In this document: piece after piece, positions 1-58,443 of the stretch
How the letters are laid out: every line of letters starts with the position of its first letter
How positions within the stretch are numbered: the first letter of the stretch is position 1
DNA from: a virus
Strand: one strand, 5' to 3'
Virus record (IMG/VR): IMGVR_UViG_3300045988_162434
Span: 64,001 to 122,443 of that record
Length of the DNA: 58,443 bases
Position numbers and translations under genes: made by a program
Notes under the pieces: generated by a model
What the model was told of the DNA's origin: nothing
Seen by the model: only the letters and a program-made list of their open reading frames with translations
The model's database searches: none

Positions 1-2
1 AT

Positions 3-629
3 TTTACTAGAGTTGGTTATGGTCAAGTAGAACCTAATCAGTTATCAGCTCAAAAAACAGGTCAAATTTATGCAAGTTTACCTCTTGATCCTAAAGTAGA
101 AGTACTTCAGAATGGTGAATTCATGTTCTATGATTACGCCACAGGAAGAGTAACTGCTGAGGGTAAGGGAGAGCCAATGCTCGTATTTAACGAAATTAAG
201 TTATATGAGGATTTCTGGAGAACTTCATATAAAGATTTCGCTATGATTAGAGTAGGCGATAATTATGTAACATCAAAGCTGGCAACAGCAGAGTATGGCG
301 ACGGCGCACTTACAAAAGGTGCATCAATTACTCCGGGTCATACAGAGTATCCATATCGTATGGATGGAATCGCTCCAAGATTATTTAAGACAAATATTGG
401 AGATATTTATACAACAAACATGGTTGAAACAGGTAAGGAATATGCAGTTGGCGACGAACTTCAACTTAAGAAAGTTGAAAACACTGGCGCAGATGGTGTA
501 TCAACATATAATACTTTAGTATTGACTAAAGAAGCTGATACAGCAGTTGGTACTATTAAGTTTGTAGTAGCTAAGGTATATACAATGCCTGATGGACAGC
601 CTGGACTTAAGATTCAGAGAATTGCGTAA
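3..629 (+). CDS. 5'-truncated virion (head-region) protein; reading frame open to the window edge, no stop between 3 and 122
   Basis: Frame-3 ORF continues upstream of the listed ATG at 123 with no in-frame stop. Lies immediately upstream of the putative capsid gene. Beta-rich composition. Product not recognised. Confidence 0.55.
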   Translation, partial: FTRVGYGQVEPNQLSAQKTGQIYASLPLDPKVEVLQNGEFMFYDYATGRVTAEGKGEPMLVFNEIKLYEDFWRTSYKDFAMIRVGDNYVTSKLATAEYGDGALTKGASITPGHTEYPYRMDGIAPRLFKTNIGDIYTTNMVETGKEYAVGDELQLKKVENTGADGVSTYNTLVLTKEADTAVGTIKFVVAKVYTMPDGQPGLKIQRIA

Positions 630-643
630 GGAGGATTTAGAAG

Positions 644-1669
644 ATGAAATTTGAACAGCTTTTACAGCTTGCTAAGACAGTCGCTAAGGCTAAGCCTTCT
701 GCTCCTGTTGCTTATAGCTTTGGCGAAAAGCAATACAGCTACGCAGATTTGAATGATACTCTTAGAGAAGAGTTCAATGGTCTTGCAGGTACATATAGAG
801 ATTATCAAATCAATAAAAATACAATTTTTGCTTTAATGGAGCAGACAATTAACGATGTTGTTCCAGAGAAAGTAATGCAGCAATATTCACAGTTTGCTGA
901 AGTTAGAATGTTTGCACAGGGTCAAAAACCTATCTTTACACAGAAAACAACTCTTGCTTCTAGAAGAAGAGCTAAGACATTTATTGGTAAAGTTGGTTTG
1001 GCTGGTCTGTACGAAGTATTCAAACTTGATGGTAGAAGTTTTGAAGTAACAACAAATGCTTTTGGTGGTGCTGCTCAGATCGGATTTGAGGAGTTCCTTG
1101 ATGGTAGAGTTGATTTTGCTGAAGTGCTTGATATTCTTATGGAAGGCATTGATGAATGCATCTACGTTGAAATTGAGAAGCAGCTGATTGGTGCTGTAGC
1201 TTCAATTCAGGCAGCTAACAAGACACAGCAAAATAGCTTTGTAGAGAAGAAAATGGATGAACTGCTTTCTATTGCAGATTCTTATGGTAGTCGTTCAACG
1301 ATTTATTGTACATTTGAATTTGCTGCAACAATGATTCCTTCAGATGCTAGAATGTCTGATGCAATGAAGAACACTTTGTGGTCAAATGGTTATATTGGTA
1401 ATTACAAGGGTCACCAAGTAGTAGTTCTGCCACAGTCATTTGAGGATGAAACAAATACTGTTAAGGTTATTGATCCTTCATATGCTTGGATTATTCCAAC
1501 AGGTGCAGAAAAACCTGTAAAGATTGCATTTGAGGGTGGCGCGATTGCAGAAGAATACACAAACTATGACCATTCAAAAGAAATTCAGGTTTACAAGAAA
1601 GTCGGAGTAAGAGCAATCTTCTCTAATGCTATCTGTGTATATCAGAATACATCTTTAACAAGAGCGTAA
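644..1669 (+). CDS. putative major capsid protein (HK97-fold size class, 341 aa)
   Basis: RBS AAGGAGGA 8 nt upstream. Size and position (followed by a hairpin terminator and small head-tail genes) fit a major capsid protein. No definitive motif, so the call is inferred. Confidence 0.5.
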   Translation: MKFEQLLQLAKTVAKAKPSAPVAYSFGEKQYSYADLNDTLREEFNGLAGTYRDYQINKNTIFALMEQTINDVVPEKVMQQYSQFAEVRMFAQGQKPIFTQKTTLASRRRAKTFIGKVGLAGLYEVFKLDGRSFEVTTNAFGGAAQIGFEEFLDGRVDFAEVLDILMEGIDECIYVEIEKQLIGAVASIQAANKTQQNSFVEKKMDELLSIADSYGSRSTIYCTFEFAATMIPSDARMSDAMKNTLWSNGYIGNYKGHQVVVLPQSFEDETNTVKVIDPSYAWIIPTGAEKPVKIAFEGGAIAEEYTNYDHSKEIQVYKKVGVRAIFSNAICVYQNTSLTRA

Positions 1670-1688
1670 TTTATAATACAAGAGAATA

Positions 1689-1716
1689 GGGGAGATTGAA
1701 TTATCTCCCCAATTTT
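1689..1716 (+). terminator. rho-independent terminator (GGGGAGAT-TGAATT-ATCTCCCC plus T-rich tail) after the capsid gene
   Basis: Perfect 8-bp GC-rich inverted repeat followed by AATTTTCT, seen directly in the sequence. Confidence 0.6.
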
Positions 1717-1747
1717 CTGCTATTAAGAGATAAAGGAGAATTTAATA

Positions 1748-2308
1748 ATGGATAGAATTTCTGTAACAAACAATAGCACAAATAGTGTCGGATATCAGAT
1801 TCCAGAAGATGGAATTGATAGACAATTTAATATTGGAGAAACAAAACAAATTTCTTTAGATGAATTACAAAAAGTTCAATATGTTCCAGGCGGAGACTAT
1901 ATTTTAAAGAATTGTTTAACTATAAATGATAAAGATGCACTTGCATTTTTAAATATGGAAGTAGAACCAGAATATTTTTATAGTACAGAAGATATTAAGA
2001 ATATTCTGCTAAATGGTACAATGGATGAATTTGAAGATTTTATCAATTTTGCAACAGAAGGCGGGCTTGATACTGCTAAGAAACTCGCGGTTGATCTTCA
2101 AATTCCAGATATGAGAAAAAGAAAAATGCTGGGAGAAAAGCTTAATTTTAATGTAAATACAGCGATTGAAATTAATGAAATGATGGCTAGCGAAGATGCC
2201 CCAGTAGAAGAAACTAAGCCAACTAGAAAGGTAACACCAAAGGCGGAAACCGCGCCTGCGCCTGCCAGAAAAACTGCTCCTAAATATAATGTAACAAAGA
2301 TGGGATAA
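1748..2308 (+). CDS. hypothetical head/neck-region protein (186 aa), Ala/Pro-rich basic C-terminus
   Basis: ORF with RBS AAAGGAGA. Position in the structural module. Confidence 0.7.
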   Translation: MDRISVTNNSTNSVGYQIPEDGIDRQFNIGETKQISLDELQKVQYVPGGDYILKNCLTINDKDALAFLNMEVEPEYFYSTEDIKNILLNGTMDEFEDFINFATEGGLDTAKKLAVDLQIPDMRKRKMLGEKLNFNVNTAIEINEMMASEDAPVEETKPTRKVTPKAETAPAPARKTAPKYNVTKMG

Positions 2309-2331
2309 TAAAGAGAAAAGGAGGATACTCT

Positions 2332-2892
2332 ATGGATAATAAAGTAACCTCATTCTCAGCTATATATGATAGATTTCTTGAAAAGGTAACTGATGATATG
2401 TATATGGAAATTTCAGAAGTAGAAACTTTACCTTTGCTTCAAGAAATGCTTATTGCTGCAATTTCTTTTGTTGAGTTTCCAAGATTTGATATTTATGACT
2501 ATGTAGAAGGTTATTATGATGACTTGGGTGACTATTGTGGGGTTGAAAGTGATAATATAAAAGTGCCGGCTATCGGATGGATAGGCGGCTACTTTAATGC
2601 AGAATTAACTCCAGAAGAAAAAGAGATTATTGCTATGTATATGGTTGTAGAATGGTTAGGTCAACAATTAGCTCATGTAGATAATACACGAATGAAATAT
2701 AGTGGATCTGATTTTAAATTTACTTCTCAAGCTAATCACATGGCTAAATTAAAAGTTTTAAAAGAAAGCTATATACAACAAGGTTTTCATTTACAAAGAC
2801 TTTATAAGAGAAGAAAAAGAGGAAAAAATGGTCTTATGTTATCTACTATGGGGCAGATAATGGAGGAACCATCCTATGGTTATAAAATATAA
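2332..2892 (+). CDS. hypothetical protein (186 aa), possibly head-tail connector/adaptor
   Basis: ORF with RBS AAAGGAGGA. Position between capsid and tail genes. Confidence 0.7.
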   Translation: MDNKVTSFSAIYDRFLEKVTDDMYMEISEVETLPLLQEMLIAAISFVEFPRFDIYDYVEGYYDDLGDYCGVESDNIKVPAIGWIGGYFNAELTPEEKEIIAMYMVVEWLGQQLAHVDNTRMKYSGSDFKFTSQANHMAKLKVLKESYIQQGFHLQRLYKRRKRGKNGLMLSTMGQIMEEPSYGYKI

Positions 2893-3217
2893 TTGCAATG
2901 TAACAAAAGAAGCAGTTAAAAATACAATAACCAGATTAACAAATCAGATTTATAAAGTTCTTCCATTGAAAGAAGAAAACAAAGATTGGAAAACTTCTTT
3001 AAATAATACAATCTTTGAATTAGTAGGTTTAGATAGTTTATTATCTGATTATTTTAGTTTTTTTAAAATTTTATGCAAATTAGAAAGTCTATTGTTTTTA
3101 GATAATGAGGATGATGAACAAGAATTTTTTTATTTTAGGAAAACTATTTTTGAATGCTTGAGTTTAATGAATGAGGTGAAGCGATGTCTGGATTCGATAG
3201 AATGTCCACAAGAATAA
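2876..3217 (+). CDS. hypothetical small structural-module protein (113 aa)
   Basis: ORF overlapping its upstream neighbour by 17 nt, RBS GGAGGAA 7 nt upstream. Confidence 0.6.
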   Translation: MVIKYNCNVTKEAVKNTITRLTNQIYKVLPLKEENKDWKTSLNNTIFELVGLDSLLSDYFSFFKILCKLESLLFLDNEDDEQEFFYFRKTIFECLSLMNEVKRCLDSIECPQE

Positions 3218-4086
3218 ACTATTTAGGTGGCAAATCAGCAGATTGTCGCTTAAATAAAGGTAAATTAAAATCTATGCTTTCTTCTCAGCAAAATTCATAT
3301 CAAGCTGAATGGATAACATTAAATAACAATAAAAAATGGCGTTGTTTAATAAATCCAGATAAGCTGAAAGAAGATTATGATCAAAAAGAAATTTCTATTG
3401 AATTTGAAGCTGGATTACAAGAGGGCGATACTTTTTATTGGGATAGAACTAAAACATATTGGATTACATATTTACAAGATTATGCAGAAGAAGCTTATTT
3501 TAGAGCAGCAATTAGAAGATGTAATTATTCAATAGATATAAATAAAAACAAGTATTGGGTTTATTTGCGGGGTCCGGTTGAGACTTCCCTAATCTGGAGA
3601 CAGAAGCATTCAATCGAAAGCAATGACTTAAATTATACTTTAATTGTTTATATTACTAAAAACGAAGAAACAGAAGCGTTCTTTAAAAGATTTCAAATTG
3701 TAAAATTTGATAATCATAATTGGAGAGTTGCCGCAGTCGATAGATATAGTCAAAGAGGTATTATTGAAGTCTATTTAGATGAATACTTTGACAACGTTGA
3801 TGAAGACAATATGATTATTCCTGAGATTCAAGAATTTGGACGAAGAGATCCTCATATCGACGGCCCGCAAATTGTAGAAGTTTTTGGAGAAGAAATTGAA
3901 TATTCTATAAAAAATGCTAGTAATGGTAAATTTGTAGTTAATTCTAATAAGGTTAAAATTGTAAAATCAGATGAAAATACGTTAGTGTTAAATATATTAA
4001 CAGGAAAAGCTGATTCTTTTATAATTTCTTATATTAGAGAGGGAGAAGAAGATATTACATTAAAAGTAAATATTGATTCTTTCTAG
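3184..4086 (+). CDS. hypothetical structural protein (300 aa)
   Basis: Long ORF in an operon context. Start uncertain: GAGGTGA lies only 4 nt before the ATG. Confidence 0.7.
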   Translation: MSGFDRMSTRINYLGGKSADCRLNKGKLKSMLSSQQNSYQAEWITLNNNKKWRCLINPDKLKEDYDQKEISIEFEAGLQEGDTFYWDRTKTYWITYLQDYAEEAYFRAAIRRCNYSIDINKNKYWVYLRGPVETSLIWRQKHSIESNDLNYTLIVYITKNEETEAFFKRFQIVKFDNHNWRVAAVDRYSQRGIIEVYLDEYFDNVDEDNMIIPEIQEFGRRDPHIDGPQIVEVFGEEIEYSIKNASNGKFVVNSNKVKIVKSDENTLVLNILTGKADSFIISYIREGEEDITLKVNIDSF

Positions 4087-4104
4087 AGTTAAAGGAGATT
4101 TTTA

Positions 4105-4713
4105 ATGAGAGCTGGAAAAATGAATGGATACAATGGAGAAATAAAATCCACCTTTCTCTCTTGTGAAAAAGATACAGAAGCAATATTAAAAAAGTTATTT
4201 GTAGATAGTAAACCCTATAGTGATATGCTTAAAAGATTACTTATTATAAATACTAAAGATTGTCTTTTTGATATGACAAATCCTGAGTATAATAAGAGAA
4301 TAAAAGAAAAAAGTGTAGCTAAGATGTATGATGAAGGATATATTAGATTAAATCCTAATCTTGATATGGGCGAAAATGAACAAGTAAAAAGCTATATTTT
4401 AATAACTTTTGATAATTTTGCTCCTTGTGAAAGAAATCCTCATTTTAGGGATTGTACTGTTATGATAGATATAATCTGTCATACTCAATACTGGGATGTG
4501 GGAAACTATAGGCAGCGACCGCTTAAAATTGCTGGCTATATTGATGGTATTTTAAATGAATGTAAGCTTTCGGGTTTGGGAACACTAAACTTTATGGGAT
4601 GTAATGAAATCGTCATTTCAGAAGAATTATCTGGCTATTGTTTAACATATGCTGCAGTTCATGGTTCTGATGATTTTATTCCAGAGGCGGGTGACCCTGA
4701 TAATGGTGAATAA
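4105..4713 (+). CDS. hypothetical structural protein (202 aa)
   Basis: ORF with RBS AAAGGAGA. Confidence 0.7.
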   Translation: MRAGKMNGYNGEIKSTFLSCEKDTEAILKKLFVDSKPYSDMLKRLLIINTKDCLFDMTNPEYNKRIKEKSVAKMYDEGYIRLNPNLDMGENEQVKSYILITFDNFAPCERNPHFRDCTVMIDIICHTQYWDVGNYRQRPLKIAGYIDGILNECKLSGLGTLNFMGCNEIVISEELSGYCLTYAAVHGSDDFIPEAGDPDNGE

Positions 4714-5452
4714 TTTATTACTTTTATCGGGGTTGGATATCCCCTTTTTAGATGCTCAGGTCAATATTCATCAACCCACTATTAAAGAAATTTCACTTAT
4801 TAGTGAAGAAAGTTTTCATTCAGGTTGTTCATTTTTAAATTTTTCAAAAGATTTGTTACCTGAAGAGGACAAAATAGGTTTAGAGAATAAGAGTGATTTT
4901 GAAATATTTATGTCAATGATGAATACAAAAGAAAAAGCACAGTTTAAAACAGATACTCTATTGTTGTTAACTTTACTTTTTCCAAATCATTCAATAAAAT
5001 TTGAACCTAATAGGATTATTTTAACAAATTTAAGTTTAGAAAATAATCCAAAATCTTTTATTCATTTAGGCAATTATGATGCTTTTAAAAGTATTATAAT
5101 AGATATGTTCTGTTTAACACCACCCGGCAAAGGAGAGGGAGAATATAATCCAGCTGATGGCTTTGCCGCGAAGATTGCTGCAAAATTAAAAGCAAGACAC
5201 GATAAGCTTAAAAAACAGCATAAGGAAAAAGATGCTCCAAAAGAGATATTTAATCTTTATATTTCAATTCTTGCTGTTGGTGAGCAAAAAGACATTAACA
5301 GTTTAATGAATTATACTGTATATCAGCTTACTGATGAATTCACTCGTTATCAAAAGAAACTTGCTTATGATATGCATATGCAAGCTATAATGGCTGGTGC
5401 AACAGATTTAGATGAAGTAGAGTATTGGATGGAAGATATCCATTCCAAATAA
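4703..5452 (+). CDS. hypothetical protein, about 250 aa (start revised from the ORF-track ATG at 4649)
   Basis: ATG at 4703 overlaps the upstream stop (ATGGTGAATAA) with GGTGA 8 nt upstream. The earlier ATGs at 4649, 4661 and 4670 lie deep inside the upstream gene with no SD. Confidence 0.55.
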   Translation: MVNNLLLLSGLDIPFLDAQVNIHQPTIKEISLISEESFHSGCSFLNFSKDLLPEEDKIGLENKSDFEIFMSMMNTKEKAQFKTDTLLLLTLLFPNHSIKFEPNRIILTNLSLENNPKSFIHLGNYDAFKSIIIDMFCLTPPGKGEGEYNPADGFAAKIAAKLKARHDKLKKQHKEKDAPKEIFNLYISILAVGEQKDINSLMNYTVYQLTDEFTRYQKKLAYDMHMQAIMAGATDLDEVEYWMEDIHSK

Positions 5453-5475
5453 TTAAAATTAAGGAGGAAATAGAC

Positions 5476-6498
5476 ATGAAGTTCGGTGTCCGCGAGATTT
5501 GCGATGTAGTATTTAAGGCTACAGCGAACAATCAAAAGATTGGTCAAAAGACATTCAAAAAGGGTCAGCCTTGTTTCATGATTGATACAGCTAAGACTTC
5601 TAGTCTTGAGCAGGCTACAACAACAGTTTATGCTCAAGGTGGTAAAGGTAATAACCGTCTGATCGCTTGGGAAGGTGAAAAGACAATGACCTTCACAGTT
5701 GAAGATGCACTTATCTCTCCTATGGGATTAGCAGTACTTTCAGGTGCAGGACTTATTAACCCAGATAAAGAGAACGTAAGCCACGTTCACATCACAGTAA
5801 ATAAGATGACAAGTAGCACTGGTGTAGCAGAAGTTGATCTTGACGATTTAAGAGAAGAGACTGGATTAAATGCAGCAACATCTTTTATCGTTTGTGGTGT
5901 TATTCCAGCTTATGCTACTGTTCTTGATGGATCAGGTGCAGGTATTGACTGGATTAGCGATGTAGCTGTTTCTGGTACAAAGGCTGTTGAAGATGCAACT
6001 GAGGGGCATGAAGATTATAAGGTAGACAAAGACACTGTAGCTACGTTTACTCTTAAAGATGCTACTGGTCAAACCGTTAATAGCAAGACTGTACAGTTAG
6101 ACTTCTACTTAATTATGAGTACAGGTGTAACAGAAGTAGAAATTAAGCCAGAAGACTTTGGTGGTTACTTCTATGTTGAAGCTCAGACCCTGTTTAGACG
6201 TGAAGATGATGGTCAGGATATGGCAGCTGAAATTATTTTACCTCGTGTAAAGGTTCAGTCTGGATTCACATTCTCAATGGCTTCATCTGGTGACCCTTCA
6301 ACATTTACATTTACTATGGATGCTTTCCCTGGTTATACACAGTTCGATTCTACAAAGAAAGTAATGTGTGTAATGCAGGTTATTGGTACAGATAATCTTG
6401 GAAGTGATTCTGATTCTGTTCATGCTACACAGCATGGTACATTAACAAAGGATACTCCTGATTATACTGCAGCAGCAAACGAAGTTGTAGGACCATAA
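5476..6498 (+). CDS. putative major tail protein (340 aa)
   Basis: Start revised to ATG 5476 (RBS AAGGAGGAAA, 6-nt spacer) inside the track ORF 5425..6498. Abundant-protein codon usage (about 40% GC). Strong terminator downstream. Position ahead of the tape measure gene. Confidence 0.5.
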   Translation: MKFGVREICDVVFKATANNQKIGQKTFKKGQPCFMIDTAKTSSLEQATTTVYAQGGKGNNRLIAWEGEKTMTFTVEDALISPMGLAVLSGAGLINPDKENVSHVHITVNKMTSSTGVAEVDLDDLREETGLNAATSFIVCGVIPAYATVLDGSGAGIDWISDVAVSGTKAVEDATEGHEDYKVDKDTVATFTLKDATGQTVNSKTVQLDFYLIMSTGVTEVEIKPEDFGGYFYVEAQTLFRREDDGQDMAAEIILPRVKVQSGFTFSMASSGDPSTFTFTMDAFPGYTQFDSTKKVMCVMQVIGTDNLGSDSDSVHATQHGTLTKDTPDYTAAANEVVGP

Positions 6499-6512
6499 TA
6501 TAAAGAAGATGC

Positions 6513-6541
6513 GGGAGCGCGGTGCGCTCCCAATTTTTTTA
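6513..6541 (+). terminator. rho-independent terminator GGGAGCGC-GGT-GCGCTCCC plus T7 run
   Basis: Perfect 8-bp GC stem followed by AATTTTTTT. Confidence 0.75.
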
Positions 6542-6565
6542 TATCTAAAAGGAAGTGAATAAGCT

Positions 6566-8020
6566 ATGGCAAAAATTCAAAGATCTGGTTATTATATACA
6601 CCATTCTATAAAAGGCTATAATAAAAATGGTGTGTTTTTAGATAGCTCGTATGAGTATAATGCATGGCACAGTCGCCACACTGAAATATTAAATAATTTA
6701 CAACTAACAAAACTTAATGGACAACAAAATAATTTTGCTAAAACACTAGAACAATTTTTAAATGCTGCAAGAGATAGCCAAAAAGATAAAATTGATGCTT
6801 TTAAATTTCCAGAGGATGAAAAACAAAAAATGTATAATTTAATCAGTGAAAAAGTTAATGAAAAATATAATAATGCAAGGTTTGATGATAACGGTAATTT
6901 AATTTCTGGAAGTCGTGACTCTAGCATAACTGTTTCTCAATATAACAACAAGCCAGGGTATTTAGATCTAGATGCAATTAAAAAAAGATTAAATAAAATG
7001 AATGATTTAGCAAAAAATTCTCAAGATTTTCTTGATTCATTACAAAAAAAGAATAAAAATATAGACACCTTAAATGTAAAATTAAAAGAATTAAATAATA
7101 AAATTGCAAATATGACTAAAGATAGTGGCGTTGTTCCTATTAGTAGAAAATATGGTACTTTTGGTTTTATAACCCAATTTAATGATGTAATTAGAGAATA
7201 TTATGGTCAAGTTCCAAAAGCTTTAATTGAAGGCTTACATTTTGAGTATTTTGTAGAAGAAACAGTAAAAAATTTTATAGATCAACTTAATACTGAATTA
7301 AAAAAGAATACAGGAATTCAAGTTACAGGTGCAATAAATGCAGGTGGTACTTCAAGAAATATTGATGAACATTTAGTTTTTAGCGCACAAGGAAATGATA
7401 AAATTACTGTTGATACTAAATATAATATGCGTTCAAAAGTAGACTCTTATTTAACAATTACAGTTAATGGAAAACCAAAATATCTTGGCTTATCAGAAAA
7501 ATCTGAAACCTTTGAACAATATGGTTCTTGGATTACATTAGTTTCAGGAACGCCTCTTTATAGATTACTTATGGATACAGATAAAAATTATCAAATGCAT
7601 TTTGTGAATATTGCGGCATTAGGTCCAAAAGCAAAGAAGGCAAAAGCCTTAGTAAATGATGCTGGAATCATTATGTTAGCAAGAGCAATAAAAGGATATG
7701 ACATAAATAAAAAATTAGGTGATTTCTTAATTGTTAATGACAAAACAACTGGACAAATAAAAGTTAAATTAGTTGATGAATTATTACAAGATATAATTCA
7801 AAAAGTTGAACAAAATGGTAATTTTAGAAATGCAGTTACAATTAAAGTTAATGGTAAAAATATTCTTATCAATAGTGGCATGAGATTTTTAGGAAAAGAA
7901 AATAGAAAAATAGGAAGAAAAGGTAATGATATAGAACTTGCTTATCAAAGAAGTAAAAAAGTTATTTCAGGTTATTTAGCATCAAGAGCAGTAGTAAGTC
8001 TGCGATTTTTAATGAACTAA
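6566..8020 (+). CDS. unknown K/N-rich protein (484 aa) in an extremely AT-rich (about 20-25% GC) gene: N-terminal coiled coil plus C-terminal globular domain. Candidate horizontally acquired accessory gene.
   Basis: Sharp drop in GC relative to the flanking genes (about 40%). Sits between a terminator and a consensus promoter. No recognisable motif. Confidence 0.75.
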   Translation: MAKIQRSGYYIHHSIKGYNKNGVFLDSSYEYNAWHSRHTEILNNLQLTKLNGQQNNFAKTLEQFLNAARDSQKDKIDAFKFPEDEKQKMYNLISEKVNEKYNNARFDDNGNLISGSRDSSITVSQYNNKPGYLDLDAIKKRLNKMNDLAKNSQDFLDSLQKKNKNIDTLNVKLKELNNKIANMTKDSGVVPISRKYGTFGFITQFNDVIREYYGQVPKALIEGLHFEYFVEETVKNFIDQLNTELKKNTGIQVTGAINAGGTSRNIDEHLVFSAQGNDKITVDTKYNMRSKVDSYLTITVNGKPKYLGLSEKSETFEQYGSWITLVSGTPLYRLLMDTDKNYQMHFVNIAALGPKAKKAKALVNDAGIIMLARAIKGYDINKKLGDFLIVNDKTTGQIKVKLVDELLQDIIQKVEQNGNFRNAVTIKVNGKNILINSGMRFLGKENRKIGRKGNDIELAYQRSKKVISGYLASRAVVSLRFLMN

Positions 8021-8023
8021 AAC

Positions 8024-8052
8024 TTGACAAGACAAAATTTTTTTGCTATAAT
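8024..8052 (+). promoter_or_regulatory. consensus sigma-A promoter TTGACA-17-TGcTATAAT
   Basis: Exact -35 and -10 hexamers with 17-nt spacer and an extended -10 TG, about 35 nt upstream of the ATG at 8087. Confidence 0.7.
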
Positions 8053-8086
8053 TATTGTAGAAAGAAAAACAAAAGGAGAAAAAGGA

Positions 8087-8623
8087 ATGGCAAAAGTTAG
8101 TTTCTCTTCTTTAAAATTAAAGGTTAAAGAAGATATAGAAGAAATTTATTTTGGAGATAAAAAAGTAGAAGTAAAAACTTATATTTCTACAGAAGAATTA
8201 AATGATATGATCCAGGCGGTTGTGGAGCAAGCTACCACATCAACAATTTATAATGATTTCCTTGGAAATTGTATATTGGCAGATTATATTATTATGACGC
8301 ACACAAATCTTTCTTTTACAGACGCTCAGAAATCAGATTTGCTTAAGTTATTTGATATTCTTAAAACAAATGGCGTTATGAACGTAATACTTGATGCTAT
8401 TGGTTCAGAAGAAATGGATCGAATTCTTAAAGCTTATGAGTGGGTTGTAACAGAATATAAGAAATATACATATTCGGTCAAAGGACTCACAGACCAGATT
8501 TTGCAGTTCGCACCAAAGTCCGCGAATGATATTGCAGAACAATTAAAAGATTTTGATGTTGATAAGTATTCACAGATAATGGAGATGGCTAAAGGAACTG
8601 GCATTCAGTTTGAACGGTCATAA
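8087..8623 (+). CDS. acidic 178-aa protein in its own promoter-gene-terminator unit (moron); could alternatively be a tail assembly chaperone
   Basis: RBS AAAGGAGAAAAAGGA. ATG at 8087 lies in frame inside the track ORF starting at 8024. Flanked by the promoter at 8024 and a 14-bp-stem terminator at 8637. Confidence 0.7.
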   Translation: MAKVSFSSLKLKVKEDIEEIYFGDKKVEVKTYISTEELNDMIQAVVEQATTSTIYNDFLGNCILADYIIMTHTNLSFTDAQKSDLLKLFDILKTNGVMNVILDAIGSEEMDRILKAYEWVVTEYKKYTYSVKGLTDQILQFAPKSANDIAEQLKDFDVDKYSQIMEMAKGTGIQFERS

Positions 8624-8636
8624 TAAGTTAATTTTA

Positions 8637-8679
8637 AAGACCTTACTATTATAATTTAATAGTAAGGTCTTATTTTTTT
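8637..8679 (+). terminator. strong rho-independent terminator (14-bp stem AAGACCTTACTATT / AATAGTAAGGTCTT, T7 run)
   Basis: Perfect inverted repeat plus ATTTTTTT immediately after the stop at 8623. Confidence 0.8.
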
Positions 8680-8708
8680 GCAATTAAATAAGAAAAGGAG
8701 GAAACGGA

Positions 8709-11700
8709 ATGGCTAACACAATAGATTTTAAACTGCGGACAATAGCAGATTTAAAAGGTGTTAATGAATTAAAGCAAAGTTTAAATGAAGTTAGAAAAGA
8801 ATTTACTGTTTTTGAACATCCATTAAATATGGATACTTCAGAAATATTAAAATCCATAGATCAAATCGAACTTGCACTTGAAAAAGCTTATAATCCAAAT
8901 ATTAATACAGTTAATTTTGAAAAATTTAATAAAGTATTAAAACAAAATGGTACTGATATTCAAACAATAGGTAAAAATTTATTAAATGCAGGAACTTCAG
9001 GTCAAAAAGCTTTCTTAAATTTAACTAATACATTTACTCAGATGGGTAGTGTAGTTAAAAGAACCAATAAACTAGTCGATGAAATGGCTCAAACCATGAA
9101 AAATACTGTTAAGTGGGGATTGAGCTCTGGTTTATGGAATCAAATGCTTAGTAGCACTCAACAAGCTTATGGTTATATTAAAAATCTTGATACTGCTTTA
9201 AATGATATCAGAATTGTAACTGGGCAGTCGGCTGATCAAATGAGAGATTTCTCAAAAGACGCGAATGAAGCGGCAAAAGCACTTGCTGTTTCAACAAGAG
9301 ATTATACTGAAGGAGCTTTGATTTATTATCAACAGGGTCTTGATGATGATACGGTTAAAGCTTTAACTGATATTACTGCAAAGACAGCTAATGTAACAGG
9401 TCAGTCTATGGCGGAAGTGTCTGAGCAACTCACAGCTGTATGGAATGGTTACAATGTAGCAAACGAAGCTGCAGAAAAGGGCTTTGGTATATATGAAGAA
9501 TATGTAGATAAGTTGGCGGCAGTAGGCGCGGCAACCGCATCAGATCTGGAAGAGCTGGCTACAGCTATGTCTAAAGTAGCGTCATCTGCATCCATGATGG
9601 GTGTTAATATCGACCAGTTATCTGCTCAAGTTGCTACTATTGTTTCTGTAACAAGACAAGCACCAGAATCTGTTGGTACTGCTCTTAAAACAATTTATGC
9701 TCGTATGGGCGACTTACAAGTTGATGGCGTTGATGAATTTGGTACTACTCTTGGTGAAGTATCCGGTACCCTTGAGTCTGTTGGTATTAGAGTTCTGGAT
9801 GAAACAACAGGCAACTTAAGAGAAATGGGTACTGTAATGGAAGAGGTTGCTGAGAAATGGCAAGGATGGACGGAAGCTCAGCGTCAAGCTATTGCAGTAG
9901 CTATGGCAGGTAAAAGACAGTATAATAATTTAACTGCATTATTTAATAACTGGAATATGTATCAAGATACTTTAGCTGTATCTCAAAATGCTGCTGGTAC
10001 GTTACAAGAACAGCAAGATATTGCTTTGGAGTCTTTAAATAAAAAGCTTGAAATATTAAGAGCAACTGCTGAAACAATTTATCAAGATTTATTTGATACA
10101 GAAGGTATTAAAGACTTAACTGAAGATGCTACTAAGTTATTAGAAGTTGTAGATAATTTTGTTAAAACAGCAGGTGGTTTAAAGGGTATACTGTCTTTTG
10201 TTGCTCCTTTAATGTTGAAGACTTTTAGTGGGAAAATTAGTGAAAGTATTCTTAATATTGCAAATAATATTAAAGATACAAGAACTAATTTAGAAGCATT
10301 AAAAAATTCTATGCCTGCTTTAGATCAATTTAATGAAATTGCTCAAAATGCATATATTCAAAATCCAGAAAGCATGGGCGGAAAAGCTGTTGCAGATGCT
10401 ACTGCTCAATTAAAAGCTAATAATCAATATTTAATTGAAAATAATAAATACTTAACAGCAGAAGACGAAAAGCAAATAAATTTATTAAATAAAAAAATTG
10501 TTGCTCAAGCTGAAATGACTGTTAAATATGGTGAACAAGTTGAAGCTATTACTAAACAAAAAAATAATTTAATAGGTTTATTAGATATAGATACATCATT
10601 AGAAGCTTCTACTGAAAGAAGATCTAAAGATTTAGAAAAAATAAACACCTTTTTAAAAATAGCTAATACAATAGAGGGTGAAAATCTCGGCACTTCAATG
10701 ACCACTGATGCTTTTGGAAATAATCAGATAGAAGATGCAATGAGTAATTTAATAAAAACTGATGAACGAGTATTACCAAGTATTAAAGAAATTATGAAAT
10801 CAGGAGATGCTTTTAAAGATAAGTGGTCTCAAATTTCAACTATAATTAAAGAAGTTGATGATAAAATTACCACTATTGATTTAAAAGCTTTAAAAGAAGA
10901 TTTTAAAGAATTAGATATTCAAGCTAAAGAATCAGCTATTGATGCTAAAATTTCTAAAATAAAAGAAGATACAGATTTTATATCTAATATTCAAGAATTA
11001 GATTTACCTCAAGCAGAGGTTGATAATTTCTTTAATAATTTAGCAGAAAGAGCTAAAGAAGCAGTACGGCAAGGAAAAGCTCTTGATGATGTACTAGAAA
11101 ATGTTTTTAAAGAAGCAAGAACACAAGCTGGAAACTTAGCTGGTCTTGAACAAATGCAAGGGCAAATTCAAAAGACTGAAAAAGGATTGATTTCTTTTCG
11201 AGAAGAATTGGTTAAAGCTTTTAATCAAAAAACTACAATCCAACAAATTGGACAGGTTGTAGGATCTCTTGGTCAATTAGCAATGGCAATAAATCAGATT
11301 AGAAATCTAGGAAATATTTTTTCAAATGATGATTTAACTTTAACAGAAAAAGTAGAACAGTCTTTTATGTCTTTAGCTATGATAATTCCTTCATTAATTA
11401 GCGTTTATGAGACTTTTATTGCTGTAAAAGAATCAAATAGAATTGCAACTTTGGCTGAAACAGCAGTTGAAAAAGTAAAAAATGTGGTTTTAAGTTTATC
11501 TGCAAGAATTGAAGCAAAAGTAACAGTAGCTACAACAGCTAATACTGCTGCAACAAAATTAAATACAATAGAAAAAATTAAAAATCAAGCAGCAACACAT
11601 TCTTTAGGACTTGCTATAGGCATAGTTAGTGGAGCTATGGCTCTCGTAACCGCAGCAGTAATTGGAAGTATTGCACTTTACAAAGCTCACAAAAAAGCAG

Positions 11701-14700
11701 TTGAAGAAGATGCGAAGGCAGCAGAAAATGCAGCAAATGCAGCTCATGAAGTTACATTAGCAACGGAAGAACAAAAAGAATCTGTTAATGAATTAGTTTC
11801 TAGTTATGAATCATTAAAAGAGCAATATAAGAAAAATAACTTAGAAGCTTTTAGGCAACAAGTTTATTTACTTTGTCAGCAACACGGTATTCAGAGTGCG
11901 GCAGTGCAAGCGCTTACCGCAGATTATGAAGAGTTAGACAATATTATAAAGCAAGTTCAAACTGATAGCAATGTAGATATACAAGAAGCTACTTCTGAAG
12001 AAAAAGCAAAGCAGACTGCTTCTATTAGTGCCAATATAGTTAAAGAAGCTGGTGCTAGAATTGATAGTGTTGGTCAAGGTCAAGATACTTTAGACCTACA
12101 AGGTATGATGAGTAGAAATGATAGCGAAAAGAAATTAGCTCAAGAATTAGAGAAATTAGGTATCATTTTTACAGATAGCAATCATATTACTGTAGAAAGT
12201 TTAACTAAAGTTGCAACAGAAAATAATGCAGAATTAGTAAAAATTCTGAATGAAAATCCTTCAATGGCTTCTAAACAAATTTCAGAATTGTTAAATTCAG
12301 AAACTATTTCAACTGCTATTACGAATTGGGAAGACGCAGAGACAAAAGGAAAAACAGCAGAAAGAGAAAATTCTGCAAATGATATCTTTAATAATAAGAA
12401 TTTAGGTTCTAAAGATGCTTCTTATACAGATTATCAAAAAGGTATTTCTGCTATTGTAGAAAAAGTAAGATCAACTTATGGGTGGAAAGAGTCTTCTGAA
12501 GAAGGCTATAGCAAAGAAGAAAATGAAAAAGCAATAGAAGATGCAAGACAGTATGCCATTACATATTTGACAGCTAGAAATGATGCTTTATTACAGTATT
12601 CTTCTAAATATGAAGCATCTAGAGCGTTGATAGAAAAAGGATATGCAGAAGAAACTGTTCAAAATATAATGGCTAGTTTATCTGATTCAGATGCAAAAGC
12701 TATTCTTGATAATATTGATTTAGTTTTACCAGAAAATGCAGGGGAAAATCTTCAGAAACAAATAGATGGTTTAGGCGATTTTTCTGTACTAGCCGAGGTT
12801 AGAAGTTCTGCTACTGTTACGGGCGGAGTTCTTGAGAATTTAGAGGATGGCGAATTGACTCAAGAACAAATTGATAGTTTATTTGCTGATCAGGGTATTC
12901 AAGATTATTTTGGTACTCAAGAAGATTTTGAGAAATTAGACTCATCAGAACAAATTGCTCAATTAAAAATTTTTTATGATACAAGAATAGAAAAAGAAAA
13001 AGAGTTAACTCAAGCTATTGAAGACAGAGTTAATGCAGAGAGTAAAGCCAATAATGAATCATTGACTGCTCAAAGTCAAATTGAAGGAATGACGAGCTAT
13101 AGTTATACTGGCTATGAAAAAACTCAAGAAGGCACTATTAAAAAAGGAGAGGGGTCTTCTGTAGATTACTCTGGCACTGTTGATGAAACTTATTCAACTG
13201 CAATAGAAAATTTTGAAACATTAGAAGGCGCTCTTGGTAATATAAAAGAAGAGATAGAAAGTTTTCCTGGATTAGATTCTTTTTTAAATGTTGATGATAT
13301 TGAAAAAGCTACTTCAGCAATAGAAAAATTAAAAGAAGATGGATTTGATAGTCTAACAGATGAAGAAAAAAATGCAATAGATATTGTTTCAGAAGTAATA
13401 GGTGTCAATAAAGATCAAATTAAAACATGGAAAGACGCTATTGATCAAGGAGAAGATTTAACTAATGTTTCAAATGGTTTAAGCAAAGCGCAAAATGATT
13501 TAAACAATTCTACTGAAGACAATGTTGATCAAGTAGAGGTTTGGACTGCTGTACATGAAAAAGCCAAAGAAGAAATGAGTGATATCACAGGAGAATTAAG
13601 TAGCATTCAAGGTGCATATAATTCTCTTAATAGCATAATGGATTCATATAATGAAAATGGATTCTTAACTATTGATAATCTTAATACTCTTCTAAATATG
13701 GATGATCAGTATTTAGCTGCTTTACAGATTCAAAATGGACAAATGTCTATGAATCAAAGTCAATTAGAAACATTAGCAAATGCACAATTAGATTTAGCAG
13801 AAGTTAAAGCTGTTGATGAAGCTATGTCTCAATTAGCAAGATTGGCTAATGATGATTTGGCTTTAGCAGAAGAATTAACTGGAAATGCAGCTACTTCCAG
13901 CGCGCAAAAGATGAGTGCTGCACAAACAGCTGTATATAATTTAGCTATGCAAATGCAAAGTGCTACAGTTGATGCAGCTAATTTAGCTAATCAATTAGCT
14001 GAAATTCCGGGATTAGATGGTATCTTTAAGCATAAAGATGCAGCTAAAGTTGTTATGCAAAGTTTATCTACTAAACTTGCTGCTATTGGCAATGTTAGAG
14101 CAAATCTTGGTAAGAGTATGTCAGCAGGCGTATCTAAAGGTGGAGGCGGAGGAGGTTCTTCTTCTAAAAAAGAAGAAGAATTTACTGACGATAAAGTAGA
14201 TAGATATTGGTCTGTTAATAAAGCTCTTGAAGCTATCAATGATGAACTTGATAAACTTGAAGATAAGCAAAGCACAATGTCTGGAAAACAGCTTATTGAA
14301 AGTTTACAAGAAGAGAATAAATTATTAGATCAACAGATTGATAAACAAAAAGAAAAACAGAAACTTCAAATTCAAGAAGCTCAAGAAGTACAAGGCAGAC
14401 TTAAATCTTTTGGAGTTACATTTAAAGATACTGGTGAGATCACTAATTATGAAGCAGCATATCAAGCTCAAATAAATGCTTATAATGCAGCTGTTAGCGC
14501 ATATAATGCAGGCTCTTTAGATGAAGCTGGTATGGATATAGCCAAACAAAAGTATGAAGATTTTAAGAAACAAATCGAAAGATATGATACTTTATTATAT
14601 GATGAAATGAAAGATGTCGCTGATGCGATTACAGAAGAAGAAAAGAAACAAAGAGAAAATACTTTAGCTATATTTGAAGAAGATTATAAAATTAAACTTG

Positions 14701-17318
14701 ATTTTTCTGAAGCTGAAAGAGATATGCAAGATTTCTTGGCGGAAATGGAAGAAGATTTCACTAAGGTATATGAAGATCTTGGTAAAAAGAGCAAAAACAT
14801 AGTAGCTTCATTTAGTACATACCAAGGTGACAATGGTACGATTGCCGCGGATCTGGCTGCTATAGGAGTAGTTGAGAGAGAAATTATGAATCTGCATACT
14901 ACGGGTTATTCTGGTATGTTTGAAACAATTTCTCAGGCTCAGGACAGACTTAAAGAACTTCAAAGTGATTTGATGGATCATGCTAAAGACATGAAAGATT
15001 TATTCCAAGATGCTTGGGATGCTTATATGGATGGTATTGATCAAGCTGCAGATAAGTTTGAAGACTTAATGGATGAATTTGATAGAATAAATGACAATCT
15101 TGAATATCAAGCTGAACTTATAGAGTTAATCTATGGAGAAGAAGCATATGATATGATGGATAAATTATATTCTGCTCAAATCAATAATAGTGGCGTGCAG
15201 ATTGAGTCTTTAAGACAACAGAAGGCGTTCTGGACAGAACAAGCGGAAGTTGCGAAACAATCTTATGGAGAAGAAAGTGAAGCTTATCAAGAAGCATATG
15301 AAAAGATGCGTGATTGTGAACAAGACTTAAATGACGCAGTACTTGATAGAATAAATCTTATTAAAGACCAATATCAAAACACTATTTCTTCTACTATTGA
15401 TGCTCTTGAGAAAAAAATAACTGGTGGAACAACACTTGACTATATGCAAGATCAATGGGATAGATTAAAAGAATCCGCAGACTTGTACATGGATGCAACA
15501 GAAAAAGCTTATAATACAGAAACTTTTAAAGCTAATGTCGATCAAGCTATTACAGATACCAAGAGCGTAAAAGCTAAACAGAAATTATTAGAGTTCCAAG
15601 AAAAGGAGCTTAAAGCTTTAAGAGAAAAGAAACAATTAACTCAATATGATATTGATGCAGCAAATGCTAGATTTGATATTCTTCAAAAAGAAATTGCTTT
15701 AGAGGATGCTCAAAATAGTAAGAATACAATGAAGGTTACTAGAAATCAAGAAGGTAACTGGACTTATCAATATGTTGCAGATGAAGACGACGTTGCTAAT
15801 AAGCGTCAAGCTTTATTAGATTCTTATAAAGAACTTTATGAGTTATCTAAGACAGCATATCAATCTAATATTGAAAACTTATTAAAATTAGATCAAGAAT
15901 ATTTATCTAAGAAGAAAGAGTATCTTGAAAAATATGGCGCGGACAGTCAAGAAATGGCAGATCTGGATAAGTGGTATCAAGAGATATCGATGGGGTATGC
16001 TAATGAGGCGGCGACCGCGAAATCTGGATTGCAAGAAGCTCAATTAGGTTTGACTCTTGAGATTTATAAGCAAGACGAAGAAGCTTATGCATCTATGACA
16101 TCAGAGCAACAGAGATTAGTTAAAGAAGCTACAGATAATAATATTAGTGATTTTAATAGTGTATATGATGCTGTTAGAGATAATATGAATGGTATTGTAG
16201 ATAGTATTGAATCTTCTCTTGTTGAAGGAAGAGGTATCTGGGATACGGCTGCAGATCAAATGATTGATAAATGGGCTGGCGATGATGGTTCTAGTGTGAA
16301 AGCTATGGTTACAGATGCGAATGATAAGTTAATTGAAGCAACTCAAAAATATGAAGAACAAGTTTCAGATACTGCTGATAAAGCTGGACAGGATTTTGGA
16401 CCAGATGGTATATCAGGCGCGATTAGAGGAGCAGAAGATGAGACAGATAATTTGAAGAATAAGACTGCTGAACTTGCTTCAGATAGTAGTTCTCAATTAG
16501 AAAATTTAAGAAATAGTGTTGATCAAGTTAAAACTGCTTGGGAAGGTGTGGTTCAATCTATCCAAGATGCTATTAACAATATTCAACAGTATTTATCTCT
16601 GATGCAAGCTGCGGCAACTGCAAGTCAAACTACTTTTAGTGGTGCAACAAATTATGGAAACTATTCTGCTACTAATAGTACTTCTTCTAATAATGGTAGC
16701 GGCGGTAATCTATCTAGTGGTTCTGGACTTAGCAGAGGTCCTTATAAACTACAATCAATATCAATCGCTCCAGGTGGCGTACCTAAGATGGGTATTCCTC
16801 AAATTGGAATATCAATGGAAATTCCTTCTAATTTAAGAAATAAGAATATGATTAACAAAAAAGATAGAGACTTATTTATTGCAGCTTTTAATAGGAAGTA
16901 TCCTCAATATAATGTTTACAAGACTGGTGGTTACACAGGAAACTGGCCTATGTCTCAAGGAGATGGTCTGGATAGTGATAATGGTAGACTTGGTATTTTA
17001 CATCAAAAAGAACTTGTATTAAATGCTTCTGACACAGAAAATATTTTAGATGCAGTAAAAATTGTTAGAAGTATGCCAAATATTATTTCTTCAATTCAAA
17101 ATGCTATTTCTGATGTAGTTGGAGAGAGACTTTCTAATATGACTAATGAAATTAGTCAAGGTAAAGTTGTTTCAACAACAGCAGGTAGCAACAAAGAAGA
17201 AAATAATGTTTATAACATTGTTGCAGAGTTTCCTAATGCTAACAGTGCGGCAGAAATTGAACAAGCTTTACTTAATCTTAAAAATATTGTAGCACAAAAG
17301 AACGGAATTAGAAAATAA
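8709..17318 (+). CDS. tail tape measure protein, 2869 aa (TP901-type TMP core near the N-terminus, long coiled coils, internal hydrophobic segment, Gly/Ser linker)
   Basis: N-terminal region (DIRIVTGQSADQMRDF...GALIYYQQGL) resembles the phage TMP core. TM-like LGLAIGIVSGAMALVTAAVIGSIALY. GGGGGGSSSKKEEE linker. Compositionally mosaic (GC-rich core, AT-rich extensions). Confidence 0.8.
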   Translation: MANTIDFKLRTIADLKGVNELKQSLNEVRKEFTVFEHPLNMDTSEILKSIDQIELALEKAYNPNINTVNFEKFNKVLKQNGTDIQTIGKNLLNAGTSGQKAFLNLTNTFTQMGSVVKRTNKLVDEMAQTMKNTVKWGLSSGLWNQMLSSTQQAYGYIKNLDTALNDIRIVTGQSADQMRDFSKDANEAAKALAVSTRDYTEGALIYYQQGLDDDTVKALTDITAKTANVTGQSMAEVSEQLTAVWNGYNVANEAAEKGFGIYEEYVDKLAAVGAATASDLEELATAMSKVASSASMMGVNIDQLSAQVATIVSVTRQAPESVGTALKTIYARMGDLQVDGVDEFGTTLGEVSGTLESVGIRVLDETTGNLREMGTVMEEVAEKWQGWTEAQRQAIAVAMAGKRQYNNLTALFNNWNMYQDTLAVSQNAAGTLQEQQDIALESLNKKLEILRATAETIYQDLFDTEGIKDLTEDATKLLEVVDNFVKTAGGLKGILSFVAPLMLKTFSGKISESILNIANNIKDTRTNLEALKNSMPALDQFNEIAQNAYIQNPESMGGKAVADATAQLKANNQYLIENNKYLTAEDEKQINLLNKKIVAQAEMTVKYGEQVEAITKQKNNLIGLLDIDTSLEASTERRSKDLEKINTFLKIANTIEGENLGTSMTTDAFGNNQIEDAMSNLIKTDERVLPSIKEIMKSGDAFKDKWSQISTIIKEVDDKITTIDLKALKEDFKELDIQAKESAIDAKISKIKEDTDFISNIQELDLPQAEVDNFFNNLAERAKEAVRQGKALDDVLENVFKEARTQAGNLAGLEQMQGQIQKTEKGLISFREELVKAFNQKTTIQQIGQVVGSLGQLAMAINQIRNLGNIFSNDDLTLTEKVEQSFMSLAMIIPSLISVYETFIAVKESNRIATLAETAVEKVKNVVLSLSARIEAKVTVATTANTAATKLNTIEKIKNQAATHSLGLAIGIVSGAMALVTAAVIGSIALYKAHKKAVEEDAKAAENAANAAHEVTLATEEQKESVNELVSSYESLKEQYKKNNLEAFRQQVYLLCQQHGIQSAAVQALTADYEELDNIIKQVQTDSNVDIQEATSEEKAKQTASISANIVKEAGARIDSVGQGQDTLDLQGMMSRNDSEKKLAQELEKLGIIFTDSNHITVESLTKVATENNAELVKILNENPSMASKQISELLNSETISTAITNWEDAETKGKTAERENSANDIFNNKNLGSKDASYTDYQKGISAIVEKVRSTYGWKESSEEGYSKEENEKAIEDARQYAITYLTARNDALLQYSSKYEASRALIEKGYAEETVQNIMASLSDSDAKAILDNIDLVLPENAGENLQKQIDGLGDFSVLAEVRSSATVTGGVLENLEDGELTQEQIDSLFADQGIQDYFGTQEDFEKLDSSEQIAQLKIFYDTRIEKEKELTQAIEDRVNAESKANNESLTAQSQIEGMTSYSYTGYEKTQEGTIKKGEGSSVDYSGTVDETYSTAIENFETLEGALGNIKEEIESFPGLDSFLNVDDIEKATSAIEKLKEDGFDSLTDEEKNAIDIVSEVIGVNKDQIKTWKDAIDQGEDLTNVSNGLSKAQNDLNNSTEDNVDQVEVWTAVHEKAKEEMSDITGELSSIQGAYNSLNSIMDSYNENGFLTIDNLNTLLNMDDQYLAALQIQNGQMSMNQSQLETLANAQLDLAEVKAVDEAMSQLARLANDDLALAEELTGNAATSSAQKMSAAQTAVYNLAMQMQSATVDAANLANQLAEIPGLDGIFKHKDAAKVVMQSLSTKLAAIGNVRANLGKSMSAGVSKGGGGGGSSSKKEEEFTDDKVDRYWSVNKALEAINDELDKLEDKQSTMSGKQLIESLQEENKLLDQQIDKQKEKQKLQIQEAQEVQGRLKSFGVTFKDTGEITNYEAAYQAQINAYNAAVSAYNAGSLDEAGMDIAKQKYEDFKKQIERYDTLLYDEMKDVADAITEEEKKQRENTLAIFEEDYKIKLDFSEAERDMQDFLAEMEEDFTKVYEDLGKKSKNIVASFSTYQGDNGTIAADLAAIGVVEREIMNLHTTGYSGMFETISQAQDRLKELQSDLMDHAKDMKDLFQDAWDAYMDGIDQAADKFEDLMDEFDRINDNLEYQAELIELIYGEEAYDMMDKLYSAQINNSGVQIESLRQQKAFWTEQAEVAKQSYGEESEAYQEAYEKMRDCEQDLNDAVLDRINLIKDQYQNTISSTIDALEKKITGGTTLDYMQDQWDRLKESADLYMDATEKAYNTETFKANVDQAITDTKSVKAKQKLLEFQEKELKALREKKQLTQYDIDAANARFDILQKEIALEDAQNSKNTMKVTRNQEGNWTYQYVADEDDVANKRQALLDSYKELYELSKTAYQSNIENLLKLDQEYLSKKKEYLEKYGADSQEMADLDKWYQEISMGYANEAATAKSGLQEAQLGLTLEIYKQDEEAYASMTSEQQRLVKEATDNNISDFNSVYDAVRDNMNGIVDSIESSLVEGRGIWDTAADQMIDKWAGDDGSSVKAMVTDANDKLIEATQKYEEQVSDTADKAGQDFGPDGISGAIRGAEDETDNLKNKTAELASDSSSQLENLRNSVDQVKTAWEGVVQSIQDAINNIQQYLSLMQAAATASQTTFSGATNYGNYSATNSTSSNNGSGGNLSSGSGLSRGPYKLQSISIAPGGVPKMGIPQIGISMEIPSNLRNKNMINKKDRDLFIAAFNRKYPQYNVYKTGGYTGNWPMSQGDGLDSDNGRLGILHQKELVLNASDTENILDAVKIVRSMPNIISSIQNAISDVVGERLSNMTNEISQGKVVSTTAGSNKEENNVYNIVAEFPNANSAAEIEQALLNLKNIVAQKNGIRK

Positions 17319-17328
17319 CAGAAACTAT

Positions 17329-17359
17329 GCGGAGAGGACTTGACCTCTCCGCTATTTTT
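17329..17359 (+). terminator. rho-independent terminator GCGGAGAGG-ACTTGA-CCTCTCCGC plus TATTTTT
   Basis: Perfect 9-bp GC stem directly after the TMP stop. Its position is the reason the downstream ORF's ATG at 17327 is rejected as the start. Confidence 0.7.
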
Positions 17360-17431
17360 GGTTATAATAGAATAAGAATGAGATTTGATTTTTCATATTC
17401 TAATAAAGAAGAGAAAAAGGAGGAAAGAGTA

Positions 17432-20400
17432 TTGGCAACAGACTACACTAAGTTTCAAGTTGATTCTACAGTAAAAGAGAATTTTACTAAAGCAGCTTCC
17501 AATACTTCATTGAATAAGGGAGCAGACTATATCTCTAATTCAATTTATGATGCTGTAGCTTCAGTATCAGAAAACGCGGCGTCCGCAGTTCAAAGTGATG
17601 TCTCCTATGAAATGGAAGTCATGGAGATAGTGGATCAAGGAACTGCGACTTATAGGGTAAAATATTTAGAGAATGATAAATTGCAAGCGCATGCAAGTAC
17701 ACCTAGCTATTCAGTTGGTGACCATGTATTAGTATTAGTACCAAGAGGAGATTTTGATAATCCTCTTGTTATTTTAAATTCTGTAACGCCTTCTGTTACA
17801 GTAGTTGGAGAAGACAAAACAACAGCAGAAACATTAAAAAGAATTGAAGTAAGTCAAAATCTTTTTAACAATTATAATTTAATTAAATTTGCATCTTATC
17901 AAGATGAGATTATAGATATAAATGATATTGTTCCATATAATTTATCTGATTTATTAAAAGGATACTTTGATAGTGGATATAATATTTTAAAGTTAAATAT
18001 GAATGTTAAAACTTCTATTGCAAAAGAGCAAAGAATTTCTGGCTCTTATGGAATTAAAGTTGAGATTCCAATCCGCAGAAAGAATGCAGATGGAATTTTA
18101 AAAGATGACATTCAAGAATTTTATTTAGATTCTAAGGTTTTTAATGGTAATCCATATGAATTAACAAATTGGTCTAATCAAACTAATTATTTGGTTCTTA
18201 ATTTTGGAGACGAAATTGTTTTCGATAAAAAGAGAAGCATTAAAGTTACTGCTTTTGTTGATGGATTTCCACAAGATCCAGCTAAAACAGATAAAAATGT
18301 TTGGGCTGATATTATATTAAAAGATATTCAATTAACTGTTTGTGAGGATATTGAGACAGTTGAAGGTGGATATAAGGTTGTATTAACAGCAGAAAATGGA
18401 CCTTTCTTTGCTAATCAAGATGTTTCTTCTATTGAAGAAAAGAAAATCAATTTAAAAGTATTTTTAAATGGACTTGAAACTTCTTATGCTAAAATGCCTA
18501 TTTATTGGTTTATTGAAGATCCAACAGTAAATGAAACAAGTAAATATTATCATCGTTCTGCAGGTGTGAATTGGAGATGTTTAAATTCTAGAACAGAGGT
18601 TTTAGGTGAAGCACAAAATGATAGTTCTTTTGTTTTTAATACATCCGCGGGTTCGGTGACGATCTCAAACCAAGATGTCAAACACAAATCTAAAATTAGA
18701 TGTTATGTTGGTACTAATGAAGGTCAATTATGGGTTTATGGAGAGCTAACTATAAGTAATTTATATTCTTTAATTAAAGAAGTTAATTTATATGCAGATA
18801 AAGAAAACAATACTTATGTTGAAAACGTAGGTATTGTAACTTTAACTTGTGAAGTAAATTATCCTAATTTATATAGTAATGTAGTTCGTGATGAAGAGTT
18901 AAATTACGTATGGGAGCAAATTGATCAGCAAGGTCGAATCATTAGTCAAGACGATTTTTATAATATTGTAGCTTTAAATGATAAGAATATTACTGATGGG
19001 ATCTATACCACTAAGATTAGTTTTCCGGTAAGTTCATTAACATCAGATATGAATATTTTTAAGGTTTATGTCTATGCTAATAAAAAACAAGCATCTGGTT
19101 CAATTATTGCTTATCCTATTGAAACAAAACAAATTAGCATAAGAACAAAAGAAGGACAAGACTTTTTAGTTGTTTTAGATAATGCTAATATAAATTATAA
19201 TTATGATGCAGATGGCGATGCACCAGATAGTGATAATTATGATGGTTTGAGTTTACAGAAATTAGAGATTAAGCCTGTTGAGTTTAGTATTATAAGCGCG
19301 GCTACCGGTGAAGAGATCTCTAAGGCTGAATATGATAGAGTCAGTTGGGTTTGGAAAGTTCCAATCAATAGTTTATTAAAACCTAATTTAGTTTATTTTG
19401 AAAGTGTAAATCAAGATAATACTTCTGCTATAACAAAAGACGATAATTACTATTATATACGCGGGAATGGCACTAATAGGAGTCTACAGTATAAGCTTGC
19501 TAGCCGCTATAATGCGAAGTCCGCGCAGAGTCTTTCAAGTTTAACTATTACTTTTGGTAATACAGTATTATATGAAGATGTCCCTATTAGATTCTCAAAA
19601 GATGGTGAGAATGGAACTAATGGTACTAAATATACTGCTTTTGTTACCTATAAAATTGGAGATACAGAATATCGTTATGGAGATATTTATATTGATGATA
19701 ATGGTAATGAGCATCCTGTAAAAATGCGTTTTGTGGCAGTAGAAGATAATGATGGTACTATTGATTGGTATATTTATGATTTAGTTAGTAATACTTTAAA
19801 AAAGTGTTATGCTTTATCGGGAAATAGTTACTCACATATTAAAGGCGATTTATATAGATTAAATATTAAAGTTTACAAGGATGGAGAAGAGATAAATACG
19901 AGTGCTTCTTCTCAAACAGGACAAGCTAGCGTATCTTGGAATATCTTTGATAGTGGAGAAAAACAAGGTTTAGGATGGAAAGAGAATAAATATTATTGTC
20001 CTTTTGCCATATCAGATAGTGATTCTAGCTCTTGTTATATTATCCCTACAAATAATGATAAAAGTAAATTAAGCCAATGGAATAATGAAAATAATATCCC
20101 TTATGTAATTGTACAAGCAAATATTTCATTATCTAATTTAAAGGCAACTGCGGATCAAAGTACAGATGATTTGAATAATATTTATAATAATGATTTGCAT
20201 ATCTATTATGATTATCCTATTGAAATTACTAGAATTAAAAAGCCACAAACAGATTTCGCTTCTGATGGAAGTTTTAAATCTTTTGTTCCATCACTCGAAG
20301 GTGGTTTCTATAATGTATTATATACATCAGCAGGAAATAATCCTCAATATGATGATACAGAAAACTTTAGATGTGAGAGCAATTTGATTGGAGTAGATAG

Positions 20401-23400
20401 TAAAGAATGTAATTACTCTTGGAATGCAAACAGTAACATCTTTTTAGATAAAAATATGACTGTGCATGAAATATCTGTTTCTGAAGATAATGAGTGTCCT
20501 GTTGCAAAGCCAAATCCACTTTTTCAATCTGGAGACTTTTATAATTATATTAAAGTAAAAGTAGATATTGAGAATAAGGTTCTAAAAGATAAATTAAGCA
20601 AGTCTACTTCTGAAAAAGAAGAATTACAAAAAGCTTTGGATAAGAATAATTTAATTTATAATAATTTAGAATTATTTTTAAAAGCATGTAATCTTTATCA
20701 GATAGAATATTCACTTAAACAAAGTAAGGAAGAACTTCAAAAAAGAAGTGAGTGTATAGATGCATTACAAAATATTATCAGTGCAATAAATAATTTAGAT
20801 AGAGATGTTTCAGCTCAATCTAATATGAGCGAATTAACTCTTTCTAATGGAATTAAGATAGGTAGTTCTAAAAGTGCAGATACTTTTATTTATAATGAAT
20901 TAAATATTATAAATAATATTATTATATCTGTTTTAAATACTAAGACAAGTGTTTATGGTATTGGATATAATAATGGAAAAGATATTGAATCTATATCTTC
21001 TTTATTTGAAGATGTTTTCTCTAGAATTTCAACTTTATATGGTAATGGCATTAGAACTATTATTAGAAAAGATGTTAACATTTTACAAAGCTCTATTGAT
21101 GCTTTTAATACTTTTAATCAAAGTATTAAAAATAAAACAGTTACAACTAATTATAGTGATTTTACTGCTAAATTAAAAAGTATAGTTGAGAATGAAAATT
21201 TGGTTGAATTAGCAAAACAAGAAGAAGAATATCAAAAGTTATTAGATACATTAAGTGGATACTATGTGAATATTACAGAGTATGTAAGCGGAAATGATGT
21301 GGAAAAAAATTATGCTGATATTTGGAATAGCTTTGTTAATTTTAAGCAAAAACTTTATTCATATGGCAGAGAAATTGAGTCTGATGAAATATTAGAGCAA
21401 AGAAATCAATTAAATCAACAGTATGCTTTAAGCTTAAATGAAATTGAATCTAATAAAGAAAATACTATTATTTCTAGTGAACCTATTATATCATATCAAA
21501 ATAGAACATTGTCTGGAAAAAAATATTCAGAAGCTAAGAGTATTGTTCAAAAAAGATATGAGGAGTTGACGGCAGAAGAAAATGATAATTGTAGTAAAGA
21601 AATAGCCAAAATTAAAGCCAATAAAGATTTTACTGATGAAGAAAAAGGTAAAGAGATTGCAGTTATAAGACAACACTATGCTATATTAACAAGAGAAAAA
21701 ACTTTGGAAAAAGATGCTGTATTAAAAACTTTGGCTAATGATGTTGAGAAGACAAAAATAAAAAATATAGATATTATAACCAAGAAATATAATACAGATT
21801 TATTAAAAACTTATGAAAATAGCTATTTGGTTCCATTGGCGTATTTACAAGAAAAGTATAGTACAAAAACGTCAGAATTAAATACAGATATTAAAAATAA
21901 AGATAAAGAAATAGCTGACTTAAATAAAGGTATTGAATCTAGTCAAGAATCAGTTATTATTATTAGACCAATAAATATGAAATGTAATTCATATGAAATT
22001 CCTGGGTTAAATAACTGGGATGGTAAAAAATATTATTTATCTAATAATGGTGAATATATGTTTTGTCCTCAAATTGGTGCTGGTGTAAAAACAAATAATA
22101 ACACCTTTACAGGAATGTTTATGGGTGCTAGAACTTCAGTTAATAGAAGTATGGTTTCTGAAACTGAAAATGACCTTAATTTAAGAAATAAGGATATTGG
22201 TTTATTTGGATACTCACAAGGTGTTCAATCTATCTTTTTAGATGCTAAAACAGGTTCCGCGTTTATGGGAATGCCAGGACAAGGCCAGATTGTAATAAGT
22301 CCAGACCAAGCTTTTGCTTCAATATACTCTGGAAATTATTATAAATATGATTCAAACAGAAAAGGCTATTATAGTAAAAAAGATGGTAGCTTTATTAGTG
22401 AAATTGATTTTAATAATTTAAAGACTCAAGAAGAAAGAGATAACTATTCAAGCGGACAAGGTATGCTTATTAACCTAACTGATGGTGCTATAAAGAGTAG
22501 TTATTGGAATGTTAATTCTGAAGGTAAGAGTACATTTACATCTGGAGTTATTGGTGGATGGGAAATTGGTGCAAATACATTATCTAGTATAGTAAAGAAT
22601 AACACGCAGCTCGTGCTTGATAGTGGTAATTCAGTTGGCTTAACAGATGTTAATGGATCTGAAGACCGCAGTCCTAAAATTTATTCTAGTGACAATACTA
22701 AAAAACCACATGATACTTTAGATAGTATGCAACCCGGATTTTATCTTAGCTCAGATGGTTTAAGCATTGGTAATACATTTAAAGTAAGCACTCAACCTGC
22801 GACGGGATTAAGAACTCAAGGAACAGGTATTCTTGAAGTAGGAAATTTAAGTGGCGCACATTGGACGATCGGACAAAATCTTGAAGGTACAAGTTTTATT
22901 GGTTATGGGGCTTCTTATTTAATTAGTAAGTCTTTTGTTAATACAAACAATGATAATTCAGCTAATGATAGTGAAAGTGTATATTTAGGTACTGATGGTT
23001 TATCTTTTGGTAGAAACTTAGAATTAAAATCAAATGGATCATTAAAAGTAGGTCGTTTTACAAAAAATGGTCTTTTAAGTAATTTCTTGGTATTAGAGGT
23101 TGATGAAGGAGATAGCTCAAATGCTTCTTTAAGATTTAATACTAATAGTATACATGATTTTAAGAATAATAGTCTCTATGTAGGAACTCAAGGAATTAGA
23201 CTTGGAAAGCAGAGTTTAAAAAGTAATAATCGTGGAGTATTTGAAGTTGAAAATGATGGTACTCTATGGGCGACAGCGGGGCATATTGCTAATTGGACTC
23301 TTGATGAATATCAATTATTATCAACAAATACGGTCGTTGTAGATGGTACAACTAGACCGGGATTAGTATTAGACAGTAGAAAAGGCTATGTTGCTTTTAT

Positions 23401-24496
23401 TAAAGAAGGTTTTGATAAAACAACAAAAGGTTTCTATATAGGTAATGAAGGCTTATCTTTAGGTGATTCATTCTGGGTTGATAGAACGGGGCAACTTTCT
23501 GCAACAAAAGGAAACATTGCTAATTGGATTATTGATAAAGATTCTTTATATGTAAAGACTTCTGCAACAGATGGTTCATTAGTTAAATTATTTGACATTC
23601 ACCCTACAACGTCTGGCGGATACATTGCTTATAATACAACAGGCTGGAATACAGGTAGATTATTAGATAATGTTGAAGGATGTTTTTACTTAGGTACAAG
23701 CGGAATTTCGCTTGGAGAAGGTCCTGCCGCACCTTTTAGAGTTAATAATAAAGGTTATTTGTGGTCTACCTCTGGAACTATTGGTGGATGGACCATTAGC
23801 AATACAAGCCTTAAAGGTGGTAATGTTACTCTCAATAGTGATGGTTCTATTCAAGGTTCTGGATGGAATTTTAATACTGCTGGCGTTCTTACTTGTAATG
23901 ATGCGATTATTGGTGGTGTTCATTTTAAAACTGGTTCAGGAGAAGCAAATTGGTCAGGTGGACAGATGACATCTGGTCAGATAGGCGGATGGACTATTAC
24001 TACAAGTAGTATTTATGATACTGCAAGTGGTGGCGGAAATATTAAATTTGACACAAGTGGTGATTTTAATATTTTAACAGATGGTGAATCTGGTATTAAA
24101 GGTACCGGTGGAGATATTTCTATGAAAGGTACTACTAGAGTAACTGCTTCTAGTGGTAGTAATAAAATGGAAATAACTAATACAAGTGGTTCTTTAAGAG
24201 TTGGTAGTTTTGGTTTATCTATAAATGCATCAGAAACTTCTTTGAGTGGTTCTTCAAAATTAAGATTATCTGGTGGAACAGAATTGTATCTTTCTTCTCC
24301 TAAGGCTATATTTAATGCTTCTGGAGAAAATATTATGATTGGTTCGAGTACGTCCTTAAAAAACTATATAGAAAGTGTTGTCAATACTGTTCTAAAAAGT
24401 AAAACTATTGATTTTAAAACTAATACAGTCTATACGGGAGAAGCAGAAGGACATAAACATACATATACTAAAGTTGTTAGTGCTACAATATCATAA
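17432..24496 (+). CDS. giant tail-associated protein (about 2354 aa): N-terminal beta domain, central alpha-helical coiled-coil stalk of several hundred residues, C-terminal beta-helix-like repeats with a recurring GGW(T/E)I / IANW(T/I)(L/I) motif. Fiber, spike or evolved distal-tail protein.
   Basis: TTG start at 17432 with RBS AAAGGAGGAAAG 8 nt upstream, in frame with the track ORF. Repeats such as IGGWEIGANTLSS, AHWTIGQNLEG, IANWTLDEYQLLS, IGGWTISNTSLKG, IGGWTITTSSIYD. Confidence 0.75.
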   Translation: MATDYTKFQVDSTVKENFTKAASNTSLNKGADYISNSIYDAVASVSENAASAVQSDVSYEMEVMEIVDQGTATYRVKYLENDKLQAHASTPSYSVGDHVLVLVPRGDFDNPLVILNSVTPSVTVVGEDKTTAETLKRIEVSQNLFNNYNLIKFASYQDEIIDINDIVPYNLSDLLKGYFDSGYNILKLNMNVKTSIAKEQRISGSYGIKVEIPIRRKNADGILKDDIQEFYLDSKVFNGNPYELTNWSNQTNYLVLNFGDEIVFDKKRSIKVTAFVDGFPQDPAKTDKNVWADIILKDIQLTVCEDIETVEGGYKVVLTAENGPFFANQDVSSIEEKKINLKVFLNGLETSYAKMPIYWFIEDPTVNETSKYYHRSAGVNWRCLNSRTEVLGEAQNDSSFVFNTSAGSVTISNQDVKHKSKIRCYVGTNEGQLWVYGELTISNLYSLIKEVNLYADKENNTYVENVGIVTLTCEVNYPNLYSNVVRDEELNYVWEQIDQQGRIISQDDFYNIVALNDKNITDGIYTTKISFPVSSLTSDMNIFKVYVYANKKQASGSIIAYPIETKQISIRTKEGQDFLVVLDNANINYNYDADGDAPDSDNYDGLSLQKLEIKPVEFSIISAATGEEISKAEYDRVSWVWKVPINSLLKPNLVYFESVNQDNTSAITKDDNYYYIRGNGTNRSLQYKLASRYNAKSAQSLSSLTITFGNTVLYEDVPIRFSKDGENGTNGTKYTAFVTYKIGDTEYRYGDIYIDDNGNEHPVKMRFVAVEDNDGTIDWYIYDLVSNTLKKCYALSGNSYSHIKGDLYRLNIKVYKDGEEINTSASSQTGQASVSWNIFDSGEKQGLGWKENKYYCPFAISDSDSSSCYIIPTNNDKSKLSQWNNENNIPYVIVQANISLSNLKATADQSTDDLNNIYNNDLHIYYDYPIEITRIKKPQTDFASDGSFKSFVPSLEGGFYNVLYTSAGNNPQYDDTENFRCESNLIGVDSKECNYSWNANSNIFLDKNMTVHEISVSEDNECPVAKPNPLFQSGDFYNYIKVKVDIENKVLKDKLSKSTSEKEELQKALDKNNLIYNNLELFLKACNLYQIEYSLKQSKEELQKRSECIDALQNIISAINNLDRDVSAQSNMSELTLSNGIKIGSSKSADTFIYNELNIINNIIISVLNTKTSVYGIGYNNGKDIESISSLFEDVFSRISTLYGNGIRTIIRKDVNILQSSIDAFNTFNQSIKNKTVTTNYSDFTAKLKSIVENENLVELAKQEEEYQKLLDTLSGYYVNITEYVSGNDVEKNYADIWNSFVNFKQKLYSYGREIESDEILEQRNQLNQQYALSLNEIESNKENTIISSEPIISYQNRTLSGKKYSEAKSIVQKRYEELTAEENDNCSKEIAKIKANKDFTDEEKGKEIAVIRQHYAILTREKTLEKDAVLKTLANDVEKTKIKNIDIITKKYNTDLLKTYENSYLVPLAYLQEKYSTKTSELNTDIKNKDKEIADLNKGIESSQESVIIIRPINMKCNSYEIPGLNNWDGKKYYLSNNGEYMFCPQIGAGVKTNNNTFTGMFMGARTSVNRSMVSETENDLNLRNKDIGLFGYSQGVQSIFLDAKTGSAFMGMPGQGQIVISPDQAFASIYSGNYYKYDSNRKGYYSKKDGSFISEIDFNNLKTQEERDNYSSGQGMLINLTDGAIKSSYWNVNSEGKSTFTSGVIGGWEIGANTLSSIVKNNTQLVLDSGNSVGLTDVNGSEDRSPKIYSSDNTKKPHDTLDSMQPGFYLSSDGLSIGNTFKVSTQPATGLRTQGTGILEVGNLSGAHWTIGQNLEGTSFIGYGASYLISKSFVNTNNDNSANDSESVYLGTDGLSFGRNLELKSNGSLKVGRFTKNGLLSNFLVLEVDEGDSSNASLRFNTNSIHDFKNNSLYVGTQGIRLGKQSLKSNNRGVFEVENDGTLWATAGHIANWTLDEYQLLSTNTVVVDGTTRPGLVLDSRKGYVAFIKEGFDKTTKGFYIGNEGLSLGDSFWVDRTGQLSATKGNIANWIIDKDSLYVKTSATDGSLVKLFDIHPTTSGGYIAYNTTGWNTGRLLDNVEGCFYLGTSGISLGEGPAAPFRVNNKGYLWSTSGTIGGWTISNTSLKGGNVTLNSDGSIQGSGWNFNTAGVLTCNDAIIGGVHFKTGSGEANWSGGQMTSGQIGGWTITTSSIYDTASGGGNIKFDTSGDFNILTDGESGIKGTGGDISMKGTTRVTASSGSNKMEITNTSGSLRVGSFGLSINASETSLSGSSKLRLSGGTELYLSSPKAIFNASGENIMIGSSTSLKNYIESVVNTVLKSKTIDFKTNTVYTGEAEGHKHTYTKVVSATIS

Positions 24497-24498
24497 TA

Positions 24499-24527
24499 TT
24501 GACAAAATAAAAAATTTTTGTTATACT
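24499..24527 (+). promoter_or_regulatory. sigma-A promoter TTGACA-17-TATACT
   Basis: Exact -35, 17-nt spacer, 5/6 match at -10. About 28 nt upstream of a small ORF with RBS AAAGGAGA. Confidence 0.6.
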
Positions 24528-24555
24528 TAATTAAAGAGATAAAGGAGACTAACTA

Positions 24556-24732
24556 ATGGATGAACTTAGACAAACTATAGTAACTGCGGTTAACAATAGT
24601 AATCTTCCAATAGATGCAATATATTATGTAATGAAAGACATTTGGAGAGATGTCTATGAGATGCATGAGAATGCGTTGAAAAATGCTTCTACCAAAACAG
24701 AGCCTACAGCTGAGGCTACTGAGGAAGAATAA
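24556..24732 (+). CDS. small hypothetical protein (58 aa), below the ORF-track length cutoff
   Basis: RBS AAAGGAGA then ATG. Translation MDELRQTIVTAVNNSNLPIDAIYYVMKDIWRDVYEMHENALKNASTKTEPTAEATEEE. Sits between the promoter and a hairpin. Confidence 0.45.
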   Translation: MDELRQTIVTAVNNSNLPIDAIYYVMKDIWRDVYEMHENALKNASTKTEPTAEATEEE

Positions 24733-24740
24733 TGATTGAT

Positions 24741-24772
24741 GCGGTCATAGGTTAATAGTAGCCTGTGACCGC
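24741..24772 (+). terminator. 11-bp stem-loop (GCGGTCATAGG ... CCTGTGACCGC, one G-U pair). Weak or partial terminator, or an RNA regulatory hairpin.
   Basis: Inverted repeat seen in sequence. The downstream T-run is poor (ATTTGGTCGTT). Confidence 0.35.
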
Positions 24773-24854
24773 ATTTGGTCGTTATAAGATTATACTCTTT
24801 GGGTAGCTTTGATATATTTTGAGAAATGAATAAACCCAAGGAGGAATAGATAAA

Positions 24855-25343
24855 ATGCTTAACTTATTATCTAATTATTCAGCTACAACTATTGCCATTA
24901 TTATTTTTATGGTGTTAGTTGCTCTCAAAGAGTTAATTGAATTACTTAAATATTTTTATAACATATTAAAGAAATATTTTGGAAAAGAGGAAGAAGAAAA
25001 AAAGAATGATGATAAAATATTAGAACAGTTAAATGAATTAAAAAAAGACTTTGATGAGCATAAAAAAGAACATCAAGAAATAAAAAATGACATACAAGAG
25101 ATAAAAGAGGAATTAGTAGATAACAAAAACAGTATAAAAAGATTAGTGACATCAGACCGGAATGACATAAAAAGCTGGCTTGTAGAAAAACATCATTTTT
25201 TCACAAATCAAGGCTGGATAGATGACTTTTCAATGGATACTGTTAATAGAAGATTTAGTGATTATGTTGATGAAGGCGGCAACTCGTATGCAGAGAGTCT
25301 AGTGAGTGCGATTAGAGATCTCCCTAACCAACCGCCGCAATAG
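24855..25343 (+). CDS. membrane-anchored coiled-coil protein (162 aa): N-terminal TM helix, highly charged K/E coiled coil, C-terminal domain. Candidate BhlA/UviB-like holin-like or superinfection-exclusion protein.
   Basis: RBS AAGGAGGAATAG. TM segment TTIAIIIFMVLVALKELIELL followed by KEEEEKKNDDKILEQLNELKK... Located in the moron unit inside the tail module. Confidence 0.7.
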   Translation: MLNLLSNYSATTIAIIIFMVLVALKELIELLKYFYNILKKYFGKEEEEKKNDDKILEQLNELKKDFDEHKKEHQEIKNDIQEIKEELVDNKNSIKRLVTSDRNDIKSWLVEKHHFFTNQGWIDDFSMDTVNRRFSDYVDEGGNSYAESLVSAIRDLPNQPPQ

Positions 25344-25366
25344 AAGAGAAAAAGGAGGGTTATAAA

Positions 25367-27259
25367 TTGGCAAGCTATGATTTATACCCGCCCATTGTCA
25401 ATAGTTATGCACCTTCTTTTGTTACTTGGCAGACTATTGATACTGCAACAAATCAGCCTCTTGAAGGTAACAAACCAGCATGTAATATTTATTTTTCGCT
25501 ATCAAAATTTAATGTAATACAATTTGATTCATCAATAAAATTACATGCTGTTGTTACTTATCAGTCAGATGCAACAAGTGCAGTTAATAAAGAAGATTCT
25601 AATATTCATTATAGAAAAACAGGAATTATTCTTAATATGGGTTGGGAAAAAACATCACAAGATGGTGTTTATGTAACAAAAATTTTAAATGAAGATATAA
25701 AAGGGACTGATACTGCTTATCCAGGTTTTAGTGGGTTTATTCCAGGACGAATTTATTCAATTCAATTAAGATTTAGTAAGGTTGAGTATGATCCTACTAC
25801 TTATACCAAAGGACAACAAGCTTGGATTTCGGAAAATGCAAATAACTTTTCTGAATGGTCTACAATAGTGGTTACTAAAGCAATAGGTCAAGCAACAATT
25901 AAAATACCTAGTATTGGATATTATACAGGAGATTCTACTGATATTTATACAGTAAATTCTGAAACAATAGAAGTATTAGGTAAATATTATAATATAGATG
26001 AAAGTGAAACTCTTAGAAGTTACAGAGTTTCTTTATATAAAGGAAATGTCATTGATCAAAATATGAAAATTGAAGATAGTGACATTATTTATGCAAGTAA
26101 ATTTTATGATGTAAATCAGATAAAGTACAGATTTAAGACAGCTTTAGTTAATGAAGCAACTTATACTGTTGGATTGCAATACACAACTATAAACTACTAT
26201 GAGTCTGGAGAAATTGCTTTTAAAGTTAAAGCAGTTTTTGGTGTTGAAGAAAATCCTTTAACAATAGAAACGATTGACTACAGCAGAGATGCTAAATTTA
26301 AAACTTTAACTGATCGCGGGCTTGAGGAAGATGAGGGGCGAGTATGTTTGCATATTGGTAACCTTAATGCTGTAGCTGCGGGAACCTATGTCATCCGTCG
26401 CGCGGATAGTAGAATAAAATCTGGTATTCATTATGAAGATACAGATGAAAGTAATGAATTTACTATGTGGGATACTATTCAAACTATTACCTTGCCTTTT
26501 GTTGAAGAAGAGTATAAAACAGATTTTTATTTCTTTGATAATACTGCAGAAAGTGGTGTTTGGTATAAATATGGTATTCAGCAAATTGAAGATGATGGCT
26601 CTACAAAGAGTAGCTTAAACAAAACAGAAAAGCCTATTTTAAGAAATTATGAATATGCTTATTTATATGACGCAGATGGCAGACAACTAAAAATTCCTTA
26701 TGATTATACTGTTTCTAATTTTGGTGTTAATGTGCAGGAGTCTATTACCGATACCATTGGTGGTAAATATCCTTTTATCACTAGAACAGGCGGAACTAGA
26801 AATAAGACTTTCTCTATTGGTGGCATTATTAGTTTTAATATGGATGATAATAATACTTTTACATCAAGAGAAAAAATGTATGGTTCTACTGTAATTGCTG
26901 GGTTATATGATGACTATAATACTGAAAATAGAATAGACCATTATGATCATATTAGAGAAAGAGAATTTAGAGATTTAGTTATAGAATTCTTAATGGATGG
27001 AAAGAGAAAAGTATATAAATCTACTCAAGAGGGTAATATGATTGTTAGATTGACTAATGTATCATTATCACCTAATACCCAGCTTGGTAGATTAACTTAT
27101 AATTTCAGTGCAACAGTAACAGAAATCGCAGATTATACTGTTGAGAATTTGACTAAATATGGATTTTGTGATACTTTAGTATATTGTAATACTAAAACCG
27201 CGGCGATCGCACACTCACAATCTCACATATTAAGTGCAGATACTCCAGAGGAGGTATAG
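25367..27259 (+). CDS. tail/baseplate structural protein (630 aa), possibly distal tail protein (Dit)-like
   Basis: TTG start with RBS AAAAGGAGGG. Directly precedes the Tal-like gene. Assignment by position only. Confidence 0.65.
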   Translation: MASYDLYPPIVNSYAPSFVTWQTIDTATNQPLEGNKPACNIYFSLSKFNVIQFDSSIKLHAVVTYQSDATSAVNKEDSNIHYRKTGIILNMGWEKTSQDGVYVTKILNEDIKGTDTAYPGFSGFIPGRIYSIQLRFSKVEYDPTTYTKGQQAWISENANNFSEWSTIVVTKAIGQATIKIPSIGYYTGDSTDIYTVNSETIEVLGKYYNIDESETLRSYRVSLYKGNVIDQNMKIEDSDIIYASKFYDVNQIKYRFKTALVNEATYTVGLQYTTINYYESGEIAFKVKAVFGVEENPLTIETIDYSRDAKFKTLTDRGLEEDEGRVCLHIGNLNAVAAGTYVIRRADSRIKSGIHYEDTDESNEFTMWDTIQTITLPFVEEEYKTDFYFFDNTAESGVWYKYGIQQIEDDGSTKSSLNKTEKPILRNYEYAYLYDADGRQLKIPYDYTVSNFGVNVQESITDTIGGKYPFITRTGGTRNKTFSIGGIISFNMDDNNTFTSREKMYGSTVIAGLYDDYNTENRIDHYDHIREREFRDLVIEFLMDGKRKVYKSTQEGNMIVRLTNVSLSPNTQLGRLTYNFSATVTEIADYTVENLTKYGFCDTLVYCNTKTAAIAHSQSHILSADTPEEV

Positions 27260-27261
27260 TC

Positions 27262-29502
27262 ATGAATTATATGTTGGATAAAGATTTTTTAAAGCAATTA
27301 GACGAAGATAATTTAAAACAATGCTATGTTAAAATAGAAGTTTTAGATTCAGAAGAAAAACCTATTAGTGATATTGTTGGTAGAGTGTCTACTGGCAATA
27401 GCAATATAAATGGTTCTTCTTCATTAAGAAGAACTGCTAGTTTAACTTTTGTAGCTGATGAAGTAGATAATGATTTAACAGATGTAGATAATTTATTATC
27501 TATAAGTAAAAGAATTGCTTTATATGTCGGATTTGAAAATAATATAGATTTAAAGTATGATGATATTATTTGGTTTAAACAAGGAATATTTTTAATTCAA
27601 CAGCCAAGTATTTCTCATAATTTAGGTAGTGTGACTATTTCATTAAGCTTACAAGATAAAATGTGCTTACTTAATGGTACAATGGGCGGTGGATTACCTA
27701 CTAGCATCACGTTCCATGAGTATGATCAGCTGGATAGTGAGGGGAACGTAACCACACTGCCGCAGTTAATATTTGATATTATTCAGACTCTTGTTGTAAA
27801 CTATGGCGGAGAGGACATATCTAATGTTTATATTACAGATATTCCGAGAGAGCTAAAACAAATTGTGCATTGGCAAGGCTCTAAAACGCTATACTTTAAT
27901 ACAGAAGATAGCCATTTTACAACAGATTCAAATGAAGTTACTTCAAGCAAGACACCTGCGGTTTGGAAGACCTATGAAGCTGGAGATGAGATAGGTTATA
28001 CTTATACTTCATTTACGTATCCTGGTGAATTAGTTTCAAATATTGGAGATAATGTTTGTACTATTCTTGATACTATTGTTAGTACATTAGGTAATTATGA
28101 ATATTTTTATGATGTAGATGGGCATTTTATTTTTCAAGAAAAGAAAAATTATTTGAATACATCATATGATGAATTAACTGTTGATGAAAGTGGATTACTT
28201 TTTTATAATCCATATCAGTTAGCTAATTATGGACGAAAAAATGAAGATGGAAGTTTTACTTCAAGCGCAGATAACAATATTTATTTAATAAATAATAAAA
28301 ATTATCAAGTAGATTTTAGTAGTAATAGTAAAGTTGAATATGAATTTAACACAAATAATGGCTTAATTACTTCTATTAGCAACACTCCAAGTTATGAAAA
28401 TATAAAGAATGATTATCATATTTGGGGAAAGACTGATAATGATATTGCAATTCATTATCATGTTGCAATTAAAGAAAAACCAAGTGAATTAAATTATTAT
28501 GCAGTTAGATTTTTACGAGATGACCAAGATTCTACTAAATATTCTGGTAAAATACAAGTTCTTGATGGAGCAAAAAATTTAGAAGATGTTAAGATAGATA
28601 ATGAAATTTTAAGTTTTATTGCAAAAGAGGATACTCCTCAAGAAAATAGAAGAGAAGCTATTAAAAATGAAGAAGATGAATTTTATACAGTAGATACAAA
28701 ATCTTTAGATAAAGTTGAAAATAAATCAATTTGGTCTATAACTCAAAGTGATATTTATATTTATCAACCACAAGATTGGCGTGTTGAATTATGTTTTAGA
28801 GGAATGTATAAAAATATGCGTCAAATCAGACCAGATATTTATGAACAAGAGCTTATGGATTTGTTGAATTTAATATATGATTTTACAGCTTATAATGAAG
28901 AAACGCAATCATATGGTAAATATAAATTTGATATATTAAATAAACCAAATCATTTACCATATTTTATTGATTTCATTGAGCCTTCAACCGCAATGGGAAC
29001 TTATTCAGTTGACTCTATTGGACCTAGAATATTATCTCATCAAGAAGACAAAATCAATAAAATATATAATCTTGATATACCAGATATTGTTATTATCAAT
29101 AAAGATGATGATGAAATTGGCTATGATGAATATGGTAAAGAACTTAAAAATGAAGAAGGCGTATCTATAACATTTGCTGATTATTTAAGAGATAAGTGTG
29201 GAAAAGAAGGTCAAGCTATATCTCAAGTAGATAAAAATATTTATAGCAATATTGAAATGAATTCTTCTGGCTATACTGCTCTTGAGACTTTTAGAGATTT
29301 ATTATATCAAAATACAAGTTTTGCTGAAGCAATATCTATTTCTTCTATCCCTATTTATTATTTAGATGTTAATAGAAGAATAACTGTTAATGATAAGGTA
29401 AGTGGCATTAGTGGTGATTATATTGTTAATAGCATTTCTTTACCTTTAAATGGACAACAAACTATGAGTATTAGCGCAAGTAGAGCATATGAACGTATTT
29501 AG
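27262..29502 (+). CDS. tail-associated/baseplate hub protein (Tal-like, 'phage minor structural protein N-terminal region' type), 746 aa
   Basis: N-terminus (KIEVLDSEEKPISDIVGRVSTGNSNINGSSSLRRTASLTFVADE) resembles the conserved N-terminal domain of siphovirus Tal / prophage-tail proteins. RBS GGAGGT. Confidence 0.6.
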   Translation: MNYMLDKDFLKQLDEDNLKQCYVKIEVLDSEEKPISDIVGRVSTGNSNINGSSSLRRTASLTFVADEVDNDLTDVDNLLSISKRIALYVGFENNIDLKYDDIIWFKQGIFLIQQPSISHNLGSVTISLSLQDKMCLLNGTMGGGLPTSITFHEYDQLDSEGNVTTLPQLIFDIIQTLVVNYGGEDISNVYITDIPRELKQIVHWQGSKTLYFNTEDSHFTTDSNEVTSSKTPAVWKTYEAGDEIGYTYTSFTYPGELVSNIGDNVCTILDTIVSTLGNYEYFYDVDGHFIFQEKKNYLNTSYDELTVDESGLLFYNPYQLANYGRKNEDGSFTSSADNNIYLINNKNYQVDFSSNSKVEYEFNTNNGLITSISNTPSYENIKNDYHIWGKTDNDIAIHYHVAIKEKPSELNYYAVRFLRDDQDSTKYSGKIQVLDGAKNLEDVKIDNEILSFIAKEDTPQENRREAIKNEEDEFYTVDTKSLDKVENKSIWSITQSDIYIYQPQDWRVELCFRGMYKNMRQIRPDIYEQELMDLLNLIYDFTAYNEETQSYGKYKFDILNKPNHLPYFIDFIEPSTAMGTYSVDSIGPRILSHQEDKINKIYNLDIPDIVIINKDDDEIGYDEYGKELKNEEGVSITFADYLRDKCGKEGQAISQVDKNIYSNIEMNSSGYTALETFRDLLYQNTSFAEAISISSIPIYYLDVNRRITVNDKVSGISGDYIVNSISLPLNGQQTMSISASRAYERI

Positions 29503-29570
29503 GTCATATTACTTTAATTTGCTAATATGTTTTATTATTTATTATAAATAAGAGAAAAAGGAGTTTAATA

Positions 29571-31217
29571 ATGGAGGAAGTTTCACAGGTAAAACTAGAA
29601 GGCTCTCTTTATAACGTTAGAGACGAGCAAGCTAGAAAAACAATGATAAGTCGAACAAACCCTGTTATTGAAGGCTCGCTTAGTGTCAATAAAAAAGAAG
29701 AAACTGCGGTTGGCAATAATAGTGTTACTTTGAATACTAATAATAGCGCGACCGGGGAAGGCGCTACAGCGACTGGATTTGAGACTAACGCATCTGGAGA
29801 TTATTCTTTTACTCAGAATTTTCAAACTATAGCTTCAGGCAGTGGATCTCATGCAGAGGGATATAAGTGTGAAGCTAGCGGAGATTATTCTCATGCAGAG
29901 GGATGGATTACAAAGTCTAAAGAAGTAGCTTCACATAGTGAAGGATATTTGAATAATGCAACTGGGCTTTATGCACATTCAGAAGGATCATCAACAATAG
30001 CAAGTGGACAAAGTTCGCATACAGAAGGTAGTGGCGCGGTTGCTGCTGGTCACTACTCACATGCTGAAGGTATAGATACTAAAGTAGGTGAAACCGCAGC
30101 AAATGGTACCGTAAGTGGAGAAACAACAGGTAGTCAAGAGATAATTAAAAAGGATGAATTAAATCTTGCAATTCTTGGCGGACACGCGGAAGGTGTACAA
30201 ACTAAAGTTCTTAGTTCAGGCTGTCATGCAGAGGGTGTTGAAACCCAAGCTGGTGGAGTTGTTGAAGTGGGCGATACTGCAAAGCAGCAGTTAGGTTGCC
30301 ATGCTGAAGGTTATAGAACTATAGCTGGATATGATTATCAGAGTGTTTGTGGTTTTTATAATGATAATAAAAATACAACAATTTTTGAAGTTGGCAATGG
30401 TGTTATGGAACAAAGAAATAATGCCTTTGAAGTTTATAAAAATGGCGATGCTAAAATTCATGGTAATCTCTATATAGATACTGGCAAGGGTGAATCTGGT
30501 CAAATGAATTTAAGAGACTTATTAAAAGATATTAAACAGAATAACTTTTATATCTCTTATCATAATAATGAAACATTTGATGCACTACATGAACCAATTA
30601 TGGATACACTAACTGTAGATAGTGATTTATCTAATCTAACCGCAGGTAGATTTGATTTAGATAATTTAGTAGGAATAACTAAAGCAGATATTTATAAATT
30701 ATTTGATGGAAAAGAAAATACTTCAATTTCCTTACCTGATTCTAATTTTAGTTTAATATTTAACTTTAATGAAGAAGTTCAAATAGATATGGTAAAATTT
30801 GTAGTATCTAGTACAGGTAATGGTATTCCGGTATTACAAACTTGGAATCCAGACCTTGAGATCTGGGTGGATGCCGCGGATGCTTTTATAAATACTTCTA
30901 AAGTTACGACTATTGTTAAATATGTAAACCACATTCCTACATCTAAGTTTAGATTAACTTCACATTCTGATTCTGCTTTTAATTTATACGATTTACAAAT
31001 TTATGGTACTTCAATTAAGGGTAGAGTTTATAAGAAGGTAGAAGATAGATTAAGTTCTTATGATTTAGATGTTCAATTTTATGATACAGAAGTCTCTGAA
31101 TCTGATTATAAAGCTAATTTATCTTACTATAATACAGACAATGATGATAGTGCATATAATGCATTGGTTAGTTTATATAATACAACAATAAAGACTAAGG
31201 AAGGAGAAAGTAACTAA
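29571..31217 (+). CDS. tail fiber protein with SHAEG-type beta-helix repeats and a C-terminal discoidin/F5-F8-type-C-like carbohydrate-binding domain
   Basis: Repeats GDYSHAEGW, SSHTEGS, HYSHAEGI, GGHAEGV, GCHAEGV, GCHAEGY. C-terminus has KLFDGKENTSISL ... FNLYDLQIYGT (discoidin-like ending). Confidence 0.65.
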   Translation: MEEVSQVKLEGSLYNVRDEQARKTMISRTNPVIEGSLSVNKKEETAVGNNSVTLNTNNSATGEGATATGFETNASGDYSFTQNFQTIASGSGSHAEGYKCEASGDYSHAEGWITKSKEVASHSEGYLNNATGLYAHSEGSSTIASGQSSHTEGSGAVAAGHYSHAEGIDTKVGETAANGTVSGETTGSQEIIKKDELNLAILGGHAEGVQTKVLSSGCHAEGVETQAGGVVEVGDTAKQQLGCHAEGYRTIAGYDYQSVCGFYNDNKNTTIFEVGNGVMEQRNNAFEVYKNGDAKIHGNLYIDTGKGESGQMNLRDLLKDIKQNNFYISYHNNETFDALHEPIMDTLTVDSDLSNLTAGRFDLDNLVGITKADIYKLFDGKENTSISLPDSNFSLIFNFNEEVQIDMVKFVVSSTGNGIPVLQTWNPDLEIWVDAADAFINTSKVTTIVKYVNHIPTSKFRLTSHSDSAFNLYDLQIYGTSIKGRVYKKVEDRLSSYDLDVQFYDTEVSESDYKANLSYYNTDNDDSAYNALVSLYNTTIKTKEGESN

Positions 31218-31879
31218 TGTCTATTTTTAATAAAACTATAAGCTGTACAATAAACAATTTGCCAAAAGAATTTGAGACTCTTGTTACACAATGGGCAACA
31301 AATAAAAATGGTAATATGGCTTGCACAGTTAGTGAAACTACTTGTTCTTTGACTATTGATGAAGACGTGTGTACTTTTTCTTTTCCAACTACTGGAAACT
31401 ATAGTGGCTCATATCAATGGAGCATTACAATTTGTGATGCTCCAGACTATGAGTGTTGCACTATTTTAAATAGAGAAAGTTTTAGCGGCATTGATGGTAA
31501 TAATACAAGTAGCGCAGACCAAAGATATAATTTAATTATTTGTAAATATAATGGTACTTTAAAATGCTTAAATTCTGTATCTGTAGATGGATTTAGTTTA
31601 AGTGATTTATTTAATATACCAAAAGGTAGATATAATATTTCTTCTATAAATGATGTTTATATTACAAGAGCTTTAATAAATCCAAATTTAGCATCTGCAA
31701 ATGCAATCAATATTTCAGATAATTTATATTTATCTACAAATTTAATTAACGTTGGTGTGAAAACAATAGTTAAGAGCAAAGAAGATACTAGTAAACAGTT
31801 TATAAATGTTGGTGGGGTTTTCTATTTACCTTATTCTGCAAGTATTTTAACTATTAGTTCTAAAGAACTAAGTGCATAG
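31217..31879 (+). CDS. Cys-rich tail protein (220 aa) carrying the conserved fiber module at its C-terminus (paralog family member 1)
   Basis: Start overlaps the upstream stop (TAATG). C-terminus DNLYLSTNLINVGVKTIVKSKEDTSKQFINVGGVFYLPY is shared with the next three genes. Nine Cys in the N-terminal 110 aa. Confidence 0.7.
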   Translation: MSIFNKTISCTINNLPKEFETLVTQWATNKNGNMACTVSETTCSLTIDEDVCTFSFPTTGNYSGSYQWSITICDAPDYECCTILNRESFSGIDGNNTSSADQRYNLIICKYNGTLKCLNSVSVDGFSLSDLFNIPKGRYNISSINDVYITRALINPNLASANAINISDNLYLSTNLINVGVKTIVKSKEDTSKQFINVGGVFYLPYSASILTISSKELSA

Positions 31880-31908
31880 GGGCTTTTAAATAAGCCCCAA
31901 TTTATTTT
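31879..31908 (+). terminator. rho-independent terminator GGGGCTT-TTAAAT-AAGCCCC plus T-rich tail
   Basis: 7-bp GC stem overlapping the stop codon, followed by AATTTATTTT. Confidence 0.6.
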
Positions 31909-31928
31909 GAGAAAAAGGAGGAAAAGAG

Positions 31929-33356
31929 TTGGCTTTATTTTATTTTAGCATAGGCGCGACAGATACTAGTGCGACTTTGAAAGAGAGATTAGATGGAATA
32001 AGAGAAGACGGAGCAAATATTTCTTATACTATTGTTTCTGCAAATGAAGTTAATTTAAAGATAAATGAACTTACTTTTACAGTTAGATATAATTTATCAA
32101 AAGCTTCAACTGCACAATATTTTTGGTATTTATGTGATGCATATAAGAGAGAGAATTTAGTTATCTTATGTGATTCACCTAATGTAAATGAGAATGGTAA
32201 AGAAAATACTCTTGGTTTAGCAATTTATAATAGAGTATATTTTAGATATAAAAATGAAATGATTGAAATTCCTTTTAAAGAAGATACTTTTGCTACAAGA
32301 TTTAATTTAATAAAAGGAAGATTTAATACTTTTGATGATGAAAACGAAAATAGTGATTCTGTTATGTTAACTCGATGTACTTTTAATAATGGCAATGAGG
32401 TTGATAATGGTGGGGTTGTTATTTCTGATTATTTATATATTTCTTCCAATTTACAAGATGTTAATTTTAAAACTATTGTTAAAGATGAAAATGGTAATAG
32501 TTTTATAAATGTAGGTGGTGTCTTTTATATGGATAATGTAGATTATGTTATAAAAGATAGCACTTGTCCTTTATTGGTTATAGTACCAGATGGAAGAATT
32601 AAATATGAGTGGAATGCAAATACTGAAATTGTAAATGATATTTGGTTAGATACAACGAAAACAATCAGTGCTAAATTTAATAATAGCAATCATAAAATTC
32701 AAAATAATAGTATTATAATTACTGGTCCAGCGTTAATGAATTTATCTCTTTCTAATAATATAACAAATGGTTTTACATTATATCTTATTTTTAAAAACTA
32801 TAATGGTCATTCCCATCCAGAATTATCATTACAGTATAATAATCAAGATATACTTTATAGTGGGTATGATTTTTCATATATTTTTAATAATCAGGATAAT
32901 AAATTAGGAGTATATGTAAATAGAACAGATCGCTATAGTGATTTAAGTTATCCACTTTTTACATATTCTTCATATAAAGAAATAGAACATCTTGTTAATA
33001 ATAGTAGTTTTTATACTTTTAATATTGATATTTCAAATAAACCTTTATTAGTTTATGCTTTAAAAATTTCAAAAAATAAAAACTTATCTTATAACTCTCC
33101 TCCAAAATTATCTATTTTTGTCAAAGATAAAAAATTTTATGATAATATTTTAACACAATATGATTCAGGAGGAATAGCTTCCAGTACTTGCGATATAGAC
33201 AATATAGAAGCAGTATTTTCTTCCCAAATAAGCGATGGAATTTATGGAGAAATTAAATATATAGGTCTTCAACCAAGTGGAGAAACAAGTGATGATGAAA
33301 TACTTGAAAACATGCAATATTTAACAAAAAAATTTAAGTTAGATCAGGAGGAGTAA
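31929..33356 (+). CDS. receptor-binding/tail fiber-like protein, paralog 2 (475 aa)
   Basis: TTG start with RBS AAAGGAGGAAAAG. Shares the N-terminal roughly 200 aa and middle module (LY.S.NL...FKTIVKDE.G..FINVGG.FY) with paralogs 3 and 4. Divergent C-terminal roughly 270 aa. Confidence 0.75.
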   Translation: MALFYFSIGATDTSATLKERLDGIREDGANISYTIVSANEVNLKINELTFTVRYNLSKASTAQYFWYLCDAYKRENLVILCDSPNVNENGKENTLGLAIYNRVYFRYKNEMIEIPFKEDTFATRFNLIKGRFNTFDDENENSDSVMLTRCTFNNGNEVDNGGVVISDYLYISSNLQDVNFKTIVKDENGNSFINVGGVFYMDNVDYVIKDSTCPLLVIVPDGRIKYEWNANTEIVNDIWLDTTKTISAKFNNSNHKIQNNSIIITGPALMNLSLSNNITNGFTLYLIFKNYNGHSHPELSLQYNNQDILYSGYDFSYIFNNQDNKLGVYVNRTDRYSDLSYPLFTYSSYKEIEHLVNNSSFYTFNIDISNKPLLVYALKISKNKNLSYNSPPKLSIFVKDKKFYDNILTQYDSGGIASSTCDIDNIEAVFSSQISDGIYGEIKYIGLQPSGETSDDEILENMQYLTKKFKLDQEE

Positions 33357-33357
33357 A

Positions 33358-34662
33358 ATGGGATTATATAAATTTAGTATCGCGGCTGCCGCGTCTCTTA
33401 GTGATATTGAAGCTAAAATCACTAGCGCTAGGGAGCAAGGCGCGAATATTTATCTACACACCATTGTAGATATAGGTAACTTAAATTTGTCAATAAATGA
33501 TAAAAATGTTACAATAAACTATGATTTAATTGGAACAAAACAGAATAGTTTATTCCATTGGTATATTTGTGATACAGTTGGATATGAGACTATTATTATT
33601 TTATATAATTCAGGAACTGAATCAGATAGTACGTTTGGTTTAGCTAATTATAATCGAATCTATTTTAATGTGAAGAATCAACTGGTGTCAAACCCAAAGA
33701 TCTCAGCGACGCTAGCCGCGCAATTTAATGTTCTTAGAGGACGATTTGATTCATATGAATCAGATGGTGGCAATGATGATGTAATTATGTTAACCAAATG
33801 TGTCTATAATGATGGATCTAATATTGAAACAGGAGAAGCTATTGTTACAGATAATCTTTATGTTTCAACTAATTTAAGGTCAACTTCATTTAAGACTATT
33901 GTTAAAGATGAAGATGGCAAGCAATTTATAAATGTTGGTGGAATTTTTTATTTGCCATATAGTGAAAAAATTATGTATCCTAGTTTTAGTGAAAAACAAT
34001 GGATATTACCGCTAGGGAGTATTGATTATGAGTGGCATCCTGCTACAACAGCTGTTAAGTCTAAATGGTATGATACAAACAATAATAAAAATTTTACTTT
34101 TAATAGCTGTTCTTATGAAACTAATATAGAGAATTTTTATAAAAGTATATTAAAATATACTACTCATACTACTCATTCTGGTGCAATATACTCGGAGAAT
34201 ATAGATTTTTTTAATTCACCATCTAGCTCTTTAATTTTTTATATTATAATAGCATCAAGAGAAAAATGCAATGAGAATATCCCTTATCTTCAATTATGTT
34301 TTGCTGAGAGTAACGGCGAACAAGGGGTGTATTTTTATGGAGATGATACAATTCAAGTTAAAGTAATTAAATCTGGTAGCGGCAGCACGGAATATTTTGC
34401 AACGAGACAAGACCCTTTAAAATATAATGTTTATGCAGTTAAAGTTAGTGAGTTTGTTGCCAACTCTTCATCCTATGCAGCAAATTTTTCTGTATATATA
34501 AATGGAAAGTTTATAAGACTTTTTAATAATGCATTGTGTGGTAATTGGTTAAGATTAGGTATCTCTAATTTTAAATATGTTGGTATAGTAGAACATGATC
34601 AAACATCTGAGGAGATTATTAAAAATTCTCAATTACTTATGAAAAAGTTTGATATATATTAA
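33358..34662 (+). CDS. receptor-binding/tail fiber-like protein, paralog 3 (434 aa)
   Basis: RBS CAGGAGGAG. Same conserved N-terminal and middle module, different C-terminal domain, conserved acidic C-terminal tail. Confidence 0.75.
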   Translation: MGLYKFSIAAAASLSDIEAKITSAREQGANIYLHTIVDIGNLNLSINDKNVTINYDLIGTKQNSLFHWYICDTVGYETIIILYNSGTESDSTFGLANYNRIYFNVKNQLVSNPKISATLAAQFNVLRGRFDSYESDGGNDDVIMLTKCVYNDGSNIETGEAIVTDNLYVSTNLRSTSFKTIVKDEDGKQFINVGGIFYLPYSEKIMYPSFSEKQWILPLGSIDYEWHPATTAVKSKWYDTNNNKNFTFNSCSYETNIENFYKSILKYTTHTTHSGAIYSENIDFFNSPSSSLIFYIIIASREKCNENIPYLQLCFAESNGEQGVYFYGDDTIQVKVIKSGSGSTEYFATRQDPLKYNVYAVKVSEFVANSSSYAANFSVYINGKFIRLFNNALCGNWLRLGISNFKYVGIVEHDQTSEEIIKNSQLLMKKFDIY

Positions 34663-34674
34663 GGAGGTTAAAAC

Positions 34675-36252
34675 ATGGCTTTATTTCAATTTAGTACATC
34701 AATTAGTACAACAGTTTCAGAATTAGCTGATAAATTAACCTCTTGGCAGGATAGCGGAGCTAGTATATCAGAAATTGCAATTTCTAATATCAATGATATA
34801 AGTTTTTTAATAAATGATAAATATTGTAATGTTAAATATAATATATCTTTTTCTCAAAATGCAAATTATTTTTGGTTTTTATGTGATAGTGTTGGATATG
34901 AAACTTTAATTGTTTTATGTGATTCCCCTATTGTTAATGAAAATGGGTATAAAGGAAGTCTTGGAAATGCGTTGTATAATGCGATTTATTTTTTACATAA
35001 TGGTAGATTGGTAAGAAATCCTCAAATTGATGAACCTATATGTAGTCAATTTAATATTCCTAATGGTTCTGTTGTTGAAAGTTCTGATGATAGAATTATA
35101 TTTACTAGATGTACTTTTAATAATGGTGTTAATATAGAAGTAGGTTCAAATGAGATAACTGACAAATTATATATATCAACAAATTTAATTTCTGCTGGTT
35201 TTTTAACTGAAATTACAGGATCGGGGCAAAAATTTATAAATATTGGTGGGATATTCTATTTACCTTATAATGATGTTGTTTTAAGTCTAAGCAAGTATAA
35301 AAAAAGAAGTGTTTTAAAAAATGCTGAAATAGAATTATGGGCAGGTTGTTATGAAGATAATGAAAAAATATATGATAAAAAAAATAATGTTTTTTATAAA
35401 AACACTTATAATAATATAAAAATAGTTCCAGACGGGAATATGGAAATGGGATATATTGATTTAGATGCTGGTGATAGGTTGCTGTTGACAAGCAAAGAGC
35501 CTTTTTATAATAAAACAATTTATTTAGTTGCTTATGATACTGGAATAGAATCTTTTGATCAACAAAGTCAGGAGTCAGAAGTCGGTTATATGAAAAAAAT
35601 AATCACAAGTGGAATTACCTTTAGAGAGGTTTCGACAGATAAGATATCTTTTTATCCTGAAATGTTTAGTTTAAATAAAATAAGTGCATGGGGATCGTCG
35701 CCGTCTTATAAGAAGGAATTAGGATATGCTTTAATGAATTATAAAAACCAAAATTGGAATAAAACTGACCCAAAACCAGTACCAATATATTTTAATTATT
35801 CATTATTATCTAAAAAAGATAATTATTTTCTCTTACACTATCCAAAAGCTCATGAAGCAGTTTGGGCATTCAAAGATATAAAAGTTAAAAAAAATATATA
35901 CGTATTAAAGTCTCCTGTTGTTAAAAATGGTGAATATTCAGCATTTATAAATAATTTAAAAATAGAAAAAAGCGCAAGTTATTTTATAGAATCTTATAAG
36001 CCTGATTCTTATAATAAAGCAGACTATTTCTTAATAATAGGAGGTAGACAAGGTGCGGACAGTAGTGTCATTAGCCCAGTAGCTTTTCCAACTGAAGAAA
36101 ACACTTTTTATCATAATCAAATTAGAAATACATCAGAATTAAAAATAGATTATTTTGGAATAATAGAAGAATCACAGTCTGATGAAGAAATACAAAAAAA
36201 TATTCAAAAGTTAGCAAAAATCTTTAAAGTAGATTTAGAAGAGCCCTCATAA
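34675..36252 (+). CDS. receptor-binding/tail fiber-like protein, paralog 4 (525 aa)
   Basis: RBS AAGGAGG. Same module. The longest and most divergent C-terminal domain. Confidence 0.75.
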   Translation: MALFQFSTSISTTVSELADKLTSWQDSGASISEIAISNINDISFLINDKYCNVKYNISFSQNANYFWFLCDSVGYETLIVLCDSPIVNENGYKGSLGNALYNAIYFLHNGRLVRNPQIDEPICSQFNIPNGSVVESSDDRIIFTRCTFNNGVNIEVGSNEITDKLYISTNLISAGFLTEITGSGQKFINIGGIFYLPYNDVVLSLSKYKKRSVLKNAEIELWAGCYEDNEKIYDKKNNVFYKNTYNNIKIVPDGNMEMGYIDLDAGDRLLLTSKEPFYNKTIYLVAYDTGIESFDQQSQESEVGYMKKIITSGITFREVSTDKISFYPEMFSLNKISAWGSSPSYKKELGYALMNYKNQNWNKTDPKPVPIYFNYSLLSKKDNYFLLHYPKAHEAVWAFKDIKVKKNIYVLKSPVVKNGEYSAFINNLKIEKSASYFIESYKPDSYNKADYFLIIGGRQGADSSVISPVAFPTEENTFYHNQIRNTSELKIDYFGIIEESQSDEEIQKNIQKLAKIFKVDLEEPS

Positions 36253-36266
36253 GAGGGCTCTTTTTT
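36241..36266 (+). terminator. rho-independent terminator GAGCCCTC-ATAA-GAGGGCTC plus T6
   Basis: Perfect 8-bp stem including the stop codon, followed by TTTTTT. Confidence 0.8.
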
Positions 36267-36437
36267 ATTGTAACTAATTATTTTTTAATCTTACGTATTT
36301 TTTTCCTTTATCTTCATAAAATAGCATCTCCTGTTAAATTCTAAATATTTCTCTTTGTCTCTGCTATCTCTTTAACAAAACTAGCTAATAGACATGCAGC
36401 CTTTTGGATATATCTATGATAGAAAGGAGGAAACTAA

Positions 36438-36836
36438 ATGTTTCAACCAAATGCATATTATTATCCAAATCAGCCGCAACAGTCATATGCACCTAGACAG
36501 GTTCCATATGAGATGCCGCAACAGAATCTCTTGAAAGGAAGATTTGTTTCATCAATAGATGAAGTTAGAGCAGCTCAAGTTGATTTTGATGGAAGTATTT
36601 TTGTTTTTCCAGATATGGCAAATAAAAAAATTTATACCAAACAAATTGACTTAAATGGTAATGTTAAATTAGAAGAATATGATTGGGTACCTATTGAGAA
36701 GACCTCGGCAATCGGTGATTTTGTTACCAAACAGGAATTTGAGGAAACTATGGCTAAAGTTAAAGAAGCTATTTCTCAAGCTACACAGCCACAAGTAACC
36801 CAGCAACCGCAAAGTAAAGAAGGATTTAATTTTTAA
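36438..36836 (+). CDS. hypothetical protein with Q/P/Y-rich low-complexity N-terminus (132 aa)
   Basis: RBS GAAAGGAGGAAAC. N-terminus MFQPNAYYYPNQPQQSYAPRQVPYEMPQQ. Confidence 0.7.
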   Translation: MFQPNAYYYPNQPQQSYAPRQVPYEMPQQNLLKGRFVSSIDEVRAAQVDFDGSIFVFPDMANKKIYTKQIDLNGNVKLEEYDWVPIEKTSAIGDFVTKQEFEETMAKVKEAISQATQPQVTQQPQSKEGFNF

Positions 36837-36857
36837 ATAAGAAAGGAAGAAGAGAGA

Positions 36858-37109
36858 ATGCAAGGACAAGGTTTTAATCCAATGCAAATTATTCAAGCAA
36901 TTCAGAGTGGAGCAAATCCGCAACAGATTACTATGAATATCCTCCAAGAAAAAATGGGACAGACCCCTATGGGACAAAATTTAATGCAATTAGCACAAAT
37001 GGGAAACTCATCTCAGTTAATGCAGATTGCTAAGAATTTATCTAATCAAAAGGGTGTCAATTTTGATCAAGAATTTACCGCCTTTAAAAACAAAATGGGC
37101 GTTAAATAA
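36858..37109 (+). CDS. hypothetical Q/M-rich small protein (83 aa)
   Basis: RBS GAAAGGAAGAAGAG. Repetitive MQ..Q composition. Confidence 0.6.
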   Translation: MQGQGFNPMQIIQAIQSGANPQQITMNILQEKMGQTPMGQNLMQLAQMGNSSQLMQIAKNLSNQKGVNFDQEFTAFKNKMGVK

Positions 37110-37133
37110 TATATATTAAAGGAGGACATTCAT

Positions 37134-37925
37134 ATGTTCAATGGAAACACTAGTGGCTATTCATTAGCCGATATCGCAGCCGCAACAGGCGGAAACGATA
37201 GAAACAATGGATGGGGAGGAGATTGTTGGTGGATCGTTCTTTTCATCTTAATTCTTGCCGGCGGAAATAACTGGGGTGATGGATTATTTGGTGGTAAAGA
37301 CGCAACAGCTTCTGGTATTACTGATGGCTATATCCTTACAACAGATTTCGCTAACATCGAAAGAAAAATTGATAGCGTAAACAATGGTATTTGTGATGGA
37401 TTCTATGCTATGAACACAGGTATGCTTAATGGGTTTAATTCATTAGGTAATGCTATTCAGGGTGCTCAGGCTGATGTAACTGCTGCAGTAAATGCAGATA
37501 CAATAGCAAATATGCAGAATACAAATGCTATTACTAGCCAACTTACTGGTATTGGTACACAGATTGCTCAATGCTGCTGCGATCAGAGATACGAGAGCGC
37601 AACTCAGTTTGCTAACTTAAACTATAATATTGCAGATCAGAGCTGTCAAACAAGACAAGCTATTGCTGATTCTTCAAGAAATATTATAGCTAATCAAGAC
37701 GCTAATACAAGAAGTATCTTAGACTTCTTAACACAAGACAAGATTGCTACTCTTACAGCTGAGAATCAGTCACTTAAATTTGCTGCTTCACAGGCTGCAC
37801 AGAACACATATCTTGTAAATGCACTTAGCCCAGCTCCAGTTCCATCATATCAAGTTCCAAATCCTTATACAGGAATGTATGGATATAGAGCATGCTGCAA
37901 TACTGGATGCGGATGTACTGTATAG
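37134..37925 (+). CDS. membrane-anchored protein (263 aa) with a Gly/Trp-rich 'tiny-TM' YjcZ-like N-terminal segment and a Cys-cluster C-terminus
   Basis: RBS AAAGGAGGA. GWGGDCWWIVLFILILAGGNNWGDGLFGG. C-terminal QCCCDQRY ... RACCNTGCGCTV. Confidence 0.7.
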   Translation: MFNGNTSGYSLADIAAATGGNDRNNGWGGDCWWIVLFILILAGGNNWGDGLFGGKDATASGITDGYILTTDFANIERKIDSVNNGICDGFYAMNTGMLNGFNSLGNAIQGAQADVTAAVNADTIANMQNTNAITSQLTGIGTQIAQCCCDQRYESATQFANLNYNIADQSCQTRQAIADSSRNIIANQDANTRSILDFLTQDKIATLTAENQSLKFAASQAAQNTYLVNALSPAPVPSYQVPNPYTGMYGYRACCNTGCGCTV

Positions 37926-37938
37926 GAGGTAAGTAACT

Positions 37939-38361
37939 ATGGAAATTACAGCTAATGCTGCTCAATCTGTTGCAGCAAGTCAAAATGTGGTATTCACGGA
38001 TACTGCTGTTCCTGGTAACTGCTCCATTATTCACAGAGAAGGTTCTGGTTTAACTAAATTGCGCGGTCTCACAACTACGCAGTGTAGAGCTAGATTCAAA
38101 GCTACATTCGGTGGTAACATAGCAGTTCCAACAGGTGGCACTGCAGGAGCAATTTCTGTTGCTTTAACTGTAGATGGCGAGCCTGTGGGTACAACAACTA
38201 TGACAGTAACTCCAGCCGCAGTAAGTGAGTATTTTAATGTAGGAGCAAGTATTTATCTTGATGTGCCTGCGGGGTGTTGCTCTACTATTGGAGTAACAAA
38301 CATTTCTTCTCAGGCTATTTCTGTAATAAATGCTAATCTTATAGTAGAAAGAGTTGCTTAA
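37939..38361 (+). CDS. BclA C-terminal-domain-like (C1q/TNF-like jelly-roll) protein, 140 aa, without a collagen region
   Basis: RBS AGGAGGTAAG. LTVDGEPVGTTTM and the C-terminal ...NANLIVERVA resemble the Bacillus BclA C-terminal domain (...IQVNGVPVPGT... ...SIIIEKVA). Confidence 0.6.
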   Translation: MEITANAAQSVAASQNVVFTDTAVPGNCSIIHREGSGLTKLRGLTTTQCRARFKATFGGNIAVPTGGTAGAISVALTVDGEPVGTTTMTVTPAAVSEYFNVGASIYLDVPAGCCSTIGVTNISSQAISVINANLIVERVA

Positions 38362-38375
38362 GGAGGGTTATGAAA

Positions 38376-38924
38376 ATGGATAAATACAAGAGTATGAAAG
38401 ATACCTTAGTTGCTCAAGTTCAAACTCAATTAGGCAACTTAGAGAATGTTGATGCAAAAGAGCTTGGAGAGGTTGTAGATATGATCAAAGACCTTGAAGA
38501 AGCAATGTACTATTGTTCTATAACAAAAGCAATGGATGAAAGTGAGCGTCAAAAGTCTAGACAGCATTACTATTCAGAACCATATTATGGTTATGAGGGA
38601 AGAATCTCTCCAGATTATAGAGATATGGACAGAGATAAGTGGAATAGAATGTATTATGGCGGACAGCCGGTGGATGGAAACCATATGTCTAGAGGAATGG
38701 AGTCTATGGGACGTGACAGCCGCGAAGGTAGAAGTCCTATGAGCAGACGTTCTTATATGGAATCTAAAGAAATGCATCAAGATAAAACATATCAAATGAA
38801 AGAATTAGAAAACTATATGAAAGAATTATCTTCTGATATTACAGAGATGATTGCAGATGCTTCTCCTGAAGAAAAACAATTACTTAAACAAAAAATGACT
38901 ACTCTTATGAGTAAGATTGTTTAA
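38376..38924 (+). CDS. hypothetical R/Y/M/S-rich low-complexity protein (about 182 aa; alternative start at 38370)
   Basis: GGAGGG lies only 2 nt before ATG 38370 but 8 nt before ATG 38376. Composition is disordered and Tyr/Arg-rich. Confidence 0.6.
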   Translation: MDKYKSMKDTLVAQVQTQLGNLENVDAKELGEVVDMIKDLEEAMYYCSITKAMDESERQKSRQHYYSEPYYGYEGRISPDYRDMDRDKWNRMYYGGQPVDGNHMSRGMESMGRDSREGRSPMSRRSYMESKEMHQDKTYQMKELENYMKELSSDITEMIADASPEEKQLLKQKMTTLMSKIV

Positions 38925-39248
38925 TTGTTTACAATAAATGGAGAAACATGGTATATAGTATTTGTTCCTTCTAATTCTTTTGTTCTTTATAGAAGTGATG
39001 GTTCTCTTAGTATCGCCATGTGTGATGACGATACTAAAACCATATATATTAGTAATCAAATAAAAGGTAATTTTCTAAGAAAAGTCCTTTGCCATGAGAT
39101 AACTCATGCGGCAATGTTCTCTTATAATGTTAACCTAACTGTAGACCAAGAAGAGCTATTAGCTGACCTTGTAGCTACTTATGGCTACGAAATTATTTAC
39201 ATTACAAATGAGATATTTAGAAAATTAAAATGGGAGTCTTATTATTAA
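38925..39248 (+). CDS. small HExxH zinc-metallopeptidase-like protein (ImmA/IrrE- or SprT-like motif CHEITHAAMF), 107 aa, TTG start
   Basis: HEITH motif preceded by hydrophobic residues, as in ImmA/IrrE-type peptidases. The TTG start overlaps the upstream stop. No adjacent HTH partner. Confidence 0.45.
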   Translation: MFTINGETWYIVFVPSNSFVLYRSDGSLSIAMCDDDTKTIYISNQIKGNFLRKVLCHEITHAAMFSYNVNLTVDQEELLADLVATYGYEIIYITNEIFRKLKWESYY

Positions 39249-39266
39249 GACTCCCATATTTTTATT
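39230..39266. terminator. bidirectional rho-independent terminator at the convergence of the late (+) and early (-) modules (12-bp stem ATGGGAGTCTTA / TAAGACTCCCAT, T-runs on both sides)
   Basis: Perfect inverted repeat overlapping the stop of the + strand gene, 4 nt from the ruvC stop. Flanked by AAAATTAAA and ATTTTTATT. Confidence 0.7.
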
Positions 39267-39269
39267 ATA

Positions 39270-39761
39270 TCAAAAAGCAGATTTTTTCTTATCACCCAAA
39301 CAATAGGCATGACCAATTCCTATTGCATCAGCTTCATCATCATTAACTGTTTTATTATAATTTTCTTTTACAAAATCAATATCTAGTTGTTTTAAGACAT
39401 TTCGCGTAATACCTCTACCTGTGTGGATCCCGCACTTAGCTCGCCATTCTGAACTTGTAAAAAATTCCATTTTTAATTTATTATGTCTATGCAGCATAAT
39501 AGCAATACTACCTTGTGCGTACGTTAGTGCTTTATAAACAGTCGTATTATGTCCACAAAAAGCTGGTAATGGATCTTCTACAATAACTTTATTTATTGAG
39601 TCTATATCTACTTTTTCTTCTAATTCTTTTGTTATTTTTTCTATTCTCTCTAAGACAGACGCGGACGTTGCTGTGATACAACCAGACTGGATTAGTTCTC
39701 CCTCATCGAAAACCGCGTATCCTGTAGACTTAGTAGAGATATCTAATGCTAAAACTTTCAT
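39270..39761 (-). CDS. ruvC: RuvC-family Holliday junction resolvase
   Basis: N-terminus MKVLALDISTKSTGYAVF and acidic residues typical of phage/lactococcal RuvC resolvases. RBS AGGAGG. Confidence 0.8.
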   Translation of the reverse strand: MKVLALDISTKSTGYAVFDEGELIQSGCITATSASVLERIEKITKELEEKVDIDSINKVIVEDPLPAFCGHNTTVYKALTYAQGSIAIMLHRHNKLKMEFFTSSEWRAKCGIHTGRGITRNVLKQLDIDFVKENYNKTVNDDEADAIGIGHAYCLGDKKKSAF

Positions 39762-39786
39762 TTACATACCTCCTATTGTTACTCTT

Positions 39787-39815
39787 ATTATATCACAAAA
39801 TTTTTATCCTGTCAA
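39787..39815 (-). promoter_or_regulatory. consensus sigma-A promoter TTGACA-17-TGaTATAAT for ruvC
   Basis: The minus strand reads TTGACAGGATAAAAATTTTGTGATATAAT, followed by AGGAGG and the ruvC ATG. Confidence 0.7.
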
Positions 39816-39816
39816 A

Positions 39817-39853
39817 TTAAAAAAATAGGAAACCTACAAAGTAGATTTCCTAT
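39817..39853 (-). terminator. rho-independent terminator after dut (hairpin ATAGGAAAC-CTAC ... GTAG-ATTTCCTAT, then T7 on the minus strand)
   Basis: Inverted repeat with a T-run on the transcribed strand. Confidence 0.6.
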
Positions 39854-39912
39854 TAAAAAAGTTCAAAACCAATTTTCAATTCTTAATACGAGTGTAAGCG
39901 TTCCAAGCTCAA

Positions 39913-40347
39913 TTAGGCACCCGTTGATCCAAAACCGCCTGTACCTCTAACAGTCTCAGATAATTCATTAACTTCTTCAAACTCCATTGGAATAAAAGGC
40001 ATCAGTACAAGTTGAGCAATTCTTTCTCCTGGTTCAACACATTTTGGCTCAAATGAATCATTATGAATAGCTACGATATATTCTCCTCGGTAGTCGGCAT
40101 CGCAAACACCAATGCAGTTAGCCGGACGGAGACCTTTTTTTGTAGCAAGACCGCTTCTAGCAAAAATTGCTCCAAAAGTATTCTCTGGTAACTCAAAAGC
40201 TAAACCAGTACCTATCTTAACCGTACTGTGCGGTTGAATCCAAATAGTTGATTCTGTAGCAGCATATAAATCATAGCCAGCAGCGTATTCAGAACCTCTT
40301 GTTGGAATTTTTGCTAAATCATTTAATTTCTTAAATTTAATTTGCAT
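39913..40347 (-). CDS. dut: dUTP pyrophosphatase
   Basis: Motifs AAGYDLYA, RSGLA, GVCDADYRGE and C-terminal RGTGGFGSTG. Start set at MQIKFKK (GGAGG upstream, overlapping the upstream gene) rather than the track start at 40377. Confidence 0.9.
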   Translation of the reverse strand: MQIKFKKLNDLAKIPTRGSEYAAGYDLYAATESTIWIQPHSTVKIGTGLAFELPENTFGAIFARSGLATKKGLRPANCIGVCDADYRGEYIVAIHNDSFEPKCVEPGERIAQLVLMPFIPMEFEEVNELSETVRGTGGFGSTGA

Positions 40348-40600
40348 CTGGGAAAGAACCTCCAATCTTAAAGTCAATATCTACAAAACTATCTGGTTCT
40401 TTTTCAGAATTAAAACAAAGAGTAGCCTTGACTAACTCGTATTCTTCAATAACTTCACCCTTTTGCTTAATTTCTTTATGCTGATATTCAAATTTTTTAA
40501 GTTCAAATCTATTATCATTTTTAAGTTCAGTATGTAAAGCTTCAACATCATTTACATTTGGAACTCGAATTGTTTCTACAATCTGTGTTAAATAATTCAT
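40337..40600 (-). CDS. hypothetical protein (87 aa)
   Basis: ORF in an operon, overlaps the dut start. Confidence 0.6.
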   Translation of the reverse strand: MNYLTQIVETIRVPNVNDVEALHTELKNDNRFELKKFEYQHKEIKQKGEVIEEYELVKATLCFNSEKEPDSFVDIDFKIGGSFPDAN

Positions 40601-40611
40601 TTTATATCTCC

Positions 40612-40884
40612 TTATAAAATAGTAATTTTCAAATCATTTTTCTCAAATTCGGTTGTTATAGCTAACTCATCCTTATATTTTTGAGCGATCGCCTGTCCGC
40701 CCATTAGCAATACTTCATCAATTTCTGGATAGTTTGAAACATAAGATTTAATTGAAGGTACTACATCATTAATCGGTACGTTCATTTCAGATAAAACCTT
40801 TTTACCGTCTAATACTGCAACAGTATGTTTTTTTGTATATGTACAAACATCAGCTAATATTTTCAATATTCTAAAACACCCCAA
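40612..40884 (-). CDS. hypothetical protein (about 85-90 aa; TTG start uncertain, alternative TTG at 40866)
   Basis: ORF with only TTG candidates as starts. Overlaps the upstream gene. Confidence 0.5.
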   Translation of the reverse strand: MGCFRILKILADVCTYTKKHTVAVLDGKKVLSEMNVPINDVVPSIKSYVSNYPEIDEVLLMGGQAIAQKYKDELAITTEFEKNDLKITIL

Positions 40885-41222
40885 TCATAATCAAATAAAT
40901 AATAAAGGAAATCTTCATCGCCAATTCTTAGCCAGATTTCATACTTTCCATCATCTTGAAGAGTAATATCAGTAACCTGTCCTCTATTATGGAACAACTC
41001 TATGATATCATTTTTTACTGTCTCTATTGTTGGTTCTCCACTCAAATTAAAAACAGTATAATCTCTTCTTTCATTACTAAGAAGCATAAAATAATTATTG
41101 TCTTGTTCAAGCATCCACTTTGCTATTTTATGACATAATTTATTTATAGCAATTCCATCATACGGCTTAATCTGCGCCATATTTGTTTTATTTAATTCAT
41201 AAAGCGTAAAACTATTTTTCAT
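40863..41222 (-). CDS. hypothetical protein (119 aa)
   Basis: ORF in the operon. Confidence 0.6.
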   Translation of the reverse strand: MKNSFTLYELNKTNMAQIKPYDGIAINKLCHKIAKWMLEQDNNYFMLLSNERRDYTVFNLSGEPTIETVKNDIIELFHNRGQVTDITLQDDGKYEIWLRIGDEDFLYYLFDYDWGVLEY

Positions 41223-41260
41223 TTTATTTTCTCCTTTTGTTAAATTATAACAAATTTTTA

Positions 41261-41452
41261 TTAAAGAGTCAATTTTACTAATTCTTTTGCGAGGTTCTCT
41301 GGTGTGATCTCCTCTTGTATAACTGGATTGCTATATAATAACTTAAAAAATTCAAGAAAAAGATATTCTTGTTCCTCTGACTCTTCAAGCATGTCAGCGT
41401 ATAAACGCCATTGCTGACATGCTTTTGAAGTTATTTCTTCTAGTTTCATCAT
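41261..41452 (-). CDS. hypothetical acidic small protein (63 aa) immediately downstream of nrdD
   Basis: Overlaps the nrdD stop by 4 nt. Not NrdG-like (no radical-SAM Cys motif). Confidence 0.5.
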   Translation of the reverse strand: MMKLEEITSKACQQWRLYADMLEESEEQEYLFLEFFKLLYSNPVIQEEITPENLAKELVKLTL

Positions 41453-43605
41453 AAATGCAGTACCCGATCATGGATCTCTTGTGTTCGTCCAGGGTTCCAA
41501 TAATTAACTCCTATATAACCACAAGTCCTTCTTGCAATATTCATTTTATTGGTGTCTATATTACCGCACTGAGGGCATTTCCAATATAAATGATTTGTTT
41601 CTCCTTCAAGAGTAATTTCTCCATCAAAACCACACACTTGACAATAATCTGATTTAGTGTTTATTTCTGCATACATAATATTTTCATATATAAACTGAAT
41701 TACAGAAATAATTGCTTCTATATTATGTTGCATATTTGGAACTTCAATATAGCTAATTGCGCCACCAGGAGACAGCTTCTGAAATTCTGCCTCTTTTGCA
41801 AGCTTACTAAAGGCATCAATTTTTTCTCTTACATTGATATGATAACTATTTGTAATATAGTCATAACCTTCGCTTAAATCTTCCCATTCTTTACCAAATC
41901 TTTCTTTTAGACATTTAGCAAATTTATAAGTTGTGCTTTCCAATGGCGTTCCATAAACAGAATAATCAATATCTTCTGCTGCTTTCCATTCATTACAAGC
42001 ATCATTTAATCTTTGCATAACAGATAAAGCAAATTTTTTTCCTTCTTCTGTTGTATGTGAAAGTCCAGTCATATATTTCGTACACTCATACAATCCTGCA
42101 TAACCAAGAGAAATCGTTGAATATCCATGATATAATAGCTCATCTATTACGTCATCTTTACCAAGTCTTGCAATAGCACCATTTTGCCAAAGAATAGGTG
42201 CTGTACTAGTTGGAGTGCCTAACAATCTATCATGGCGGCAACGCAGTGCCTTATGACAAAGTTCAAGTCTTTCATTCAATATATTCCAAAAATCTTCAAC
42301 ATTTTTCTTTGAAGAAAGCGCAACATCAGCTAAATTAAGAGTAACTACACCCTGATTAAATCGTCCATAATATTTGGAACCCGCAACATAGTTCTTTGCA
42401 TTTGCATAGTTTTTATCTGTTCTGTCTACTGTGAGAAATGATCTGCAGCCCATACAAGGATATATCGCTCCATCTTTCATATCTCTTTGAACCTTATTTG
42501 AAATATAGTCTGGAACCATTCTTTTTGCAGTACATTTAGCAGCTAATTCGGTTAAATAATAATATTTACTTCCAGGATAAACATTCATATCATCAAGAGC
42601 ATAAATCAATTTTGGAAAAGCCGGCGTAATATAAACGCCTTTTTCATTCTTTATTCCTAAAATTCTTTGATTTAATACTTCTTCAATTACCATTGCTAAA
42701 TCTTCTCTGTTTTTACCTTCTTCAACTTCTGCAAGGTTCATATAGACAGTAATAAAAGGTGTTTGTCCATTTGTTGTCATTAAAGTTAAAATTTGATATT
42801 GAATTGTTTGCACACCAGCTTCAATATCTTTCCGAACCATTTTTTCTATAACTTCTTCTGATAATTCTGGATAAATTCTTTTAAAAGTTTTTCTCGTTTC
42901 TTCAACAAAAGGAGATAAATGAGCTAATGAAATACTCTGTCCACCATATTGAGAACTAGCAACCTGAGCAACGATCTGAGTTGCTACATTCGCGGCAGTT
43001 GAGAATTTATGTGGCTTATCTATCGCGGTCTTGCTTATGATAGTGCCATTCTGGAGCATGTCCTCCAAGTTTATAAGACAGCAGTTATAAATAGGCTGAA
43101 TAAAATAGTCTTCATCATGGAAGTGAATTATTCCTTGCTTATGTGCTTCTACGATAGCCTTTGGGAGCAATCTTCTCTCGGATATGTCTTTGGAAACGGC
43201 GCCCGCAATGTAGTCTCTTACTGTTGTTGATAATTGAGAATCTTTATTAGAATTTTCTGTTGTGTAATAAGAATTAGTGTTTTTAACAATTTCATCAATT
43301 ATATCGTCAACAGTGTTTTTTCTTGCAGCGGTTCTATTCTCCCTATAAAGTAAATAAGATTTTGCGACATCTTTTCTTTTAGTTGACATTAAGCCTTTTT
43401 CAACTAAATCTTGAATCTCTTCTATTGTTAATGGATGATCTGCTTTTTCCGCGTAATCTGCAATATAATCTGCTATATTACCACTTTTTATTAAAGCATA
43501 ATCAGTTATTTCTTTATCGACATCTTTAAAAGCATTTAATACAGCATCTACAATTTTCATATGGTCAAAATCTACTAATCGACCATCTCGTTTAATAATT
43601 TTCAA
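41449..43605 (-). CDS. nrdD: anaerobic ribonucleoside-triphosphate reductase (class III RNR)
   Basis: N-terminal ATP cone MKIIKRDGRLVDFDHMKIVDAV. C-terminal glycyl-radical motif RRTCGYIGV. Zn ribbon CQVCGF ... CPQCGN. Confidence 0.9.
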   Translation of the reverse strand: MKIIKRDGRLVDFDHMKIVDAVLNAFKDVDKEITDYALIKSGNIADYIADYAEKADHPLTIEEIQDLVEKGLMSTKRKDVAKSYLLYRENRTAARKNTVDDIIDEIVKNTNSYYTTENSNKDSQLSTTVRDYIAGAVSKDISERRLLPKAIVEAHKQGIIHFHDEDYFIQPIYNCCLINLEDMLQNGTIISKTAIDKPHKFSTAANVATQIVAQVASSQYGGQSISLAHLSPFVEETRKTFKRIYPELSEEVIEKMVRKDIEAGVQTIQYQILTLMTTNGQTPFITVYMNLAEVEEGKNREDLAMVIEEVLNQRILGIKNEKGVYITPAFPKLIYALDDMNVYPGSKYYYLTELAAKCTAKRMVPDYISNKVQRDMKDGAIYPCMGCRSFLTVDRTDKNYANAKNYVAGSKYYGRFNQGVVTLNLADVALSSKKNVEDFWNILNERLELCHKALRCRHDRLLGTPTSTAPILWQNGAIARLGKDDVIDELLYHGYSTISLGYAGLYECTKYMTGLSHTTEEGKKFALSVMQRLNDACNEWKAAEDIDYSVYGTPLESTTYKFAKCLKERFGKEWEDLSEGYDYITNSYHINVREKIDAFSKLAKEAEFQKLSPGGAISYIEVPNMQHNIEAIISVIQFIYENIMYAEINTKSDYCQVCGFDGEITLEGETNHLYWKCPQCGNIDTNKMNIARRTCGYIGVNYWNPGRTQEIHDRVLHL

Positions 43606-43655
43606 TTTTCTTCCTCCTAATCAGTTAATTATGCTAAGGAAAAATATCCTATATT

Positions 43656-44222
43656 TTATTTCCAATTATTATAAGCGAGTTTAATTTCTTTTGTCACTTG
43701 ATTCCCAATTTGCCACAATGCTCTGGTGCTATCTATTGAAAAATATGGAAATGGAATGTTTTTAAAATCTTCATTATCAGCTTTATACCTTCTAATGATT
43801 TCATCACAATCTGGTTCGAATTCCCTATTTAACTGTCTTAAAAGTCTAATTTTATTAGGAGCTTTTAATTCAATCGGATAAACAAAAATACGCTCATCTT
43901 CCATTAGACTTTGAATACCAGCAATATTTAATACACCAATATTTATAACGTCTTCTTTTAAACAAGAGATTGGTGTTCCATAATACCAATTATTAAATTC
44001 ACAATATTCAAGCATTTCTTTATTAAGAATTTTCTTTTGAAATTCCTCTGTTGTTATAAAATTATACGATAAACCATCTATTTCCTGTTCACGCGGCGGC
44101 CGCGTCGTATCTGAAATAAGTCTGTTAAATTCTGGGTTTTGTGACATTACAGATGCAAGTGTAGAATCCTTGCCCGAACCTGCAGGTCCGAACAAGGCTG
44201 CTACAAAATATTTCTCTTTCAA
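43656..44222 (-). CDS. guanylate kinase-like nucleoside monophosphate kinase
   Basis: P-loop GPAGSGKDST and TTRPPREQEIDGLSYNFIT (Gmk signature). Confidence 0.7.
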   Translation of the reverse strand: MKEKYFVAALFGPAGSGKDSTLASVMSQNPEFNRLISDTTRPPREQEIDGLSYNFITTEEFQKKILNKEMLEYCEFNNWYYGTPISCLKEDVINIGVLNIAGIQSLMEDERIFVYPIELKAPNKIRLLRQLNREFEPDCDEIIRRYKADNEDFKNIPFPYFSIDSTRALWQIGNQVTKEIKLAYNNWK

Positions 44223-47200
44223 TTATTCATCCTCCTCTTCAGAAGTGTTGCTACTCCAACGTTCGTGTGTTATAGCTATTTCATTACCTTTTACTTCTGT
44301 TATTTTATAAAGTTGATGACCTATTGTGTTTTTATATGTTTTTCCAACGAATTGGTCATCTCTTCTAAAACCTGTTATCATAAGCATAGTTCCACGCTTA
44401 AACCAAGATTTTTCTTTTACGTGTTTTTTACCATCTGGACCAATATCAGAAATCTGCTTTTTAAACATTGCATAATATTCTCTTGTAAACTTTACATCAA
44501 CTACTCCAGAAGTAGTAAGTAATGTAATCATACTTTTTGAATCATTTTTATCAATAACCGTACCAGCAATTCTGCTTAATTTATAAATAGGAATTTGTCG
44601 TTGACCTCTCTTAAAGAAATAATCAACAGGTTCTGACTCTAATTCATTAAAATCTCTAATTCCATACTTATTAAAATCAATATTTGCTAATTCATGTTCT
44701 CTATGATAAAAACATAATGCATCCATTTCCCAATGAGAAACTGTTCCAAAAGCATATTTATCCCAAGCATCTTTAAAAATCTTTTGATTATAAGCTTTTA
44801 ATATACTTTCTGAATTATCTTTAATCCAATTTCTAGCATTATCCATTTGCTTTTTATATATTTTATCCCAATCAGTTTGTAAAATACAGACTACTCCATT
44901 GATGATTTGTAATTTATCACTACAATCAGAATAAAATTTATCAAAGAATGAAATTGCTTCATTATTGAAAGTATAATATCTACCAACCTTAAAATTTTTA
45001 AGAAACTTATTAAAGTTAAAAACTCTAATTTCAAGTTCAAGTTCTTTAGGTACCAAGCCCGCCTCAATTAAACCATTAAAATTCTGTAAAGTAATTCTCT
45101 TTTTAAGACCACATTCATTATAAAGATAATAACCCATAATCATCTTTCGATTACCTAAACCATTCTTTTCAATTTCATCAAAAGCACCAGCTTTAATTAA
45201 GTTAATCATCGCGGTTTTAGTTAATTTACATCTTAACATAAAATCTTTTAAACTACTATATGGTCTACCAGATTTAATTTTATCAATAACATCATCTCCA
45301 ATATTACTAATACCTTTTAATCCAAAAAGAATTTGATTATTTTCAATATCTGGCATAAATGTAAAATCAGATCTGTTTATATCTACTAATGAAACTTTAA
45401 TTCCTTTTGTTGTAATATCTCCAATCGCAGTGGCTATTTTACCATAATTAGTAGATTTTTTAATCTTCTTTTTTTCTTGGTGTCCGGGCAAATCTATATA
45501 ATCATATGTTTCAAAATCTTCTGGTTCATATATATTAACAATCTCTTCTTCATGTTCTTCTTCAAGAGATCCGCTGTTCACTCTAAGACATGCAGTGTCC
45601 CAAAAAATTGGATTCCAATGTGTTCCAATATATAAAGTCTGATATCCAATAAAACTGTATGCAATGGCGTGTATAACTGAGAAAGAATAACCCATCTGAG
45701 GTCCGATTCCGCATTCCCATACGTAAACGCCAAGAGCTTTAGATTTTGCCTGTTGGAGAACTTTTTCTCTCAAAGCCGGAATCTTAGACATCTGCTTTTT
45801 ACCTACAATTTTTCTTGCGGCATTCGCTTCCGCGAGGCTAAATCCACAAATATCTTTATCCATTAACATTGTCATCAACTGCTCTTGTGAAGGCGGAACT
45901 CCATATGATTTTAAGAAATGAGGTTCAAGAGCTTTCATTTCATCCTCTGTTAAACCATATCTTCTCATTTCTTCATACCAAAGATTGATATTATTTTTAA
46001 AACGAATATACTTATCCATTGGTGTTTCCGCACCTTGTTCTGATGTCATCAATCTCATCAACCCATTGGCATCTGCCATCTCAAGTATAGATTTTGGATG
46101 AATCTTCTTTGCTGCTTGAGATCCTACAACTGAATCAAACTGAAAAGTATCAAGAACAGTTCCCGCTTGAAGAGCATTCCAACATTTTTTATCATCGAGT
46201 GGAAGATTCTCTGGTTGAAACATTTCGTTGTATATTTCTCTTAAAGTTTTGTTCTTATCAATTTCTCCATACTGCTGAAGTAATTTAATTGCTTCAACAA
46301 GTTTGTCTTGAACTGAAGTAACCAAGAAATCATATTTTGTCATGCCTGCTGATTCTGCATCATGTAAATCATATTGAGTAATGACATCTCCACTTGGAGT
46401 TCTCATAAAGCAACCAAATTCAAATGGATCTTCATCAAAAAGAATTACTCCTGATGCATGAGAACCTCGTTGTTTAATAAGACCTTCAATAGCAAACATA
46501 ATATCCATTAAACCTGGATATGTTTCTACTTCATTAACAAAAGTTGAAACTGTTTTTCTACCTTTTTCTGTATTTCCATATACCACATCTTTTAATGACC
46601 ATAAAAACCCTCTTTCCTGTGGAACAAGAGAAGATAAATATTGAGAAGTATCAATATCAATTCCATCTGGACACTCTTCACTTCTATATCCTCTACAAGC
46701 TGTTTGAATCGCAGATTTTGTAGTTTCCGTTCCAAAAGTCGCAATAAGAGTACATCCACAATTTGCTTTAACAATAGGAGGAATACTAGATAAGAATTTT
46801 TTACCTCTCTCTTTCTTTATCTCATTTAAGATGCGCGGACGCTTTGAAGGACACAAATCTAGATCTATATCTCCTAATTCTGTACGTTCTTTATTGAGAT
46901 ATCTCCAGAATGGAAGTTCCCATTTTAATGGATCAAGCTGTGTGATACCAAGCAAATAGTGATTTAATCCTGAACAAGAAGAACCTCTTCCCGCGCCAAC
47001 CATACTTCCGCATTCCCAAAATAAATCAACATAATGTTGAAGTGTTACTGGATATGCAAACATATTAGTTTCAAGCTTTTTTCCTATTGTTTTTTTAATA
47101 TCTGCTTCATATTCAAGTCTATCAAGATAATCAAATCCTTCGTTAATTAAATCATAAGTCGTCCATTCTTTTTTATTACATAAATTTGTTAAACATTCAT

Positions 47201-48272
47201 TCACCCAATATCTTTCAATCTTATCATCTGAATTAAACATAGATGCAAGAATTGGTTGGTTTTCTGCAATAATTCTTTCCTCTTGTCCGCTATGAAGTAA
47301 ATCAAGTTTAGGATAATCTTTTACCTCAACTTTTGGAATTGTCTGTTTATGAAACAAGCTATAATTTTCAATTTTATCCCAAATTTCCATTGAATTATAA
47401 CAAGCATTATCATAAATTTCTTTATAATTATCAAAAGATTTACTTAAATGCTCTAAAATTTCTTCTTCACTTTGTAAATAAGAATATTCATAGAAAGCAT
47501 CTACCTCACGTTCACCATCTTTTGAATTAAGATAAGCTTTATGAACATATCTATCTTCTTTTTTAAGATAATGCGCATCACAACCAATTACATATTTTAT
47601 TTTAAATAAATCTGCTATTGCAATAAGACCCTTATTTGCAATAATTTGTTCATTAGAACATCCCGGAGCAAATTCAATATAGAAGTCTTTTCCAAAAATT
47701 GATTGCATATCTTGAATAAAATTAACCGCAGCTGCATATGCTTCCTGTCGTCCAGCTTCGTTACCTGTCTGCTCAGCCGCCTTAAATTTCAAAAGATTAT
47801 TAGAAAGTTCTCCACCAATACATGCTGTTGTTGCGATAACATGTCCTGGGTTTCTTCCAATAACCTCTTTTAATTCAGACTTTAAAGTTGGAACTCTTTC
47901 ACCTCTATCACTATATTCGTTTAACCAAGCAAGTGAAGATAATTCTCTTAATTGCTTATGCCCAATCGCATCTTTTGCTATAAGAATAAAGTGATAATAT
48001 CTTTGTCCTTTTATTCTTTCATCAACAAGATAAATTTCATTACCCAATGCAATTTTAAAATCTGGATTTTCTTCTTTTATTTTATCTTGATATTTTTGTA
48101 CACGAACATGACCACTAAGACATTCATGGTCTGTAATGGCTATTCCCTTTAATCCTAATTCGATTGCTCTATCAATCAATAATTCCGGTTTATTAATTGA
48201 ATCAACCAATCTAAGATTTGAATATTCTGTATGCGAATGTACTTCCATTCTTAAATTCATTTTTTTCGACAT
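44223..48272 (-). CDS. dnaE: DNA polymerase III alpha subunit (DnaE-type, N-terminal PHP domain), 1349 aa
   Basis: PHP motif (MEVHSHTEYS ... ITDHECL), length and domain order of PolIII alpha. Consensus promoter upstream. Confidence 0.8.
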   Translation of the reverse strand: MSKKMNLRMEVHSHTEYSNLRLVDSINKPELLIDRAIELGLKGIAITDHECLSGHVRVQKYQDKIKEENPDFKIALGNEIYLVDERIKGQRYYHFILIAKDAIGHKQLRELSSLAWLNEYSDRGERVPTLKSELKEVIGRNPGHVIATTACIGGELSNNLLKFKAAEQTGNEAGRQEAYAAAVNFIQDMQSIFGKDFYIEFAPGCSNEQIIANKGLIAIADLFKIKYVIGCDAHYLKKEDRYVHKAYLNSKDGEREVDAFYEYSYLQSEEEILEHLSKSFDNYKEIYDNACYNSMEIWDKIENYSLFHKQTIPKVEVKDYPKLDLLHSGQEERIIAENQPILASMFNSDDKIERYWVNECLTNLCNKKEWTTYDLINEGFDYLDRLEYEADIKKTIGKKLETNMFAYPVTLQHYVDLFWECGSMVGAGRGSSCSGLNHYLLGITQLDPLKWELPFWRYLNKERTELGDIDLDLCPSKRPRILNEIKKERGKKFLSSIPPIVKANCGCTLIATFGTETTKSAIQTACRGYRSEECPDGIDIDTSQYLSSLVPQERGFLWSLKDVVYGNTEKGRKTVSTFVNEVETYPGLMDIMFAIEGLIKQRGSHASGVILFDEDPFEFGCFMRTPSGDVITQYDLHDAESAGMTKYDFLVTSVQDKLVEAIKLLQQYGEIDKNKTLREIYNEMFQPENLPLDDKKCWNALQAGTVLDTFQFDSVVGSQAAKKIHPKSILEMADANGLMRLMTSEQGAETPMDKYIRFKNNINLWYEEMRRYGLTEDEMKALEPHFLKSYGVPPSQEQLMTMLMDKDICGFSLAEANAARKIVGKKQMSKIPALREKVLQQAKSKALGVYVWECGIGPQMGYSFSVIHAIAYSFIGYQTLYIGTHWNPIFWDTACLRVNSGSLEEEHEEEIVNIYEPEDFETYDYIDLPGHQEKKKIKKSTNYGKIATAIGDITTKGIKVSLVDINRSDFTFMPDIENNQILFGLKGISNIGDDVIDKIKSGRPYSSLKDFMLRCKLTKTAMINLIKAGAFDEIEKNGLGNRKMIMGYYLYNECGLKKRITLQNFNGLIEAGLVPKELELEIRVFNFNKFLKNFKVGRYYTFNNEAISFFDKFYSDCSDKLQIINGVVCILQTDWDKIYKKQMDNARNWIKDNSESILKAYNQKIFKDAWDKYAFGTVSHWEMDALCFYHREHELANIDFNKYGIRDFNELESEPVDYFFKRGQRQIPIYKLSRIAGTVIDKNDSKSMITLLTTSGVVDVKFTREYYAMFKKQISDIGPDGKKHVKEKSWFKRGTMLMITGFRRDDQFVGKTYKNTIGHQLYKITEVKGNEIAITHERWSSNTSEEEDE

Positions 48273-48293
48273 CCTTTTCCTATATTATAATTT

Positions 48294-48322
48294 ATTATAG
48301 CATAAATTTAATATAAAGTCAA
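48294..48322 (-). promoter_or_regulatory. sigma-A promoter TTGACT-17-TGcTATAAT for dnaE
   Basis: The minus strand reads GTTGACTTTATATTAAATTTATGCTATAAT. The -35 overlaps the stop codon of the upstream gene. Confidence 0.65.
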
Positions 48323-48543
48323 CTGCCTTCATTTTCAAAGCCAGTTTTTGTTACAATTTCTATTTTAGTATTTCCATATTCATCAGATACAATCTCAGGC
48401 TGTTGCCATGTATGGAAACTGCTATTGTCACATAAAGATGATTCACTTTTTTTATCACGTTCTTTAATTATATCTTCATTAGATATTTTTTCTTTTGGTT
48501 TATTTCCAAAAAGCGCATGATATTCAAATGTACTAATAAGCAT
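48319..48543 (-). CDS. hypothetical protein (74 aa)
   Basis: ORF in the operon. Confidence 0.55.
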   Translation of the reverse strand: MLISTFEYHALFGNKPKEKISNEDIIKERDKKSESSLCDNSSFHTWQQPEIVSDEYGNTKIEIVTKTGFENEGS

Positions 48544-48553
48544 AAAGCCTCCT

Positions 48554-49738
48554 TTATGGTCGTACTAAAACTAACTTTTGTGCAGCTCTAGTGCAAGCTG
48601 TATATAACCAACGAGCATGCTCTGTTCTATCAAAAGGGAAAGTTTCTTCAACTGTTGTTACTTTATCAAACTCACTACCTTGTGACTTATGACAAGTGAT
48701 TGCGTATCCAAAAGCAAATTCTCTTGGAACAATATCTCCAATTCTAGGAATTAACTTACCAAGAGCATAAGCTTCTTTCCAATCAATACATTTTTCTCCT
48801 GTTTCTATCATATGTTTATCCATTTCTACTTGCTCAAAGGTTTCTCCTTCGTCAGTTTCAAATACACATGTAATATTTTCAAGATTGTGATTTTTCATAT
48901 TTATATATCTAGGAGCAACCCTAAAAGATTCAAAAGGATTATGAATAATTCCTGTTAAACCATTTACAAGAACACTTTCTCCATCTTCAGATGTGTCATC
49001 CCAATAATTTCTTAAACAAATCATTTTTTCCCCATCTTGTGGTAGCCCCTCAAACCCATATAAACTTCTAATTTGATTATTTAAAGCTTGACGAGTAGCA
49101 TTTGTGCCACAAATAACCTGATCTGCCCATGTCAAATGTCCAGTTACAAGTTCTTTTTTAGGAATAATAATAACTTCATTTCCTTTTTTGAAATCTATAT
49201 TTTCATAATTTCTAATTTTCATTGTGGTTTGGATGATTTCGCTTTCTGCGGCTTGACGCATAACTTCATCTAAAAAAACATGTGGTTTATCAAGTAGTGT
49301 ATGAGCCTCTTTTTTATCAATCTGCGGCAGCTGAAAGGGGTCTCCAAGGAAGATTACATATACTTTGTGAGCTAAGAGTAAATCTATCATTGACTTAGGT
49401 ACCATAGATACCTCGTCTACTACAACAATAGTATAATCTAGTTTGGTTTTTGGTTTTCTATAAAACCCACCTGCAGGTCTTGGAATACTATCATAAAGTA
49501 ATCTATGTAATGTCATTGCATTTGGATTACCTTTTTTCCTTAATACTTCTGCCGCTTTACCTGTATATGCTGCATATGCAACTTTGGATTCTTCTACATC
49601 TAAAGCTGAAATGATAAACTTAACCAAAGTTGATTTTCCCGTACCAGCATACCCAGATATTGTGGTATATTTTTCTCCGTTCTTATATCGCTTTAATGCT
49701 GTTTTTAATCCTTCTTCTTGTTTATTTGTTAATTCCAT
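48554..49738 (-). CDS. SF1 RecD/Dda-like ATP-dependent DNA helicase (394 aa)
   Basis: Walker A GYAGTGKST, DEVSMVP (Walker B), C-terminal CHKSQGSEFD motif typical of RecD/PIF1/Dda helicases. Confidence 0.8.
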   Translation of the reverse strand: MELTNKQEEGLKTALKRYKNGEKYTTISGYAGTGKSTLVKFIISALDVEESKVAYAAYTGKAAEVLRKKGNPNAMTLHRLLYDSIPRPAGGFYRKPKTKLDYTIVVVDEVSMVPKSMIDLLLAHKVYVIFLGDPFQLPQIDKKEAHTLLDKPHVFLDEVMRQAAESEIIQTTMKIRNYENIDFKKGNEVIIIPKKELVTGHLTWADQVICGTNATRQALNNQIRSLYGFEGLPQDGEKMICLRNYWDDTSEDGESVLVNGLTGIIHNPFESFRVAPRYINMKNHNLENITCVFETDEGETFEQVEMDKHMIETGEKCIDWKEAYALGKLIPRIGDIVPREFAFGYAITCHKSQGSEFDKVTTVEETFPFDRTEHARWLYTACTRAAQKLVLVRP

Positions 49739-49740
49739 AG

Positions 49741-49956
49741 TTAATCTTCTCCAATATATAAATTTAATTCTTTCATTGCTTTTTTGATTCCATTAGCTTC
49801 TACAAATCCTGCTAATTCAATATGTGCATCTACAAATTGACTACGTTTAAATTTTTCATCTATTGATGCTCTTCTATCTTTTATTTCTGTATCAATAAAA
49901 TGAGATAAAGCTTTTAATTTTTCATAAATATCATTCATTTTATAACCAACCTCCAT
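49741..49956 (-). CDS. hypothetical protein (65-71 aa; better start probably ATG at 49938, MNDIYEK, with GGAGGT 10 nt upstream)
   Basis: ORF in the operon. Confidence 0.5.
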   Translation of the reverse strand: MEVGYKMNDIYEKLKALSHFIDTEIKDRRASIDEKFKRSQFVDAHIELAGFVEANGIKKAMKELNLYIGED

Positions 49957-50107
49957 TTTTTAATATTTCTTCTATATCCATTATGGTTTTTATTCTATCT
50001 TCTGGATAATCATAATATTCATTTTCAAAAATTTCTACAATTTTATGAATATCATTCCACGCTTCTAAAGACCTTTCTTTTTTCCATTCTTTATATTCAT
50101 TGCTCAT
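49943..50107 (-). CDS. small hypothetical protein (about 54 aa, MSNEYKEWKKERSLEAWNDIHK ... KNGGWL), not in the ORF track
   Basis: RBS AAAAGGAG 9 nt upstream. Stop overlaps the next gene's RBS. Immediately downstream of a promoter. Confidence 0.35.
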
Positions 50108-50134
50108 ATCTCCACAACTCCTTTTATATAATAT

Positions 50135-50163
50135 ATTATATCATATTTTTATTAAAAACACAA
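50135..50163 (-). promoter_or_regulatory. sigma-A promoter TTGTGT-17-TGaTATAAT (shares a conserved box AAAATATGATATAATATA with the promoter at 57374)
   Basis: The minus strand reads ATTTGTGTTTTTAATAAAAATATGATATAAT. Confidence 0.55.
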
Positions 50164-50189
50164 ATAAGGGTAGCAACAAAGCTACCCTT
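50154..50189 (-). terminator. rho-independent terminator after the SLOG gene (AAGGGTAGC-AACAAA-GCTACCCTT, then T-run on the minus strand)
   Basis: Perfect 9-bp stem containing the stop codon, followed by ATTTGTGTTTTT. Confidence 0.65.
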
Positions 50190-50619
50190 GTAAAATTGAT
50201 TGTGGTAAATATAAAATTTTTCTATCTATTTGTTTTGCATATTCAATAGTATTGTAAGTCCCACCAAATTCAATACCATCCCAAATAGCTAATAAAATAT
50301 CACAATTATCAACCATATATTTATCTCTGATAAAGTAATTTTCTTTATGATATTCTTCACTTACCATATAAATCCAAGAATCCTCCATAAGATATTGTTC
50401 AAATGGATGATATTTTTTTCTTTTATATGGTAAGCAACAAACAAGAGGAACATTACATTCTTTAGCTACTGAACCAAAAATCTGATCTGCACCTTGAGCC
50501 ATACCACAATATGCTTCAGAAAAATTATATATCTGAAATTGCTCTTCTATCCACGCGCGGACTTCTGCTTCATGGCCCCTTAATCTTTCGGGCCTATGCC
50601 CTGTTAAAGCTACCTTCAT
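50182..50619 (-). CDS. SLOG-superfamily protein, YpsA/YoqJ-like (DUF1273)
   Basis: Hallmark N-terminus MKVALTGHRPERL and overall size (145 aa). Family known from SPbeta (YoqJ). Confidence 0.6.
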   Translation of the reverse strand: MKVALTGHRPERLRGHEAEVRAWIEEQFQIYNFSEAYCGMAQGADQIFGSVAKECNVPLVCCLPYKRKKYHPFEQYLMEDSWIYMVSEEYHKENYFIRDKYMVDNCDILLAIWDGIEFGGTYNTIEYAKQIDRKILYLPQSILQG

Positions 50620-50627
50620 ATATCCTC

Positions 50628-52412
50628 CTAAAATATAAAAGCTACACTATCTACTACTTCATAGTCAACTAAAAGAAGTTGTGGATTGCGGCTGCCGCAC
50701 CACTCATTAACTCTACATTGACAAACAGCATTTATTTCAACAAATCCATTTTCTGAATATAATTTATTAAACTCTTCTTCATCTGTTCCGAATTTTATAA
50801 TTGAACAATTATTTGGTAAAGATACTTTTATAGTTGTGTTTTTAAGAAGTTGAATCATGTCTTTTGTTATTTTTAGGTTTTTAATATACACAAACGGTTC
50901 ATCAACATCCTTACCCCATAAATAATCATGGTCAGCTATTGATATAATTGCATCAGTATCTATGGTATTTTCTTCAAAAATATAATCTACCCAATAAATA
51001 GGCTCATCAGATATATCTTTTAATGCTTCATTTGTTTTTTCAAGAAAAGCAAGAATATCCTCTCCTTCAACCTCTTCTGCTCCTGGTTCAGAAAATCTAA
51101 TACCTAAGCCGAAAGCTCCTTGGTGTCCCTCTTCGTAGAGCGTGCAGCCGGTTTCCGCGCATATGTCTTTAAAATTATTAACTCCAGTTCTGTCACATCC
51201 ACGAGCAGAGCCTTGATAAGATATAGCTCCATCTTTATCAACTACTTTTGTTAATATACAACATGGTCGCTGATATTTTGCCATATACTTATTTGCTATC
51301 AATCCAGCTATATTTCTATCAATCTCTCCAGGATTAAGTAAAAAAAGCAAAACTTTGTCATCTAATAAATGTTTTTCTTCAATTAAACTTTCAAGATGTT
51401 CCATTCCTTTATCTTGAGCTTTTGTTTGTCTATTTTTAACATTAGTTACAGTTCTTAAAGCCTGATCAAGGATAGTTTCTTTTTCGCCAAAAGCATGTCC
51501 TCTTTTAGTTGAATCAACTTCTTTAAAAGCTTCAAATTTGAGCATTGATTTAAACAAAAGGTTTTTCTCTTCTTCAGTTCCACTTCTTACCATTGCATTA
51601 ACAAAAGGCGCAATATAGAACGCGGCGCCCATTGGTGTAATCCTAGTGCCCAGCTTAAAAGAATTCTTTTGCGCCATCCCATGTATAAATGGATTCTTTA
51701 AATTTAATGGCTCAAAGCCTTTATTTATAAGATGTTTAGTTTCTAAACTTTTTAAAGACATCATATCTGCTAAATTACCTAATGCAACTAAATCTAAATA
51801 ATCATTAGCATTTTCTTTTTTAAGTAAGCTATCTAAATATCGACAAAATTGCCAGACTATTCCGACACCTGAAAAATCTTTATTTGGATAATTACTTAAT
51901 TGATTGTTTATTACAATAGCATTTTCTGATATTTTGTCTGCTTCATGGTGATCCAAAACTACAACAGGGATTCCTAAAGAATGGAGTTTTTCATGTTCTT
52001 CATAATCATTACTTGAGGAATCTGGACATATAACCAAACTAAAATCAGATGCAAGGTCGACACAATCACTTAAACCATGTTGCTTGCCAGAATGTATAAA
52101 CCAAGATAAATGATTAGATACCCAATTTGGAAATGTATCATAAAGATAATTTATTAAAAGAGCTGAAGATGTGTATCCATCACAGTCACTATCCACAACT
52201 ATCAGTGCATTATCGTTCGCTCCAATGCAACTAACAACTGCGGTTGCCGCAGCTTTTAATCTATCTTCGCCCAATGATAAAGGACTATTTATGTCATCGT
52301 CTGTTGTATTTAAGTAGTGTTGTAATTCTGAAGATTTTATTCCTCTATTAATCAAGACCCTGTTGATTGCAGGGGTTTCTTGATTAAAAGGATTATATAA
52401 CTTAACTTTCAA
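50628..52412 (-). CDS. recJ: DHH-family phosphoesterase, RecJ-like single-strand DNA exonuclease
   Basis: DHH motifs DSDCDG, LDHHE, GVGIVWQF. 594 aa. Confidence 0.65.
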   Translation of the reverse strand: MKVKLYNPFNQETPAINRVLINRGIKSSELQHYLNTTDDDINSPLSLGEDRLKAAATAVVSCIGANDNALIVVDSDCDGYTSSALLINYLYDTFPNWVSNHLSWFIHSGKQHGLSDCVDLASDFSLVICPDSSSNDYEEHEKLHSLGIPVVVLDHHEADKISENAIVINNQLSNYPNKDFSGVGIVWQFCRYLDSLLKKENANDYLDLVALGNLADMMSLKSLETKHLINKGFEPLNLKNPFIHGMAQKNSFKLGTRITPMGAAFYIAPFVNAMVRSGTEEEKNLLFKSMLKFEAFKEVDSTKRGHAFGEKETILDQALRTVTNVKNRQTKAQDKGMEHLESLIEEKHLLDDKVLLFLLNPGEIDRNIAGLIANKYMAKYQRPCCILTKVVDKDGAISYQGSARGCDRTGVNNFKDICAETGCTLYEEGHQGAFGLGIRFSEPGAEEVEGEDILAFLEKTNEALKDISDEPIYWVDYIFEENTIDTDAIISIADHDYLWGKDVDEPFVYIKNLKITKDMIQLLKNTTIKVSLPNNCSIIKFGTDEEEFNKLYSENGFVEINAVCQCRVNEWCGSRNPQLLLVDYEVVDSVAFIF

Positions 52413-52946
52413 TTATTTTATAACCTCCAATTCTTCAAATATCAAGTCTGATGGTAAAAAATTTTTACATAAATAAAAAGAACCAAAGCTAACTCCTTTT
52501 TGAATTTCTTTCGTTTCTTTATTTTTAAAATAGTTAATTCTTTTATCAAAAATTAATGCTTGACAATTTTTCATATAAGGAAATCTTTTTTGTCCTTGCA
52601 GAGTAGGAATAGGAAAAAGCATTGCAAACGGTTTGTCTAATTCCGATAATCTTTTTATTATGTCATCTTTAATTGAAAAAGGAGGATTAGAAATAATAAA
52701 ATCATATTTTTCATTTGGCTCATAATTAAAAAAGTTTTGTCCCAAATCTATATGACTATAAATTACTTTATTGCCATTTTTCTTAAATATTTTCACATAT
52801 TCACTATCTTCTGTGTCAAAAGGACACCAGATAACATTTGATTTTTTTATATATTTTAATAATGGGGTAATAGCATAAGACGGCGTATAAACCTCATCAC
52901 TTTCTTTATCTGTTTTTGCTGTTAAATATCCTTTGTTAATTGCCAT
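52413..52946 (-). CDS. phage Dam-like DNA N6-adenine methyltransferase
   Basis: DEVYTP near the N-terminus and the catalytic NPPF motif. 177 aa. Confidence 0.65.
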   Translation of the reverse strand: MAINKGYLTAKTDKESDEVYTPSYAITPLLKYIKKSNVIWCPFDTEDSEYVKIFKKNGNKVIYSHIDLGQNFFNYEPNEKYDFIISNPPFSIKDDIIKRLSELDKPFAMLFPIPTLQGQKRFPYMKNCQALIFDKRINYFKNKETKEIQKGVSFGSFYLCKNFLPSDLIFEELEVIK

Positions 52947-53137
52947 TACTTAATTGCCTCCAATACTATAATATTACTGCATTGTGGGCATTTAATAGTT
53001 TTTCTTATAGGATTATAATCTTGATAAGGATTATAATTACTTATTATTTCTATATCATCTTTCTCAAAACTAAAAATACATCCACATTCTGAACATTGTA
53101 TTTTTTGTTTTGTCCCCTCTTCTATTATATGTATCAT
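52946..53137 (-). CDS. small zinc-ribbon protein (CxxC ... CxxC), 63 aa
   Basis: CSECGC ... CPQCSN. Overlapping start/stop coupling with its neighbours. Confidence 0.55.
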   Translation of the reverse strand: MIHIIEEGTKQKIQCSECGCIFSFEKDDIEIISNYNPYQDYNPIRKTIKCPQCSNIIVLEAIK

Positions 53138-54270
53138 AATATTATCCTTTCTTTAAATAATTGCAAAAAAATATCTGGACCCCTATCTATAGGAGAGTCC
53201 TTATACCCAATTAAATTATTATTATCAAACAAAAAACTTAATTGTGTTTTACTTCCATATTTTTTTTGCATATTTAATAAATTCTTTGTCAATTTCTTAT
53301 ATTCATCATCATTAACTTCTTGAAACTGTTTGTCCAAACTAATACAAATTTCTTCTGCACCTGCTTCAACCAATAATTTATATTGATATCCAATAAATGC
53401 AGAGCCACAACAAGCTACTGATATATCATTTTCTTTTCCAAAGTAACTTGCATATAATAATGTACTTTTTTCAGATTCAAAAAGAAAAGCTTTTTTTATT
53501 TTTGCTATATTATCTTTACTTTTATTTAAGTTATATAAATTAAAAGATAAAGGATGATTATACATTATCCCATTTATAATAGCCGGTCTATACTTCCCTC
53601 TATCAACAAGAGATAAATCCAAAGTTCTTTCTCTAATACCAATTAAATTATTATCTTTATCATAGTGCGGAATTACAATACCATTATTCTTTGGATCGTA
53701 GCATATTCCCGCGGCATTGAGGATTTCTTTTTTCATGCCTTCTCGTTCCCATATACCTATATTTGGGTGCGGCAGCCTTGTTAGGATAGAATCATCATAT
53801 ACTTTTAGTTCTACAGTTTGAGACTCTTGTTGTATATCTTTTATTCTATCATAACTATTTAGAATTTTCCAATCCTCAAGCAACGAAACTAGATTTTTAT
53901 CATCTATTTTTTGTTTTGGAGAAAATCCAAATTTTTCTGCAATATATCGAATAGCATCTGGTAATTCCCAATCAATAGTATATTCTTTCCCTTCTGGAGT
54001 GTATTTAATTTTTTTTTGAACTCTTGATTTAACTTTTCTTGTCAATTCAAAAATATCAAATGTATCACCACAGTCAGTATAACATCTAAAAAGTTTAGTA
54101 TTATCATAATAAAAAAGTTTATGTTGTTGTCCACAATGACAAACTGTTTTAGATATTATTTTATCTCCTTGCAATATTGGATCTGCATCAAATTCAGATA
54201 AAACATCAATAATTTGTTCTATTGTTAAGGAGTTTTTAATTAAGTCTTTATCATATTCATAAGTTTGCAT
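53134..54270 (-). CDS. DNA primase (DnaG-type: CHC2 zinc finger plus TOPRIM)
   Basis: CHCGQQHKLFYYDNTKLFRCYTDCG zinc finger. TOPRIM-like LFESEKSTL. RBS GAGG. Confidence 0.75.
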   Translation of the reverse strand: MQTYEYDKDLIKNSLTIEQIIDVLSEFDADPILQGDKIISKTVCHCGQQHKLFYYDNTKLFRCYTDCGDTFDIFELTRKVKSRVQKKIKYTPEGKEYTIDWELPDAIRYIAEKFGFSPKQKIDDKNLVSLLEDWKILNSYDRIKDIQQESQTVELKVYDDSILTRLPHPNIGIWEREGMKKEILNAAGICYDPKNNGIVIPHYDKDNNLIGIRERTLDLSLVDRGKYRPAIINGIMYNHPLSFNLYNLNKSKDNIAKIKKAFLFESEKSTLLYASYFGKENDISVACCGSAFIGYQYKLLVEAGAEEICISLDKQFQEVNDDEYKKLTKNLLNMQKKYGSKTQLSFLFDNNNLIGYKDSPIDRGPDIFLQLFKERIIL

Positions 54271-54286
54271 CTTTATACCTCTTTTT

Positions 54287-54323
54287 ATTAGTTACAACTA
54301 ATATATAATTAGTTATAACTAAT
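54287..54323. promoter_or_regulatory. tandem operator-like palindromes ATTAGTT(AC/AT)AACTAAT, two 16-bp copies separated by ATATA, immediately upstream of the primase start
   Basis: Each copy is a 7+2+7 perfect palindrome. Centre-to-centre spacing is 21 bp (two helical turns). Together they can also form a 16-bp hairpin. Confidence 0.5.
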
Positions 54324-55222
54324 TATTTTATTAAAAAATCTGAAGTTTCTACTTTTAAATCTTCTATTTTTATATCTTTATGAGTATAAGGTATTCTAAT
54401 TAAAGGAATATTGTTTTCTTTACACCAACTATTTTTATAATTATCCCTTGATTGATTTGATAAAAAGTTCTCTAAAGCTTTTGTGTCATTTATTTCGTTA
54501 CTAAATTTTACTGGATGAAAGTGTTGTTCTCCATCAAACTCAATTAAATATGTATTATTGACAAAAAAATCAAATCTTAATTTAATATTAGTATTGGGGT
54601 AAACACAGTTACTGAAGCTTTTTTCTCGTTGATAAGATATATTATTATCATTTAATATACTTTGTATAGTTCTCTCTCCAATAGATTTTCTTTCTGAATT
54701 ACAATATTCACAAAAATATCTGCTTCCTCGTCTTAAAAGTTCTCCAATAACTTCCTGCTGTCTACCACATTTTATGCATTCACATTTCCAAATTAGTCTT
54801 TCATTTTTTCCTCTATTTATAGGTTCTATAGCTTTTAAATCTCCATAGATATTTCCAGCTATATTTAAAAAATCTCTAGTTCCTATTTCTCTTAACATTT
54901 TTTCTCCACGCTCTTTTCTATAACAACCACAAGAAATAGTCCCTAAATTATCAAAATCATTATTTTTAACAATTTTCCAATTTCCACAATCACATTTACA
55001 TAAATAAAATAAATTAGAAATTTTTTTATCTGTTCTTCTAATTTCTTCAACAAAAACAAGTCTGCCATTTTCTTTTTGATGATAACCTTGTTTTTTTATA
55101 TTTTTTGTTCTTTTTTGCCGTATTGCTGGCTCATAGTCTTGATTTGGTTTTATTTCTTTATAGAATTTAATTTTATTTTCTAGACTTAAATGATTATAGT
55201 CTTCTATAGTAAGATTATTCAT
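54323..55222 (-). CDS. putative freestanding endonuclease: N-terminal CxxC-rich Zn-finger-like region plus C-terminal DUF559/Vsr-like PD-(D/E)XK domain
   Basis: C-terminal YLIEFDGEQHF ... IPLIRIPY resembles the DUF559 'ELDGxQH' endonuclease core. Multiple Cys pairs in the N-terminal half. Inserted between dnaB and the primase. Confidence 0.55.
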   Translation of the reverse strand: MNNLTIEDYNHLSLENKIKFYKEIKPNQDYEPAIRQKRTKNIKKQGYHQKENGRLVFVEEIRRTDKKISNLFYLCKCDCGNWKIVKNNDFDNLGTISCGCYRKERGEKMLREIGTRDFLNIAGNIYGDLKAIEPINRGKNERLIWKCECIKCGRQQEVIGELLRRGSRYFCEYCNSERKSIGERTIQSILNDNNISYQREKSFSNCVYPNTNIKLRFDFFVNNTYLIEFDGEQHFHPVKFSNEINDTKALENFLSNQSRDNYKNSWCKENNIPLIRIPYTHKDIKIEDLKVETSDFLIK

Positions 55223-55286
55223 TTTTAGCCTCCTTTCATTATTATATTACAATTATATTTTTAAAAATATAAAATCTTGCCCAAAA

Positions 55287-56822
55287 CTAGAAAATAGATT
55301 CAGATTCTACAGTTATTTTCAAATCTTCAATTTCACATAATTCATAATCATATTTTGTAACAAACATCGGGTCAATTCTACAAATACCTTTATTTGATTT
55401 ACACCACATCAAAACGTCTTTCCATCTTCCACGTCTATTTTTATATACTGAAATCTTAGTGTCTGGAGGGTCAAAGCCGCCTTTTTCAAGAATTGGCTTT
55501 AAAGCTTCTAGATCCTCTTGGCTAACTTTTAGCATAATCATGCCAACATCAATTTTATCAGCAATCGACTTTGCACCACGAAGAAGGTTTTGGTCATATT
55601 CTTTTGCATCTCGATAATCTCCATTTAACTGAGTTGCTGAAAGAATAAAAACCCCATATTGATTACATATATCTTTTAATGTAATGGAAATCATAAAAAG
55701 AATATTATCTTCTCTAAGGCGAACGCCGCCACTTCGTTTAGTTACTTCTTCCAAAATTTTCATTGAGGTATGCAGATAATCAAGAAAGCAATATTGAATA
55801 TCATGCTCTCTGATATTTCTTTTTATTGTATTCTCAATGTCTTTTAATGAAAAATCTGGTAATGCTTTAAAATAAATTTGACTTTGTTTTAACAATAGAG
55901 AAGCTTTAGCAACACGTTCCCATTCACCTGCAAAATAATCTGCATTTAAAATATGCTCTTCATCCACGCCAGAAACAAAAGCCAACATCATAGTTTGAAT
56001 TTCATCAATCGGCTGCTCTGTTGCAATATACAATACTTTCTGCGGCTTCCCTGTAGTAACCCATTGTCCAGATTTGAGATCATACATTTGACCGCATCCA
56101 ATGTAACAAGCATCTGCTACCATAGATCTAGTCTTACCGACACCCGTAGCCGCGGACCGCAAATAAAACTTTTTAAGTCTTGCGCCTTTTGTTATAGCAT
56201 TAACATAATGACCAAATAAAGGATATCCAATTTCAGGATTCTCCTTTAAATCTTCAAGTAATTCGTCAATGCCGAAACCAACTTGACATTCATCATTTGG
56301 AGTTTCATCTACATATGTACTTCTTATTTCATCAATTTTTTCATCAATCGTATCTGCAATCTTTTCTATTGGAGTATTATCAAACCAATCTTCTTGTTCT
56401 GCTTTCTTCTTTGTATCAAAAATATTATCTGGATCATATAACCAAGATAAATCCATGTGCGCTAATCGTTCATAACCTCTAAAAAGAGTCATTTTTTTAA
56501 GTCTGTTATAATAATAATTAAAAGTAGCTAATGATGCTACATCAGAACATTTTAATAAATACTCTCTTCCTTGATAAGCTTTATATACACCCATTTTTTT
56601 AGGACGCTGATTAAGATAATCTTCAATCGCTTCTATTGTTATAGTTTGAGCGCCCATTTTATATAAGTTATAAATAGGCTCAAAAACTATTTTATGGAAG
56701 TCATCATAAAAATCTTCTTCATCAAAAGAATATTTATCTTCTGCATCTAAAAGATTCGGATTATTAAAGACCGTTCCAATAACCTGAATCAATGCAGATT
56801 TATCAACATATTTACTTGCCAT
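55287..56822 (-). CDS. dnaB: replicative DNA helicase (DnaB family)
   Basis: Walker A SAATGVGKT. DnaB-like N-terminal domain and RecA-like C-terminal domain. 511 aa. Confidence 0.8.
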   Translation of the reverse strand: MASKYVDKSALIQVIGTVFNNPNLLDAEDKYSFDEEDFYDDFHKIVFEPIYNLYKMGAQTITIEAIEDYLNQRPKKMGVYKAYQGREYLLKCSDVASLATFNYYYNRLKKMTLFRGYERLAHMDLSWLYDPDNIFDTKKKAEQEDWFDNTPIEKIADTIDEKIDEIRSTYVDETPNDECQVGFGIDELLEDLKENPEIGYPLFGHYVNAITKGARLKKFYLRSAATGVGKTRSMVADACYIGCGQMYDLKSGQWVTTGKPQKVLYIATEQPIDEIQTMMLAFVSGVDEEHILNADYFAGEWERVAKASLLLKQSQIYFKALPDFSLKDIENTIKRNIREHDIQYCFLDYLHTSMKILEEVTKRSGGVRLREDNILFMISITLKDICNQYGVFILSATQLNGDYRDAKEYDQNLLRGAKSIADKIDVGMIMLKVSQEDLEALKPILEKGGFDPPDTKISVYKNRRGRWKDVLMWCKSNKGICRIDPMFVTKYDYELCEIEDLKITVESESIF

Positions 56823-57339
56823 CTATAGATTCTCCTTCTTCAAAATTAAAAAATTTTATTTTCTTTTTTATTTTTGGAGGTTTTATAGTTATCTCTTTTG
56901 TTCTTTGTGTTATTGAAACAACATTTTTATCTTGATTCTGTTGTTTTGCTAAAAATAAACTATAATAATAATCATATGCGTTTTGATATACATATGGCAC
57001 AATACCTATTGAACCATTTGCTTTTTCTATTGAGTTTCCTTTAACTTCAAAAAAATACACTAATGATTTTAATATACCACTATAACTATATCCATTTTCA
57101 TTGACAAATTTATTGATATACTTGTTTGTCATAGCCCAATTACAAGAATCTCCATATACTTGTTTAATATAATCTTTTAATTTTGTAAGTTCAGGGTCTT
57201 CTTTTACCGCTAAAGGTTCTAAATTAGTATTATTTGGATCGCAAGTCTGATGAGCATATCTTCTCGCACCTACTCTAACAGCTTGTACTTTATCGCGGTC
57301 AAATGACTGTCCGCATATAATACATTTTACTTTATGCAC
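56812..57339 (-). CDS. hypothetical protein with N-terminal Zn-finger-like motif (CIICG ... HQTC), GTG start. Possible helicase loader or origin-binding protein.
   Basis: ORF overlapping the dnaB start. RBS GAGGG 7 nt before the GTG. Function inferred from position only. Confidence 0.5.
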   Translation of the reverse strand: MHKVKCIICGQSFDRDKVQAVRVGARRYAHQTCDPNNTNLEPLAVKEDPELTKLKDYIKQVYGDSCNWAMTNKYINKFVNENGYSYSGILKSLVYFFEVKGNSIEKANGSIGIVPYVYQNAYDYYYSLFLAKQQNQDKNVVSITQRTKEITIKPPKIKKKIKFFNFEEGESIDGK

Positions 57340-57373
57340 TTAACAACCCTCAATTCTTCTTTAATATAATTAT

Positions 57374-57402
57374 ATTATATCATATTTTTTATTGGAAATC
57401 AA
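57374..57402 (-). promoter_or_regulatory. sigma-A promoter TTGATT-17-TGaTATAAT
   Basis: The minus strand reads TTTTTTGATTTCCAATAAAAAATATGATATAAT. Shares a roughly 22-nt box with the promoter at 50135. Confidence 0.55.
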
Positions 57403-57429
57403 AAAAGAGTTGCCATATAGACAACTCTT
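57399..57429 (-). terminator. rho-independent terminator after the AAA_24 gene (AAGAGTTG ... CAACTCTT plus T6 on the minus strand)
   Basis: 8-bp stem followed by TTTTTT on the transcribed strand. Confidence 0.6.
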
Positions 57430-57440
57430 AATTATTTATG

Positions 57441-58424
57441 CTATTTATTAGCTTCAATGAGCTTTTTAAGGTCTAAAACAATTAAACTCAAAGCTTCTGC
57501 CTGATCTCTTGTTGCTTTAGCTACGGTTTTTCCTTTACCAAGATATTTTTCAACAATCTGGCTGATGCGCGGCGCCCAGAAACTTCTAAATTTCTGACCA
57601 TCATCTGTTTCGCCACTCTGGTCTGAAGAGCCTGGAATATTAGCGACAATACTATTGAACTCTGAATATAATTTATCAAAGTCTAAATCTGCGGAAGCTT
57701 GGTTGATATTTACTCTAACATCTGTAAAATATTCTTCACCATCTTCTTCCATCTGCTTATCAATAGCTTCTCCAATAGCTCTTACTAGGTTTGGATAACT
57801 TAAATCAATATAATCTGGAGTATATTTAAAACGTGAGCCAGCTTCATATCTTGAAGTACCTCTCATAAACATAACGACTTTTTCAGATGAACCATCCTGG
57901 GTTGGCACTGAACGAGTATAACCTATGATATCACACATTCTAGCGATAACATTATTTGCTCTCTTATCAAGAGTAGGCACAATCTTATTGTATTGCTGAC
58001 CACCTTCATTTGTAAAAGTCTTATCTGTTTCATGTGAAATAATTACAAGACCATATCCAAGCTGAACGATCTTTCTTAAACATTCGTCAAATTCCTTTTC
58101 AATCATACCATAACCCTTACCGAAAGGAATATCTGAAACTGTATCTGCATCATTGTTGCTGCAAATATATTTTGAACAATAGTCATATGCAATGTCCGCA
58201 GTATCTATAATAATAGTCTCGAACCGAGCCTTTGCTTCCTCAGACATTAACTGATTTAATACTTGGCGGAACTCGCTCCAATTATTGATTGGCTGCGCCA
58301 TTGCACCTGGAATTGCGGAGTAACCTTTCTCAAAAGCTAAAAGTAGGTGATTTGGGAACTTTACAGCTGTTGTTGTCTTTCCTGTTTTCCAACCTCCATA
58401 GAGGAACACAGAATAGCCTCTCAT
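57441..58424 (-). CDS. AAA_24/Sak4-like recombination-associated ATPase
   Basis: Walker A YGGWKTGKTTTA, Walker B IIIDTADIA, VIISHETDK. 327 aa. Confidence 0.7.
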   Translation of the reverse strand: MRGYSVFLYGGWKTGKTTTAVKFPNHLLLAFEKGYSAIPGAMAQPINNWSEFRQVLNQLMSEEAKARFETIIIDTADIAYDYCSKYICSNNDADTVSDIPFGKGYGMIEKEFDECLRKIVQLGYGLVIISHETDKTFTNEGGQQYNKIVPTLDKRANNVIARMCDIIGYTRSVPTQDGSSEKVVMFMRGTSRYEAGSRFKYTPDYIDLSYPNLVRAIGEAIDKQMEEDGEEYFTDVRVNINQASADLDFDKLYSEFNSIVANIPGSSDQSGETDDGQKFRSFWAPRISQIVEKYLGKGKTVAKATRDQAEALSLIVLDLKKLIEANK

Positions 58425-58443
58425 GTCTCTACTTACTTGATGT

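Follow-up and report, generated by a model that had tools for sequence, protein, structure and literature searches.

A gene without annotated relatives, followed by what looks like a complete host-type transcription unit in the middle of a phage tail operon, raises the question of whether such a segment has recently arrived from elsewhere or belongs to the tail module itself. The case considered here is positions 6513-8679 of a 58,443-nucleotide stretch of a virus record (the window), which a sequence-only reading had taken for a compositionally foreign insert consisting of an acquired accessory or defence gene (gene X) and a promoter-gene-terminator moron. The explanation that best joins the findings below, and which we hold to be on balance the probable one, is that large SPbeta-like gut phages have the segment as a conserved component of their tail module, with a swappable X and a YomO-family gene bracketed by transcription signals. 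The tail tube gene is followed by a terminator (T1), gene X, a promoter (P), the YomO-family gene, a second terminator (T2) and the tape measure gene, in this order (Table 1).

Table 1. Features of the tube-tape measure interval, in window coordinates; promoter and terminators are predictions
Feature	Position	Strand	Description
Tail tube (major tail protein) gene	5476..6498	+	YomU_Tube family, 340 aa from ATG 5476
Terminator T1, after the tube gene	6513..6541	+	8-9 bp G+C-rich stem, 3-nt loop, T7 run
Gene X	6566..8020	+	484-aa basic protein, pI 9.55
X N-terminal part, aa 1-197	6566..7156	+	Conserved motif, then variable helical, coiled-coil-like region
X C-terminal part, aa 198-484	7157..8017	+	MspI/HinP1I-like PD-(D/E)XK fold (model)
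Sigma-A/sigma-70-type promoter P (predicted)	8024..8052	+	TTGACA-17-TATAAT, extended -10 (TGc)
Ribosome-binding site AAGGAG	8073..8078	+	8 nt before ATG 8087; read from the sequence
YomO-family gene	8087..8623	+	178 aa, pI 4.68; probable tail assembly chaperone
Terminator T2	8637..8679	+	15-bp stem, 5-nt loop, T7 run
Tape measure protein gene	8709..17318	+	2869-aa ORF; orthologues carry PF10145 PhageMin_Tail

The tube protein matches phrog_2729 (E 6e-49), its orthologue in the relative L004 carries PF27173 YomU_Tube, and tblastn finds it in Schiekvirus, the lactococcal 949 group, Sundance and Bacillus phages. The neighbouring genes of close relatives carry a series of SPbeta-derived Pfam families (YonD_N, YonB, YomW, YomV_2nd and YomU_Tube). 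With contigs of relatives spanning 112-174 kb, the phage is most likely a large siphovirus whose tail is of SPbeta type and whose genome of about 120-150 kb lies to about 60% outside the window.

SPbeta (SPBc2) itself has a tube protein of the YomU_Tube family, a giant tape measure protein and, in the interval from the tube gene (yomU) to the tape measure gene (yomI), a member of the YomO family, in the order yomU - ... - yomO/yomN - yomM - ... - yomI. A gene resembling a DNA enzyme is found in this interval too, namely yomM, which is annotated as a site-specific integrase. The differences are that youA/yomT and the PBSX-like fibre genes yomS/R/Q/P, not X, stand between the tube gene and yomO, that an overlapping yomN follows yomO, that the integrase-like gene precedes the tape measure gene, and that no X homologue is annotated. 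Schiekvirus (VRE9_2, EF1) shares the portal-to-tape measure gene order with matching PHROG families, and its tube gene is likewise followed by a terminator and then by a YomO homologue (phrog_30570). It also encodes a 452-aa basic protein (phrog_29801) that aligns weakly to the X profile through KxD / SxKN / ND motifs and is, on this profile alignment (hhalign E 1.7e-4, probability 49%), probably homologous to X. Unlike X in the window, this gene stands downstream of the YomO homologue and of a 112-aa gene, and the next gene is that of the tape measure protein. The YomO homologue has no evident consensus promoter in front of it. Literature searches on YomO/YomU and on Schiekvirus virion proteomics found nothing usable.

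Base composition had been given as a reason for regarding the segment as foreign, with X put at 20-25% GC against roughly 40% in the flanking genes. Gene X has a GC content of 26.7%, and of its neighbours only the tube gene comes near 40%; at 39.5% it is among the three highest of the 45 window genes, and the apparent contrast arises because this gene is unusually GC-rich. Compared with a window mean of 31.1% and a gene mean of 31.3% (sd 4.3%, 45 genes), X is the sixth lowest (z = -1.1; GC3 12.0%, z = -1.4), while the YomO-family gene (31.0%, z -0.08) and the tape measure gene (32.7%) lie close to the mean, so that a quantitative check over 45 genes reveals no discontinuity that would mark the region as foreign, an outcome which the sequence-only reading had itself named as refuting it. 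The description of X as K/N-rich is borne out, with K+N making up 21.3% of the protein, among the highest values in the window.

Gene X has no match in INPHARED (DNA and protein), Pfam or PHROGs, and neither X nor its homologue in L008 matches a PADLOC family at E up to 1. It nevertheless belongs to a sizeable family of at least 31 representatives at 50% clustering, which are 24-31% identical, and its close relatives are abundant in metagenomes, as the 90%-identity cluster of X alone holds 283 distinct member sequences. The position of X is constant in 7/7 X-carrying lineages examined for context, with the order tube-X-YomO-tape measure in L004, L008, L014, L018 and L022 and tube-X at the contig end in L020/L021. 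Compared with L004, X shows 91.5% amino acid identity and a dN/dS of 0.14, which makes it as conserved as the neighbouring genes. In the comparison with L008, DNA similarity extends over 4000-6572 (80%) and 8020-10102 (76%) and is lost exactly over the X coding sequence, the two X proteins being 31% identical. Accelerated evolution of X as the cause of this drop was rejected, as X is conserved like its neighbours in the closer L004. In L003 and L005 the slot is filled by other genes, whose 403-aa and 343-aa products show no similarity to X in profile comparisons and are therefore treated as unrelated or undetectably related to it. On these sequence comparisons, X is most likely a resident, constrained gene that is exchanged as a cassette. 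The notion of an exchangeable accessory gene is partly supported: the break of similarity at the X start and stop and the unrelated genes in L003 and L005 agree with it.

The time at which X is made can be approached through relatives that reassign a stop codon (TAG to Gln or TGA to Trp). In these, X carries 2-12 recoded codons, like the tape measure gene, while the YomO-family gene of the recoded relatives L014 and L018 carries none. A passage in PMC10879173, citing Borges 2022, states that recoded stop codons are over-represented in late structural and lysis genes. The recoded stops thus imply that X needs the late translation state in these relatives, and these late-like codons, the fixed synteny and the purifying selection together argue against X being a prophage-expressed abortive-infection or superinfection-exclusion gene. 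The palindromes ATTAAT and CAATTG are strongly avoided in the window and in L004 and more weakly in L008, the other loci being too short to tell host restriction avoidance from self-avoidance linked to the X allele.

The 178-aa protein downstream of X, correctly described before as acidic, matches phrog_30570 (E 5.7e-10) and phrog_7383 (E 6.7e-4), the latter being the family to which SPbeta YomO itself belongs, and is 28% identical to Schiekvirus VRE9_2 CDS0015 (E 1e-13). Its homologues P0018 and P0019, 39-43% identical to it, carry PF27287 YomO; the PF27287 assignment of the window protein runs via these homologues and not through a score of its own. Judged by these matches, the protein is a member of the YomO family. 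The INPHARED search matched it to just one unannotated faecal scaffold, and PADLOC gave no family at E up to 1. A YomO-family gene is found at the same place in L003, L004, L005, L008, L014, L018 and L022, and all relatives for which sufficient sequence is available, SPbeta and the Enterococcus Schiekvirus among them, have one ahead of the tape measure gene.

The YomO-family gene is a core gene and probably encodes the tail chaperone for the tape measure protein. Its product resembles the lambda-like G/GT chaperones in its small size and acidic character and in being encoded right in front of the tape measure protein. In contrast to them, it has its own promoter and terminator, lacks a programmed -1 frameshift site and a T-frame ORF, and shows no match to annotated chaperone families in PHROGs, Pfam or PDB sequences. 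The other frames of the gene are open for at most 31 codons, with no second ORF that could be reached by frameshifting, and the sole slippery heptamer is at codon 8, with none near the 3' end. The earlier statement that there is no frameshifted G/GT pair is thus confirmed, and its fallback suggestion, of a chaperone gene that is oddly insulated, comes close to what the evidence favours.

P, T1 and T2 are predicted from consensus matches and conservation. The T1 hairpin (6513-6531) with its T-run has a dG of -16.4 kcal/mol, in line with the strong terminator claimed after the major tail protein gene. T2 consists of a hairpin (8637-8671) and T-run with a dG of -20.1 kcal/mol (z -7.8); its existence had been recognised before with a stem of 14 bp, where 15 pairs are counted here. 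The promoter agrees with the sigma-A consensus at 12/12 positions and has the TG extension, as had been claimed, and, of the 76 promoter-like sites that the first 18 kb contain, it is the best, with a transcription start predicted near 8059-8060. The ribosome-binding site AAGGAG before the ATG at 8087 shows that translation does not begin at the TTG at 8024, which forms the -35 box. No promoter was found between T1 and the ribosome-binding site of X, and an Rfam scan of 6300-8900 gave no significant match.

These signals recur in about ten lineages, whose YomO proteins are 27-62% identical to that of the window. A hairpin with a T-run stands at the T1 position, with different stem sequences, in L003, L005, L008, L014, L018, L019, L020 and L022. 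The promoter upstream of the YomO gene is kept in L003, L004, L005, L008, L011, L014, L017 and L019, while L018, L020 and L022 have an extended -10 element but a weaker -35 box. The extended -10 sequence TGnTATAAT is present in nearly all lineages, the exceptions being L014, in which TG abuts TATAAT, and L018, which reads TGATATATT. T2 is found downstream of the YomO gene in L003, L005, L008, L014, L018 and L022, with a near-identical stem in L005 and L008 and a different yet paired one in L003, L014, L018 and L022. Nor is the promoter type confined to this place: the window contains 11 matches compared with 2.2 expected (0/100 shuffles reach 11), in intergenic positions on both strands and heading other units. 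Terminators also stand at 1689, after the capsid gene, and at 17329, after the tape measure gene.

The anatomy and conservation of the segment most likely reflect a scheme for setting protein ratios. In this scheme, T1 would cut transcription after the gene for the very abundant tube protein, and X, as it has no promoter of its own, would presumably be expressed through T1 read-through and hence at a low level. P would then restart transcription and lead to a high level of YomO, the small acidic protein that is taken to be a chaperone coating the 2869-aa tape measure protein, before T2 would lower transcription again ahead of the low-copy tape measure gene. With these steps, the bracket of promoter and terminators would set protein ratios within the late module and not form an independent host-expressed unit. 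The late genes of SPbeta form one operon that is transcribed by the YonO polymerase (PMC5467207). If a similar late RNA polymerase were at work here, the sigma-A-type signals might mainly serve the host polymerase, and the ratio model would be incomplete; no YonO gene was seen in the window. A perfect host-type promoter with terminators inside a late operon need not mean a moron, and the signals in question are a conserved feature of the module which probably serves to balance the amounts of tube protein, chaperone and tape measure protein that a very long tail requires.

What X does is suggested by its predicted structure. Its N-terminus has the family consensus MSAIGxYIHYxxxGYxxxG, in which Y10 and Y18 are invariant, and the N-terminal region is helical by AF2 secondary structure, with only coiled-coil matches in a PDB sequence search. 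Structurally, the C-terminal 290 residues best match the monomeric type IIP enzymes MspI, HinP1I and HhaI, and the model contains the alpha/beta core of restriction endonucleases, so that the C-terminal part, as modelled, has an MspI/HinP1I-like PD-(D/E)XK fold. Confidence in the model is moderate (pLDDT 74, with residues 254-276 below 50). The candidate catalytic residues are E227, D293, S310 and K312 (D-X16-SxK; KVD-X16-SAK), located on helix 218-248 and on the two consecutive strands 294-300 and 303-314; among proteins that are 24-31% identical, D293 and K312 show no variation, and conservation of E227 and S310 is at least 90%. The claim that X has no recognisable motif thus holds for Pfam, PHROGs, PADLOC and PDB sequences, where searches with whole-X and C-terminal profiles gave coiled-coil or chance matches without similarity to known nucleases, but not for structure, by which a nuclease fold is recognised.

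The four residues may be equivalent to the active-site residues of MspI and HinP1I. These enzymes and HhaI have a similar pattern to that of X, an Asp followed one strand later by a polar-x-Lys triplet. The corresponding motifs are SD-X18-QxK in HinP1I and D99/N117/K119 in MspI. In HhaI, the active site is SD-X11-EAK (PMC7026639). X differs from all three by the lack of detectable sequence similarity, by about 200 additional, helical residues at its N-terminus, and by being encoded in a phage tail module and not in a cellular restriction-modification locus. A cognate methyltransferase is likewise lacking in the window, where no such domain was found among the ORFs scanned, about 60% of the genome lying outside. 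We infer X to be an endonuclease that binds DNA and is produced late in infection. Most likely it would act against the DNA of the host or of competing phages, or process phage DNA.

For a family that had no annotation in Pfam, PHROGs or PADLOC, there is now a modelled fold, a set of candidate catalytic residues and a constant place in the genome. Should X prove active, an enzyme of restriction type that has no visible methyltransferase and is exchanged as a cassette in a tail module would represent a new kind of phage weapon or DNA-processing factor, and the question can be addressed in the cultivable Enterococcus Schiekvirus relatives.

Among the alternatives, the one that survives best, and which we still regard as unlikely, is that X serves in tail assembly or forms part of the virion, for instance in association with the tape measure protein or the tail interior, its nuclease-like fold being a catalytically dead scaffold. 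Such a role would suit the location of X within the tail module in all lineages, the long helical N-terminal region, the absence of a methyltransferase partner in the window and the place of the probable remote Schiekvirus homologue directly before the tape measure gene. However, residues that are invariant (D293/K312) or nearly so (E227/S310) at such low overall identity form the pattern of a live active site. The X family is also strongly basic (pI 9.55 for X, family median 9.1), whereas the other structural-module proteins examined are acidic (4.5-5.4), and T1 implies low expression of X.

A further proposal, which is more speculative still, combines tail location and nuclease activity. The X family would consist of unrecognised solitary restriction-like endonucleases in SPbeta-type gut phages, including stop-codon-recoded ones, which are made late, are possibly loaded into the tail or onto the tape measure via the helical N-terminus, and are injected with the genome against host, prophage or rival DNA, with cassette exchange diversifying their specificity. 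If so, the integrase-like genes of SPbeta, the 949 group and Sundance would be an alternative "DNA-enzyme cargo" in the equivalent place.

It is improbable that X is a free-standing homing endonuclease, that is, a selfish PD-(D/E)XK nuclease that cuts X-less relatives and spreads by repair. The nuclease fold of the model, the intergenic slot between conserved genes with other occupants in L003 and L005, and the sharp break of L008 similarity at the ends of the X ORF would all be expected of such an element. A homing sweep, on the other hand, should leave X less diverged than its surroundings, and the reverse is found, with 31% amino acid identity in X compared with 76-80% nucleotide identity in the flanks. 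Near-identical copies of X in diverged backgrounds were not found, and the presence of X at the same position in 7/7 lineages examined is not the sporadic distribution of a homing gene. Known homing endonucleases are also small compared with the 484-aa X, which has a conserved N-terminal domain.

Least probable is the reading of X as a recent foreign abortive-infection or superinfection-exclusion gene and of the 178-aa gene as a moron expressed by the host polymerase from a prophage or early in infection: while the variable, cassette-like X slot, the K/N-rich X in the lower GC range, the perfect promoter and strong terminator around the 178-aa gene and the YomO genes of L014/L018, which without recoded codons could be translated before the code switch, speak for it, X lies within 1.1 sd of the gene mean in GC, is under purifying selection at a fixed syntenic position, carries, in recoded relatives, recoded stops that place it in the late translation state and has, like the 178-aa protein, no PADLOC defence family, and the 178-aa gene is exactly average in composition and homologous to SPbeta YomO. 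The moron reading of this gene was rejected. As in the lambdoid morons described by Hendrix and colleagues, a single gene inside a late operon is bracketed by its own promoter and terminator; in contrast to them, the gene is neither deviant in composition nor absent from close relatives, being present at the same site, with its signals conserved, wherever a relative offers enough sequence; promoters of the same type also stand before other units of the genome.

The first 39 kb of the window, which has a GC content of 31.1%, carries structural genes on the plus strand, followed by a replication block on the minus strand with genes for NrdD, DNA polymerase III alpha, a RecJ-like protein, primase and a DnaB-like helicase. 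Every feature that the sequence-only reading had named between the genes for the tube protein and the tape measure protein (6513-8679) was found there: a terminator after the tube gene (T1), an AT-rich 484-aa gene (X), a promoter (P), a 178-aa gene and a second terminator (T2). That reading took the interval for a compositionally foreign insert with a promoter-gene-terminator moron. Its features are real, while the compositional claim fails; an insulated chaperone and an exchangeable accessory gene are kept in modified form, and the insert and the moron are rejected.

Coordinates of features in the window and in related phages (promoter-pattern matches with at most two mismatches)
Feature	Sequence	Position	Strand	Remarks
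Tube gene	window	5476-6498	+	ORF
T1	window	6513-6531	+	hairpin and T-run, dG -16.4 kcal/mol
X	window	6566-8020	+	ORF, 484 aa
P	window	8024-8052	+	predicted; TTGACA-17-TGcTATAAT, consensus; pattern match at 8024, intergenic
Ribosome-binding site	window	between P and 178-aa ORF	+	AAGGAG, read in the sequence
178-aa ORF (YomO gene)	window	8087-8623	+	ORF
T2	window	8637-8671	+	15-bp hairpin and T-run, dG -20.1 kcal/mol
T2 stem	L005	~8565-8605
T2 stem	L008	~4998-5040
Tape measure gene	window	8709-17318	+	ORF, 2869 aa
Giant ORF	window	17327-24496		up to 2389 aa
Terminator/promoter	window	17329-17368	+	sigma-A-type, extended -10; pattern match at 17340, intergenic
Promoter	window	24499-24527	+	sigma-A-type, extended -10; intergenic match
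Hemerythrin ORF	window	24855-25343		162 aa
Promoter	window	39787-39815	-	sigma-A-type, extended -10; intergenic match
Promoter	window	41244-41272	-	sigma-A-type, extended -10; intergenic match
Promoter	window	48294-48322	-	sigma-A-type, extended -10; intergenic match
Promoter	window	57374-57402	-	sigma-A-type, extended -10; intergenic match
X	L014	956-2404		TAG recoded
X	L017	168-1676		TAG recoded
X	L018	1933-3423		TGA recoded
X	L020	6001-7359		TGA recoded
X	L022	8001-9479		TGA recoded
yomM, integrase-like	SPbeta (L012)	40301-41302	-
gp117, integrase-like	AM1 (L015)	9807-10799
gp033, integrase-like	Sundance (L016)	8900-9901

Among the 45 non-overlapping ORFs of the window (mean GC 31.3%, sd 4.3%), X is only the sixth lowest, with a GC of 26.7% (z -1.1) and a GC3 of 12.0% (z -1.4), and stretches at 3000-4500, 10200-11000, 31500-36000 and 54000-55500 are comparably AT-rich. 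The 178-aa gene (GC 31.0%, GC3 23.0%, z -0.08) and the tape measure gene (32.7%, 16.2%, z +0.3) lie in the middle of the range. The apparent step at X arises because the tube gene is GC-rich (39.5%, GC3 25.7%, z +1.9, among the three highest) and not from a foreign insert. In its charge, though, X is exceptional, with a pI of 9.55 against 4.5-5.4 for all other structural-module proteins examined.

The tube protein matches phrog_2729 and, by tblastn, proteins of large siphoviruses, namely Enterococcus Schiekvirus, the lactococcal 949 group, Brevibacillus Sundance, Bacillus phages and the human-gut phage Phass-1. Close relatives are metagenomic contigs of 112-174 kb whose genes carry the SPbeta-named Pfam families YonD_N, YonB, YomW, YomV_2nd and YomU_Tube. 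By the rule of thumb of about 1.5 Å of tail length per tape measure residue, the 2869-aa protein would correspond to a tail about 430 nm long. The tape measure gene is the first of two giant ORFs in succession; the second has no Pfam or PHROG match, and its true start probably lies past the terminator/promoter at its 5' end.

The 178-aa protein matches phrog_30570 (E 5.7e-10) and phrog_7383 (E 6.7e-4), the latter being the family of SPbeta YomO, and PF27287 (YomO) is present in homologues 39-43% identical to it. It is also 28% identical (E 1e-13) to the product of the gene next after the tube gene in Schiekvirus VRE9_2 and 27% identical (E 2e-16) to that of the pre-tape-measure gene in faecal scaffold MT835936. 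As a YomO-family gene lies between the tube and tape measure genes in all relatives with enough sequence (YomO alignment A2), the 178-aa gene is, on this comparison, a core gene of the group. Since no frameshift partner of the ORF was found and the protein matched no annotated chaperone family, its role as a tail assembly chaperone is putative and draws on its position and acidic charge (pI 4.68).

The signals around this gene are conserved as well. T1, P and T2 recur in lineages with YomO proteins 27-62% and tube proteins 46-89% identical to those of the window.

Protein identity to the window (%; tape measure over its N-terminal part) and recurrence of signals in loci of related phages (paired: stem differs in sequence, still paired; full: TTGACA-17-TGnTATAAT/TATACT; weaker: extended -10 with weaker -35)
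Locus	Tube	YomV	X slot	YomO	Tape measure	T1	P	T2
L003	52.3	43.8	unrelated 403-aa gene	28.3	36.4	paired	full	paired
L004	90.6	98.4	91.5	93.8	85.1		full
L005	68.1	56.0	unrelated 343-aa gene	43.9	43.0	paired	full	near-identical
L008	88.8	85.8	31.2	62.4	51.5	paired	full	near-identical
L011							full
L014	46.1		28.4	30.5	34.5	paired	TTGACA-17-TATAAT, TG adjacent	paired
L017							full
L018						paired	weaker	paired
L019						paired	full
L020						paired	weaker
L022						paired	weaker	paired

The pattern TTGACA-N14-TGNTATAAT (at most two mismatches) occurs 11 times in the window against 2.2 expected, a count reached in 0 of 100 shuffles, and seven matches are intergenic and ahead of genes. Further terminators stand at 1689, behind the capsid gene, and at 17329, behind the tape measure gene. 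Terminator/promoter pairs thus divide the structural region into several units, and the YomO unit is best read as one of these and not as a moron. T1 would limit read-through past the abundant tube protein, P would bring YomO expression back to a high level and T2 would reduce it for the tape measure protein. This reading has a caveat: the late genes of SPbeta form one operon that is transcribed by its own YonO polymerase (PMC5467207). No YonO-like polymerase was found in the window. The further intergenic promoters have A/T-rich, AAAATTTT-like spacers; the one behind the tape measure gene has a -35 box that overlaps that gene's terminator. The T2 stem (AAGACCTTACTATTA...TAATAGTAAGGTCTT) is almost identical in L005 and L008 despite YomO proteins 44-62% identical to that of the window; this conservation exceeds a terminator's need and might reflect an additional role as recombination linker or binding site. 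A better accessory or moron candidate than the 178-aa gene is the hemerythrin ORF (HHE domain, E 1.3e-5), which the promoter at 24499 precedes by about 330 nt; it is flanked on one side by the 2389-aa gene and on the other by the distal tail genes.

X is noteworthy as a widespread unannotated family that has a predicted restriction-endonuclease fold and holds a constant place within the tail module. A word-indexed search recovered only relatives at least 90% identical; a full HMMER scan gave 31 representatives (E ≤1e-3), mostly of 455-512 aa and 24-31% identical, and a profile search gave 39 clusters, none with an informative name or a nuclease domain. In the alignment of X (A1), a conserved N-terminus (MSAIGxYIHYxxxGYxxxG) is followed by a helical stretch that varies and then by a conserved C-terminal half, whose motifs are KVD, ISAKN, VSGSPL, FVNHxLN and FVVNDxxTG. 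Y10, Y18, N206, G223, D293, K312, H345, N348, G377, N391 and R462 are invariant; at least 90% of the sequences share E227, K291, S310 and N313. X lies between the tube and YomO genes wherever context is available (L004, L008, L014, L018, L022) and after the tube gene at the contig end in L020/L021. Its dN/dS between the window and L004 is 0.14, and it is therefore under purifying selection.

An AlphaFold2 model of X built with A1 reached a pLDDT of 74 and a pTM of 0.71, while a single-sequence model was uninformative. The top Foldseek matches were MspI (E 7e-4) and HinP1I (3.8e-3), followed by RecU, Dna2 and Holliday-junction resolvases; in BFVD, the best were three uncharacterised phage proteins of equal length, then weak matches to PD-(D/E)XK nucleases. 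The model places E227 on the pre-sheet helix, D293 at a strand start and S310-x-K312 on the following strand, so that the conserved residues fit the expected PD-(D/E)XK pattern and E227, D293, S310 and K312 would be equivalent to catalytic residues. MspI, HinP1I and HhaI form one group of monomeric PD-(D/E)XK enzymes, with SD-X18-QxK in HinP1I and D99/N117/K119 in MspI. The active site of HhaI is SD-X11-EAK (PMC7026639). The basic charge of the family (median pI 9.1) would suit DNA binding. No methyltransferase was found in the window.

X also appears as an exchangeable cassette. DNA similarity between the window and L008 extends over 4000-6572 (80%) and 8020-10102 (76%) and is lost exactly from the start to the stop codon of X. 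In the comparison with L004, a closer relative, X shows the same degree of conservation as the genes around it; the break against L008 is therefore an allele replacement and not steady fast evolution. L014 has an X homologue although its tube protein is only 46% identical; similarity to X was undetectable in the genes in the X slot of L005 and L003. In SPbeta this interval holds PBSX-like fibre genes, and in Schiekvirus the gene immediately ahead of the tape measure gene encodes a 452-aa basic protein with a weak alignment to the X profile over the KxD, SxKN and ND motifs (hhalign E 1.7e-4, probability 49%). This protein is a probable remote homologue of X. At the equivalent place, a short distance ahead of the tape measure gene, SPbeta, 949-group and Sundance phages have an integrase-like gene, which in AM1 adjoins the tape measure gene directly. 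Phages of the 949 group are lytic. A DNA-enzyme-like gene beside the tape measure gene seems to recur across this phage group as a so far unexplained trait.

Relatives with recoded stop codons bear on the timing of X. In L014 and L017, TAG codes for Gln, and X has 8 and 12 in-frame TAG; in L018, L020 and L022, where TGA codes for Trp, X has 3, 2 and 5 in-frame TGA. The tape measure gene of L014 has 39 in-frame TAG, its tube and YomO genes none. Recoded stops are concentrated in late structural and lysis genes according to the statement in PMC10879173 that cites Borges 2022; on that statement, X is therefore translated late in these recoded phages, which argues against an exclusion gene expressed early or from a prophage. 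The window uses the standard code (stop codons TAA 31, TAG 10, TGA 5), and no tRNA genes were found in it. Several palindromes are strongly avoided in the window, with 7 ATTAAT observed against 62.5 expected, 0 CAATTG against 18.8, 102 GATC against 184 and 6 GGCC against 28. The cause could be an escape from restriction by the host or a self-protection against a nuclease of the phage. GATC is nearly absent from L003 (1 against 34.5), L014 (0 against 18.6) and L005 (7 against 37.7).

Follow-up and report, generated by a model that had tools for sequence, protein, structure and literature searches.

The window, a stretch of 58,443 nucleotides from IMG/VR record IMGVR_UViG_3300045988_162434, belongs to the ~146-kb genome of an uncultured gut phage whose tail-gene block is closed by four paralogous genes, here called c1 to c4, all of which appear in the ORF listing at the coordinates collected in Table 1. 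On the plus strand, the gene order runs from a tape measure protein (PF10145, 2869 aa) through ORFs of 2389, 162, 630, 746, and 548 aa to c1–c4, after which the strand switches to replication genes, and the same synteny is found in six relatives. This places c1–c4 within the tail module, downstream of the tape measure and baseplate-type genes, and the very long tape measure protein suggests a siphovirus-like tail. Here, the 746-aa protein, which scores just under the Pfam cut-off for DUF5048 (E 3.4e-07, 30.8 bits against 32.3 bits), is a syntenic anchor that lies upstream of the N-domain genes in a distant lineage (L006) as well, while the stop codon of the 548-aa ORF overlaps the c1 start. 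In the distant relative phAss-1, the receptor-binding tail-fibre genes predicted in its published description are located ~7.4–10.6 kb downstream of the homolog of the 746-aa protein and on the same strand (PMC10607447). A tRNA search of the window came back empty, and a promoter scan was of no help, with 61 sites where 63 were expected.

Table 1. Coordinates of the paralog array, its domains, and neighboring features in the window.
Feature	Nucleotides	Strand	Residues (aa)	Description
746-aa tail/baseplate-type protein	27262..29502	+		PHROG 1887 'tail protein'
548-aa fibre-like protein	29571..31217	+		directly upstream of c1; sub-threshold YadA-head-like repeats; 93–96% conserved in relatives
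c1	31217..31879	+	220	stand-alone N-domain, without lectin domain; domain HMM E 1.7e-79
Hairpin GGGGCTT-loop-AAGCCCC	31879..31898	+		terminator-like; begins at last base of c1 stop codon; T-rich tract next
c2	31929..33356	+	475	TTG start
c2 N-domain			1–~214	
c2 linker			~215–232	conserved
c2 C-domain			up to ~440	variable; follows linker
c2 strand-helix tail	33249–33353		~441–475	conserved
c3	33358..34662	+	434	
c3 N-domain	33358–33993		1–212	
c3 lectin domain	33994–34659		~213–434	ConA-like/LamG
c3 terminal strand and helix	34564–34659		403–411, 417–430	inside lectin domain
c4	34675..36252	+	525	
c4 N-domain	34675–35301		1–209	
c4 C-domain			315 in length	variable
c4 terminal strand-helix	36139–36249		~489–525	shared
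Hairpin	36237..36264	+		strong, intrinsic-terminator-like; 12 bp, 6 GC, then T run; overlaps c4 stop codon

Two expression signals pointed out in the preliminary description are indeed present. Between c1 and the remaining copies lies a terminator-like hairpin, whose stem is conserved and whose loop varies in the relatives L001–L004 and L008–L011, and c2 does use a TTG start, which is preceded by AAGGAGG, is kept in seven close relatives, and is replaced by ATG in the more distant L008. Both the hairpin and, in this clade, the TTG start probably keep c2–c4 expressed below the level of c1 and of the tail genes upstream. The hairpin overlapping the c4 stop codon is the end of the c2–c4 unit.

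BLASTP comparisons (E 1e-18 to 3e-56) bear out that these four consecutive genes are paralogs, with an N-terminal domain of ~210 aa (the N-domain) common to all of the encoded proteins. Among the long copies, N-terminal identity is 39% between c2 and c4 (E 3e-44), 37% between c3 and c4 (E 5e-45), and 40% between c2 and c3 (E 3e-56 with the N-domains aligned alone, the full-length BLASTP having left out the N-terminal match). Moreover, residues 45–217 of c1 align with residues 44–212 of c3 (35% identity, E 1e-18), and this homology identifies c1 as a whole N-domain standing alone. Earlier, a common N-terminus had been assigned to the three long copies only, with c1 joined to them through a 50-aa module that it was thought to carry at its C-terminus instead. 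While the similarity of the long copies is real and the module does occur in all four, it is simply the end of the N-domain in each, and the homology of c1 extends beyond it. With an N-domain HMM, the only matches in a six-frame translation of the window were c1–c4. The c1 protein contains nine Cys residues, three of which are missing from the most divergent ortholog in the alignment (P0018), and its conservation across relatives is 86–98%.

The N-domain matched nothing in Pfam, PHROG, or PDB and no fold with confidence, and it shows no sequence or detectable fold similarity to known tail-attachment, shoulder, or stem domains. A weak structural match (7% identity) to the 'virion structural protein' chains 8rk3_S and 8rk3_c of the JBD30 baseplate is a lead only, and rests on a low-confidence model (pLDDT ~50 across the aligned half); these chains may be the gp47/gp48 fibre-forming heterodimer. 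Exhaustive HMMER searching across 1.84 billion representative proteins returned just 27 matches, mostly from the same phage lineage, and found the N-domain essentially nowhere else. Neither the array nor c4 was matched in blastn and tblastn searches of 50,697 GenBank phages, only two contigs were found in IMG/VR, and no homolog was present in the 185,579 reference species genomes of GTDB, which thus give no prophage or host clue. The phage is known from metagenomes only.

Structure comparison of the predicted c3 model, the one head for which the fold was modeled, revealed the C-domain to be a curved, two-sheet beta-sandwich jelly roll of the ConA-like/LamG type. Its structural neighbors include the sialidases of T. 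rangeli and V. cholerae, the PilC minor pilin of S. sanguinis, the receptor-binding domains of BoNT, and the cyanophage Pan3 tailspike gp15, and the BFVD matches are phage ConA-like proteins, two S-PM2 'virion structural proteins' among them. Relative to the LamG-like branch of the concanavalin A-like lectin/glucanase superfamily (PF13385, Laminin_G_3), sequence identity to structural neighbors is only 7–14%, and a strongly conserved 14-residue C-terminal helix sets these heads apart as a subfamily. The C-domains had at first been taken as unrelated and were expected to adopt distinct carbohydrate-binding folds; a lectin fold was indeed predicted for c3, but calling the c2-type and c3-type domains unrelated is inaccurate, as they give a weak full-length match to one another (hhalign 88%, 226 columns) and both match one distant lectin family (96–98%). 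For the c2 head, this match (96%, 90 columns) is one of profile similarity only, and for the c4 head it covers just the last ~37 residues (93%).

Routine annotation gave little for these proteins. Even at E 10, c1–c4 and seven isolated C-domains had no Pfam match, PHROGs gave none for c1–c4 or the isolated heads, and a profile search of PDB sequences yielded nothing significant (best E 0.34). None of c1–c4 reaches the gathering threshold of PF13385 (27.6 bits), and the family's only Laminin_G_3 match, that of the distant homolog P0169, also lies below it (18.9 bits, E 0.0018). Another distant lectin-domain homolog, P0164, adjoins proteins that share its repeat modules and look fibre-like by eye, with no PHROG match. 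Whereas receptor-binding proteins (RBPs) in many cases form trimers on a fibrous stem, c1–c4 show no sign of one, a point against a receptor-binding role.

Rather different from the rest of the head is the terminal strand-helix, the sole head segment detectably common to all three long paralogs. That this tail is conserved is well supported, both pairwise among c2–c4 (BLASTP E 1e-4 to 1e-3) and across ortholog groups (hhalign probability 80–91% over the last ~30 residues), and population entropy is far lower here than elsewhere in the C-domain (0.5–0.9 bits against 1.4–1.9 bits), though a location outside the recombining cassette would by itself account for some of this. Its sharing and conservation would both suit the proposal in the preliminary description that these ~20–35 residues are a functional tag, i.e., a peptide for docking or chaperone recognition that was retained although the heads preceding it are otherwise unrelated. 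However, we regard this as quite unlikely, since the c3 model confidently places the tail as the last strand and helix of the jelly roll (pLDDT 87–96), the motif closes each of two tandem domains in the distant homologs P0159 and P0164, internal positions included, and the Laminin_G_3 match of P0169 spans the motif and reaches profile position 150 of 151. PF13385 itself ends with a similar '...aLs.eEI..' motif. Given its recurrence in distant homologs, also internally at tandem-domain ends, the tail is a signature of the lectin domain and not an appended tag.

To view the variation in this locus, we compared ~130 metagenomic homologs. N-domains and flanking genes proved to be 85–100% identical (85–95% for the N-domains and 93–100% for the flanking genes), whereas identity in the lectin domains falls to 15–55%. 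Between the window and L001/L004, protein identity is 93–100% for flanking genes and 56–82% for c2–c4, with the divergence confined to the C-domains. Close relatives thus have a conserved N-terminal part joined to a varying C-terminal part. The transition is sharp, as nucleotide identity drops from ~93% to 40–60% within one or two 90-nt windows, and it begins ~20–45 residues into the linker, shortly downstream of the conserved module, where head-swapping breakpoints had been anticipated. For c2, entropy is 0.31 bits in the N part, 1.40 bits in the C part, and 0.48 bits in the last 35 residues, while in the c3 head strands and loops vary to nearly the same extent (1.78 against 1.71 bits), a lack of focus on any binding site that counts against a receptor-binding role. 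Nothing in this genome region diverges faster than the lectin domains.

Overall, 128 heads fall into 19 clusters, and at the c4 position alone there are at least seven C-domain clusters of 222–339 aa. One short and three long genes make up each complete array (6/6), even in L009, where the set of paralogs differs (c1, c2, c2', and c3); in the distant L006, one short and one long gene are located beside the same syntenic neighbors. The earlier suggestion of an evolving cassette is borne out by these head clusters and by the altered set in L009.

With the paralogy, the c3 lectin fold, the hypervariability and mosaicism in the population, the array of one short and three long genes, and the tail-module position all established, we consider it reasonably probable (roughly 0.6) that c2–c4 are paralogous tail-tip adhesins, of a receptor-binding or accessory carbohydrate-binding kind, encoded in a hypervariable cassette that diversifies by recombination. 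The predicted adhesin function is based on position, fold, and variability. Here, the long paralogs would be incorporated in the virion, with the N-domain anchoring them at the tail tip or on partner subunits, a short conserved linker joining N-domain to head, and the jelly-roll head contacting glycans on the host surface. From how abruptly nucleotide identity drops, we suggest that head alleles of divergent sequence are exchanged by homologous recombination between conserved flanks, with the N-domain and linker probably serving on one side and the terminal strand-helix and the N-domain of the next gene on the other; whole paralogs can be exchanged too. Most probably, c1 binds nothing on the host and supports the long paralogs structurally, for instance as their adaptor, cap, or assembly subunit.

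A more specific assembly can be envisaged, in which the four N-domains form one heteromeric, three-headed adhesin with the head-less c1 nucleating or capping the three long subunits. Although this would explain why the ratio of one short to three long genes stays constant when the identities of the long genes change, as in L009, and also why none of the known baseplate-attachment domains corresponds to the N-domain, we judge the odds to be well against it. In such a heteromer, the strongly conserved terminal helix of each head might make a further contact within the complex besides being an element of the fold. The same lack of similarity to any known tail-attachment domain, along with the occurrence of ConA-like domains in many kinds of viral proteins, would allow c2–c4 to be lectin-like proteins with another role, whether as virion decorations binding mucus or environmental glycans, or as non-structural late proteins (e.g., for superinfection exclusion). 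This we find unlikely, as the genes sit at the tail-module end on the same strand and are coupled in translation to the fibre-like gene, the N-termini show no obvious signal peptide or transmembrane segment when read by eye, and hypervariability is limited to the lectin part against a 93–100% conserved background, which is the signature expected of bacterial-surface recognition and not of binding to a conserved animal glycan.

Alternatively, the C-domains might be tail-borne depolymerases of the GH16, PL7, or a related jelly-roll type, cutting capsule or cell-wall polysaccharide. However, no head contains ExDxxE, and the positions conserved in 31–50 orthologs per paralog include no acidic pair within the head; for lack of the conserved catalytic residues that such enzymes would carry in the concave sheet (GH16 ExDxxE; PL7 Arg/Gln/His/Tyr set), we rejected the enzyme reading as improbable. 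Yet more remote is the prospect that head diversity stems from a dedicated mechanism, namely a diversity-generating retroelement (DGR) or an invertase/shufflon. Such systems do target the C-termini of phage tail fibres, as with Mtd of Bordetella phage BPP-1, Gin of Mu, and Cin of P1. In our case, neither a template/variable repeat pair nor any meaningful inverted repeat occurs around the heads (29–40 kb), and no reverse transcriptase or invertase was found among the scanned ORFs of at least 100 aa in the window (scanned with Pfam, except 40863–41222, 56812–57339, and four ORFs at 123–3217, these last four being covered by PHROGs only); both DGR and invertase were rejected on these grounds. Moreover, every paralog is a complete gene on one strand with its own N-domain, and alleles differ at 45–85% of residues, with indels, over 220–340 aa, which far exceeds DGR-type adenine mutagenesis.

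Viewed as adhesins, the long paralogs resemble the modular RBPs of lactococcal siphophages (p2 ORF18, TP901-1 BppL, and Tuc2009 BppL with its accessory BppA), in which a conserved N-terminal part fixes the protein to the baseplate, the saccharide-binding C-terminal head is exchangeable, and an accessory carbohydrate-binding subunit may stand beside the main RBP. In contrast to these, the N-domain is unlike the shoulder and stem domains in sequence or detectable fold, the small head fold is replaced by a ConA-like/LamG jelly roll of ~220 aa ending in a helix, and the single RBP gene by three long paralogs and one head-less paralog in tandem. There is likewise a parallel with phages carrying several tailspikes or fibres side by side (CBA120 TSP1-4, G7C, PhiK64-1, and K1-5/SP6), whose consecutive recognition genes at the tail-module end are presumably displayed together to broaden or layer host recognition. 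However, these phages mostly carry tailspikes that are beta-helix depolymerases and whose N-terminal adaptors are dissimilar or hierarchical, whereas here we find one paralogous N-domain throughout, lectin-type heads without sign of an active site, and an extra head-less copy. In its general design, which pairs a conserved anchor with a variable lectin head and gives each phage several RBPs, the locus follows a familiar pattern and so would not surprise a specialist.

What the analysis defines are two unannotated families, one being the lineage-restricted N-domain and the other a LamG-like lectin subfamily with a terminal strand-helix, recognizable by the motif '[FY]K[YF].[GA][IV]...[ST][DE][DE].I..N...L...[FY]'. 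Head types could serve as metagenomic markers that link phage variants to host strains, and the conserved flanks are obvious junctions for engineered head swaps. If the adhesin reading is true, this locus would be the host-range determinant of an abundant, uncultured ~140–148-kb gut phage lineage, as well as a clean natural case of adhesin diversification by cassette exchange, in which the anchors stay fixed, head types number ~19 or more, and each genome carries three heads.

Four consecutive paralogous genes, c1 to c4, occupy exactly the coordinates that the preliminary description had assigned to them. As also proposed there, the three long proteins (c2, c3, and c4) share a common N-terminus, an N-domain made up of the first ~210 residues at 37–40% identity (E 3e-44 for c2/c4, 5e-45 for c3/c4, and 3e-56 for c2/c3). 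The short c1 was thought to bear merely a ~50-residue module; however, its residues 45–217 align with residues 44–212 of c3 (35% identity, E 1e-18), and thus c1 represents a stand-alone copy of the entire N-domain. In all four proteins, the block "D.LY.S.NL...FIN.GG.FY" is the end of this domain, and an N-domain HMM run against the six-frame translation of the window matched c1–c4 and nothing else. The AlphaFold2 model of the N-domain is only moderately confident, with residues 1–85 predicted as a beta-alpha-beta meander (pLDDT about 80–90) and the remainder at about 45–70.

None of c1–c4 was matched in Pfam, PHROGs, PDB sequences, or GenBank phages. Some 150 homologues came from word-indexed searches of 5.8 billion proteins, all of them metagenomic and of the window's phage lineage, and a HMMER profile search run exhaustively over 1.84 billion cluster representatives produced only 27 matches. 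Outside the lineage, the latter were P0160, a protein of a more distant phage that consists of the N-domain alone, and five proteins matching through the C-terminal domain only (P0159, P0164, P0166, P0168, and P0169). The N-domain has no relative among 185,579 reference genomes of bacteria and archaea, and hence gives neither a sign of a prophage nor a clue to the host. This lineage-restricted N-domain family is a new element of the present work.

For the variable C-terminal heads, c3 was modelled with AlphaFold2 on an 83-sequence family alignment. Residues ~215–434 are predicted (pLDDT about 90) as an all-beta domain that ends in a strand (403–411) followed by a helix (417–430). A Foldseek search of predicted viral structures with this model found phage proteins annotated as ConA-like lectin/glucanase, along with a putative tail fibre and a pair of "virion structural proteins" from S-PM2, though the TM-scores of ~0.3–0.38 of the query mean that only the lectin half of c3 matches. 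The heads had been described as unrelated, which is not demonstrably so. Head clusters at each gene position are homologous over their full length (hhalign 96–100%), and while most pairs from different positions have only the tail in common, one cluster of c2 type can be aligned with one of c3 type across 226 columns (88%). Moreover, each of these two types matches the distant lectin family (98% over 130–150 columns for c3 types, 96% over 90 columns for c2), as does the larger c4 head through its last ~37 residues only. That the heads are instead glycanases is very unlikely, as they contain no ExDxxE motif and essentially no conserved polar residue across 31–50 orthologues per paralog; on these sequence grounds, we read them as putative binding modules and not enzymes.

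The conserved C-terminal tail of c2–c4 does exist (pairwise E 1e-4 to 1e-3; hhalign probability 80–91% between ortholog groups), its motif being roughly [FY]K[YF].[GA][IV]..x3[ST][DE][DE].I..N...L...[FY]. In the c3 model, it corresponds to the last strand of the lectin domain plus the terminal helix (pLDDT 87–96), and in all distant homologues the motif likewise closes the lectin domain. P0159 and P0164 have two such domains in tandem and two copies of the motif, the internal copy closing the first domain. The sole Pfam match in the family, a sub-threshold one of P0169 to Laminin_G_3 (PF13385), spans the motif and reaches 150 of the profile's 151 positions, and PF13385 presumably ends in a comparable "...aLs.eEI.." signature. 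Since the motif closes modelled and distant lectin domains alike, it is better regarded as a domain signature than as the appended tag it was taken for. A true C-terminal tag on c2–c4 is improbable in view of the strand-helix model and the internal copies, although conservation this strong within a hypervariable domain (entropy 0.5–0.9 bits vs 1.4–1.9 bits in the rest) would still be compatible with an added role.

In two related contigs, flanking proteins are 93–100% identical to those of the window and c1 is 95–98% identical, but c2–c4 are only 56–82% identical. Here, the divergence is limited to the heads (15–55% identity, vs 85–100% for N-domains and 70–90% for the last ~40 residues), with nucleotide identity falling from ~93% to 40–60% in the space of one or two windows of 90 nt, then recovering at the tail. 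We read these drops as probable mosaic exchange of old, divergent alleles rather than recent point mutation. A DGR (diversity-generating retroelement) or invertase as the driver is extremely improbable, there being no DGR-type repeats or inverted repeats at the array. Grouped at 60% identity, 128 heads form 19 clusters, and those at the c4 position come in types of about 222, 268, and 315–340 residues. The related contig L009 lacks c4, and its array consists of c1, c2, a further and divergent gene of c2 type, and c3. This further gene, at the c3 position (L009 9001-10425), is c3-type in its first eight residues ("MGLYKFSI") and divergent c2-type in the rest, with an N-domain 67% identical to c2, a clear case of paralog replacement inside the array. 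This differing paralog set and the 19 head clusters agree with the earlier notion of an evolving cassette. All six complete arrays (6/6) have one short and three long genes. In the distant contig L006, the interval from the homologue of the 746-aa protein to that of a 132-aa downstream protein encodes two proteins with an N-domain, one short and the other of 681 aa, and so the short/long pairing predates the triplication. Separately, two metagenome proteins are chimeric, P0001 (221 aa, 1185-bp contig) with a c3-like start and P0020 (170 aa, 618-bp contig) with a c2-like start, both having a c1-like end and joined apparently within the N-domain; these are either genuine deletions, produced as paralogs recombined, or artefacts of assembly, the contigs being short.

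A terminator had been placed between c1 and c2–c4, and a 7-bp GC-rich hairpin is indeed present there (31879-31898). It begins on the final base of the c1 stop codon, and its stem is kept in every relative examined, with a variable loop. The TTG start of c2 was likewise confirmed behind AAGGAGG; seven close relatives share it, and one more distant relative has ATG. A strong terminator (36237-36264) overlaps the c4 stop.

Features of the + strand block
Feature	Position	Strand	Remarks
Tape measure protein	8709-17318	+	2869 aa; PF10145 and several tape measure PHROGs
2389-aa ORF	17327-24496	+	directly after tape measure; no Pfam or PHROG match
162-aa ORF	24855-25343	+	tail module
630-aa ORF	between 162-aa and 746-aa ORFs	+	tail module
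746-aa protein	27262-29502	+	PHROG 1887 "tail protein"; DUF5048 match just under Pfam cut-off
548-aa fibre-like protein	29571-31217	+	YadA-head-like repeats, sub-threshold
c1	31217-31879	+	220 aa
c2	31929-33356	+	475 aa; TTG start
c3	33358-34662	+	434 aa
c4	34675-36252	+	525 aa
263-aa protein	37134-37925	+	PHROG 16490; Cys clusters "QCCCDQRY", C-terminal "CCNTGCGCTV"
140-aa protein	37939-38361	+	PHROG 20016, E 1e-51; 100% identical in related contig L001
107-aa ORF	38925-39248	+	HExxH-type motif "CHEITHAAM"; last gene of + strand block

The phage genome that includes the window is large, with related contigs of up to 146–148 kb, and the + strand half of the window is a structural module that includes virion structural PHROGs. 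Family matches of the tape measure protein are confined to its first ~500 aa, and its length implies an exceptionally long tail. The array directly follows the 548-aa ORF, whose stop is overlapped by the c1 start. Downstream of c4 are six small conserved ORFs; past these, the strand switches, and the replication block there encodes RuvC, dUTPase, NrdD, guanylate kinase, Pol III alpha, an SF1 (UvrD/RecD-like) helicase, RecJ, and DnaB. Even the closest phages with annotation are very distant, as the 746-aa protein shares 31% identity with its homologue in phage phAss-1 and 34% with the one in an unannotated gut "Bacteriophage sp.". For the phAss-1 group, a tape measure of >3100 aa, an inferred siphovirus morphology, and predicted receptor-binding tail-fibre genes have been described (PMC10607447). 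In the phAss-1 record (L005, OQ749652.1), such predicted genes lie ~7.4–10.6 kb downstream of the 746-aa homologue on the same strand. This phage is of the "Caudoviricetes code 15 clade", with TAG recoded and genes fragmented in the record, while the structural genes of the window read through cleanly with table 11, which points to a standard-code distant cousin of the recoded group. Both the tape measure and the 2389-aa ORF are intact under the standard code.

Several neighbouring features were also observed. The 162-aa ORF has a marginal hemerythrin HHE-domain match (26.1 bits vs a 25.3 cut-off), and the same weak match is on record for its orthologues in relatives. The 548-aa protein begins with "VKLEGSLYNVRDEQARK", which by eye resembles the opening "LPSGTPYYIKDIEARQ" of a neighbour of P0164 (L007 64-1685), and its C-terminal third has, again by eye, a discoidin/CBM-type look ("...FNLYDLQIYG"). 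The 263-aa and 140-aa proteins adjoin each other between the array and the strand switch. The 107-aa ORF gave weak metallopeptidase/SprT-like matches (PHROG 1233; Pfam DUF6782, E 8e-4). Exactly where the + strand late block and − strand replication block converge, a perfect 12-bp-stem hairpin (39230-39257) is scored as a terminator in either orientation, and the GC skew changes sign there.

The best-supported explanation, at a probability of about 0.6, is that c1–c4 constitute a tail-tip multi-adhesin cassette. A lectin role other than receptor binding, or one outside the virion, is unlikely. As a multi-adhesin cassette, c2–c4 would each join a conserved attachment or assembly domain to a hypervariable lectin head directed at glycans on the host surface, and c1 would be a conserved head-less paralog serving as structural partner. 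Diversification may proceed by homologous recombination between the conserved flanks, with whole paralogs occasionally replaced, and expression of c2–c4 is possibly lowered by the conserved hairpin and the TTG start. Receptor-binding proteins with a conserved anchor and variable head are already well established, as are phages with several of them; what is new here is the tandem 1+3 paralog layout and, from an uncultured gut phage, a population of lectin head alleles that is well documented.

Follow-up and report, generated by a model that had tools for sequence, protein, structure and literature searches.

A horizontally mobile six-gene cassette beside the lysis genes of gut viruses, with a helical cysteine-rich protein and a C1q/TNF-like jelly-roll protein

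What is the function of the short genes of unusual composition that close the late operon of an SPbeta-like phage, at the site where its lysis genes would be expected? The first-pass annotation of the window (the whole stretch of DNA analysed, 58,443 nucleotides) described five such genes, found in them no resemblance to a holin or endolysin, and proposed a phage-borne spore-surface cassette. The likeness to SPbeta was confirmed by the DNA polymerase, 98% of which can be aligned to SPbeta YorL at 39-40% identity. Here, we show that the block is one copy of a horizontally mobile six-gene cassette, which is present in thousands of gut viruses beside their lysis genes. We found no description of this cassette in the literature.

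Layout of the block

The five annotated open reading frames are present, all on the plus strand, at 36438..36836 (gene 1; 132 aa), 36858..37109 (gene 2; 83 aa), 37134..37925 (gene 3; 263 aa), 37939..38361 (gene 4; 140 aa) and 38370..38924 (gene 5; 184 aa). The annotation had missed a sixth co-directional gene (gene 6; 38925..39248, plus strand, 107 aa), which precedes the downstream terminator, and the block has to be extended accordingly. The terminators described on either side were recovered. Upstream, an intrinsic-terminator-like hairpin on the plus strand (36237..36264; 12 bp stem and T-run) ends a tail-fibre-like gene at 34675-36252; downstream, a bidirectional hairpin (39230..39257) is common to the end of the cassette and a convergent RuvC-like gene, and the minus-strand genes of the convergent module start at 39270, in agreement with the annotation. 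A terminator-like hairpin was also present at most 250 nt upstream of the cassette in 33 of 63 related loci. Nevertheless, hairpin terminators are frequent within the late operon of this phage, and the upstream one is by itself no proof that the block is transcribed separately.

Sigma-70-type promoters were not enriched upstream of the cassette: none of the 63 loci reached 10 of the 12 consensus positions, and scores were no higher than those of shuffled sequences. Directly before the ribosome-binding site of gene 1 lies a conserved 5'-leader motif, ATATATCTATGATAG (36408..36422, plus strand), which occurs once in the window against 0.05 occurrences expected. TATATA..TGAAAG-like strings precede the first cassette gene in the related loci L009, L053, L065 and L017, and the motif could be a non-canonical promoter or leader element. 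A search for a motif common to the other late-gene leaders of the window returned the ribosome-binding site alone.

The low-complexity character of the block was reproduced in the residue percentages of the 132-, 83-, 263- and 184-aa proteins. The five annotated proteins matched no amidase, lysozyme, CHAP or holin family in Pfam, NCBIfam or PADLOC, as the annotation had held, and no cassette protein had a significant family in Pfam, NCBIfam, PADLOC or PDB sequence and profile searches. PHROGs without assigned function hold five of the six families; the 83-aa protein matched none directly.

The putative stalk, the jelly-roll protein and their partners

The product of gene 3, the putative core stalk, begins with a conserved peptide (MFNxNxGYSLADIAAATG) and carries a sole hydrophobic segment, which is short, ILFW-rich and flanked by Gly (residues ~31-44; hydrophobic peak at 26-44). 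The Kyte-Doolittle 19-residue mean of this segment is 1.47, compared with the usual 1.6. Since the segment is short, falls below that value and has no flanking positive charges, membrane insertion and topology of the protein are to be taken as putative. In a single long helix of ~155 residues (75-231), a positions are occupied by Ile and d positions by Asn/Gln, and cysteines occur in clusters. Ten cysteines are present, including the invariant C87, CCC147-149 and C171, and the tail is Pro/Cys-rich (PxPxPAYxVPNPY...CGC). The AF2 monomer model was poor (pLDDT 58) and was left out of the fold search.

The 263-aa protein matches phrog_16490 only (function unassigned), and no Pfam or PHROG holin family. 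Its family comprises 2,419 clusters at 50% identity, all of ~130-330 aa and standalone. Homologues were found in crAss-like phages, Bacteroides phages, Clostridium perfringens phages, a Butyrivibrio phage and Methanomassiliicoccales viruses, and the architecture of putative anchor, CCC and tail is kept in the crAss-like, Bacteroides uniformis phage and Methanomassiliicoccales virus homologues. The reported resemblance of the N-terminus to YjcZ-type sporulation proteins proved to be one of composition only, namely a Gly-flanked hydrophobic stretch: there was no NCBIfam match at E<=1, and the length of the protein is far from the ~30-50 aa of YjcZ proteins.

The BclA likeness of the 140-aa protein fared better. 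Structure prediction and a fold search identified the product of gene 4 (phrog_20016), the putative core head or anchor, as a standalone C1q/TNF-like jelly roll, whose ten-strand monomer model can be superposed on the C-terminal domain (CTD) of BclA or on C1q. Its nearest structural neighbours are the exosporium and spore-appendage proteins F-BclA, BclA and ExsFA. The fold is thus shared with the BclA CTD, the F-BclA CTD and ExsFA/BxpB of Bacillus, at a sequence identity of only 10-18%. Pfam yielded no BclA_C or C1q match at E<=1 (a weak match to Big_3 only), and the family profile (A1) found no relevant match in the PDB. Neither collagen-like GXX repeats nor an N-terminal exosporium-targeting motif is present in the sequence or the family alignment. 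The protein is 45-76% identical across carriers and has an invariant CC113-114. Standalone phage proteins of 130-145 aa with a C1q/TNF-like fold are numerous in BFVD. In crAss, Bacteroides and C. perfringens phages, small beta-proteins are likewise encoded after the stalk gene; these were rejected as homologues of the 140-aa protein (hhalign probability <1%, even with a 71-sequence profile).

Gene 1 (phrog_21718) encodes a P/Q/Y-rich disordered N-terminus (12% Q and 8% P in the whole protein), a small beta-rich domain and a C-terminal helix. Its family has 55 members, mostly two genes upstream of the 263-aa gene, including the homologue CPD1_36 in C. perfringens phages; no PDB relative was found by sequence or profile search. 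Gene 2 lies invariably directly upstream of the 263-aa gene. Its Met/Gln-rich product (19% Q, 11% M, 11% N) is helical and lacks a hydrophobic segment; an hhalign comparison showed homology to phrog_22984, an M/Q-rich family of ~75 aa from small phages (probability 84%, E 7e-6). The product may assist the hydrophobic segment of gene 3 as a partner or chaperone. A fusion of the 83-aa protein to the stalk N-terminus in Bacteroides and archaeal homologues, suggested by a common '(Q/K)KG(I/V)D' motif, was discarded as not significant (hhalign E 0.03-0.4).

Gene 5, related to phrog_28802, encodes a protein (10% M, 8% Y) with a variable, disordered middle rich in Arg/Tyr/Ser/Gly/Asp between helical N- and C-terminal parts. 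The 47 members of its family lie directly downstream of the 140-aa gene, and no PDB relative was found. The 107-aa product of gene 6 is a minimal HExxH metallopeptidase-like protein with the motif HEITH. It matches phrog_1233 at 2e-14 and M78 weakly; its scores against DUF6782 (19.2 vs 27) and SprT-like (17.4 vs 25.6) are both below the Pfam gathering thresholds. Gene 6 is kept after gene 5 in 26 loci (tblastn), and a PolyVal metallopeptidase occupies the analogous place in Bacteroides phage C3_41T2LP.

Spread, genomic context and late timing

A genome database search returned at least ~8,000 matches for each of the 263-aa and 140-aa proteins, and the genome matches listed were all from digestive-tract samples. 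The two genes occur together in 83 of the 88 loci retrieved, and the neighbour families of the pair hold a fixed order; the complete six-gene set was found in ~20 large-phage relatives. Because each protein family recurs in the same order across dozens of independent loci, the cassette is far from a chance feature. Carriers are mostly assigned to Clostridia or Bacilli, and Butyrivibrio phage Ceridwen (host Butyrivibrio fibrisolvens) has the pair. In Firmicutes phages, the 263-aa protein is paired with a standalone C1q/TNF jelly-roll protein. Genomes of sipho-, myo- and podovirus type and of archaeal viruses carry the cassette, and its orientation relative to the flanking RuvC and structural genes differs between the window and loci L005-8 and L093. 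In some loci, genes for a C5 methylase, HNH-type endonucleases, a radical-SAM-like protein and unknowns lie between the stalk and head genes, and they offer no functional clue.

The annotation had placed the block where lysis genes are expected, and relatives with a holin directly adjoining the cassette support this. In small temperate phages, the cassette comes after holin and endolysin, with the integrase downstream, and the three ORFs or fewer upstream of it belong mostly to endolysin and holin families. By PHROGs, these were the endolysins phrog_2649 (seven matches), 1493 (five), 1224 (five) and 435 (four) and the holins 199, 10091, 297 and 962; by Pfam, they were PG_binding_1 (five), Amidase_3 (three), Phage_holin_4_1 (three), Phage_holin_1 (two) and Peptidase_M15_3 (two). 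The XhlA family (phrog_937) was among the upstream neighbours in two loci.

Among larger phages, 14 loci have a phrog_13712 holin no more than a few genes from the cassette; in L005-8 the cassette adjoins a holin-like gene with multiple TM segments, and in SPbeta-like relatives it abuts a holin. In the crAss-like genomes cr116_1 and cr4_1, the 263-aa homologue lies 1-2 kb downstream of the annotated holin and endolysin, within the structural region. The exceptions are Dulem virus 35, with the cassette between head genes, and Bacteroides phage C3_41T2LP, where it adjoins recombination genes. A scan of the plus-strand ORFs of the window revealed no recognisable holin or endolysin beside the cassette, and no homologue of phrog_13712 was found in the window as a whole.

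Relatives that recode TAG have this codon in frame at 0.3-3.4 per 100 codons in the cassette genes, compared with 0.1-0.26 in dUTPase, NrdD and two ORFs nearby. Recoded stops characterise the structural and lysis genes of recoded phages (bioRxiv 10.1101/2021.08.26.457843). Therefore, the in-frame recoded stops point to late expression of the cassette.

A possible role at the envelope and its rivals

We tentatively favour a model in which the cassette encodes a mobile, late-expressed, membrane-anchored complex of stalk and jelly roll that may act at the envelope around lysis. The hydrophobic segment of the 263-aa protein would be inserted into the host cytoplasmic membrane, and the Met/Gln-rich protein would handle or gate it. 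The 263-aa protein would form a trimeric coiled-coil stalk of ~23 nm, knotted by Cys or metal, onto which the jelly-roll trimer would dock. The assembly would be made in the cytoplasm late in infection, since the partners, with translations judged by eye, have no signal peptides. Upon holin firing, the complex would work at the envelope in an accessory capacity, regulating or effecting lysis and the release of progeny. The spread over viruses of Firmicutes, Bacteroidota and Archaea fits a generic target such as a lipid membrane.

Some features sit uneasily with a role in lysis. None of the components matched a family of holins, spanins, endolysins or lysis regulators. The shortness of the hydrophobic segment, the exceptional contexts in Dulem virus 35 and C3_41T2LP and the lack of a recognisable holin or endolysin beside the cassette in the window also count against it. 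Pro/Cys-rich ends on a coiled-coil stalk, together with a C1q-like trimer, are more suggestive of a fibre than of a lysis regulator. Four or five partners have no visible export signal, and an outward-facing stalk would be reachable by them only after lysis. Additionally, cargo genes gather at the end of the late operon, and this accounts in part for the adjacency to lysis genes.

Membrane-anchored helical proteins combined with soluble beta-rich oligomers, without a classical enzyme domain, are encoded by PBSX xhlA/xepA and in the SPbeta blyA-bhlA-bhlB region. PBSX XhlA is a membrane-anchored coiled coil and XepA/YomS are beta-sandwich oligomers, placed after the tail genes with holin and endolysin. 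The cassette appears to share both this position and this two-part combination. The i-spanin Rz and the T4 holin T are bitopic proteins with an N-terminal TMD, a large extracytoplasmic domain and functional cysteines. The 263-aa protein may be compared with them in its N-terminal hydrophobic segment, extended helix, conserved cysteines and place next to lysis genes, and its Pro-rich C-terminus is reminiscent of the o-spanin Rz1. Unlike spanins, the cassette has no family match and no lipoprotein partner (no partner has a lipoprotein signal, by eye), and the majority of its carriers are viruses of monoderm Firmicutes, with some of archaea, hosts for which spanins are irrelevant. What we propose for the cassette is a role comparable to those of XhlA/XepA, T4 holin T with its partners and the spanins, not common ancestry.

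A bolder form of the envelope model is possible but doubtful. Tailed viruses that infect Firmicutes, Bacteroidota (with crAss-like phages among them) and the methanogenic archaea of the gut would then share the cassette as a new device for breaching the envelope or for egress. A trimeric, Cys-knotted stalk resembling a fusion protein and bearing a Gly-rich hydrophobic peptide would be restrained by a Met/Gln-rich chaperone and capped by interchangeable small beta-proteins (C1q/TNF-like in Firmicutes phages); together with the holin, the device would complete host lysis or set its timing. The match to a class I viral fusion protein (HA2) was not significant (E 0.12).

The main rival, which we regard as rather unlikely, is an accessory virion fibre, in line with the alternative of unusual virion surface proteins raised in the annotation. 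The 263-aa protein would provide a coiled-coil shaft of three chains, with the jelly-roll trimer as head or as a socket in the manner of BxpB/ExsFA, and the other proteins would be assembly chaperones or adaptors; the fibre would be assembled in the cytoplasm, cross-linked through Cys after release, and used for adhesion (for example to gut glycans) or membrane penetration. The P22/Sf6 tail needle offers a precedent, as a trimeric coiled coil with a TNF-like knob in Sf6; in the cassette, however, stalk and knob are separate genes and are not restricted to P22-like podoviruses. The abundance of the fold in BFVD, the heptad pattern with Cys clusters, as in trimeric fibres, the partners without signal peptides and the digestive-tract origin of the listed matches all agree with a fibre. 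So do the tail-fibre-like genes before the cassette in the window, the tail proteins before it in the archaeal viruses vir215 and vir335, the DGR reverse transcriptase adjoining a tail protein in cr52_1 and vir215, the head genes around it in Dulem virus 35, and the labels 'spike protein' or 'viral fiber' given to crAss homologues by GenBank annotators. However, a highly conserved cassette in such different virion types and in archaeal viruses has no common docking site, and conservation across very different hosts is atypical of receptor-binding heads. A strongly hydrophobic ILFW-rich segment would be unusual in a soluble virion fibre, and in small phages the cassette is not part of the structural cluster but comes after the endolysin, in many cases preceded by a terminator.

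It is improbable that the cassette is prophage cargo of benefit to the lysogen, acting in superinfection exclusion, as a new defence system or in lysogenic conversion, with a membrane-anchored effector, a sensing trimer and activating peptidases. In many temperate phages the cassette does occupy the classic cargo slot between endolysin and integrase. It is an insertion hotspot for methylase, HNH and radical-SAM-like genes, and one or both of its ends carry peptidase-like genes, namely the HExxH gene and phrog_3754, for which the peptidase likeness is a matter of motif only. Yet the six proteins matched no PADLOC defence model at E<=1, the disordered proteins and jelly roll are unlike known defence systems, and carriers without an integrase in the regions inspected include crAss-like phages. 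The missing enrichment of sigma-70-type promoters also speaks against cargo, and the in-frame recoded stops would preclude translation in an uninfected standard-code lysogen.

Deposition on the host spore of a BclA-like, YjcZ-like and Tyr/Cys-rich coat or exosporium cassette expressed in the mother cell is highly improbable and untenable as a general function: despite the structural neighbours of the 140-aa protein, a Cys-, Tyr- and Gln-rich composition reminiscent of coat proteins, an SPbeta-like phage and the many Clostridia among carrier hosts, no BclA_C, YjcZ or other sporulation family was matched, collagen repeats and exosporium targeting are absent, the neighbours are lysis rather than sporulation genes, and the pair or the 263-aa family in the same architecture occurs in viruses of the non-sporulating Butyrivibrio (B. 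fibrisolvens) and of non-sporulating Bacteroidota (crAss-like phages included) and archaeal (Methanomassiliicoccales) hosts. In contrast to BclA, moreover, the partner stalk is an alpha-helical coiled coil instead of collagen, and the genes are phage-borne. A BclA fold alone does not indicate a spore function, and an attractive but wrong inference is thereby corrected.

Taken together, few accessory gene pairs of gut viromes are as widespread and as well conserved as the genes for the 263-aa and 140-aa proteins. The stalk family crosses the boundary between viruses of Firmicutes, Bacteroidota and Archaea, and adjoins the lysis genes in crAss-like phages, a group in which the biology of lysis and release is, to our knowledge, poorly understood. 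With a defined cassette, conserved residues (CCC, CC and the PAYxVPNPY tail) and three cultured carrier systems, namely Butyrivibrio phage Ceridwen, the C. perfringens CPD1-group phages and B. uniformis phage C3_41T2LP, its function can be addressed by experiment.

Layout and components of the cassette

The five genes at the 3' end of the late operon (36438-36836, 132 aa; 36858-37109, 83 aa; 37134-37925, 263 aa; 37939-38361, 140 aa; 38370-38924, 184 aa; all plus strand) have the coordinates and compositions assigned to them in the first-pass annotation. The terminators it placed around them were also recovered: one with a 12-bp stem (36237-36264) closes the preceding tail-fibre-like gene, and a bidirectional one (39230-39257) closes the block. 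A sixth ORF inside these bounds, encoding a 107-aa protein with an HExxH motif (38925-39248), belongs to the same unit. Plus-strand genes extend to 39248, and the convergent minus-strand module begins at 39270. None of the six proteins reached a Pfam, NCBIfam or PADLOC family.

The 263-aa protein (the stalk, phrog_16490) belongs to a family whose alignment, A3, contains a conserved N-terminal peptide, an ILFW-rich segment flanked by Gly, invariant cysteines (C87, CCC147-149 and C171) and a conserved tail, PxPxPAYxVPNPY...CGC. The hydrophobic segment is borderline for a transmembrane helix (Kyte-Doolittle 1.47, 19-residue window). AF2 modelled the monomer, at low confidence, as a single helix spanning residues 75-231, and its heptads carry Ile in position a and Asn/Gln in position d; together, helix and heptads suggest a trimeric coiled coil that would be ~23 nm long. 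Clustered at 50% identity, the family forms 2,419 groups, each of ~130-330 aa, none of them fused to another domain.

The 140-aa protein has at least 7,976 unannotated homologues, with 72-89% identity for most of the best matches. Its alignment-based AF2 model was confident (pLDDT 87.4, pTM 0.83) and bears out the earlier guess of a fold like the C-terminal domain of BclA: the protein is a predicted jelly roll whose nearest structures are BclA, F-BclA and ExsFA. No BclA/C1q membership was found at the sequence level, the 140-aa protein has neither collagen repeats nor a targeting motif, and the cassette is not a member of that group.

Hairpin terminators are common in the window's late operon (G+C of the window, ~31%), so the upstream terminator alone does not prove an independent unit. 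Strong terminator-like hairpins with T-runs lie between late genes at 1670-1747, 6499-6565, 8624-8708 and 31880-31928, only 20-40 nt from the next ribosome-binding site, which suggests that the operon is under read-through or antitermination control. Among 63 loci, a terminator-like hairpin precedes the cassette in 33; sigma-70-type promoters are not enriched upstream, and none was found at loci that would require a promoter belonging to the cassette itself. A short leader motif is kept by close relatives. A perfect sigma-70 consensus (TTGACA, 17 nt, TATAAT, upstream TG) lies at 39787-39815 on the minus strand, before the RuvC-like gene (39270-39761); nothing comparable precedes the cassette. 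A sigma-70 region-4 protein is encoded among the three or fewer ORFs upstream in about four small-phage loci (alignment A6), and the gene directly upstream of the stalk gene in crAss-like phages is annotated "RNA polymerase sigma factor/ubiquitin-like"; possibly, these encode a dedicated transcription factor.

Conservation, mobility and host range

The 263- and 140-aa genes occur together in 83 of 88 loci compared by tblastn (taken from phage records, from metagenome contigs and from genomes limited to one per species; L-numbers below). The complete order 132-83-263-140-184-107, followed by convergent RuvC, was found in about 20 large-phage loci. Clustered neighbour families keep fixed positions: the 132-aa family (55 members), the Met/Gln-rich small protein (two families of 16 and 29 members, homologous at 84% hhalign probability), the 184-aa family (47 members), and the HExxH family (21 members) or, alternatively, another ~105-aa family (14 members). 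In L020 (2242-2631) and 26 other small-phage loci, an extra first gene, absent from the window, encodes a ~127-aa protein (phrog_3754) with a cysteine motif, GDC(T/V)VRA, and a histidine motif, GHVVAV..YDTWDSG; by motif only it is reminiscent of papain- or CHAP-like peptidases, and Pfam found nothing.

Both orientations relative to flanking genes occur, and cargo that includes homing endonucleases and a methylase has been inserted into the cassette or next to it. Homing endonucleases (HNH, GIY-YIG, I-HmuI-like) and a C5 DNA methylase recur there in unrelated phages (L091:4143-4766; L002:7395-8258; L089:5781-6359 and 7436-8110; L090:2883-3503; L041:4819-5934) and may be part of the reason why it has spread horizontally.

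Among the carriers are Butyrivibrio phage Ceridwen, gut phages from lemurs and humans, and MAGs and isolates of Clostridia and Bacilli; six C. perfringens phages have 132-, 83- and 263-like genes. The stalk family extends to at least 15 crAss-like phages of several families, the Bacteroides uniformis phage C3_41T2LP and Methanomassiliicoccales viruses. These homologues share the plan of anchor, CCC and coiled coil, and all except the archaeal ones keep the PAY...CGC tail. What follows the stalk gene in Bacteroidota phages is a gene for another small beta-rich protein, in which no homology to the 140-aa family could be detected. In crAss-like cr52_1 (L089:1-1664) and archaeal virus vir215 (L095:815-3949), the stalk gene is closely preceded by genes for the reverse transcriptase of a diversity-generating retroelement and for a tail protein, the latter annotated in cr52_1 as similar to major tropism determinant.

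Lysis neighbourhood and inferred late expression

The window belongs to a phage that infects a low-GC gut Firmicute and is distantly SPbeta-like. The earlier "SPbeta-type" label is fair: the 1349-aa DNA polymerase (44223-48272, minus strand) shares 39-40% identity over 98% of its length with YorL of SPbeta-family Bacillus phages and with Enterococcus VRE9 phages. Of two giant ORFs (8709-17318 and 17327-24496), the 2869-aa one is the tape-measure protein (PhageMin_Tail, residues 183-401); no family match was found for the 2389-aa one. Two adjoining ORFs (33358-34662, 434 aa; 34675-36252, 525 aa), with clearly similar N-terminal halves, divergent C-termini and no match in Pfam or PHROGs, resemble a pair of paralogues encoding tail-fibre or receptor-binding proteins.

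Lysis genes lie beside or near the cassette in several lineages. In 47 loci of small temperate phages, the three or fewer ORFs upstream (141 in total) are dominated by lysis families: endolysins (phrog_2649, 1493, 1224, 435 and others), holins and the XhlA "hemolysin" among PHROGs, and PG_binding_1, Amidase_3, Phage_holin_4_1, Phage_holin_1, Peptidase_M15, ELLD and M23 in Pfam; integrases lie downstream. In large phages, a phrog_13712 holin lies within a few genes in 14 loci, and a multi-TM holin-like gene adjoins the cassette in L005-8; relatives have PolIII-alpha, NrdD, dUTPase and RuvC as neighbours of the cassette. Two crAss-like phages, cr116_1 and cr4_1, have their stalk homologue midway through the structural region, 1-2 kb downstream of a holin and an endolysin that are annotated as such, which argues against the linkage being purely an end-of-operon effect.

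At 24497-25343, the longest intergenic gap of the window's late region (358 nt) and, after it, the gene for a 162-aa protein are found; the protein combines a transmembrane helix at its N-terminus with a coiled coil and has weak Pfam matches and only unknown-function PHROG matches. Because no holin or endolysin was recognisable among the scanned plus-strand ORFs, this gene is a candidate for a holin-like or lysis-regulator function.

The window reads in the standard code, and many relatives recode TAG to Gln or TGA to Trp (L005-L008, L011-L015, L018, L021, L024, L026, L027, L029, L046, L050 and L065). L005 has an in-frame TGA at the invariant Trp32 position of the stalk family (e.g. L005:9290-9349), and 13 other loci have in-frame TAGs aligned mostly with Gln. 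Some relatives lie on contigs of 127-131 kb; this size and the TGA recoding are similar to those of the "Agate" clade described by Borges et al. (bioRxiv 10.1101/2021.08.26.457843), to which they are assigned by inference. In TAG-recoded relatives, in-frame TAGs are many in the cassette genes and RuvC and few in nucleotide-metabolism genes. In such phages, recoded stops are characteristic of the structural and lysis genes and are proposed to delay their translation (bioRxiv 10.1101/2021.08.26.457843); from this codon pattern, we conclude that the cassette is expressed late.

Proposed function and alternatives

Taken together, our data establish the anatomy, conservation, mobility, lysis neighbourhood and late-type coding of the cassette. 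We tentatively favour a membrane-anchored complex of stalk and jelly roll that acts at the envelope as the holin fires. The stalk would be anchored and trimeric, its cysteines knotting the trimer or binding metal; the Met/Gln-rich protein may handle the hydrophobic segment, on the model of the Met-rich hydrophobic-peptide binders SRP54 M domain and SGTA; the jelly-roll trimer would dock onto the stalk, and the complex would act upon holin firing.

The main rival, which is less likely, is an accessory virion fibre; it is favoured by parts that look fibre-like and show no visible signal peptides, and disfavoured by the cassette's portability across unrelated virion types, its position after the endolysin and the hydrophobic segment in the stalk. 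Prophage cargo or defence is less likely again, weakened by the recoded stops in relatives and by the missing promoters. The remaining probability falls to something else, and next to none to the spore-coat or exosporium role first proposed, which we reject: the stalk family occurs in viruses of Bacteroidota and archaea, neither of which sporulates, and a spore-related role therefore cannot be what the cassette does in general.

The nearest functional analogies are with XhlA/XepA of PBSX, with spanins and holin T, and with the needle and knob of P22/Sf6; the cassette is a member of none. No description of it was found in the literature searched, and crAss homologues in GenBank are annotated only "spike protein/glycoprotein" or "viral fiber". 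We rate these proteins as accessory members of phage lysis cassettes whose parts have no precedent, and there is a real chance that the cassette is categorically new. The block is a widespread, unexplained, lysis-linked module that merits experimental attack.
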